Source: Chara braunii
Lineage: Eukaryota; Plantae; Charophyceae
NCBI GenBank assembly: GCA_003427395.1
Contig: BFEA01000034.1
Coordinates: 3,351,655-3,403,774, forward strand
Length of the DNA stretch: 52,120 bases
Reading direction: 5' to 3'
Within the stretch, counting starts at the first letter, position 1, and each line of letters starts with the position of its first letter. The notes under the pieces are model-generated. The model was given only the letters and a program-made list of their open reading frames with translations, had not been told where the DNA came from and ran no database searches. The position numbers were made by a program, and so were the translations under genes. Of this stretch, positions 1 through 52,120 are shown one piece after another.

Positions 1-25
1 GAGAGAATCTGGGGTCTTTTAAAAC

Positions 26-26
<1 letters not shown>

Positions 27-103
<77 letters not shown>
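27..103. repeat. (AC)n microsatellite
   Basis: Uninterrupted AC run. Confidence 0.97.
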
Positions 104-105
<2 letters not shown>

Positions 106-2170
106 CATCTTGTGATGCAATGCATCCGTTCGCCATCCTTGACGTTCTGGCATTGCCGACATTGTTCACCTGTGTGGGCCATTCCAGTTCTCTTCTTTTG
201 AGCAGTGTCTTTCAATTGTGGGCCGGCTGTGTCATTGTCGTGGTCGCGATCTTCTCCTCATTTGTTATTGTGGTTGGAAATTAGTCCCAACTGGTCACCT
301 CGTTGGCTCGATCCTAATCGGTCGAATCAGTCCCGAGTTTCATCTGTTCCCATCGTTGTCAGAAAGTCGTGGTCCTTCGCTTCTCTAGACGGTAGATGGA
401 ACACTGAGAACTTGAGGACATTGGATGGTAGATGGCGCACAGAAGCTGATGATCATGATAAGGATGTTGGATAGAAGAGAGAACGAGGTCAGAAAGGCAG
501 AGTTATGGGTCCCTGTTCTTCTCTTCTTTCAGTCTTCAGATTGTGCAAGCTGTACTTTTGTGAGCATCATGGTTCGTTTCATGAACTTTCATCCCTGTAA
601 GACATGCTCACTGACTCGCGAATGGATTCATTCCAGTCTCTTCTCCGGAGGGCTCAAGTCCCGCATGATTTTTGCACACCCGCACCAAGTGCGTCAGGGA
701 AAGAGAGGTTTCACAGTCAGCCCGAGTAAAAAGCTCACAGGCCTCTGATCAGCTCTTACACGTGTTAGGGGGAGTTTATATGGGCGAGAATATGTGGCCC
801 CTTTGTGGGCCCCGAACTCCAGCTCACATTTTCTTTGTGCTATTTTCACTTCGAGGTCATGTGATCATGGTTGATTGAGGCCCTCTCAAGTTGGCTGTGC
901 ATATCCAGTGCTGCCTGAGACTTGGAGCCCGCGATGGTGCAGTGGTCATGACAGCAACTGCAGAAGCCTGCTGGACCTCTGTGTATGCGAGTCAAAAAAA
1001 GAAAAAAAAAGGAAACGTAAAAAAAAATTAAAAAGCAACATTTGCTGGTTATAGTGTGTTGACGCTTGAGTCTTTTGACGCGACCTTGTCAGTGTTTTGA
1101 GAACTTTTGATTGAATAACTGAACAGTGATCAGCTGCCGCTGTGAAAACTGACATGAGCAAAAAAGCCGCCAAGTTGCGCCGATATGCCAACCCCCCTTG
1201 CCCAGCCCGTATGGCTGAGTGGAACACATGTAACTGTTTGATGAACAGATCAGGCGTTTGAATCTTGGTGGCATCAGATGGATTTGGTGTGTGAGGGTCT
1301 TCCCTATAGCATTGCAAGCCCCCTTCAGTTGTCCCATGATTTCTATTCATATCTTCTCTGCAGTCCATCACGTTAAAATAAATAAATAAACATAGTCAGC
1401 TCTGACCCCACAAACGAGCTCAGAGTAAGAGGCGAATAGCTTATTATGGCTACCAGCCTACCAAAAAGAAAAAAAAGAAGAGAAGACAAGGAAGGTTGGG
1501 GGGGTGGGCATGTGGTTCATGCCCTAGGTTCAAAGGTCCCATTAAAACAGGGTTGGGTGAGACCCATGAGAAGATAGTTTACAGCTACGTGAATGAAGGA
1601 ATGGAATGAAGTGAACACTGACTGTGAAGAGTGACTTCAAACTGCAGAAGTTTATGATGATGGCAGGTAGGGTTCTTAGGCGCATGTGCCACCTTCGCTA
1701 TGTTCATGCTTGGAAAGCCTGCACCTGGTCAGTGGTAAGTAGCAGGCAGGTCTGTGCTTTGGTAGCATGAAAACAGCACCGGTGGGGCCTGCCCCTATCA
1801 TTGAACGGGTGGGGTAACTAACATCTTCTGCGATCAGAACGCTCGGTCATTTTAGCAGCATTTGGGGAAACTTTCCGTCAGACGGTAGCTGAAGACATCT
1901 TGATCAATCCAACTGGGAGCAAGCACAGTTGGATGACATGCCTTACGTCCTCCCGCCCGCACTCTACTAGCCCACTTTGATGTGTATCTGGACTGTCCCA
2001 TGACCTAGATACATCACGGCTGACCGAGTCTTTTGAATATACCGGGACAATCATAGGCACCAGATGCATTTTGAATACTGTGCAGCAGAGCAAGGCCCTT
2101 TGTTCCAAGAAATGGAAGGCATCCATCACGAGTGGTCAGGCTTTGCAAGGGGCGTCGTTGCTGCGACTTG

Positions 2171-2363
2171 GAAGGGTGGTGACGGCCCCTTGGGCAGAGG
2201 TAAGTTGTTCGTCGCACGACCTCTTATCTTGTCATAGAGGTTCGCGAGAGGTCCGGCTGGCGAACTCGGTCAAAGCGGCTTAAAGCTCCCTTGCAAAAAA
2301 GTCCTGCAAAATCCTGCGTGACGCGGTCGGGAGGGTCCCCCTGCCAGACCGATACGCTCGATG
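2171..2363 (+). mobile_element. 3' end (U5) of the 5' LTR of an older Gypsy element (element E)
   Basis: Matches the LTR 3' module at 44720-44908 and 10100-10204+17842-17923. Ends ...ccgatacgctcgATG (family end is ...cgctcgACA) and is directly followed by a PBS. Confidence 0.8.
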
Positions 2364-2365
2364 GG

Positions 2366-2385
2366 TGGCGCCATTGCCGGGGATC
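2366..2385 (+). promoter_or_regulatory. Primer-binding site complementary to tRNA-Asp 3' end
   Basis: TGGCGCCATTGCCGGGGATC, 17/18 match to TGGCGCCGTTGCCGGGGA (complement of the plant cytosolic tRNA-Asp 3' end; Athila-type PBS), 2 nt after the LTR end. Confidence 0.9.
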
Positions 2386-4278
2386 TCGGCTGCTTGTCGG
2401 GGTCCTTAGAGAACGAACCCAAGTTAAAGGCAGGGTGATGATCTAGGTAGAACGACAAGTTTTTATTATTCGATCAAATTGATGAGTTAAGGTAAGAGTG
2501 AGTAATTAAAATATTGTATTAGAAGTAGTTGAGCTTCGATTGTATGAATCACTGTTATTTGATGATGTGAGGATGTTTCAAGAATGAGAAGCGTCTCATT
2601 TATGCACTTGCGTACCTTAGCGCGTACAACGGTAGCTTCAACTAGCACCCATTTGTTTTATATATTTTAGGTGATTAGACCACGCTTTGTATGTCTGATG
2701 CCGCTAAGGTTGGGTGAAGTGGCATGAACATTGCTAAGCACGTTCATTGTTGAAGTCATCCCTATAAGTACCTAGTATGGCTGCGGGAGCCATATAGGTT
2801 GTCATGGTACGCATGCGCTAGTATGTAGTTTCGAACGAGTGAGAGAGCCTCTTCCTTGCCAAGAGTTGGAATCATAGACATCTGCATAATTGTTATGTTG
2901 GAGGTTTTCAGGACCTCGAAGAGAGATAGGCTAAGTGGGTAAGCAATTGGATAAGTATGGATAGGGTTTTTTGGTTCTGGGGCTTAATTCATAGGCAAAA
3001 TTGTTCGGTCATGGATAAGTTAAAATTTGTCCCATGTTAGTTGACGTGAATAGGTTGAGCGTATAGCATGGTGGACAAATGCAGTGAGTGTTGTGTTAGG
3101 ACCTCAATGAAGGAGGCTACGAGTGGTAGTAGAAGTGAAGAATGTGTATGGTGCCTTCTTTGCAAAAATTGTTTTCGATCTCGAGTATAGTCAGCATAAT
3201 AGCAAAGAGACTGACCTTGAACCTTCTTATTCATGTTCAATTTGGTGGAGAGATTCGAATAGTGTGAGGTCTTCGCTTAATCCCTTTCAGTTTAAGACCA
3301 CCCACTTTAATCTGTACAGCTGGAGCCAAGCGTTTGAGTTTACCTTCTTGAGGTTATCTATTGGAGTTTTTCAGTTTAGATCCATCCATTTGCATCAAGG
3401 TCGTTTGAAGTTAAAGTGTACTTAATACTACTCATGCGAGATTATATACTTAATATTATTTTACCTTATGGTTATTCATTCATTATTATTTATTTGAGTT
3501 TATTTATTTAAAAATATCCCGATGGGTCCATCTGTATGAACTGCTTAGTTTCATTTGTCTGCCTATATCTATTTTATTAGAGTTTATACGTCGAGATTGC
3601 TCTTCAAAAAGGGGGCAGAGATGTTGCGCAGAATCCAAATCCGATGTGGATTCAAGTAAATGAAGTAACCAACTTTTTGAAAAATTGAAAAATTTCGGTA
3701 AATTGTCAATGTGTGGAGTTTCCCCTATGGGAAGTTGCAATCCTAAGTTATTATGTCCTTAAAAGATGGATTCTAGGAAGTTATAATCTCGTCTTGTAGA
3801 TAGTAGTGAAACCCACGTCAGAACTATGTTCCCAGTCCATAGTAGGGTATATTGTTTAACCCTTCGTGGTAGAATGACTACATTACTACGTAATAGGAGG
3901 AAAGTTTATGAACCTTGTCAAACCGCGGTCTATGAACGAAGAATCTATTGCATGCGACAAAGAGATAGGAGGTGATTCCCCAAGCCTTTTATGTCAAGTA
4001 GGTTTACCAACACGGGACGGGACGGAACATCACATCCTGAAGTGTGTATGGCGAGGTTGTTTACTTTATCAACAAGGAGTTTGCAAGGATCAAATGTTGG
4101 AATCGGAGGAAAAAACAGTGAGACTCGATCCTCGAGCGGGCTCGAGAACTTAAGATATTATCCATTTTGAAAAGGATAAGGCTGCCCCTCGGTACAATAT
4201 ACTTTTGCCAAGTCAGCGAGCAGAATGTAGCGGCTCCCTCGGTCAGAGTTGGCTACAAAACGAGGTTTCTAAAATCGG
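2386..4278 (+). mobile_element. Internal region of element E, no recognisable gag; probably resumes at 44909
   Basis: First ~80 nt match the post-PBS leader at 17944-18025. Patchy similarity (3790-3980) to 49100-49310 on the minus strand. Confidence 0.55.
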
Positions 4279-5014
4279 TGTTGGTGTGAGTACCCTTACA
4301 AGGGTATTCGCGCGTATTTTTGCACTTCACACCAGTTGCACATGTGATGGTACTTGAGGCATTCACTCGCATGAGTCGCATCAGTATTGTGATCGATTCC
4401 TTATTGTCGGAATGACGGGCGTATACGAGATTAGAGAAGAGAGTGTGTGCACGCGCAAGTTTAAAGGCGCGGGTGATTCGTTATCGTGTGCAGAGGGTCT
4501 GTTTTCGTGATTGTAGAGTTTTAAATTTTAGTTAAAAGATTGAGATTAAAATTTAATTTTAGTTTAATCGTATGTGCACGCAGGTCATGGGAAGAGCCTC
4601 GGCGTCTGCGCGGTCAGGGTGCCAGTTGTGACGGTCGGGAACCCAACCGGTAGGCCAAGACGTGGCCTTGGGGCACTTCGATGAGACTATGTAGTGTGCG
4701 AAACCTATTTAAATGGGTTTTCGTTAGTGCTAGTACCAACCTTGGGCGTAGCATTATAGGTTACGGTATCGGACTTTTATGCAATATATGCAGGGATAGG
4801 AGCTACTAATCGACGACAAAGGAGCGAAGAGGCATTATGAAGGAAACTAAGGGGTTGAGGGTCTGGCGGGACTATTCCTCTCAGTTTGTTGCCAACCAGA
4901 GCAGCAGAACCGGTAGGTGGGACCGAGGGGGTGTCGGCGGTCCCCTCTGTTCCCCAATCTCTACGTGCTTTTGTTTTTTATTTTATTTTTTACTTTATTA
5001 TTATTTAGTTATTT

Positions 5015-5373
5015 CATGTGTAGCATCGTGTTTGGGTTCAGTAACCGAGCCCAAACGGTCGCGACCGAACGCGAACGAGCGCCAAAACCCTCCGAACGTG
5101 AACATACAAATATTATTAAAAAAAAAAAAAAAACTTATCAGAAAAGTCTGGAAAAAATATATTTTATGTAAAATAATAATACAAACAACTTTTGCCTGGG
5201 AGGTATGCTCAAATTCGTAACCAAACTCTAGTTAAAAATCCCAAACCAAAAAAATATATATATATTTTTTCTTAATATATTCGGCCGAACACGTTCGGGA
5301 GGCGTTCGTCCAAACATCCCAACATGTTCGGACGTTCGGAAAAGCTCCAAACATGTTCGGTATGCTACACATG
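5015..5373. mobile_element. MITE-like insertion in LTR-A
   Basis: Terminal inverted repeat CATGTGTAGCAT...ATGCTACACATG; flanking duplication GTTATTTC/GTTATTTT (or 6-bp TTATTT); absent from LTR-B at ~38755; repeated CCGAAC/GTTCGG subterminal motifs. Confidence 0.85.
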
Positions 5374-5440
5374 TTATTTTTTGTTATATTTCGTTTCAGA
5401 AACTGGTTTCAATGTCGATATCGAGATTGGGTCTGATTTC

Positions 5441-5512
5441 GGGGGGCCTAGCTCAGTTCGTACACGTTTGGGCTGCTGAAATACGGACCCAAGTTCAAAT
5501 TCAGATGCTTCC
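5441..5512 (+). promoter_or_regulatory. Degenerate tRNA-like sequence (A box + B box) in LTR-A
   Basis: GGGGGCC-TAGCTCAGTTCGT ... GTTCAAATTC at tRNA spacing; the counterpart at 38818-38889 has TAGCTCAGTTGGT. Cloverleaf stems are broken. Confidence 0.45.
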
Positions 5513-6170
5513 AGATGAAGAGAATAGGATCGTCCTGAATTGTCTGGGGACCGGCCAGTCCGACGAGCGATATTTCAGGCCGGTGACCTGGTCCTTCGGG
5601 GTATTCGTCAAAATTGGAAAGATACAGAGAAGATAAGCATGGCCCCTGCGCAAGAATCGCGCACATAAATCGATCGAGAGTTATTTTTGTGGTTTTTGTA
5701 GATGCCAGGGACGTGAACGCAGTGGGACTGCATGGCGAGGAAGTTGACGTTAATGGAAAGAGACTGAAAGGTAGTGATGAGGCGGAAGAAGGAGACAGAA
5801 GAGAGGTGTAATCGTGCATTCCCTAACGGGTTTGGACGAGGTAGGGAGCGAAATTGAGGAGGCTGAAACAACAAGTGTACAGTGACATGCGGAGCGACGG
5901 TGATGAGTTGGAGAGGGAGAAAGAGAGCGGAAGCGTGCGAAGCAAAACGTGCGTAAACACGCAACGGAGAAAAACGGGAGACAAGGGAAGTTGGAGCACT
6001 CTTCGGGCGGTTGTATCTGATTATGGCCAAATAATGGTTCTCCCTGACCCCTCGATAGCAGCACACAACCTCGGGTGCATGTACCTGTTCGTGTTATACG
6101 CGAACACTCATTTTGCATTGTGCAACTATTTAGCGGGTGCAACGGGGAGTATCAACAGGCGAGATGGAGA

Positions 6171-6173
<3 letters not shown>

Positions 6174-6218
<45 letters not shown>
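6174..6218. repeat. (GA)n microsatellite
   Basis: AG run. Confidence 0.95.
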
Positions 6219-6221
<3 letters not shown>

Positions 6222-7099
6222 CTTAATCAATATGTAATGATGCAGGTGGACCGGAGATCGAGCCGCGGTGTTAAAACCCCACGCTAACTTGGGCGTGGAG
6301 GTTACCGACATATCTACCTAGTCAAGATCACAGAGTTCTTGTGTTCACGCTTGTTGTGTGCGTAGTTGTTAGTTAGAACTTGTTGTTATCGTTTTTTTTA
6401 GCGACATTTCGAATAGAGCACAGGGGCGTGCTCTATTTAGACACAGGCCTTTCTGGGCAGTATAGCTGCGTTCTGGTCAGTGGTTGGAACACGGTGGCTT
6501 AAGGGAGTGTTCGAACTCTTCCAGAAGGTCACCGTAGCAATTGGGGTTGTCAGAGGGCTGTTTTATTCTGCACCTTGGTTGTGATTTCACTATCTTCGCA
6601 GTGATTTGGTTGCCATTGCGGGGCTCTCAGGCATGTGAAGGTACAAAGGCTCTCTTATGCGAGTTGACCCCCTCTTGTATCTCGAGAGTATGAAAGTTTT
6701 TCTTTATCCTTTTTATTATGAGTCTAATCTGTTGTTCGGAGAGGAAGGCGGCAGGTGGGATCCCAACGCACGAGACCACAGTTAGACCTTGTGGAAGGGT
6801 GACCCACCGAGTGCGGGAACTCTGCTGGAACTTAGGGGGTTTGGAGGTAGGGAGTAGACATGTATACCTTCTCTGCCCTGTGTGAATTCTCTAAGCCCTT
6901 ATTAATATACATCTCTATGTTGACTGCTATGTATGTGTATGTCCCTATGAACTTTGATTCCTTCATAACCTAAGTCATATTAAGTGAAGAGAATGTGTGG
7001 TTGATTTCCACGTATTCTTATTGCATGAAACTCAGACAAAAATGAATTAACTGAGGTAAGATGGGAGAAAGGCAGTTTTGCTTGTTGATTGGGTCCTTG

Positions 7100-7970
7100 A
7101 GGGGCAGACAATGTGACTTCGGTTTGGCCTGACCACTTTGTTTATTTTGTTTTCTCTACAGCTAGACAATGTGGTTTCGGTCAGGTCTGATTGTTGTAGT
7201 ATTTGTTGGTTCCTCATCAATAACAGTCAGGCAATGTGGCTTTTGTTAGGTTTGGTTGTTGTATTGTCTTGTTTTCTTGATAATGATACAACGTGGTTTG
7301 AGTCAGGTTTGATTGTCGTACCTATGCAAGTTGTTATCCGTACAGCTAGGGGATGTGGCTTAAGTTTATCCTGACTATGATATGTTGTTGTCTTCCTTAC
7401 TTCAGACGGACAATGTGGTCTGATTCAAGTTTGGTTGTTTTTCTTATGATGATTAGTCTGATTGAAAAAGTTTAAGAGTTGGGTAATATGACTTCCGTCA
7501 TATCTAATTACTTATTTTTTATAAGGGAGATTTGGACTAATGACTAAGCAATAAGGCTTCGGTTTGACTTAGTCTACGGTCGCACACATAAAATAAGAGT
7601 TTGAAAATATGATTTCTATATAAATATATATTATAATTTTATTATTAAACAAAGTTAATCAAACAATGAGGCTTCGATTTGGTTTGACTATATCTTATCA
7701 GAAAAAGGAAGAAAATACTTACTTAAGAATATAATGAGTGTAACATAGAAAGACTGAGTAATGTGGCTTCGGGTTGGCTCATCTTTAGTTTTCATAAGAT
7801 TAAAAGTTCAGAAATATATTATAATTAGATATTGAACACTTGCCAAGGTTACACAATGTCGCTTCGGTTTCGTCTAGTTTACTGTCTAATGGAGAGAAAA
7901 GTAGTTATGCTCTTTATTTGTGTATATAAAGGCAAGAGTTAAGCAATGTGACTTCGGTCTGACTTAACCT
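7100..7970 (+). repeat. Array of ~13 hairpins with conserved 17-nt loop (LTR-A)
   Basis: AATGTGGCTTCGGTYWG-like motif every ~57-95 bp, flanked by unit-specific inverted repeats such as GACTAAG/CTTAGTC and GTTAAG/CTTAAC. Confidence 0.85.
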
Positions 7971-10900
7971 TTATTATGCCATATGTAAGCAAGGGTATTG
8001 GGGTTTATCCAACCAAAAGACAGTAAATTATTTATGTCAAGAATAACTTGGGTTTTTGGTGAGAGTATTTACCCATTGTGGTATGGATGTGCATGTGGTT
8101 GAATAGGGGCTCTGCTTGTTTTGAGTCTTAAGCTTTAATAGGTAGTTGCTTTAGATGTTTGCCACGTGCTGGAGCTATAGGAGTTAGTTCAATTTTTGCA
8201 TTTTTTGAGTTTATATAGGTAGTTTCTCGTACTTGACTTTATATAAATTTTTGGAAGACATTTTTGCTAATGGAAGTGTTGCTCAAACTTAAACAATCCA
8301 AATGCTTAGTAAAAATTTGGGAAGCCTACCTTTGTAGGCGAGGTTCTGCCCAAAGTTTTATTAAATCAGAAAGTTAGATAAAGTTCGACCGTGTGAAGCT
8401 AGAACTATTTTCAGACTTTGTATTTGACTTTGTACAAATTTTGGAAAGACACCTATCTAGAGGGAGTGTTGCCAAAATTTTTACAAATCTAAGAAATTAA
8501 TTAAATTGTTTTGATAAAATTCAAGTTTTATTTCGAGTTCGTATCTAGCGTAGTATGAATCTGAGAATCCTACTTCTCTAAAGGAGATGATGCAAATTTT
8601 TTTATTAAATCAGGGAGTTGGACAAAATTTGACTCTGAAAAGTCGAAGATGAGTTTGAATATTTTAAAACTTTGAAGGTTTGGCAGTCTGTCCTTGCTTA
8701 GGTAAAACAACGTTGAAAATTTTGATATTCTTAAACATATATGAGAGATAAGGTAGAAATGTAGGAGTATTTCATACTCACTCAAGCATAGCTTGGGCAT
8801 TGGTCTATGTTGAGTTGCACGTCATTTTTCATTTAGATTATTTTGTGATTTAATTAGCTTCAAGTTGATTTTACGAGGATCATCTTCTATTGTCATTTGA
8901 TAAGAGATCGGTTTTCAGCTCAACGGAAACTCATTCTTGCTACTCAATATAAGACCTTAACCATTGAGATTTTTTTTATTTTTTTTTTATAAATTAAATG
9001 GTCATTTAAAAAGAAACTGGGTGTGTATTTTTTGAAGATTCGACTAAGGTTGGAGCTTGTGTGAATAAGGTAAAAGGTGTGAGTGCAGAGAGTGGTTGAA
9101 ATTGACCCTGTGTAGAGTATGGTATGTTGATTGAATCTTTGGTGTGATTGCACGTATATTTTTATAAGTCGGAGTGTGAATTTCACTTCGCCTGCGATCA
9201 TGTGAATATTTTGAAGAAAGTCATACTATGATTATGAGAGTGATCGCCTCATGTTTTATGACGAAGTTATATTTATATTTTTGCGTATACGGAAAGTCTA
9301 CTTTGATCGTACATAAGGATCAAGTAGATTTGTGTCGAGAGAAAAGAGGGGTCCCTTTTTACTTTTGTTTTTCTTATATTTTTATAGTTGAATGTTGAGG
9401 ACCGTGGCAACTATCAAAGTCAAACCCCTTTACCTGTTTTCAGGCCTCCGAAGATGGAGCCTCACTTTCAGTATCAAAGGTGTTTGATCGCCACTAAGGG
9501 GCGAAGCCCGCCTACCCCTCCTCTTCGTAATGTGCAGAAGAGGGTAGGTCTCACAATCGTACTTGTAATTGTTTGGTGTCAAAAGACCAACCTTACAAGA
9601 CGAGTGTCAATCGACACTTGAGTGTCGAATGCGACCCTTAAAATTATTGAGGACCACTTGGTTGTGGGTACTAACATAGTACTTCATCAACTTGACCGTT
9701 TGCGTATACATGCATGGCTGGTCGATATGATAAAATTTATGTCGTCATAATATTTATTCAAGAGTCTTGCGCGCGACATCCATCTGATTATGTTGTTGAA
9801 AGGTACGAGTCAGATATGGAAAAGGGACGAGGCGCAATTTACGTATGAAGTGTGATTTTATTTTCGTGAGATGTATAGCGTTGTTAAATTTTATTATTCT
9901 AGTCGACCGGAGTAGGATCGCATTCGAGAAATGAGCGCCCCTGGCGATGATTCGCGCACGGGTCCGATTCTGACGTTAACCGTGCGTACCCCCTATGCTA
10001 CATCGAACGAGAAACGCCCATGGTCGGACCACTTATGCGATTGCATAAGAAAAACCTTCGCATGTGGTTCGGTAGCTCGACGGGGATACGCCCACTTAAG
10101 GGATGGTGACAAGTCCCACGGGTGGAAGAAAGTTATACCTTGCGTGACCCTATCCTATCGTAGGGGTTGGCAAGAGGTATGGTTGGTGCACTCGGTCGGA
10201 ATGGTGTCGAGCGTAGTGGTCGCGCAGGGGCACCCTCCTGATCACGTCATGCAGAATTATGTTCAATTTTTTTTTGCGGTGGAGTTTTTCGTCGTTTCGA
10301 CCGAGTGCGCCAACTACACCTCTCGCAAACTCTTACGACAGGATAGGGTCATACGAGATAGAACTTACCGCCGCACAAGGGTCTGTCACCACCCTTGGAC
10401 GGACGTATCCCCGCTAAGCTACCAAAGCAAGTGTGAAAGCTACTCAATTGCAATTGCAGAGGTGGTCCGATCGATGTCGTTTCTCATACACTGTAGCATA
10501 GGGGGTACGGGTGGTCGAACGCCTCTATCGAACTCGTACAGGAGTCGATACACTGGAGGGCTGATATCCGAAACACGACTCGACGCCGATCGACTATGAC
10601 GATCCACCTAACTACTCGTTACACAATGCCAAAATAAAGAATCAAGTTACTCACACAAAACATTCCTTCCCTTTTTGTGTCTTACCCATAATGTTTCTAA
10701 CGCAAGAATCGGTTAGGCATCGCACGCGAGTTTTAGAATACATACCGTGTGAACGCAGGTTTCCTCATATCGACTAGTCGTCCATGAATACGCAAGCAAT
10801 CACAGTGATGTGTATTGTGTAGTACCCACAATTACGTGGCCCTCAGTGGTGTCGAGGGTCGCTTTCAACATTCAAGTGTCAGCGGATAAAGGTCTTGAGG

Positions 10901-11980
10901 GATTAATCTTTCGACGCTAGACAACTGTTAAGCCGGTTGAGAGTCCTACCCTCTTCTGCATCCTGCGGGGGTGAGTGGTAGGTGAGCCTCGACCCTTTGT
11001 CGCTGTTGAACGCCCCTAACACTGGAAGTGGGGTTCGACAAGTGGACACCTGAAAATTGGTCAAGGGGTTTGACAACTGCCACAAACTTTAATGTCCAGT
11101 TATAAAAATTAACAAGCAAAATCAATCAGTAAATAAATAAACATTCGAACACACACATTAAATCAGAATTCTATATAAAGTAAAAAGGAGAAAAATAAGT
11201 CCATCAGATATGTAGATTGTGCGACACATGATTGTCATTCTCATTGCCTCCAAGGTAAGGCTCGTACATAAACTCCAAAACACTAACCTGCATAAAACAC
11301 AAGATTATATGAAAACCACATTGCCATACACCAGTGTGGTCAACTTTACTGTTCCATGTAACTCACACCACGACTCTCACACTTATGCCCCAACCATTGT
11401 CTAACCTTTCATAAAAACTCAACTATTTATAGTGATCATTAAAAGAAGTCTGGTTAAAATTCTCAAAGAAAAATATCGAGTCTCCAGGCTAAGGCATCAA
11501 GTTGAGGTACATGTGTAAGCAAAGTTGTGTCGTAAGCCGACGAATCGGCAACCAACCAATCGACCTGTTATCAAGAGATAAGAAAAGACGATCCTCGTAG
11601 GGTTGGGCTAAAACTCAATCGGATTTTCAATCGAAATGACCAAGACGGACCCATTAACACAGCATAGACTAAATCCCAATACTAAATATTAAGTGTATGG
11701 AGAATAAACCTCCATATTACATCTCATTCAAGTTCTCATAAAACTAACTTTCAACTTTATCTTTCATTCAGCACCAAAGAATAAGGCAGCATCTTACTTA
11801 TACAAGGTGGATCGTCAAAACTTTTTCTATCAGAATATAATATAATTCTTCAAAACTAAAAAAATTTGGCAGCGCTTTCCGTGGCAAAAATGCATTTTCA
11901 GAATTTATACAAGGCTAAATATAAAACTCTAAATAATTATGACTTCATGAAGTTAAATTTTGTCCAACTTCCTGATTTAG

Positions 11981-11984
<4 letters not shown>

Positions 11985-12021
<37 letters not shown>

Positions 12022-12398
12022 ATGTTGGAAAAAAAAAAAAAAAAAAAAAATTATGTTGTGTAAAATTGCAATACAAACAACTTTTGGTTGAGGGTCACAT
12101 CAGAATTCGTCACAGAACTAAAGATAAAAAAGAAAATAACCATATCACACTAAGGTACTCTTTCCACTCTAGAGGAGAGCCCTTTAAACCTCTTTAGCCC
12201 TTTTAAAATTCATTTACATTCCCCTTTCCCCCCTTGACAACCAATATTAAAAAAAAAAAAAAAAAAACGGATTTGAGTTCCTCTCGGAGAGCGCGGAAAA
12301 ACCCCACCGCTATTTTTTTTTATTTATTTTTTTTTGCCATGACCGGCTCAACCGGGCGTCACGCCCGGGTGACCGGCCGGTCATGAAAATCTTCCTAG
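11985..12398 (+). mobile_element. Small insertion in LTR-C, possible non-autonomous Helitron-like element
   Basis: Interrupts C/A homology. GC-rich hairpin CATGACCGGC...GCCGGTCATG (12338-12385) followed by AAAATCTTCCTAG. 5' boundary unclear. Confidence 0.4.
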
Positions 12399-12620
12399 CA
12401 GAAATAAAACTAAGTCCTATGAAAAATAAACTTAACTCAGAAAATGTAAGAATTTACCTAACTCCCATAGCTCCAGCACGTGGCGGACATCTAAAGCAAC
12501 TACCTATCAAAGTGGACCCTCAGACTAAGTAGTGCTCACACTCAATCACTTGCAAGTTCAAGATAGTTCATTAATCCTCACGTGATTATCATTTTTACAT
12601 ATCTTACATCTGACATGGCG

Positions 12621-13353
12621 CTAGACATTTAACTTAGAAACAATGTCTAGCATGCCTTAGATTATACACGAACATGTTGCACAACTACTCCTCTCTTCAA
12701 TGCGCATGTGACTAAGCCATTTGACTTACAAACCCTACTTAGTCGCCTTGAACTATTTAATATCCAAGTTTACTAATTCTCTAACTTGTCTTCAAAATAT
12801 GGGAATTGGACTGAGCTATTCAACTTAGAAACAATGCTCAGCTTGCCCAAGCTACTTTCAATTATACTCTTTATTTTTTTTCCTTCTTTTTAATAATATA
12901 CCTTAACGTTGAAGTATTCGACTTGGAAACAATGTCCAACTGTCTGTTCACATGCAATTATAAATAATATATTTGATGATATCTCTGATTATACTCGTTT
13001 ATATTTTGTGAGTGGTTTCAGGTTAAACCATTCAGGTTGGAAACGATGTTTATCCCTACGTAAAAAATCCTCCTTTGAAATGAAACAAAAAACTGAACCA
13101 TTCGACTTGGAAACAATATCCAACGTATCCTAAGTCACTCAAAGCATGAAGTTGAATCAACCCAACTTCAGTCAAAACCCCCCAAAGAAGTAGATAGATA
13201 AAGTCATTCAACTTAGAAACAATGCTTGATCTTGAAAATCAATCAAGCAAACCCACTAAAAATAAACGCAATAACCATACCGTTAAATTTATAAACAATG
13301 TGAAATAAACAATAAACATAGCACTGAATGATTCAACTTAGAAACAATGCTCA
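12621..13353 (-). repeat. Array of ~8 hairpins with a different conserved loop (LTR-C)
   Basis: Plus-strand motif CATTCRACTTRGAAACAAT recurs every ~70-125 bp, closed by CTAGAC/GTCTAG, GACTAAG/CTTAGTC, TGAGC/GCTCA, TAAAC/GTTTA. Syntenic with 7100-7970. Confidence 0.8.
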
Positions 13354-14837
13354 ACCTTGAATACTCGGTTCATCCCTTAGCCTGTTTTCAGTGAAAATGA
13401 AAAGAAACTGAATTTTATGCATGCGTTTTTTCTATTTAATTTGATTAAGTTCTAAAAACAATAACATAATTCATAGGGGAACACAAACATATATCTCGGT
13501 CAAACTAGAGATATGTAATCATAAGGGTATAGTGAGTTTACACAGCAAGAAGAAGGTATACCTAATAGTTATTTGCCTCCGTAACCTCGCCCATGTTTCG
13601 ACAGAGCTCCCGCAATCAGTGGGGCAAACCTCCCACAGAGGCTTTGACATGGATGGTTGCAATCCTGCCTGCCGCCTTCCTCTTCAAACCAAAAGACTAG
13701 ACTGATAGTAAGAAGGACAGAGAAAGAAGGATTAAGTCTCTCAGACCCAAAAACGATGCGCTCAGACTCAAGTGAGAAGGCCTTGAAACCTTGAAGCACC
13801 GGAGGACCCCGCAATGGTAGCCAAAAATCATAATAAAATGGTGAAACCGAAGTCGAGATATAGAGCAACTGCCAATGACAGTCCTCCCTATCGCAGCAGT
13901 AACCCCCCTTTACGACGCCTTGTCATTCCCTCAAGTCACACATCTTTTGCCTCTTACTAAACTGCAACAACGCAGCCTAAAAGGGTTGCGTTAGAATAAA
14001 GCACGCCCCCTATGTTCTATCCGAACTACATGTGAAGTGCAGTATTATGCGGCAATCAAAGCATTGCACAACAACAAGGCGCAGCGCAATGCACAGTGTG
14101 AGCACAACACATACACAATGAATGCACGATAAGTGCACAACAAGTGAGCAGCAAAAGCACTCTGTGAGCCAGCGTGCACAGCAAACGAGCATTGTCCGTG
14201 CAACAAATGCATGAATACAATGCAAACACACAACACTCATCGTATAGCGGCGATACACCACGCGACAGGGAACACCGAAGAAGGGTGGAACATGAGATGA
14301 GATGCCAAAATGTTGCAAGTCTGCCTTACAGATCGCAGGTAACCTTCCCTCCAGGAACCACCGCTATTGCCAAAAAGAGAGCGGCCTACACAACCCAACT
14401 TAGTCCGCAATATCCACTCCCCCGATTTGGCTGTGAACAACACCCGCTCACTCTACCCCCTGAGACTGTGAGATCAACACACTCTTCAAACAGTGTCGTG
14501 TAGTTACCGATCTGTCGGCGAGATGATAGACTTCCAGGTTGCAAGTCGCAATGAAAGCCAGATTTTCGACCGATGTTTGGAAAAATGCACGGACATGACA
14601 CTGATGGAGAGCCAAGGCAAAAACTCTGTTATCGGAGAGCGCTTATACTCGCTACCACGACAATACGAACACAACTCTCTCTCTCCTTTTCGATGCCCCT
14701 CCTTCACCGAATCTGGTCGCGACCGAGCCAGATGTGGGCAACTCAAGATAAGCTCGAACCAACCTTTTCCAATAAATAGATCGCCTCTTGAAGTTGGGAT
14801 ATGCTGCACATTTTAGCTCTAGAATTACCACAATTAT

Positions 14838-14901
14838 GTCCAGTTGCTCAGTGGTTAGAGCACCGGTTGGAAATGCGCATTGTGGTATGAGGTTGCGGGT
14901 T
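14838..14901 (+). promoter_or_regulatory. Degenerate tRNA-like sequence in LTR-C
   Basis: TTGCTCAGTGGTTAGAGCA (intact D-arm GCTC/GAGC) ... GAGGTTGCGGGTT; T-loop incomplete. Confidence 0.4.
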
Positions 14902-15119
14902 ATTACAGACATTGTCTGCGCACCACCCAAGGGGTAGTCCATGGTTGTTGTATGTGGGGATTGGGTGATGGTGGGTATCCTGATGTCCTTGGTCTACGGG
15001 GTTGTCATCAGACTGCTAGCCCAGCAGAGCACAGCTACAGAATATTTCACAGTGTAGGTCAATAGGATAAGTTACTTGCACAATTCACATAAGGTCCTGT
15101 GTTCCATACCAAACTGTAT

Positions 15120-15730
15120 CTTAGGGCTGGTCATCCTCTTAGTACGTGGTAAAAGGATTGAGGCTGGCATAGCAGTTCCTTAGTACGGGTTGTCAGGAGT
15201 GTCACGAGATAGTGCATTTTATTGCAGGGCCGGAACGGGCTCCAGGGACATACGAGGGAACAGAGGATTGCCTGCTCTCATATTTACCATACAACACAAG
15301 GCTAAGAGACTATCCAGGGTCAATACATACAGTACATGATTCACGATTGAGGGTGGGCTATCCACCTAGTACGTACCTTAGAGTTAAGGCTGGCATAGCA
15401 GTCCTTAGTACGGACGTCGGGGGTGTCAGGAGATATTGCACCTTACCGAGGGGTCGGAACGGGCTTCAGGGATATACGAGGGAACGGAGGATCCCCATCT
15501 CTCTACCATCAACATCATAGTACACTTAGTAAAAAGACAACATAAGGATAAAGAAAGAAACTCAGTCCATAACTCATGACCTACGGTTGGCTATCCTCCT
15601 AGTACGTAGCATAGGGTTGAGGCTGACATAGCAGTTCCTTAGTATGGGATGTCGAGGGTGTCATGGCCGAAACGGGCTCCAGGGACATACAAGGGAACAG
15701 AGGATACCCAGCTCTCTATCATCACCACAC
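15120..15730. repeat. Tandem repeat, ~230-bp unit x3
   Basis: TAGTACGT...GGCTGGCATAGCAGTTCCTTAGTACGG...GTGTCA...GGCTCCAGGGACATACGAGGGAAC recurs at ~15125, 15355, 15588. Confidence 0.85.
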
Positions 15731-17518
15731 AACTAAGCTAGATGGGAGTCACTGTGCGCCCTCCTGTAGTAGCATGTTCAAACCTAGCTCTCAAAGTCCC
15801 CGTGCAATCAGGCTTGCACGACGTCTGTTTCAACCAGGGCTGAGCAGGGGGTAGGCATCTCTGCTTAGCCCCGGTACCTGCAACCGCTGTCTGGTCAGGT
15901 CACCCCGCCAAGATGGCAATGGGTGATGGTCCTGGGTGGTTAACACTAGGGTAGGACAGGCGGGGTGGGGGTTCACCAGGGCAAAACGATAAGAGGAAGG
16001 GTGGGTGGGGTTTTCAGAGGGGTCCATCTGGACAACCGAGTGGGCGAGTACTGTGGATGACTGCCATCCGTCTAGTATCCCACCTCTACAACAAGCCAGG
16101 CTTTAAAAAAAAAAAAAAAAAAAAAAAAACCACAATTATCCGAGTGGTAAGAACACCACTACACAAATGATAACTAATTTAATGAGTCTTCTCAGTTCCA
16201 CAGTAAAGCATGTTCACACTTAGACGAGATTGGCTCTTCGAAACAAGGAGTGGTCACTGTTCGGGCCAGATGGTCGGTGGATATAATGAGTTGTCGCAAC
16301 AAGCGGTGATGGAAGGGCATGTAGCCATATCAGGCCGATCAGCCTACCAAGAGAACGTCAAACAACCATGGGGCGTGAGATGAAATATCCAGACGCCGAA
16401 AAGTTTTGCTACTTTGGATTTGCAGGTGAACTCTCTCTCTCTCTCTCGGGGTAAAAATAAACGATAGCAAAATGACAAAAATCTCGAGTGCAAGTTCACA
16501 TTGGAGGCCAGAAAGTGCAACGCTGCTAAAAAAAAAAGAGATAGAAAAACTCTGATACTCTTCCTGCTAGAGAACTGAAGTATTGAGTTTGTTGTCAATG
16601 AGAGCATGTTCTTGCCACCACCAACATACGTATCCAAAACTCTTCCTCTTACTTGGCACTTTGTGCCCAGACTACTACTACACAACTACTAGCAGCGTAC
16701 ACATTGGCAATGCACTCCCTTGACGTTCTCAGCAACAATCGAAATGCATGAAGATGTCGACCTCGTCGACCAGCATCAAGACCAGGTACCTGCCCTCACA
16801 CCATTATCCTCATCTCTCTTACTCTCTGATGGGCGGCCTCACACTAAGTCGCTCCTAGCAGATCGTGGTTGATGGGCGATGCTCCCACTGCGGTGCCGTC
16901 CTTGTGAAACCCCCCATCTGACAATGCCTTTCGCTTGGATTGGACAGGCCACAAGGGCCCGCATCTTGGATCGAGACGCCGGGGTTAAGCCCCGGCTCAA
17001 TAACATCAATAGTAGCGGGATTTCACCTGTGTTGTAAAGCTCCCACCAGTGAGGTCATAACGTAGGTTTGAATTTCAACAGGTGGTGGGCCTGTCAAACT
17101 GAGCTAGGCCAGCAAGTGCTAGTCCCACGGGCCTGATCACACCCAAAACTCTCATTGCATATTACGAGTTGGCGGACGGTACATACATAATCGGGCCCCA
17201 TCATTCAACTTTTTTTCCGCCCTGTGTGCTAAGCACCCAACAGGGTCACCAAAAAGAGTCGCGTGCTCAAGGTCCTCGACCACTGTGACGACTTTCCGTG
17301 GGCATTCAGACACCCCTCACTACCATGTCGGCGACAGCAATCGACGCCGACAGGGTTCTTACATCCAGATCAAAAGGGTAACGACCTTGAGATATCATCT
17401 TGCGTCGAACGACCATCATCGTGATACAGACTTGGATCTGTATTTCAAAAGTCCATCGATATAGCCATTGAGCTAGGCCCGATGCCAGTCTCGGAGCCGA
17501 TCACCGAACAATAGTTAG

Positions 17519-17588
<70 letters not shown>

Positions 17589-17841
17589 TAAAAAAATAAA
17601 AATGGTCAAGCAAAAAGATAGAGGGAAGAGGAGATCGCGTGTTCCGGCCTACGACGCCGTGCACACTTGGGCTTCAGTAGGCTGCCCTTCGTCCCCGTCA
17701 CACTGCACATACCGCTCACTCGGGCAAGGAGTGTGACTTTCTCTCGCACGAGCATTGTCAACTATGGACAAGGCCGCACCGACATGACTTACAAAAAAAA
17801 CACGCCAAATACACTTGTAAGGGTATCTGGTACGACAACGA

Positions 17842-17923
17842 GAACACTCTCCATGACAAATCCGGCAAAATCCTACGTTACGAGGCCGAGAGGGTCACCT
17901 TTGCGGGACCGATGCGCTCGACA
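17842..17923 (+). repeat. Distal end of 5' LTR-A
   Basis: Aligns with 44827-44908; ends CCGATGCGCTCGACA. Confidence 0.85.
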
Positions 17924-17925
17924 GG

Positions 17926-17945
17926 TTACGTCGTTGTCGGGGATC
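17926..17945 (+). promoter_or_regulatory. Decayed tRNA-Asp PBS
   Basis: TTACGTCGTTGTCGGGGATC, 14/18 match to TGGCGCCGTTGCCGGGGA, 2 nt after LTR end. Confidence 0.8.
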
Positions 17946-18413
17946 TCGACTGCCTACCGGGGTCCTTAGTGAACTAGCCTACGTTAGAAGCAAGTTGATG
18001 ATCCAGGCAGAACGAGAACTTTTATTGGTTATGATAGATAGATGAGGGATGATTGGTATGTTGATGGTTGTGATAGGATCATACTATTGAAATGCAGTGT
18101 GTGGTAGGAACGCCTGTGTACTTTGGTAGTTAGTAGTGACAACTCCAGTAAGAAATTTGCGGACCGAAATACCATAGAGTAATTCAGACGACGCTAAGCG
18201 TATCTAATGCCTTGGATTGATCGTCGCTTGCATTACTGCAACGCTGCGTGTTCGGTTACCCGAGCAAGGACCTTAGGTACTTGAACACAACTGCTAAGCT
18301 ACCTAAGTTGTCATAACAGTGTCATTGTGTGCATGCCTTATAATTTGTATAAAGATTCCTTCTCATAGACCCTTGGTAGAATGACTTTTTATAAACGACT
18401 ACCAGAGTCCTAA

Positions 18414-20520
18414 ATGGTGTCAATTAGAGTAAAAAGTAGTAAGAGAGTTAGCAAAGAGGTTTGTGTGAAGGGTTACTTTGGGTTGTATTTTCAGGGAAAA
18501 ACCAAGGCAATGAAGAAGGGGGACGCAGATGGAAGTCTGTCGCAAGGAGGGCTTGCGAATCGGGTCATATCGGTTGATGTGCTGGTGAGAGTTGAGAAAA
18601 CGGGCAAGGTAAGATCCCAGCTACCGAAAGTTGATATCTTCTACTTTAAGGGAGAAAGACTATCAGAATGGTTGTCTTTGCCACTGCCTTCGAAAATATG
18701 GTAAGGAAAGTGTCAGGTATGGCAGAAGAAGAGCAGTGTGTCATGTTCTTAGGGCACTTCTTGCAGACAGAGGTAGCAACCCTGACCGCAAAGGGGGCAG
18801 TTGGCCAAAAACTGACATGGACGACGATAAAGGATAGTGTGGCAGTCAGATAGTTAGACCAAGTTTACCTTTTCCAAATAAGACAATAAAGCGAGAGAGG
18901 CTACAGTCGGCGGAGGGTCGGACGTTAGAAAAATAATAGAGGAAATAGTGACCTGGTTGGCATCCATGCGAGAGGCTAGCACCCGAAAGAAAGTAATGGC
19001 TATGGCTCATATAAGAGGGAAGAGAAAAAAAAGTTGTAAGGGAGGCGCCGGAAGAAGAAGAAGATGAAGAGGAAGAAGAGTCTGAACCTCAAAGATTGAC
19101 GAAGGCCCAGCGAAGGGCTAAGAACTTAACGCAAGGGGGTCAAAACTCAGGAAGAGGGCAGTGTCTGCAGGCAATAGAGGTAGCACCGCCCGAATCAGGG
19201 GACCAAGTGGGTAAAGTTGGGCCATCACAAATTGGCCACCCGTCACACGGGTCGTGGCTGCAATATGAGCCGCCAGGGCATTGGCCTGGGTTTAACCCGT
19301 ATGCATCATGGTCGATCAAGTCGACCAATCTGGTGGTTGTGAATAAGGCCAAGGTTGGGGAAGAGGCAGAGGGAATGGAGGGCATGAAATGGAGGTCGTG
19401 GAGGAAATGGGAGTGGAAATGCGAGAGGAAATAATGGCGGAAATGGAGAAGATTGGAACACAGTGGGAGATAAAGGGGTTCAGGAAGGTGGTCAGGGATA
19501 CAGAAGAGGAAGGCAAGACTAGAGGAATGCCATTTGTAGGTGTTGTGCGCCAAAAGGGCACACCATGAAATTCTTCCATGTTAGGAAAATTGACGAAAGG
19601 ATGGTTTAATAAGTACGAACATCGATGAGGATGTCTATGATAAATTAGAGAACTATATTGATTCGAGTATTGCAGGATGAACAAGGCAGAAAACTTTGAG
19701 GCGTGAAAATTCGCCAAGTGCCCCGACGCCCCCCGCAATATTTCCATATTTGGCAAGAAAAAAAAATTGTCCTTGATGTGAGAGTGAAAAAACTCGAAGA
19801 AGGAGAAGTGGTGGATCAAAGACTAAGGCAGGTATTGCGCTGGAGGGGCCGATAATAATCGACTCAGATGGGAAAGATGATGGAAGTAATCACATACCTG
19901 TGATGAGGACTCTGGAAAGGATGGAGGATTTAGTGGGGAAAATAAGAAGGTATCAGGAGAAGATGAGGAGGATATGTTAGGAAGTGAGAGAGTGGAGGGC
20001 AAGGACTCCGATGATTTTCCTTTACGAGTCAGAACCAGAAAGGTTAGGGGAATAGGCAAGTGTCACTGGAGTCAATGTCTTGGGCCCAGGGCCGCGTTCA
20101 GGAATGACATTTAGACCCCCTTCTAGGCAAGGGAGAGTGCCTCAGGCGGTGTAAACGAGAAGTAGAGGTCGGGCGAGCTCTAGCCAACCAATGCCCGAAG
20201 AGACTGAACCCAACCATGAGAAAAAAAACTTTGGATGTCCTTGATGATGATGAGGAGGAGGAGGAAGATGATAGAATACGTGAGGAAGAGGATAGGTGTG
20301 CGGAGCATAGGGTAAAAGAAGAGGCATTAGGGTCAATGAGAATCCTACTCAACAAAGCCAGGTATTGAAAAAGAGGAAATATATGGTTAGAATGGAGGAA
20401 GACTTTGATGTAGAAATGATGGTGGAAAAGCTCATGGAAGATCATAACGAGCTCCTCAACTTGAAGAATATCCTCAGGTCGGCCCCAAAGTTGCGTAATG
20501 AGCTGAAAACATGTCTTTCT
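18414..20520 (+). pseudogene. gag: Gag remnant with frameshifts and stops
   Basis: Lies between PBS and protease. Fragments such as LPKVDIFYFKGERLSEWL; decayed zinc knuckle CRCCAPKGHTMKFF at ~19535-19576. Confidence 0.65.
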
Positions 20521-20526
20521 TGAAAA

Positions 20527-20958
20527 TTGGTAGCTAGCGTATGCCTGAGTACTTTGATTCCAAAGGAAGTTGAGTGGGCTAAGACCGGTACAAAAATGGA
20601 TTGGAAGTCCACCGTCATGGGCTCCGTGGAGGTAACAATCAAAGAGAGGCCTTGTATTATCATGATTGACACATGGACGAAAATAGAACTCATCAAGGAA
20701 AAGCATGTCATACGGTTAGGTCTGGAGATCGGTCGTGCGGACAGTGGGATACTTATGGGAGCCAACAACAAAGTGATTTTTATAGGCACTGCTTCAAATA
20801 TGGTCGTGGAAATCGAAATGGTAAAAGTAAGGAGTTGTTTCTTCATAATGTCGGATCTCGACCACCACATGATCCTTGTCCGATCCTTCCTCGGTAGAAC
20901 AAAGTCCCTCATAAGAAGCATAATGGAACCATGTTCCTCATACTTTGCGATTCCGTAG
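20527..20958 (+). pseudogene. pol: Retroelement aspartic protease remnant
   Basis: IMIDTW (decayed DTG catalytic motif) and MILVRSFL (decayed ILGRxFL) at the expected spacing. Confidence 0.8.
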
Positions 20959-21786
20959 GCGGCAACCATGAAGTGGTGGTTTGTAAGAATACGGGATCGC
21001 GTTGTGTGAAAAACAAACCTGATCCTGACTCATTCACTATTGAGGAGTCAGAAGAGGAAAGGAAAATGATAAAATGGAAATAGGTTGAGGTGGAGAAGCC
21101 GCCAAAGGCCTTATCCCTCAATCTCACCAATATGAGTGAGACGATGGAGATGGCGTCCACATTCGGAACGACAGACCTTGATGCAATAAAGACATTGAGA
21201 GAGAAGGTCATGAAAAGTTCAGTGGAAGACGAGGTGAAGTTCGTTTGTCGACTGTCTGGGCGAGTACAAGAGCAAGCCGCACCCCAGACCCAAACTGCAA
21301 GCCGACTTTGTTTAGGGGCGGGCTCAAGCAGGGCTCGCAAAGGCGGTACAAGAGAATAGGTTAGAAGTGTCACCCCATCCCCATTCTTGTAACTGAAGAA
21401 AAGGATACATACTATAAGCGGGAAAGGGAATTAATACGACAGATGAGGGAAAAAGTCAAAGAAAGACCATGTATTAGCGAAGAGAATGAATTGAGTTTGG
21501 TTATGGGAAAGTCGAGGTTCCTCAGCAAGGAGGAGGAAGTTTTAATGATAAAAGCTATAAAACACCAGCAGCCGTGAGGCCGCGGTTATAATCGCGGCGA
21601 CCACGGTCTGTCGCGGCCCGCAGCGGCCGAGGGAAAAGGGGGTTGGGGGTGTGGGTTTCAGACTGGGGTTCCGAAACCCCGACCCTAACCCCTCGAATAA
21701 AAAAAAATAAAAATAATAATTTTCGGGGGGGCCTTCTTGGTGTGTGAAAAAAAAAAAAAAAAAAATCTTGATTGTTTAATTGTTAT

Positions 21787-21814
21787 TTGATTGATTGATT
21801 GATTGGTTGGTTGG

Positions 21815-21845
<31 letters not shown>

Positions 21846-21857
21846 ATTGATTGATTA

Positions 21858-21891
<34 letters not shown>

Positions 21892-21919
21892 GGGGGAGGT
21901 CCTCCCTACCCTCCCCCTG

Positions 21920-21960
<41 letters not shown>
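21787..21960. repeat. (TTGA)n and (CA)n microsatellites
   Basis: TTGA/TTGG run 21787-21888; CA run 21921-21960. Confidence 0.95.
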
Positions 21961-22600
21961 NNNNNNNNNNNNNNNNNNNNNNNNNNNNNNNNNNNNNNNN
22001 NNNNNNNNNNNNNNNNNNNNNNNNNNNNNNNNNNNNNNNNNNNNNNNNNNNNNNNNNNNNNNNNNNNNNNNNNNNNNNNNNNNNNNNNNNNNNNNNNNNN
22101 NNNNNNNNNNNNNNNNNNNNNNNNNNNNNNNNNNNNNNNNNNNNNNNNNNNNNNNNNNNNNNNNNNNNNNNNNNNNNNNNNNNNNNNNNNNNNNNNNNNN
22201 NNNNNNNNNNNNNNNNNNNNNNNNNNNNNNNNNNNNNNNNNNNNNNNNNNNNNNNNNNNNNNNNNNNNNNNNNNNNNNNNNNNNNNNNNNNNNNNNNNNN
22301 NNNNNNNNNNNNNNNNNNNNNNNNNNNNNNNNNNNNNNNNNNNNNNNNNNNNNNNNNNNNNNNNNNNNNNNNNNNNNNNNNNNNNNNNNNNNNNNNNNNN
22401 NNNNNNNNNNNNNNNNNNNNNNNNNNNNNNNNNNNNNNNNNNNNNNNNNNNNNNNNNNNNNNNNNNNNNNNNNNNNNNNNNNNNNNNNNNNNNNNNNNNN
22501 NNNNNNNNNNNNNNNNNNNNNNNNNNNNNNNNNNNNNNNNNNNNNNNNNNNNNNNNNNNNNNNNNNNNNNNNNNNNNNNNNNNNNNNNNNNNNNNNNNNN
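21961..22600. other. Assembly gap (640 N)
   Basis: Run of N. Confidence 1.
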
Positions 22601-23016
22601 ATATATATTTATTTTTTTTTTTTTCGTTTTTTATTTTTTTTTCCTTCTAGTAAATGTCACAAAAGATTATTAAAAATCATAGGCGTGTAGAACTTTTTTT
22701 TATCTACACGTTTTGTTTTTTTTTCCGCCTATTTTTAGGCCCCCAAAAAATTCTCGGAGTTTCATGCCCGCACTCGGTTGCGGGCGGTCGACCGGAGTGG
22801 GCGGGATCCCGACCGCGGGCGGTAAAATGGCCCGCGGATGTGACCGCGGGTGATACATAGGATAAAGTTATAAAAGAAAGACATACTGCCTATGCGTTTA
22901 ATGACGGATGCCTCGATGTGGACAAGATTCTCAATATTAGGATTCATAATGTGCCGCATTAACCCTGGAATCTGTGAGGGGCAAGGTACAAAAATCCTGA
23001 GGACGAGAGAAGGGTA

Positions 23017-23790
23017 TTGAACTATCTAGATGGGAAAATTCGTTCTCACATCGCAAACTATTCCAGTGAGTCATATGCCTCGCCATGGTTTTGCTTCATC
23101 AAGTCAAACGGGACCCTGAGATGGGTACAAGACCTACAACGATTGAATGCGGTGACAGTGAGAGATGCATATGGTTTGCCTAATGCAGATGCAATTCCAT
23201 AGTCATGTGTGGGTAAAGCTATAATTTCACTTATAAACCTATATTCTGGATAGGACAAATTTCCCGTATATCCACCAAACTGGCCTATGATTATCATGCA
23301 TACATCTAGGGGGTTAGTTCACATGAATGTTGCCCCTCAAGGATGGACAAACGCAGTTGTCATGGTGCAGAGGCACATGGTACGAGTGATGCAGACAGTC
23401 AACCCTCACATTACTGAGCCATATATCGATGATTTGACTGTGAAGAAAAGGACGAGTCAGAGGCGATGCCTGGAGTAAGGAAATTTGTATGGGGCCACAT
23501 TCAGGATGTTTGTAAAGTCCTAGGCTTATTGGAAGAGCACAACCTCACCGCTAGTGAGCCAAAATCTAAGCACTGCATGCGAAAAACTACGATTTTTTTG
23601 TTTGTTTGGGACGAGAGGGGTCGTCGCCTGTACATTAGGAAGACAAACAAGATTCTTGAGTGACCAAATTCATTTGGAACGGTTACCGAAGTAAGAGGCT
23701 TCCTGGCTACGTGCGGGTTTTGAAGAGCCTTTATCAAGGAGTTTGCGGCAAAGACAAAACAACTACAGAAACTCGTCCGTCAGGATCAAG
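23017..23790 (+). pseudogene. pol: Ty3/Gypsy reverse transcriptase remnant
   Basis: YASPWFCFIKSNGTLRWVQDLQRLNAVT, APQGWTNA, PYIDDL (YxDD); several stops and frameshifts. Confidence 0.95.
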
Positions 23791-23819
23791 AGTGGAATTG
23801 GGGAGAAAAACAGGGGGCA

Positions 23820-24270
23820 ATGGTGAAAGAAATAAAGAGTGAGTTTGAGGATGGGGGCCTGGTATTGGGAGTTCTAGATTATACAGCCACCATGACTAGA
23901 CCAGTTATCGTAGAGACGGATGTTGGTCCTATTGCTCTGCGGGAAGTCCTTATTCAGAAAGATCGCAGGGCAGAGGAGAAACCATTAAGATTTGAGAGTC
24001 GCACTCTTAACACTACAGAAAAACATTTTTTGCAGTTTAAGTGTGAGACATTGGCAATCCTCCACTGCGTACACATCTTTAGGAATTATCTTTTCGGGAG
24101 AAGGTTTGTACTAAGGGTGGACAGGACTGCTTTTACTGGCTCTGTTAAGAATTACACACCTTTGGATCCGACCATTGTCAGATGACTTCCGTACATTTTG
24201 GATGTTTGATTTTCAATTGGAGCGTATACCAGAGAGCAAGAATAAAGCGAATGGACTAGATCGGATCAAT
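23820..24270 (+). pseudogene. pol: RNase H remnant
   Basis: VETDVG...LIQKD...PLRFESRTLN...ETLAILH...YLFGRRFVLRVD...KNKANGL. Confidence 0.92.
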
Positions 24271-27263
24271 CGGGATAGGAAGAAAGGTTATTCAAATGAG
24301 GGTTCGTCACCGGTGGACGACTTCTTGGATTGCGAAGAAGATATAGTGCTCTACATTAATGCATGGCCCGCGACCACAAAGCAGTTGGTAACTCCATGCC
24401 AACACTCATGGATCACCCCGTAGAGGTACAAATGAGGTGCAAATATTGTACTCAAACCATTTGCAGAAGAGGACCCCTTGCGTGAGCAAGGAGTTGACTG
24501 GATGATGAAGTGGACACCTACATATTACACGAGGAGCCATCTATGATTGAAGATAAACCACATCACGTGGAGGCGCATGAAAGATTGAAGGGAGTTTTAT
24601 ATATTTCAGTCAATGCTCTGGTGCAGGAAGAAGCATTGAGGATAGATGACCAAGGGTTCAGTAAAGAAGGGGAAGAGACTCTAGGAGAGGAGGATTCCGC
24701 AAGAGTGAATATGCAGGTATATATCTAGAGCTGAGACTACTCCTTCCATGCGAAATAAGGGAAAGGGAGGCAAGTCAGAAAACCCTCACGATGAAGTCGC
24801 GCTTTTTAGTAAGGGATAGTCATCTATTTATTCGAGGGAGAGCAAGTGAACCGAGGAGAGTGGTTTGTCCGCTGTCGGACCAAATACCCTTACAAGGGCA
24901 TTTAACCATGTTTTTACAATCAACACACCGATCGCACTGACCACCATGACGGGGTCGGTCTGAACTTAAAAGTGTACGTGTTTGTAGCGCGACACTTCGA
25001 AAACGATTTCCTCGACTATTGAGGCCGGGGAAAATTGGTGAGAAAATTTTGTCAAGTACGCGCGCACGTTATTGAGACGCGCGCTCTGATGGTTATGGTC
25101 AATACTAATATCCTTCGGCCAAAGAGGTCGAGGGGTCGATTGGGTTAGTGATGTGTTAGATAGACTTACGACACACAATGAGACTTAATCGTCAGTACGT
25201 TATTTGGGATAAATTAATATACACCCCGGTCATACGGCCATACGGCCGAAGCAAACTAAAAGTGTGTGATCATCGGGTCTACAATAGCGCCCAAATTGCT
25301 AAGCACTTACTTGAGCAGTACCTCTGTCCTACTCATATACAACAAATGAGGTTTTGAGTCTACCGCTCGGTCTCCCATGTGAAGGGAGGTGTCTGTCTCT
25401 TAGACGATGACTTCCTGACCTCGAGGCACCCAAACAACCGGTGGCTTCGTCCCTTTCGGAAGGAAACATCATTGCGGACCCTGATATCGCGTATACATGC
25501 CCTAAACTCAGACTACTTGAACTGGTACCCACCTATCTACCGGTACTGGGCCTCTAAAAATGCCAACTTTTGTCTTCTTCTACTCGACCTCGGATACCCG
25601 GCACATCTACCTTTACTTGGTGTGGTACCGACCTACCTGCTACTTGAGTGTTTTATCTTCCTCTCAAGTGTCGCGGACCTCCTGCCCCGCCACCCGAGTG
25701 TTTTCCCAGTTGCAACCCTCAATGTCATTGCTACATGTAAGTACCAGCCCTCGACCTTCCGAGCAATCAAGTGCCCTTGTAGGGAACACACTCATCCAAG
25801 TCGACAAGCACTCAGGCAGGCACGCAGACTAGCAAGCGCACACACACACAGACTTAGAATTGGGCTCGGGTCACTAGGCGAACCGAGCCTCATTCCTTTA
25901 CTTATATCGGGACTGCTTCTGTCTTGCTCGAAGCAGGAGCTAGCCTGATAGGTTTCGGTATAAATTGACAAGTAACAAACTCGAGGATCGAGTCCACCTG
26001 CCTGCGGGTCAACTCCTTTTGACAAGGAGCCCCATATGATTTCGCCCCTGTTCTCGGCAAACGGGGCTCGAACCCGCGACCTCGGTATTAGAATTAGTTA
26101 TGTAGGAGAGGTACGACACTTGGCACGAGCAGATAGTTAGTAGTTAGATTCTGTTCTTTTATTTTATTTTCGTTAGTTATTGCTAGATTTTTTATTTTTT
26201 ATTTTTTTTATTATTATTATCGTTTTGGTTTGTCTTTCTTTTTCTTTCTCTCGATCTCGTACTTCACGAGACTCGTCTGCATAAATGAATCCGTAGCGGA
26301 ACCGCGGGAAGGTTCATTCCCCTCGGGGTTGTTGATACGGGGCCTTAGGCTTGGCTCACTCGATACTAGCCTGCACACTCGGGAGAGAGGCGAGCTGTAG
26401 CAGGTGAGCCAGCGGACGACGCGACCCCGACATCAAGAAGAGCAGCGGAGGGGTCGTGAAGTGGTAGCAAGGAGGAGTCGCGCGAGGAGTAAAGAAGATG
26501 GTCGCGCGAAGGAAAGGAGATGGCTGCACAGAAAAAGGAAGCGCAGCGGGAAGCAGGAGGAGCAGTTAAGGGAAAAGCAAGAAGTAGGAGTTGTGCGGGG
26601 GAAATAGTGGAAATGACCGAGCAAAAAGATGTGGAACATGGAACGCGTGGAGAACAACGGAGATGGCGCATGGGGAGTAGCGAAGATGGCCGTGGGGTAG
26701 AAGGAGGGCGAGGGGAGGTAGCGCAAGCGGGCAAAAAGAAGAAATGTATGCATGAAGAGAGGAGGAGATGATTGTGTGGTGGTAGCAGAAGGTGAATGTG
26801 CGGAGGAAAAGAGGATGGTCGCGCAGAAGAAGGCGGAGCGAAGAAAGGCAGTGAGAAAAGTAGCGGGAGGAGGGAGTAGAAGAAGTAGTAGTAGTAGTAA
26901 TAGAAGAAGAAGAAGATGATGAAGAAGAAGAAGAAGAGGAGGAGGAAGAGGAGGAGATAAGGGGAGAGGGCGACTTACCTGGCAGTAGGTGCACCCTCCC
27001 TTGTAGTCGATAATGGCGCCAGGAGGTTGGGCCCGTCATCGTCGACTTGTTAGAATGCGCGTTGTACCGTCACTGCCCGACCTGCACGAGTGCACACTTG
27101 TGCCTTCCGTTTGGCCCGTGACCTGATCACGATATGCTGCACTTCATGTCGGACATCGTTGCTTTGTGGGACGACGACAATGACGACGACGATGAGGAGG
27201 GAGATAAGACAGGTAAGTCTCCTACCCTGCGATTGGCGTCTCGCTATTTTCATCAATAGGATA

Positions 27264-27267
27264 TGTG

Positions 27268-27313
<46 letters not shown>

Positions 27314-27366
27314 AGTGTGTGTGTGTGTGTGCGTGTGTGTATGTGTGTGTGTGTGTGTGTGTGTGA

Positions 27367-27403
<37 letters not shown>

Positions 27404-27406
27404 GAG

Positions 27407-27474
<68 letters not shown>

Positions 27475-27690
27475 ACCAACTCGCTCGGTGATCGCCGCTG
27501 CGGCAATCGGACTTCCGTCCCTGAACACAACGCGCCGTCAGTTTGGCTGCATCTGCCCGGGAAAGTAGCTAGTATACACCAGCTAACCCTTTTTGCTACT
27601 ATTATTACTGTTATTACTATTATTATTATTATTGTTATTATTATTATTATTGTTATTATTATTATTATTGTTATTATTATTATTATTATT
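27264..27690. repeat. (GT)n, (GA)n and (TTA)n microsatellites
   Basis: GT 27264-27382, GA 27383-27471, TTA/TTG 27597-27690. Confidence 0.95.
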
Positions 27691-28307
27691 GACAAGGATG
27701 ATACCTGGCCGCGATTATGGTTAGGATACGTGTCGGCAAGTACTACCGTTATAAGCGACACAGTCACTAGACAGAATGTCGTGCAAACACGCAGTAAGGG
27801 AAAATTTTATAAGGAAGAAGAAAGAAGGCGTGAGAGGGAAAGAAGAGATGGGTTGGTCAAGGAGGAGATATGAGAGGAGGAGGAAGGAGAAGAAGATGAA
27901 GAGACGAAGCGGATCACGAGGAACGTAGAGGGGCATCTTAAGGGAATGATGAGCAACGTCACGCGGGAATGAAGGAGAACGGCGTTGCATGGGAAGATGA
28001 AAAGTGCAGCGGGAATGAAGGAGAACAACTTAGCTTACGGTGCATGAGGTCATAGTTGCGTGGCAGAAGAAGAAGAAGAAGTGTGTGTGTGAGAGAGGTG
28101 AGGATGATAATGTGAGGGCACATACCTAGTATTGGCGATGGTCTGCATAGGTCGACATCTTCATGTACTTCGGTTGTTGATGCTGACAGTCTGCTCAGGC
28201 TGCATTTGACTGACGACAAAGGACTGATCACGTCGCCCAGAAGTAGCGACACCCTTGAGAAAAGTGTGTGTGTGTGTCTACGTGTGTGAGAGATGGTTAA
28301 CGACATA

Positions 28308-28678
28308 CACTATTTATAGACCACTTTCAGCCACTTCAGGTCCCCACCTGAAACTCATGAAATGACCTGAAGTGACTAAAGTTTCTGAAAGGGGTTTCAG
28401 GTACCCCCATCCAAATGGTTGGATGGGGGTACCTGAAACCCCTTTCAGAAACTTTAGCCACTTCAGCGGTTTTAGGTCCCCACCTAAAATTCCTGAAATG
28501 ACCTGAAGTGGCTGAAAAAACAGGCAGAAAAAAGAAAAAGAAAAAAAACATAAAACTTATCCTCCAAACCACCCGAAACTTATGAAATGACCTGAAGTGT
28601 CTCCAGGCCATTTCAGCAGTTTCAGACCACTTCAGAATCTTTTATTCTGAAATTTCAGGTGGTCATTAACCGCAAGTG
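28308..28678. mobile_element. Small foldback / CACTA-like MITE candidate
   Basis: Begins CACTA...GACCAC and ends GTGGTC...AAGTG; dense CCACTTCAG/CTGAAGTGG motifs; central 100-bp palindrome. No clean TSD. Confidence 0.45.
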
Positions 28679-28702
28679 GCGTGTGTGTGTGTCTGTGTGC
28701 AT

Positions 28703-28703
<1 letters not shown>

Positions 28704-28738
<35 letters not shown>

Positions 28739-28759
28739 TTAAAAAACAGGCATACAAAA

Positions 28760-28798
<39 letters not shown>

Positions 28799-29229
28799 TA
28801 GACAGACCGTGACAGACAGACAAAGACACAGATTCAAAAACACACAGTCATGGTGAAACACACAGTTACTGTGACACACACATGGTCACGGTGACACACA
28901 CAGACATGGTGAAACACAGACACGATGAAACACACAGTCACTGTGGCACACACAAACATAGTGAAACTGTGACACAGACACAGTGCACGGTGACGCACAG
29001 ATGCACAATGACATTGATACCCAGTGAAACACACAGTCCCACTGACATGGACATTATGACACATACAAAAAACTGTGACACACACACAAAGACTATGATA
29101 CAGTGACACACACTGTGACACATACATAGACACAGTAAAACACATTGTCGCAGTGACACATACATAATGAAACGCACACAAACAAGTGACACAAATACAC
29201 AGCGACCTGTACACAGTGACACAGAGAGA

Positions 29230-29295
<66 letters not shown>
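28704..29295. repeat. poly-T, (GACA)n, degenerate CA-rich minisatellite, (GA)n
   Basis: Simple repeats plus repeated GTGACACACA-type units. Confidence 0.9.
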
Positions 29296-29296
<1 letters not shown>

Positions 29297-29919
29297 TACG
29301 TACCGGGTGTACGTGAGAGGTCGGCTATGGTATTGACGTCATGAACATTGGTCTTCAAAGTCGAAGTGAGCATGTTGCGTGAATGCGGCCCTGAAAGGAT
29401 CGACGAGTAGTGTAGGCTGGGCCAGGGGGTCCACATAGTCCCACATGGTACTTGCTGACTTAACAAAGCGTGACCGGGACTGGGTACCGCTGACTGGGCT
29501 GGGTTAGACTACCCACTTGCCCACGTACCTGCGGACTGTAGCCTAAGACTTTATTGAAGGCCACCTCCGAATCTTCCTGGAAAAGTTGTAGGCTTGACCT
29601 TTCGAGACTGCAGCAACTACGACCTTGACTCTTCGGAGCTGTAGCAGCCACAACTCCTACCACTGCTAAGATTTTAACCTACGGACCTACTGTTCGAGGC
29701 CCAACGACCGCCCTATCTACAACAAGCAAACAGTCAGCAGCAGCAGCAGCAGCAACACCTCCCATATGAGGGGGAGGCCAACCAGTCTTCGACATTCAGG
29801 CCTAGGCAGGCAATGCGGACATGCTGCTGCAATGGTGCGCAAGTGCCTGCATGTGCACTAGCGGCCGTAGCCGAGTTGTAGGGCACGAGTACTGGGAGGT
29901 GAGAATGTGGTAGGCAGGT

Positions 29920-30075
29920 AGAGAGTGAGTGGGTGAGTCAATGTTGTCTACAGCCAATCAGGTGAGTAGACACTGTGCACAACCGATCGAGTGAGTCAAA
30001 TGTTGTGCACAACCAATCGAGAAAGTGAGTGTTGTGTGTTGCCAATCGAGTGAGTAGATGCGGTACACTATGTTG
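29920..30075. repeat. Degenerate ~33-bp tandem repeat x4
   Basis: GTGAGT..ATGTTGTGCACAACCAATCGA-like units. Confidence 0.7.
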
Positions 30076-30940
30076 TATTATGTGGTCTGCTTGCACTCTG
30101 GCAATGGGCTTGGCCACGAGAAAGGAGAGAGGGAGATAAATAAAGAGTCAGTGAAGGAGCTCTGCGCAAGTGCAAATCAAGTCTACTAGTGTAGGATGAG
30201 CAAGGTTATCCCCATCACATCATATATATCTTTGTATCAGGTTGTATATACTACCCTATATTACTATGCATCCATTTGTGCTTGAATATATGAATTTGCG
30301 GCTTTCTTCTTGATTAAACCTGAGCTAGGGAAAAATGCTATGCATGTATAAGCAATGGTTGGAGTGAGTTTATCTTTCTTCTAATGCAAATGCATGATGT
30401 AATGAAGGTTTCATGCGTGTTGGTTTCACTGTTTGAGGGTTAGTTGATATGAATTATGTATGGCTAACTGTTTCTGAAAACGCATAGTGGGAACGAGAAA
30501 CTCTCGTACGGGTTGTCTCACCATGTGTGTGTTTAGTTTGGGTAGATAAGGCAACGGGAATGTGGACTCCATGAAGTTTTGTACTGCTTGATAGGATTTG
30601 CTAACATTGATGAGGGTTGAGTGCACTACAAAAGTTATTGGATTGTGCATGGTTATGTATGTTTGGGATTATTGATTGGCTAACCCAGGATGTATGCATG
30701 TGTCCTTGTCGAAACACTTCGACTAACGCTCATCTTCTCAAAGTTAGATTGACTCAAGTCAAAAGTTAGTTGAAGGTCTTCTGAGAAATACGTAATGAGG
30801 TGAGAATACCCGTATGAACTTCCTCATTATGTGATTTATTGAGTCATTGGGATGTGACCTCGTGTGGTCTGCGAGTCCGACTTTAAGACCTTCAATTGAC
30901 CTAAGACACAAGGGTTCTTCTAAAAGAAAGTAAACTAGCA

Positions 30941-31165
30941 GGGGTAATAAGAGGAGTAAGGTCTCGAGAGACCCGCCTTATTACCTGAATTTGCTTTAAG
31001 TAAGGGAATGGGGTAATAAGAGGAGTGAGGTCCCGAGAGACCCGCCTTATTACCAGAATCTGCTTTAAGTAAGGGAATGGGGTAATAAGAGGAGTGAGGT
31101 CCCGAGAGACCCGCCTTATTACCGAAATCTGCTTTAAGTAAGGGAATGTGCTAATAGGAGGAGCA
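30941..31165 (+). repeat. 69-bp tandem repeat x3.3, each unit a hairpin
   Basis: GGTAATAAG-aggagtgaggtcccgagagacccgc-CTTATTACC + linker, repeated. Confidence 0.9.
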
Positions 31166-32512
31166 AGACCCCAAGAGGTGTTAAGACCGTGTTGACCTGT
31201 GTGTGATTGCAGGTCACCTTTACTTTCAAAACGAGTCATTATGAGTCTATACAAGACTGAATGTAATTGCCTTATGGTAACACGTTGGTTCGTCAACTCA
31301 ACCCTCACTCGTCCTCGACACCCACATTTTGCATCGACCTCTGCACAAAAAGGCATTTCTGAATTTTCGGGTCATTGTCTAAATGATCTGTTTGGTCACG
31401 AGGGGTCCTTGAATTGACTAAAATCAGATACGGTTGAATGACTAGGTCGAAAAGGTGATGTCTGACTGAGAGGTTTGAAAGCGTAAGTGTAATGTGGATG
31501 AAAGTGAATAAAAGGTTGACTTTATCGGAATTGTGTAATGTGATTGACTCTTGTCTGCAGGTTAGTAAAATGACCAGTCACACTATTCACTGCAACCCGC
31601 TGAGAAACTTACGCTATCCTGGGCCTTGATCCAAGCATTTTATCAACGCGCGAATTTGTACATTTGGTTTGAGTACCCAACCTTGTGCTTTTCCCTGATG
31701 TTAAGCAAATTAGGATTATTGACAAGGCTAAAAACATTATTCATCTCATGTCCATTTCATCTACATTGATTTGAAAGGTCAATGGCCTATGTTTTCCCTG
31801 ATCAAATCATACTGTTTATGTGAATGTGTTAAGTGTATGTGACATCTCCTTGCCTTATTACTCCGTCTTATTTCATTTCCTATGTATGTATGATATAACA
31901 AAGGGTTTCCATAAAGAGATATGTTGAATGGACTTAATCACTAAGTAGGATAGGGTATATGTTTTACGAGTGACCCCTGATAATTCAAGTACTGAGGGGA
32001 TCCTGCTTCGAAGAACAAAAAAAGTTTGTTGTGAGTCATTACCTATTGAAGCTAGTTATAGTCAGAATTTAGAATGCGCGAACGTTCATCAGTCGAGTCG
32101 ACCTGATTTGTAAGTCGGTCCGGGAGATCAGCGTTCCGATGCCCAACACGTGATCGTGATACGGGTCAGTCTTAGGCGTTCAACCGTACGTATGCCCATG
32201 CTACGGCGATCGAGAAAACACCCTTGGCTGACCTACCTCTGCGATTGCATGTAAAAGTCTTCGCACGTGGGTCAGTAGCTCAGGAGGGATACGCCAACCT
32301 AAGGGATGGTGATAGCTCTCACAGGTGGAGGTGAGTTGTACCTCGCGGAACCTTTGTCCTGTCACAAGGGACCGCGGGAGGTATAGCTGGCGCGCACGGT
32401 CGGAGTTGGTCTTTGGTTAAAACGGTTCTAAAACTTCTGCGTGATGCGACCGTGAGGTCCAACACTAAAAATGTTTCACGTCTGGGTGTGGAACCACCGC
32501 GCCTGACACCGC

Positions 32513-33700
32513 AATCGACAGATTGACGTCATAGTTGCTCTACATGATGGAAGAGTCGGCAGTCACTCGAGCAAGGATGCCACGCTTGGAAATATATATG
32601 GTCTCTACTGCTATTGGGAAAATATAAGAAAGATGATCCGCATGTATTGAGAATCTTGTGTTCAATGTCAGGAAAGATCATCTGTTAGATATAAATAGTC
32701 ACTTCATCCGAGGTAGGTGTGGGAAGTAGGGGATGTGGTTCACTTGGGCCTGTTGGGGATGTGGTCCACTTGGACCTGTTGGGGATGTGGTCCACTTGGA
32801 CTTGTTGGGGATGTGGTCCACTTGGACCTGTTGGGGATGTGGTCCACTTGGACCTGTTGGTAATGTCACTAGGAATAGGAGGGTACAATTATATCTTTTA
32901 TGCATGAGACAACCTAACATGGTTTGTGGACGGTAAGGTTATTCGCACGAAAAATGGAGAAGTATTGACACAGTGCATCGAAGAATCTTACCTTCAATAC
33001 CCGTTTGTGGTAGAGTTTGTAATGGACAGAGGATCGGAGTTCACTTGTGCTGAGGTAAAGGCGCTCTTGAAGGCATATAGGGTAATTGCTAAGTACAAAA
33101 CTGCAACACATCCCCAAGCAAATTCACCAGTGGAAAGGGGGCACAATACACGCACGAACCTCTTCGCAAACTGGACAAGTTGTAGACCATACCATAGCTG
33201 AAAGGTTTAAGTGCGACGTTTTTTCGTGGAAAATATAACTGTTAAAAAAATCACAAGGTATGCGCCGACAACATTATGGTATGGGAGGCACGCAACATTT
33301 CCGATCGAGAGTTTCCTAAAGACTTGGTGGCGCCAAGACCTTGAAACTACTTTGTCGTTCGAAGACCTGGTAGACCTAATAGCATGTCATATTGGTGTCA
33401 CAGAAGAAAGGATTAGGGATGCAGTTAATAGTTCAACAAATCGTCGCACTAAAGATAAATTCATATGGGACTGAATAACACACTTGCGATGGGAGTCATT
33501 GAAGTTTGGAGGCGTTGCACTATTATACGACTCCTCACCGGAAAAGTAGTGGTCTAGAAAGCTTGATAAAAGATGGCTAGAGCCATACAGAATTGCTCGT
33601 TGCAGAGAATACAGAGCATACCAAATTGAAGAACTGAATCGGACGACATGAAAAGATTGGATGTTAGGAACTAATTTGAAGAAGTTTGTGGCGCGAGAAG
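32513..33700 (+). pseudogene. pol: Integrase remnant (N-terminal piece at ~24780-24872)
   Basis: ALHDG..SH zinc-finger region, VHLDL, MDRGSEF, HPQANSPVERGH, and C-terminal WLEPY (GPY/F-like). No chromodomain seen. Confidence 0.93.
32729..32858. repeat. 26-bp tandem repeat x5 inside integrase
   Basis: GGGGATGTGGTCCACTTGGACCTGTT x5, near identical. Confidence 0.97.
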
Positions 33701-33989
33701 GGGTGAGTGCAGTAAAAGGATTAGACAGATAATTAGAATAATAGAGGGGGAAAAATGGATCCGTGAGGTTTGAGGGGTGAGCGGGATAAGACGTAAAGCA
33801 TGATGAAATTTTCTATTTAGATAGGTCGAGCCAACCAAAGTAGGGAGGGTAAGATTGTTAAAAATTATATATATAAATGGATTGTCAAGTATGTCCGATT
33901 ACTAAAGTATGAGTATGCCTGCTACACTGATTGATTGCCCTATGTTTACCCCTTTGTATGCATGTCATTTTCTCTCGCCTTATATGCAG

Positions 33990-36443
33990 GTCTGACTTTA
34001 CGAAGACTGCTATGCGGAAGGGGCAGGAGGGACAGATAGCCACAGGAAGAACCCCGAGGGGGTTCAGGAGGTAGAGTCACGACGGTCACATCAACGAGAT
34101 GGCACTTCAGTCAATAATGAAAGTAATTCAGACATGTTAATCGAGTTGTACACACGGCATGCAGCGGGTATGGGATGGTTTGTGAGAACGATGATTGAGC
34201 ACTTGAGAGGTACAAGAGAGATGAGGGAGAGGACTAACGAGTTGAGGGTGAGAGGAGAAGGTTGGTCTGAGATAGAGACAAGTCTACGGATGTTGCAACC
34301 ATCATCATTGGGACTTGATAGGTTACCCATCCGCATGACCGCAGATAACTTGGAGGACGTCTTTCCAGTAGAGGAGGAGCACTGCAAGAACGTTGGTATT
34401 ATAAAAGAGGAGTATACGAGGATGATCCAGTAGTGGGCGACACCAGCGCTAAGGAGGGACGTCACACATATAGGGCGCATGACCCGTGATTGGGAAGACT
34501 ACAAGGCTCGGATTAGGAGTGCTTGCGAGCTATTTCGACACGGATCCCCGAGACCATGAGTTGAGAGGAGGAGAAGTGATAGGCCACAAGCTACAGAGAG
34601 GAGGCGAGTTGATTCTCATCATCACAGGGCGGTCATTGATTTGGGAGATAATAGCCCACCTTCGCCACCCGACCCTGAGTGAGAGCTCGAGGTGGGACCA
34701 GTACTAGAGGCTGTCCTTGAGCTAGGAAACCTACCGAAGGACGAGATATTGGAGGGAGCTCAACCCATTGCGGATTTGGAGGAGCTAGAGGCACACTTGG
34801 AGCCATCACCGTGACTCTCCTCTAAGGCATCTCCTACCGCTACACTTGGTATTACCCCTAGGACAGTGGCAAGTCGGGAGTGCACACCTATAGCTGCATC
34901 TGAGGCGCGAAGTCCAGAGGTCGAGAGTGAGGAGGTCTGGCGAGTGCAGGCGAGTAGAGTGATCGATATACATCTTGTTGTTGAGGCAAGAAAAATTGTT
35001 GACATCGACGGGATGCCACGAGCTGAACCACTTGGAGGGATGCCACATCGAGACAGAGATCCGAGGAGAGGCCACGGAGCAGGTCATTCACCAGAGGAGA
35101 GAGGAAGAGGCCGTTGAGGAGCGACGAGCTAGAGTGGAGGCGAGACTTGAGGAGATAAGGTGAGAGAGAGATAGGAGAGAGGCAGTTAGGATATCGTTGA
35201 ACCCACTGGTAGACGTGAGGCCGTAGGAGAGATTAGTGGATGTCATTTGGGCTAGTTGGCAGCGGCAGAGGGACACAGCGCGCCAGGGATCGCAGGATCC
35301 TGACCCCATAGACACGAGACTGGAAAAGCAGGGATCTGATGGACACCGGCTTCACTGCAGCGAGGGGCGTTGATCAGGACCTGGATAGGAGGATAAGCCA
35401 GATTGAGACCACTTCCTTTGATAGATACTCGCTGGTTAACGCTGAGCTCGCGGCAAGGAAATTAAAGGTGGAAAATTTGTCTGGACGGGTGGAGAAAGCA
35501 GAGACAAAAATCAAGGAGCATAAGGCTGCGTTTCAGACGTAAGAGGCTGAGTGGGTGAAAAAACTTCAGGAGATGTGAGCAAGGATGGACAGATTCACGT
35601 CCACAACAGTAGTAAACTGGACTGAATAGAGCAGATATGGTATCCAGGGTCAGTGGTGCAGAGCCTCTTTGGACCGAAGGGTAGAGTAGAGCCTCCTCAA
35701 CAGCAGGGATTGGGCAGAGTAATCATGGACCCTGTTGAGGCAGAGGAGAAGAAGGAGAGAGAGAAGGGAGCTTTGAGTTCAAGGTCCCCATAAAATTTGT
35801 ATCTTAGTGACCGACACCTACGCAGCAGGAGTTGGTTGTCGAAGAGTTTGCCCAAGTACTTGCAACCGAGCCAATTAGGAGACATGCGCATGAGATGGTT
35901 GAGGAGGTCGCACAAGCTTCATCGAGGGACCTTTGGATAGGTTGTTGGAGGTGGTTGTTGAGAGGCTAACGCCATTGCCCATTTCTATGCCAGTTGCGAG
36001 ATTTGCTCGGGTTCCAAATATGGCGATTGCTCAAGGATCGAGTGGGAGGTTAGAGGAGACAGTGTTGGGGATGCCATGAGGATGGCAGAGGAGTGAGTTG
36101 AGTTTTATGCTAGTCACAGAGAGGGACACTCAATTATCCGGGGAAGCGTCGTGCAAGCCTGCACTAGTTGCTACTATGGAATTTAGCACTCCCTTGAAGA
36201 GACCACTTGGGTTGGATCCATCAGAATATATACTTCTGCCAGTCTGGGAAAGAGGATGAGCTTGTGGCTGTCAGGGTCAATTTCAGGAGGATCAACGCCA
36301 AGATCAGTACAGCAGGGAGCTACGAGTCAGGTCGCGAACACCCCCTCATCGTCTATCCCCCGAGAGAAAAAAGAGAAGAGAGTAAGAAAGCGCGATCGGG
36401 AGCAAGAGGCTTCGGATCCCCGCTAATCAGAAGGACTTTGTAA
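33990..36443 (+). pseudogene. Decayed extra 3' ORF between integrase and 3' UTR
   Basis: Chain of sense-strand E/R-rich ORF fragments, some coiled-coil-like, preceded by a pyrimidine tract + TGCAG splice-acceptor-like site (33966-33989). Confidence 0.55.
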
Positions 36444-38396
36444 GGCTTTAGGTTAATAGGAAAGACGGACGGCTATGACGATGGGATTTTTCTTCATAAG
36501 GGTCCGGAAAGGGTGAGGATGTATCGTTGGGATGTGGTCCTAGTTGGTAGGTGTACATATGACACTATTTTACGACCATTGAGTGGTTGTGTGAGTTAAG
36601 ATGGATTGAGATTGTAAGGATTTCAGACTTGTGATGAGATAACGTTAGGTGTGAATATTGATTGAATTTGTATCTGGATTAGATTACGATCGTACTACCC
36701 TTGGTTGTTTTGAGCAGTCGTACCTAAACACACATATGTGCCGTAGAGTGTATTAGGATAGGATGTGTGCTTATAAGTGTACAAGATTTTTTTTAATATA
36801 GTGTAGTGAGAGAGAGTTTTACACATGTATGATGACTTGAGCTTGCTCTGGGCTCAGACATTTGAGACTATCTTTCCTCTTTTTTTTATTGTTATTTTGT
36901 ATGATATATGTGAATTTTCCGATAAGGATTTTTGTCGGACGACATTTTGAGGTTTCTATCATTTGTAAAGTCACATTAGCAAATAATTTTTTCTTTTTTA
37001 TTTTACATAATGATCGTTATCACTCTCACATGTGTTAACTCGTCCAGATGTATGAAAGTTTTGTGTGGTTCAGATGCGTGACATCTCATTGTGTATTATA
37101 ACAAGATAAAGATGTGAGTTGCGTGTCTCCTGCCTATGCCTATGCAAGCTTGTTGAAAAGACAGGCAAGTGTCCAAGTATGGGTAGGAGAAATGCAATCA
37201 TAACTTGAGTAAATGTATGAGAAATTAAGAAAGTCTCTGTGATGGTCAAATAAATCTGATAATTGGGCAAACGTTTGTTTTGAAAAGAGATATGTGAGGA
37301 AAACCCAAAGATTGGTCACCCAAAAAAGTTGAGGTATTTTTGTGAGAGTTCCCTTGAATAGGGAGCTAATTGAGATTCTTGAGCGACATAACAAAGTTAG
37401 ATGTGTCAAAGTCTGACGAGAAAGGTCAAATGTTTGTGTGATATGAATGTGAGGTTTATTGTTCCTCGAATGTGTGGCCTACTCCACCTTAATTAGAGTG
37501 GGGAGGCTACGACCTTGTGTACGATGGTGGTGGAAGGTTTGTGAGTGTCTTAAATTTTTGCAGTATGGTTTGTGTATGCCCAGCAAACGCCGATTATTTA
37601 AAAAGGGCACCAATTGTTTACTATAATGTTAATCTGGGAATAATATATTGAGGCTCGACTAAGGGGTTAAGCTTAGTATTATCGAGGCACAACTTTCGAT
37701 GTTTGCTGCTAACTGGCTCAATCTAGCAACAGACCCACGACTTATCAATGGATTGGAGTCTGATGAGTAGGTCACCTCGAGAGTTCTAATTCGGCGAGAG
37801 GGCGAAGGGATTGAATAAAGTATAGAGTTGGAATCCTTATGGTTATCAAATAGGTAGGAACTGCTTATCGTTGCACAACTAACGAAGGCACTATCGCTGT
37901 ATAACAACGCGATGGGCCATAGGTTTGGTTTGATAAACTAGTCTATGGTGAGCCAAGATGGAGACCTGCCCACCTGTGCTAAACTCCAAGGTGGATGTGG
38001 TGTAGGTTATAAGGTTATGATGGATGAACCATTACTTTTGGCGGAAAAAAAACTTTGAGAAGTAGAAAGGTTTCGGTTAGGGTACGCAACTAATCTTGAT
38101 CTCGCACGTTAAACCAAAGCAATAAACACCCAACAAGCAATTGAATGATGTCTAAGACAAAGGAAGAGGAATGACAACTATTACACGCAATCGAAATTCA
38201 AGATGTAGTACTAATTAAGTATCCCCGTAATCCGAGGCCAGGATTCAGGAGACCCAGGTTGAAACCCTGACAGTTCTGAGTCGTAATGAGAATCAGTTGG
38301 TCGAATGACTCGAACACAGTCAAACCGACGGATCGGATTGGTTGCCTTCTCGTCAACAAAAAGGTGCTAAGTATGTTTTGTAATAGTTGATAATTC

Positions 38397-38409
38397 GATG
38401 GAATGGGGA
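38397..38409 (+). promoter_or_regulatory. Polypurine tract
   Basis: GATGGAATGGGGA immediately before TGTCG of the 3' LTR. Confidence 0.6.
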
Positions 38410-40009
38410 TGTCGCTTCGATGAGACTATGCAGTATGCGGAACCCGTTTAAATGGGATTTCGTTAGTGCTAGTACCAGCCTGGGGCCTAACACTATTGGT
38501 TACAGTGCCAGACTTTTGTGCAACAGATTCAAGGATTGAGGCCAGCCGCCCGCGACAAAGGAGCGAAGAGGCACTATGAAGGAAACTGAGGGGTGGAGGG
38601 CTCAGCGGGGCTATCCCCCTCAGTTTTGTTGTTGACCAAAGCAACAGAACCGATAGGTGGGACCGGGGGGGTGCCGATAGTCCCCTCTGTTCCCCAATCT
38701 CCACTTCCTTTTGTTTTTTATATTTTATTTTTACTTAATTATTATTTAGTTATTTCTTTTAATCTTTCGTTTTCAAAATCGGTTTTGGTGTCGGTACCAA
38801 GATCGGGCCTGAGATCGGTGGGCGTAGCTCAGTTGGTTCACGCCCGGACTGCTGAAATACAGGCCCAAGTTCAAATTCAGATGCTTTCAGATGAAGAGAA
38901 TAGGATCGTTCTGAATTGCCTAGGGACTGACCAGTCCAACGAGTGATATCTCAAACCGGTGGCTTGGTCCTTTGGGACATCCGTTAAAATTGGAACGATA
39001 CAAAGAAGATAAGCATGACCCCTGTGCAAGAATCGCACACATAAATCAATCGAGAGTTATTTTTGTTGTTTTTGTAGACACGGAGGACGTGAACGCAGTG
39101 AGATTGCGTGGCGTGAAAGTTGATGTTAACGAAGAGAGATTGAGGAAGGCAATGGGATTGGGTAAGAGGGAGAGTGAGCGACAGAGAGAAAGAGAGAGAA
39201 AATACTTAATCAATATGTAATGATGTAGGTGAACCGAAGATCGAACTGTGGTGTTAAAACCCCACGCTAACTCAGTGTGGAGGGCATCGACCAAGTCCTA
39301 ACGATCGACTCATTCCCGTTTTGCACATATTAGTGAGAGTTAGATCATGGCCATTGTTGCTCCTCGTGGTTGTTTTTCTTGTTCCATTTTCGAGGTCGTA
39401 CTGCCTTTACTCTCATCGCGGCAATGCTGCCCCGCCTCTTGAACCTCACAGTCGCATTATTGTTAGGCGCGTCAGAAGCCGTGTGAATGTGGGCGAGATA
39501 TTGGCCAGATGTGACATGTTTTTTCGTGTTCTAACGGACGGTCTAATGAAATGGCAGATCTTGTGAGTGGCGGATCAGGGCTACCGTTGTCGTCAGTGAG
39601 CTCATAGTCGCCTTCAAAAATTATAGGTGGTTACCTACTTCGTTGTAAGGTCTTCCTTGAGTCCCTCGTCCGTTAGTACGGGGTAGTCATGTTGACTTTG
39701 ATCGTTGTTGCTCTAATGATGGTACTCGGCGAAGTACTATAGTGTGTCTTCTTTTGTTTTAGCGGGGGATTCATTCACTGTCGACACTCGTAGTGAATAG
39801 CGGAACAAAGTTCTTTGTGTGGTCGCCCCTTACTCAATTCGGACTCATTTCGTAGGAAATTGCCTTCTTCGACTTCAGTGTTGTGTTTTCCAATCGAGAT
39901 CTTCATTTTGTGGCTGTTTGTCGGACCGCTTGACGTTTTCTCGACCCTCAAGTAGGTCTAGCTGGACCAACGACCAAATACAGCTAAGTTGTTGTATAAA
40001 GCAAGTTGC

Positions 40010-40065
40010 TAGATCGGTTGGCTAGGCACATAAGGGGTATTCAGGAGGTCGTGGGGTTAAGCCCA
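40010..40065 (+). promoter_or_regulatory. tRNA-derived A/B-box-like module
   Basis: TAGATCGGTTGGCTAGG...GGAGGTCGTGGGGTTAAGCCC; homologous to 51214-51270 (minus). Confidence 0.5.
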
Positions 40066-41333
40066 TCCCCCACCCCCCCTGTTCGTTACTGGTTATCTAG
40101 TTGGTAATCCTGTTCATGTTCGTTGTTAGCGATCTTCTTCTTCAAAAGTGGGGCTTTGATCAAGTTACAACATGCATCTTTTTCACAGTCACTGGAGTTG
40201 TATTCATCGCATATGTGAACTGCTGAGATTTTCATGAAGTACAGTTAATGAGGTTTCGCTGATGGTTGAGCTGCTGTTTCATTGAGTCGTTGTTTGTTGA
40301 GTTTTTTGTTTGTTGGGCAGTTGTTCGTTGATTGTTGCTCGCTAGGTCTGTTGGGCACTGCTGACTATTGAATTGCAGAGCATTAACTGTCAGTGATTAC
40401 TATGCTTTGTTGTTATTGATATGCTTTTTATCGTTGCGAGTTTACTATCTGTGAATGTTATGTTTTGCGGTTGGTTGTGCATAGTTGGCGTGCAGCTGTC
40501 AGCGCTGTGCTTTGCAGTGTACATCAAGATCACCGAGTTTTTGTGTCCCTGCTTATTGTGCTCGTAGTTGTTAGTCAGACCTTGTTGTGATTGTTTTTTA
40601 CCGACATTTCCAAGAGAGTGCAGGGCGAGCTCTATTTGAACACATGCTTTTCTAGGTTGCGTAGTTACGTTATGATTCGTGGTTGGAGCACAGTGCCTTG
40701 AGGGAGTGGTCGGACTCTTCAGAAAGGTCACCGCAACAACTCGAACTTCGGAGTTGTCAGAGGGCCGTTTTATTCATCTTCTTAGTTGGGATTCCACCAT
40801 CTTCACTTCGATTTGGTCACCATTGAGGGGCCCTCAGGCGTGTCAAGGTACCAAGGTCCTCTCATGCGAGTTGAATTACTCCCCTCTTGTATCTCGAGAG
40901 TCTGAAACCCGTTCTTCTGCCCTTCTTATTCCAAGTCTAATCTGTGGTTCGGAGAGGAAGGCAGCAGATGGGATTGCAACCCACAAGAACGCAGCAAGAC
41001 CTTGTGGGAGGTTCACCCACCGATTGCGGGAGCTTTGCCGGTTCTCGGGAGGAGTTTTGGAGGCATGGAACAGACATGTATACCTTCTCTACCATGTGTG
41101 AACCCTCTACACCCTTATCAACATATCTCTCTATGTTAACTACTATATATGTGTATGTCCCTATGAACTTTGTTTCGTTCAAAACCTAAGTCGGATTAAG
41201 TAAAGGGAATGCATGGTTGAATTTTACCTATTTTTATTGCTTGAAACTCAGACAGAAAGGGATTAATTTGGGGAAGATGGGAATGCATGGTTGAATTTCA
41301 CCTATTCTTATTGCTTGTTGATTGGGTCCTCAA

Positions 41334-42207
41334 GGGTTAGGCAATGTGGCTTCGGCTTAGCTGACCGCTTTGTTTATTTTGTTTCCTCTGCAACTAGACA
41401 ATGCGACTTCAGTAAGGTCTAGTTGTTGTGGTGTTTGTTGGTTCTCGCCAATTACAGTCAGACAAACAGACGTTTATCAGACTTGGTTGTTGTATTGTCT
41501 TGTCTTCTTGACAATTAGACAATGTGGCTTCGGTCAGGTCTGATTGTCATACCTCTATAAGTTGTTATCCGTGCGGCTAGGCAATGTGGCTTCGGTTTGC
41601 CCTAGATGACTATGCTATGTCGTTTTGGTCCTTACTCAAACTGGACAATGTGACTTCGGTCAGGTCTAGTACTTGTTTTTATGGTGATTTGCCTTATTGA
41701 AACGATTTAAGAGTTTGGTAATGTGGCTTCAATCAGATCCAACTACTTATATTTTCTAAGGGAGGTTTTGACTAATGACTAAGCAATGTGGCTTCAGTTT
41801 TGTTTAATATAAGATTGCGCAATTTAAATAAAAGTTGGAAAATATGACTTTCTATATAAACAAATATTATAGTTCTATTATTGAACAAAGTTAGTCAGAC
41901 AATGTGACTTCAATTTAATCTGACTATAGTTTATCACAAAAGGAAGAAAATACTTAATTAAGAATATAATGAGTGTAACCTAAGGTGGAGTGAGCAATGT
42001 GGCTTCCATTTGGCTCAGCCTTAGTCTTCAAAAGATTAATGTTGATAAAGATATTATAAATTGGATATTAAATATTTGGGAGGGCTAGGCAACGTGACTT
42101 CGGTTTGGTCTACTTAACTGTCTAATGAAGAGATAAATAGTTGTGTCCTTTGTTTGTGTATACAAAGGAAAGGGTTAAGTAATGTGGCTTCGGTTTCGCT
42201 TAACCTT
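41334..42207 (+). repeat. Array of 13 hairpins with conserved 17-nt loop (LTR-B)
   Basis: Loops start at 41343, 41400, 41464, 41521, 41583, 41647, 41720, 41785, 41841, 41901, 41996, 42091, 42181; the units at 41464 and 41841 are degenerate. Confidence 0.9.
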
Positions 42208-42757
42208 CTTATGTCATATGTAAACAAAGGTATTGGGGTTTATCCAACCGAGAGACAACAAATTATTTATAAGAATAATAATTTGAGGGGTTTGTGAAAG
42301 TACTTACCCATTGTGGTATAGACTTACATGTGGTTGAATGTGGACTCTACTTGTTTTAAGTCTTAAGTTTTGATAGGTAGTTGTTTTAGATGTTCGCCAC
42401 GTGCTCGAGTTATAAGAGTTGGTTCAATTTTTGCATTTTCTAAATTAAGTTTATTTCACATACTTGGCTTTGTATAATCTTTGGAAAGACACTTTCCGTA
42501 AGGAAAGTACTACCAAAATTTCTGGAAATGCAAGGGGTTAGTCAAATTTTTCTTTATAAAAACTCAACTTTTGTCTAAGTTTTATATATGACTTAGTAAA
42601 AGTTTTGGAAGCCTACTTTTATAGGGGTGGTTCTGACCAAATTTTATAGGATTATTTTGTGAAGCATAAGTAATTGTCATATTTTGTATTTAGCTTTGTA
42701 CAAATTTTGGAAAGGATCCTATCTAGAGGGAGTGTTGCTGAAATTTCTGCAAATCCT

Positions 42758-42933
42758 AGCCTACCAGTCAGGGCGTCCGGATTCCGGTTGGCCAGCCCGT
42801 GTAAGAACCAGGGAAGGTCCAAAAAATAATAATAACAGTAATAATTTTAAAAACTCTGAAAAAATATTATATTATGCAGAAAGTTAACTGAGCAACTTTT
42901 GTCTCAGGGTCACATCGAAATTCTTCACCGATT

Positions 42934-42979
<46 letters not shown>

Positions 42980-43012
42980 CCGGTCAGGTGACCCCGGACC
43001 ACTTCGATAGCT
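42758..43012. mobile_element. Small insertion in LTR-B
   Basis: Absent from LTR-A (~8490). GC-rich loosely inverted ends, AT-rich core, long poly-T. Confidence 0.6.
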
Positions 43013-45028
43013 TATTACAAATCTCAAAATTAGTTTAGTTTTGTCTTCGTAAAATTCAAGTTTCATATTGAGTTCATGTATGGTTTCATATGAATCTGAT
43101 AAACCTACTTCTCTAAAGGAGATGTTTCCCAACTTTTTTATAAGTTCGGCAGTTAGACAAAAGATGACTCTGAAAAATCAAAAATCGCTTTCAGATTTCA
43201 TATTTAGTCTTATATAAATTATGCTCAAACTGTTTTTCTGCGGGAAGCGCTGCCTAAATTTTTTGAAATCTAGAGGAGAAAATATTTTAGAATTTTTAAG
43301 GTTTGACAATCTGTCCTTACTTAGGGCAGATACTGCCGAAATTCGTGACATTTTTAGACATATATAAAAGGTAAGGTAGGAAGGTAAGAGTACTTCATAC
43401 TTACTCAAACATAGTTTGGGCACTGTTTTGTGTTGTGTTGCAGGTCATTTTTCATTCGGATTATTTCGATATTTGACTAGCTTCAAGCTGATTCTACGAG
43501 GATCATCTTCTGTTGTCTTTTGATATCAGGTTTGTTTCCGACTCAACCCTAACTCATTCTCGCTGCTCAACCTAAGCCCTTAACCACTGAGGGTTGAATT
43601 GTTTCTTTGAGGTTTTACCCGGACTTTTATTAAATGACCATTTGTGTTCTTTTGGAAGGTTGGACAAAGGTTGGAGCTTGTGTGAATAAGGCAGGGGGTG
43701 TGAGTGTAAAGAGTCGTTGAAGTTGACCACGTGTAGTGTGTGGTATATCGATGATTGAATCCTTGGTGTGACTGCAGATATGTTTTTTTAAATCGAAGTC
43801 CGGATTTAACTTTGTTTGTGATCATGTGAATATTTTGAAGGAAGTCACATTGTGATTGTGAGAGTCATTGCCTCGTGTTTTATAACCCCGTTGTATGTAT
43901 ATTTTTGCGTATACGCGCTGTCTACTTTGATCGTATATAAGGATTGAGTAAATTTGTGTCGAGAGAAAAAAAAAGGTTTCCTTTTACTTCTGCATTTTTA
44001 GATTTTTATAATTGGACGTTGAGGTTTGTGGCGACTGTTAAAGTCAAACCCCGTTACTTGTTTTCAACCTCTGAAGATGGAGCCCCACTTGAGGATCCGA
44101 GGCGTTTGACCTCCACTAAGGGACGACGCCCTTGTACCTCTCCTCTCCGTAGTGTGTAGAAGAGGGTAGGTTTCGCAATCACAAATGTGATTATCTAACA
44201 TCAAAAGATTAACCCTCTAGGACGTGTGTCAGCCGACACTTGAGTGTCGAATGTGGCCTTCAAAATTATTGAGGACCTCATGCTTGTGAATACTACATAG
44301 TACTTCACAATCTCGATCGCTTGCGTATTCATCCATGGTTGGTCGATATGATAAAATTTATATAGTTGCGATATTTATTCAAGAGTCTCGTTCGCGACAC
44401 CCACCTAATTTTGTCGTCGAAAGTTATGGGTCAGATGTGGAAAAAGAGACTAGGTGTGATTTACGTACGAAGTTTAATTTTATTTTTATGAGATGTATCA
44501 AGTGGTTAGATTTTACCGTCCTAATCGGCTGGAGTAGGATTGGGTTCGAGAGATTGCCGCATCAGACGACGATTCACTCACTCGTGCAATTCGGGTGTTA
44601 ACTGCGCGTACCCCCTATACTTCAACGAACAAGAAACGCCCTTGGTCGGGCCACCTTTGTGATTGCATACAAAAAGTTTTTGCATGTGGTTCAGTAGCTC
44701 GGTGAGGATACGTCCACCTAAGGGATGGTGATAGGTCCCACGAGTGGAGTAAAGTTGTATCTCGCATGACCCTATCCTGTCGTAGGGGTTCGTGAGAGGT
44801 ATGGTTGACGCACTCGGCCGGAACGGTAACGCTCTTCTTGACAAGCCTTGCAAAATTATGTGTGACGCGGCCTAGAGGGTCCCCCTTGCGCGATGGAAAC
44901 ACTCGATATCGACGATCTATAAGATGATTCCTATAATCTGTAAAAATTAGAGGAAATTTTAAAATAGGAAATCGGTCAGCTTTCCTTCCAGGCCGATCAA
45001 GTTCAAGAACTTCGACTCGGAATCCTGC

Positions 45029-48000
45029 TGTCGAGCGCATCGGCTCCTACCTTTTTTGCAAACGGCGGCAATTCTCTGACTATGTCATACAAGAGTTAAA
45101 AAAAAAAAAAAAAAAAAAAGAGACAATTTGGAGACAATACGTAAGTAGTCCCATAAACCGCCTAAACGGACGTAGTTGTGATGCCACCTCGCCACTCTGG
45201 CTGAGTGCCTCAACTCCACCTCTCACGATCCCTTGCGACAAGACAAGTTTTCACGAGTTACAACTTACCTTCCCTAAGGGACTGTCACCATGCTTAGGCG
45301 TATACCCCTAGCGAGCTTCTGACCCACAAATGAAAGTTTTTATATGTAGTCCCAAAGGTAGATCGATCGAGGATGTTTGCTCATTCGCTGCACTATAGGC
45401 ACGCGTGGTTGAAACACAGTTTGAACCTAAACATCGTTTGTTCCCCAGGGTGTTGATCTCCTAAGTACAAACTCACTTCGATTGACTAGGACGGTCCTCA
45501 CCAAGCATGAAACTCACAAGCAGTTTTAATCCCTTAGATACAATTAAGAAAAAATACAACGCATTTGGTGGAACCGGTGAACCATTCAGGTCGAATGGGA
45601 CAGAGGGCTCGTAGTACCTAACTAAGTGAATCAGCAGACGGGAAGGAGCCTAAATCGACGGACTTGAGTTAGTCCGTCGCACACTCAAGGCCAGCGAACG
45701 AAGTGGGCGCTCGAACTCCGAAACTGCTTGCTGGAGGCAGCACCCGCATTTGTACTAACAATTAAACTAAACTACAATATGATTGATCGACTTTGGTCAA
45801 TAGAAAGACATACATACACAAAAATATAATTTCTACAACTATCACACATTTATATAATCAACGTGACCTTTGAATATGAAAGTATTCAAATATCATAAGG
45901 TATAACACAAACTATAAATAATATCAGTCGAATTTCGTAGATTCGAGTACGAGAAGTCGAACCACTCGAGGTTGGGCTTATAAGATAAGCCGACAAGGTA
46001 GTCGGGCTACCCTAGTTTTGACTTAATAAGTTGAGCCGCCAAAGTTATCCATTTCATTCCTATGTTGATTGGGGACACCTAAGTTTTAGCCATCGTGAGA
46101 AATGATTATTTTCTATGTTTTATGAATGATGAAGTATCACCTTTTCCATAAGGACATTCGAAGCATTGTCGTAGTCGTTGCCTTTTCCTGAAAAACGCCA
46201 CCACCTCTCCTCTTTAATCGTCGCGCACCTAACGATGTAAGAAGTGGTTTGGGGTACTTCTCCTCCTCGCCTGAGTGCATGACTCGGATTTCAGAAGTTA
46301 AGTCTTCTCCTTCGAAGAGTCCACTTTGGGTTGACGATAGGGCTGACTCCTAAGGCAACAAACCTCCACCCTAAATATCTCACAAAGAGGAGGAGCTCCC
46401 GTACTCCGAGCGAAATCGTCACATTTCTTCCTCTATTGCAAAAGTAGCTTAGACGAAATAGAACCAGAGAGGATAAAGGATGAAAGTTATTTTGATGGGT
46501 ATAGGCAAGATGGGTCACTCGGGATAGTATGAGGACCATTGGAAATAAAATTAAGTTCATGTTAACTTTCTTCATTTTGTTATCGAGAATATTCTCTTTT
46601 TGTTATAGAGTTTTTTTAATCCCACTTACTCTACGCTTAGTTTTTGAAAATAATTAAACAACCATTAGTGGAGGACCACTCAGGATACAAAATTTACGCA
46701 TATAAGGTTTCTTTTCCATTCAACCATATTCATATTTGCACATCCATTCAATCAAGAAGCAAGAAAACCACAATCTACATCTGTGGGTCAAACCTTTCCA
46801 TTCACATTAGAACACACATTTCCTTTCCCTTTTCAAATAACATTTTATTAAATAGGGTCAAGAAAGTGTGAGTTCATAGGTGTGAAGAGAGTCTGAGCCA
46901 AACTGTCTGACCTTGAGTGAAGTATATACTGACTCACTCAAGAAAGCCACATAATATCTCAATCAAGTAGGAAAACAAACGTTATCGATGTCAAATATAT
47001 TTGATCCACAACTCGTTCAATCGCAGTCTCGTGGCCAAAAGACAATCATTTTTTTTCCCCCAACCGCCAAGTCCGACAAAACGAACTCAATGAGATAAAC
47101 CTCGAGGAGGCCGGTCTCAAAGTAAGCCCCAAATGGTCCCAACGTAGTCCCAACTACACCACCAAGACCTAAGGATTGTCCTAAGTTTATCACCAATCCC
47201 AAACTGCATCACCAAAAAAATAATATGCATTTCATTGAATGTCGTAAACCAAAAGTCATCCCCCAATCGCCGCACCTAGAAAAATCAATTTTCGTCGCAC
47301 ACCATAGCCAAGATTCACGCTTCATGCAACAACCGCGGCCCCAGTGACGTCGGGCAACACTTCCACCTCACCACCAAAAAAATGGTGCTTCGCTCCGAAA
47401 CATTTCGGCATCATGATCCCACAAAAAATTCAGCCGCCGACGTACCAAAATTTGGCAACATAACCCCTAAAAATCGGGGTGCAGCCTGCCACACATCCAC
47501 TCCACCGCAGGATGCCAACGTCGTCGAAGTCCTGTTAAAAACAAAACCTCAGACCGAAAATATCCCGGTCCAAAGGTCTCTTAAAGAGTCTGGTTAAGAG
47601 CCCTGGTTTTACAAGACGGTCACAGGGATGACCCCGTAGACAAAACACCAACCTAGACTTGGGGCAGAGTGCCCCCAGTTTTGGCTATGACTGCTCCACT
47701 CCTCCTCTAGCTCCCTGCAAACCTCAAACTTCACCAGCCTAGCAAACCTCCATGTTCCCTCGTAGCTCCTCCAACAGGTCTATCAGCCTAGCAGACTTCC
47801 ATGTCCCCTTTTATACTTGTTGAAAGGTTGTGGGAGCAACTTGGCCCATAGACAAAAATTCAGCTAAACCTAGGTCCTTCATCTGAACTCAAGATCAAGG
47901 GTCACAATCATTGGTTTCCCCCTAGAAGAAACAGGGGCCTTCAAACTTTAATGTACCTGGGTTTTTGTCAGGCTGCGTGTGTCAAGGAAATGGTACACCA

Positions 48001-50629
48001 AGCCATTCCTTGTGGCATTGCTCTATCTCCAACTACTCCCTTTAACTATGCACCTTTTCAACATTGCAGTCATGTTCAGACCATCCCCCTACTGCCCCTT
48101 TCTACTATGGATCCAAAAAGGGCTCAACGTAAAAACAAGGTCAGAATAAAAATAAAATAAAATAATAAAAAAAATAAAAATAAAAAAAATAAAAAAACTC
48201 GTTTTCCCCCAAACATGCTTTATTGGTAGGGAGTGCTCAGGGGTGCCCGTTAGGCCGTCCCAACCTGCTGAAAAGCAGGTCCGAGTTCAAGCCCCTGCTA
48301 TGATCAGGTGGGGGTACTAAAAAGTATGTCAACTATAACGGATTTTAGTTAAAAGTTAGTTCAATAAAAAAAAAATCTAACAAAAATCAAGCATGTGGGA
48401 TAGGTGGCGGTAAAAAAAAATCATTTCAGACATCAAAAACTACTGGCGCAAGTTAAAACATATGTTTTTTTTCAAGATCTTTATCCCGTCTTCCCCCCCC
48501 CCCCTTTTTCAACAGGCTCTACCAACGAGGCAAGGCACGTCGTGGTGTCATTAGATCTCCACGAGCTGCTGAAACACAGACCCAAACTCGAAGTCGGGTA
48601 CAACAAGGGTGCCATCACCTCCTAAAGGTACAACCCATTGAACAACGTCCCATCGTTTCACACAAATTAACAACAAATATCATAATTCTTATGAAATTTT
48701 TATGTGACAGCAACAATCACAATATACGAGAACTCAAATGATGGTATGAAATTAGGTCAGAACTTTGCACAAACAAGGCCACAATACAAATACAACACCA
48801 AAACTGGTTTTAACCTCCATAAGTCTAAACATTAAAAACAAAAAAAAACTTGATTTTGGCTTCAAAAACCTAAAAATCAGCATCCTCACTCAATAGTTGG
48901 AATGTTACCAGATTTCGCTCTTCGCAAGACTAAAATAAAAACTTGAATCCAAATTCTGCCCATGGAAACCTAAAGTTTTAAACATATTTTTCATAATGGT
49001 AACAACATCATCCTACTGGGGGCCAACTATTTGTCTCTCTGGATGGTACCAGATGCGTCCGGCTAGTACAAAAATGACATCCATTCAGTTGACACACGCA
49101 TATGTATCATTGGGAAAACGCCCATTACTATCGGGAATCAAACTTCAATCTCGCATGTCCATGGGGATGCATTTTTCACACCTCGGCGCGCCAAAGTACT
49201 GCCAGGAGTTTAACGTGGGTCACCTACATAACACAGGGATACTCAAAGTATACTACAGTAATGGATGCCGAAAAAAAAAAAAACACGTGGGTCTTCAACT
49301 ATCTCTTTCTGAAAACTCTTTTTAACCTTTAGCAAAACTCTCATGAACTGGTACTAATTCCTGACAGTTTTTCATATAATACAACCACTTGGAAGTTGTT
49401 CATATGTAGTCTAAACAAACCATCCAGAGAGAAACCATTTATCTAAAGTCCCCTCATGCAGTTCATAGTGAGATGTTGTCTTTCGGATCTTATGTACAAA
49501 GCTCATAATTTTTCAAAAAATTATCTCGACATGATAACAACTTCAATAAGAAATATTCAACAACAATGATACGACTCTCAACAATCATTTTTACATAAAA
49601 TTTCATAATGATTCAAACCAATAATTTTCAATGAATAAGACGCATTTGTGTTATAGAGATGCATCACATCTGTATAAAAAGAAAAATCTCATAATTAATG
49701 AGTTTAAGGTAAGTATATCAATCTACATATATATCATTTCAAATGCACTAGTTCATAATAAAATGTTTAACAAAAGCAGTTTGTAAATAATATAAAAGGA
49801 AGGTCAACCTCTGGTTGATAAAATTTCATAATAAAATCATATAATAATGATTATCACAATAAATTCAAACGACTCAAATAATTTTCTTAATGATAATCAC
49901 TATCACAAAAATAAAAATATTATAAACCAAATGATGTCACGAAGGTTGAAGAATAATATTCAATTGAGGTTATTCAAATAACTAACGTAACCTTGAAACA
50001 ACACTTGGTTGATGATCCTCTGAAATAATACAAAATCAAATAAGGATAATCAAATTAACTCAAAGAAGATGGAGTGTGATCAATTAATCAATCAAAGAAA
50101 TAAAATACCCGAGTATCGTTCCATCAGGGATATCGATAGGTAGCCGCTATCCACGACAACGACGTCAGGTGTTGAGCCCATCGGTTGCTGCCTTTTCGCA
50201 AAAGGCGGAAGTCCTCCCGACAACGTCACGCATGAGTTAAGAAATACAACAGACAACTCGAAGACAACGCGTAAGTAATATTGAGAACCGTCGAGATGGA
50301 TGTGGTTGTGTTTCCACCTCGTCGTTCTTGTCGAGTGTGTCAATTGTACCTCTCATGATCCCTTGCCACAGGACAAGTTTTCACGAAACACAACTCATCT
50401 TTCCCAACGGATTGTCACCACCCTTCACTCCCGGACGTCGGCAAACATCCGAACTCGAGTCCTGTAGATTTTTGCTAGGCTTTTCGGTCATAGGTCTAGT
50501 TTGAATAAACTTTTGGCAGATGCGTCAAATCTCATCAAGTCATTTATTTCGAAAACTTTGTCTATAAAGTTCGGACAACGTCCGACATGAAAAAAAAAAG
50601 ATACCCTTGTAAGGGTTTCTGCTCTAACA
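45029..50629 (-). mobile_element. Deleted / non-autonomous family member (element F)
   Basis: Minus strand starts TGTTAGAGCAGAAACCCTTACAAGGG; short 5' LTR to 50170; PBS; ends CCGATGCGCTCGACA at 45029. Flanks CTGC/CTAC. No gag-pol; start of 3' LTR unresolved. Confidence 0.75.
50150..50167 (-). promoter_or_regulatory. Decayed tRNA-Asp PBS
   Basis: Minus strand TGACGTCGTTGTCGTGGA, 14/18 match, 2 nt after LTR end ...GCTCAACA. Confidence 0.75.
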
Positions 50630-51213
50630 CTACATGAATGGAGGGCCCTGCTAGGACCGAAAGGACTGGACCCCCTTGGGATATGGTAAAGATGAGATCG
50701 GGAGGAGGGTGAATGATACTTTAGGTTGGAGAGTTAGGACAAAAAGAGACTTGGTAGGTGTTGGCAGGAAACATTCCAACGTGAGACTCCTAACCGCCCG
50801 ACCCTAGTTCGAGTGGGCATCCACTTCCAGTATGGGCTCCAAGGTCTAACAAAAGTCCAGATGAGGTTGAAGACACCCTCGGAGGAAAGCCTCATAAGGA
50901 TCTTGTACTTGGTGTATAATGGAGCACCACTTGAAAACTTGCGGATGGTCAGGTAGTAGGGTTGGGCCGCCAGTGGGGAGGGTGACTAACGCAAAGCCTT
51001 AGCATTTTGGCAGTAGCTGCACCTCCCCATCTACTTCCCCTACCCCCCATTGAGTAGCAACAGTGGCTATGTCCAACATTGTCTCATACACCACACACAG
51101 CCCACTTACACTCACACTCACACCAGTGTTGGTCATAGACCCAACTAATACCGATCAGGGGTATCAAGCGGAGTATCACAGTTGATTGGCTCTTAGTGCG
51201 CCACATGCGTTTA

Positions 51214-51270
51214 TGGGGCTCGTACCCACAACCTCCTGAATGCCTCTTACGTGCCTAACCAACTGAGTTA
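51214..51270 (-). promoter_or_regulatory. tRNA-derived A/B-box-like module
   Basis: Minus strand TAACTCAGTTGGTTAGG...GGAGGTTGTGGGTACGAGCCCCA. Confidence 0.55.
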
Positions 51271-52046
51271 GGTCGGGGGGCAATATGCACTCTCTTAATT
51301 TTGAGAGGTAGCTATGCTAGCAAGGGTTCTGTGTATAGGCTTAGGAGTAGTGGTAGGTAGATAGTGAAAGGTGAAATTGAGAGAAAAATATAGCTTAGTT
51401 AAAAAAAAAAAAAAAAAAACCTTGCGGATTAACTCTGTAATGTGGGGTCGGAAGCCGGCGAATAAACAATAGACTGGCCTAGACAAACTAAGCGTACAAG
51501 TGGTCTCAGTTCCCCCTGATACACATGGCAAAATCTCGGGGCGCTGGACCATACACTTGTCTGATCTCACTCCTCCAACCGAACAAGAAGTTACCAGACT
51601 CTGGATACAACTCAAAGCAGTTGCCTACCAGGAACTTGCCTCCTCATTGTGGCTGCAATCACACCTGGTAGTCCCTACTGCCAAGAGCCTCGTTGAGAAC
51701 GGTATGCAGGTCAGACCTTTTTGTGATCGGTTCACAGCCCGTCCGGGTTGCATTTTCACCCCTCAGTCAATTTCATTGTCATTCATTCCACTGGTCATCT
51801 GCTTGGGTCCAACGGTAGTTGGAAAGGTGGTGAATTTGCTGAGGGGTAATTCATGGGGAACGGGCGATTGTTGCTTGAGGAGGACCGATAGCTGCCTGTG
51901 GGAGGCCGAGGAGGCCGCTTTCCTCGAACAGAAGGACACTTAAAATAAACTGCGTAGGTGTTGTATTCAAATAGAACATTACCTTTTTTTTTCCTTTCGA
52001 GGTTAGTGTATGGCCTTGTGCTCCGCCACTGACATGCTGCGTGCTG

Positions 52047-52051
<5 letters not shown>

Positions 52052-52120
<69 letters not shown>
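52052..52120. repeat. (CT)n microsatellite
   Basis: CT run to window end. Confidence 0.97.

Follow-up and report, generated by a model that had tools for sequence, protein, structure and literature searches.

Hairpin arrays with differing loop types in related long terminal repeats of Ty3/gypsy-like retrotransposons from Chara braunii

Several described systems bear some likeness to the hairpin arrays dealt with here. In Arabidopsis, the VANC proteins bind a 9-bp duplex DNA motif that has spread through tandem repeat formation, and the VANDAL elements carry such motifs densely and in the same orientation in their non-coding DNA, the motifs differing between related families and changing together, as outlined in the available part of the source (PMC5735166). 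The palindrome region in the long terminal repeats (LTRs) of Sireviruses, which belong to the Ty1/copia elements, holds several hairpin-capable units per LTR, varying among families and loci; these are GC-rich palindromes of 17 nt, the arms of which are conserved and the centre variable (PMC4728375, available part). At the level of RNA, the Rev-type systems, including Cer1 CERV, illustrate that an extra protein of an LTR element, made from a spliced message, can gather on genomic RNA and act on it for export, Rev multimerising on structured RNA; the available part of that source does not mention a repeated array of hairpins (PMC10309623). In lambdoid phages, the N protein—an element-encoded basic peptide—reads the single short boxB RNA hairpins in bacterial antitermination (PMC8632103, available part). 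Finally, some plant LTR elements are known to have an additional 3' ORF in sense orientation; in the Athila-like Ty3/gypsy elements it comes after gag-pol, is probably spliced and is described as env-like in the available part of PMC7264820.

The window—i.e. the whole analysed stretch of 52,120 nucleotides from Chara braunii (contig BFEA01000034.1), to which all coordinates refer—contains nested LTR retrotransposons, self-comparison revealing three related long repeats, A, B and C, each with an array of hairpins. The earlier note had likened these arrays loosely to the VANC motif arrays, but on the basis of structure. The structural part of this analogy is supported by the covariation of the stems, whereas the mechanism is not, since the VANC motifs are tandem (PMC5735166, available part) and the spacers here are non-repetitive and orthologous across subfamilies, with no sign in the three arrays of a tandem multiplication of the target motif. 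Unlike the VANC targets, the motif thus lies in covarying hairpins between unique orthologous spacers of an LTR retrotransposon, and its partner is putative. In contrast to the Sirevirus palindromes, the arms are variable, the core of 17–19 nt is conserved and the domain order is that of gypsy elements. The Rev-type systems differ in that splicing is here a prediction and the 3' ORF has a capsid-like fold, and N/boxB, with its single hairpins instead of arrays, serves as an analogy only. From the Athila-like elements the locus is distinguished by LTRs that measure ~6 kb and include both a hairpin array and a U6-like insert, as well as by a 3' ORF that starts capsid-like. Family-specific repeat arrays in LTRs are already known, and what is new here is the combination of free stems, a fixed module and its concerted swap without tandem growth.

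The LTRs A, B and C and the element around them

LTR A, likely the 5' LTR, consists of a main part on the forward strand at 4676..10204, the start of which is uncertain, and of a tail at 17838..17923 (+) that ends with CTCGACA and carries on the sequence of B beyond the insertion of C. LTR B (38410..44908, +), likely the 3' LTR, has a decayed end (...GATA) and is directly preceded by a purine-rich tract at 38400-38409; it is 76-85% identical to A in aligned blocks. Since A halts at 10204 and resumes at 17838, and B follows the purine tract, A and B, judged by their sequences, probably belong together as the pair of LTRs of a single old element, and C is a solo LTR-like copy. The latter (10205..17837, minus strand) possesses TGTCG...TCGACA ends, lies in reverse orientation inside the 3' part of LTR A, near its end, lacks its own coding region within the window and likely contains later insertions at ~14700-17100. 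An exact target-site duplication was found neither around C (AATGG on the left, ACGAG on the right) nor around A/B. Additional LTR pieces with the conserved 3' block of A, B, C or a neighbouring piece were seen at 9958-10200, 32161-32404, 45399-45196, 2172-2362 and 50420-50170; C and another LTR piece both end beside the 3' end of a related LTR, a hint of an insertion preference.

The tail of LTR A is followed by a decayed primer-binding-site-like stretch (17924..17943, +), a clearer copy of which, TGGCGCCATTGCCGGGGA, is present at 2366-2383 behind another LTR end; we take this stretch to resemble the tRNA-Asp primer site of Athila. ARAGORN found no tRNA gene. The broken gag, protease, reverse transcriptase (RT), RNase H and integrase regions extend over 18522..33729 (+), being split by insertions and an assembly gap. 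The succession protease-RT-RNase H-integrase on one strand is the Ty3/gypsy order, and tblastn with Chara proteins gave strong matches; the Pfam matches for protease, RT and integrase are below the curated cut-offs. All 21 relatives found for the RNase H are Chara braunii proteins, the best sharing 65-67% identity. The element shows two direct LTRs with TG...CA ends, a primer site and a purine tract, although its ends are decayed. Between pol and the 3' LTR it has an additional ORF in sense orientation, which is a feature of the Athila lineage.

Three smaller insertions or expansions may be mentioned: a MITE-like insertion in A at 5016-5372, missing from B and having the inverted ends TGTGTAGCAT...ATGCTACACA; three diverged copies of a ~220-nt unit inside C at 15122-15733, probably derived from a nested element; and a 26-nt tandem expansion within the integrase coding region at 32700-32866 (+).

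Units, spacers and flanks of the three arrays

According to the earlier note, LTR C should hold, in the interval syntenic to the A/B arrays, about eight hairpins with a loop of another type. This was confirmed, array C consisting of eight hairpin units and a ninth, decayed one, as against 12 in the corresponding interval of A and B. In a scan of the window, the C motif ATTGTTTCYAAGTYGAATG occurs on the minus strand only and only within 12644-13348, exactly in two units, with ≤2 mismatches in six and with ≤3 in seven. A motif-free test delivered seven as the largest group of similar 18-mers in the C interval, compared with a maximum of two in 60 dinucleotide shuffles. The array of LTR A (7102..7969, +) comprises 12 units with the core AATGTGRCTTCGGTYWG, and that of LTR B (41335..42205, +) 12 positions, the third unit being decayed; the 17 matches of the A/B motif with ≤2 mismatches are all situated in A (7110-7945) and B (41343-42181). 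A generic hairpin scan of the window detected the three arrays and, beyond these, just two tandem repeats.

As to the positional homology of array C, on which the earlier note depended, both flanks do align with those of the A/B arrays—in the case of B, 13825-13400 to 40812-41235 at 67% and 12557-12418 to 42322-42462 at 77%—and the last six units correspond one to one. All the C units are on the minus strand. The first, C1 (13322..13356), is the likely orthologue of A/B unit 1, its flanks resembling those of B1 by eye. It is followed by the decayed unit (13281..13299), likely unit 2, with four mismatches to the C motif and a poor stem, and by C2 (13197..13231), which has no clear orthologue in A/B. 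C3 (13091..13125) corresponds to unit 7, with a spacer of 35 versus 32 nt and an alignment z of only 0.7 (A) and 2.0 (B), C4 (13021..13055) to unit 8 and C5 (12907..12941) to unit 9. C6 (12809..12843) equals unit 10 and has the stem TGAGC/GCTCA, the same as in A10/B10. C7 (12710..12744), the counterpart of unit 11, exhibits the stem GACTAAG/CTTAGTC with eight pairs and a core at 12736, its loop being decayed here (four mismatches); at 12722 and 12729 most related contigs carry the letters of the motif. Finally, C8 (12620..12651), i.e. unit 12, combines the stem GCTAGAC/GTCTAGC with an 18-nt core and exhibits three double-sided changes in comparison with A12/B12.

The trimmed spacers of the last five C units measure 35, 79, 63, 64 and 57 nt, those of A/B 32, 82-83, 62, 62 and 57 nt. 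The diagonal z-scores (A/B) of the last four are 3.7/1.8, 3.9/3.2, 3.0/3.0 and 6.0/7.3, the first of the five having 0.7/2.0; it should be noted that a few off-diagonal cells of the C-versus-A/B spacer matrix also reach ~3. Spacers inside a single array are mostly unrelated (highest z 3.0). Based on the sequences, C3-C8 are one-to-one orthologues of units 7-12, and so the arrays are older than the change of the loops.

These data also bear on a separate origin of the arrays, i.e. a tandem duplication of one hairpin in each subfamily, with uniform loops as a by-product and no homology unit by unit. Such an origin could explain the differing unit numbers (9 vs 12) and the poor alignment of the 5' halves of the C and A/B arrays, in the middle of which there is no alignment at all. 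A true tandem hairpin repeat does exist in a related LTR-like piece inserted in pol (30941-31177, +), where a 69-nt unit that forms a long hairpin interrupted by an internal loop is present in three tandem copies; this represents a tandem-type array in a sister family. The matching spacer lengths, the diagonal z-scores and the mostly unrelated spacers within an array nevertheless largely refute this origin, which is considered very improbable, and tandem re-expansion is ruled out for the 3' units because their spacers are orthologous and mostly unrelated within an array.

Downstream of the arrays, all three LTRs share a highly conserved block with a CACGTG box (8120-8200, 42360-42430 and 12520-12450), a possible promoter element, the block having very high summed depth in the DNA runs; a further element, GTGTATA, is found in each of them ahead of the last unit. 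A conserved LTR block upstream of the array was considered as a small gene for a partner protein and was rejected, since its differences lack codon-position bias. For an intron around the array, the donor- and acceptor-like letters are not conserved across the three LTRs, and no spliced reads were seen.

Stems and loops

The units were located by their loops and the stems scored over the first seven positions. Watson-Crick or G.T pairs make up 87% of the 217 stem pairs, shifted registers yielding 19-45%. When arms were swapped among units, the Watson-Crick pairs decreased from 54 of 84 with the unit's own arm to 41.7 in A (p=0.003), from 59 of 77 to 42.0 in B (0 of 20000 permutations) and from 41 of 56 to 30.0 in C (p=0.001). 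Among the 23 A/B units—arrays A and B being not independent of each other—cells with both sides changed number 41 versus 17.6 in shuffles that ignore relatedness (0 of 500); the seven C units alone, in shuffles of the same kind, give a weaker signal, reached by 3 of 500 shuffles for pairing and 27 of 500 for two-sided changes. Over the 49 positions compared between orthologous stems of C and A, 16 are the same, 11 have a one-sided and 11 a two-sided change with the pair kept, and 11 are broken (38 pair in both); the corresponding numbers for C and B are 19, 14, 7 and 9 (40 pair in both). Taken together, the pairing and covariation of the units make a single-strand structure well supported.

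It appears likely that this structure is formed in RNA rather than in DNA. In 26 of the 31 units the sense RNA has a lower folding energy than the antisense (with DNA parameters, in 19 of 31), but sense folding is also favoured by the G/T-rich composition of the strand. Similarly, G.T exceeds A.C in the stems by 35:12, with p=0.001 against 1:1 and p=0.16 against the 2:1 expected from the G/T-rich strand. The opposite possibility would be a DNA-level regulatory region of U3, an enhancer or anti-silencing pad, its core being recognised as DNA by a protein, and its arms giving rise to cruciforms or single-strand DNA hairpins. Dense motifs of the same orientation are indeed a feature of the VANC targets (PMC5735166, available part), repeat variation between subfamilies has been described for cis-regions of LTRs (PMC4728375, available part), and the downstream CACGTG box together with GTGTATA suggests a promoter context. 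However, a reader of duplex DNA has no need of arms that vary and yet remain complementary, the Sirevirus palindromes with their conserved arms and variable centre are the opposite of the present units (PMC4728375, available part), and DNA parameters give weak folds (mean -3.1 kcal/mol) that are also less strand-biased, so that a DNA pad has to be regarded as improbable.

The loops fall into two types. The core has 17 nt in A/B (AATG-T-GRC-TTCG-GTY-W-G) and 19 nt in C (ATTG-T-TTC-YAAGTY-GAA-T-G; 18 in C8), the letters A1, T3, G4, T5, C8 and the closing G being common to both. The 30 scored units, which exclude C8, B3 and the decayed C unit, have 0-6 mismatches to their own consensus and 7-10 to the other, none of them being nearer to the latter. 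Within the three arrays seen whole, two of which, A and B, perhaps belong to the ends of one element, no mixing of loop types was found among these 30 units; the claim that all loops of an array have changed in concert therefore stands, each array having one type. Loop identity within the arrays is 0.80 (C), 0.68 (A) and 0.78 (B), as opposed to 0.43 between orthologous and 0.44 between non-orthologous units of C and A/B, and in each family the loops are more uniform than the stems.

Both types probably are homologous and structured, with a 3-bp inner stem and a tip of UUCG in one and YAAGUY in the other. In A/B, the three inner pairs around the UUCG tip hold in 21, 22 and 18 of the 23 units, and the substitutions at the two variable positions of the core always preserve a G.U, G-C or A-U pair; in C, the inner pairs U-A, U-A and C-G hold in 7, 7 and 6 of 7 units. 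It should be pointed out that this register was chosen by the analyst and not by a folding program, RNAalifold leaving the A/B core unpaired and picking another register for C. No array was matched in Rfam at the gathering score, the one weak match being on C (E 0.68).

The wider family was followed in two DNA runs, in which the C interval has 3687 and 3812, and a stretch of B of 451 bases 307 and 280, related contigs at 80% likeness. In tables of contig letters, covered for the best 40 rows of each, the majority letter at several sites that depart from the motif or break a stem in the window is the motif letter or restores the pair, e.g. at 12817 (96 contigs), 13330 (84-87), 42007-42008 (31-33) and 42197 (47-51). 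Both loop types are thus features of families more uniform than the decayed copies of the window. Read ends at unit 12 point to a loop starting with ATGTTYCATAA (X1 and X6, agreement 0.68 and 0.82), and those at unit 11 a 7-bp stem with a 4-nt loop (X1, X4 and X6, 10-17 records each, agreement 0.76-0.82); these short consensus fragments suggest further loop types at the same positions in other copies. As for RNA reads, 41 and 706 were assigned to C, none at 99% identity, on both strands and broadly following the DNA depth, and 18 and 0 to B. Viral contigs gave 0 and 0 matches in a motif scan. In metagenome contigs, scanned with the C motif, there were 16 single matches, which were taken as chance because none was accompanied by a second unit or by LTR similarity beyond the motif. 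In the literature, as covered by titles and the openings of abstracts, no description of such hairpin arrays or of U6 in an LTR was encountered.

With tandem re-expansion set aside, the routes left for the concerted change are a transfer of the inner module from one unit to another, parallel changes driven by selection, or a combination of the two. The replacement of a motif in concert across 8-12 dispersed, non-tandem units with orthologous spacers is unusual and calls either for short-patch conversion while the retroelement replicates or for a partner that exerts strong selection. The former leads to an alternative in which the hairpins act through RNA structure or through loosely specific binding of a host protein, e.g. 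in stability, export or shielding from silencing, their loops being homogenised by template switching—a molecular drive—with no co-evolving partner encoded by the element. The earlier note had pointed to three stems recurring in both subfamilies. One of them, TGAGC/GCTCA, does recur at an orthologous unit (C6 and unit 10), but the other two do not, CTAGAC being found in C8 (unit 12) and in unit 2 of A/B, and GACTAAG in C7 (unit 11) and in A8/B8. Such near-identical stems at non-orthologous units, with 12 of 14 arm letters shared in each case, are what whole-cassette copying predicts. The 2-nt insertion in every C unit would also arise more easily through copying than through parallel mutation; letters of the internal loop are common to both types, and the flank ATATGCCCAAA occurs next to a C-type loop, another loop end and the 4-nt loop. 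Some copying is therefore favoured by the common length difference and by the stems at non-orthologous units. On the other hand, copying of cassettes would homogenise the stems too, and these vary by unit, each fitting its own arm; the arm alphabet is narrow (5-10 of 14 letters common between non-orthologous arms), so that two matches in 96 comparisons may represent convergence; and the loops stay more uniform than the stems in each family. The diverse stems, each with its own complement, and the more uniform loops favour selection on structure and module, and drive in the absence of a co-evolving partner seems rather unlikely.

The candidate partner, and U6-like sequences in the LTRs

A candidate partner of the hairpins is the product of the broken 3' ORF (33990..35653, +), located behind the integrase and a predicted splice acceptor. 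It comprises a variable N-terminal tail, two capsid-like four-helix lobes, an acidic middle and a C-terminal region that resembles a coiled coil when inspected by eye. The window's own decayed piece returned no match in the homologue search, with only weak matches in the Atlas, and the N-domain of a Chara relative retrieved 55 proteins, all from Chara braunii. The closest relative of the window's 3' ORF, P0063, shares 50-57% identity with it over most of the length; in other relatives, the N-domain has 27-35%, compared with mostly 61-75% for RT and RNase H proper and 34-50% for decayed or adjoining stretches. It is common for accessory ORFs to diverge more quickly than RT. Most relatives possess an arginine-rich tail, but those of P0063 and of the window's ORF differ and are not notably so.

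The N-domain of P0063 was predicted as two four-helix lobes with a mean pLDDT of 75.7. In VIA-align, capsids and proteins derived from them account for 34 of the 35 highest rows, the best Z of 8.3 (rmsd 2.8, 74 aligned) being modest for helical domains; Foldseek ranked the Arc capsid first, with no match at E 0.001, and a sequence search of the PDB found only a weak match to dArc2 (E 0.63). The predicted domain is accordingly capsid-like and does not correspond to a known RNA-binding fold, and its assignment as a fast-diverging, capsid-fold partner of the hairpins is that of a candidate only. Since a top structural match is a Gag-derived restriction factor, a role of the 3' ORF in copy-number control is also possible.

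In the reading preferred here, to which slightly less than an even chance is given, the hairpins would act as a series of docking sites for a protein of the element itself—either Gag or the 3' ORF product—that differs between subfamilies. The arrays of 8-12 positionally orthologous hairpins would likely fold in the sense RNA of the element, each unit having an outer stem of 7-8 bp, an internal loop 5'-A(A/U)UGU / (U/A)G-3', a 3-bp inner stem (G.Y, R.U and C-G in A/B; U-A, U-A and C-G in C) and its tip. The outer stem would do nothing but present the module and hence be free to drift through compensatory change. A new module would pass from unit to unit through the array by short-patch copying during reverse transcription and be retained by selection for the matching partner, by which means the element would export or package its own RNA among a crowd of related elements. 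The read ends with a mere 4-nt loop at unit 11, which suggest a subfamily of that type, speak against this reading.

A more far-reaching version of the docking reading, itself doubtful, sees in the array an RNA address code of self versus relative: its inner module would be replaced simultaneously throughout the array, a spliced second-capsid protein would recognise it and co-evolve with it, and each subfamily would export or package only its own genome. Phage-specific loop preference is known from lambdoid N/boxB. If true, the address code would be an RNA-structure counterpart of the VANC specificity, evolving without tandem expansion, and cognate loop-protein pairs would represent natural orthogonal RNA tags. 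A family with many copies and apparently several loop types bears on the co-evolution of protein-RNA codes and on how related retrotransposons avoid serving each other.

Apart from the arrays, LTRs A and B carry at the same place a full-length U6 snRNA-like sequence (Rfam RF00026), at 5586..5688 (+; 65.1 bits) and 38967..39064 (+; 66.6 bits), respectively. It lies ~100-150 nt behind a tRNA-like head with A-box and B-box and has a T run at its end, which suggests, as far as the sequence can tell, that the LTR bears a polymerase III unit, a situation recalling the 5S in Cassandra. In LTR C no U6 match is present behind the homologous tRNA-like head (17480-17430, minus strand), a second similar head being visible by eye at ~17110-17060, and the cargo of the tRNA-headed unit may thus differ by subfamily, too.
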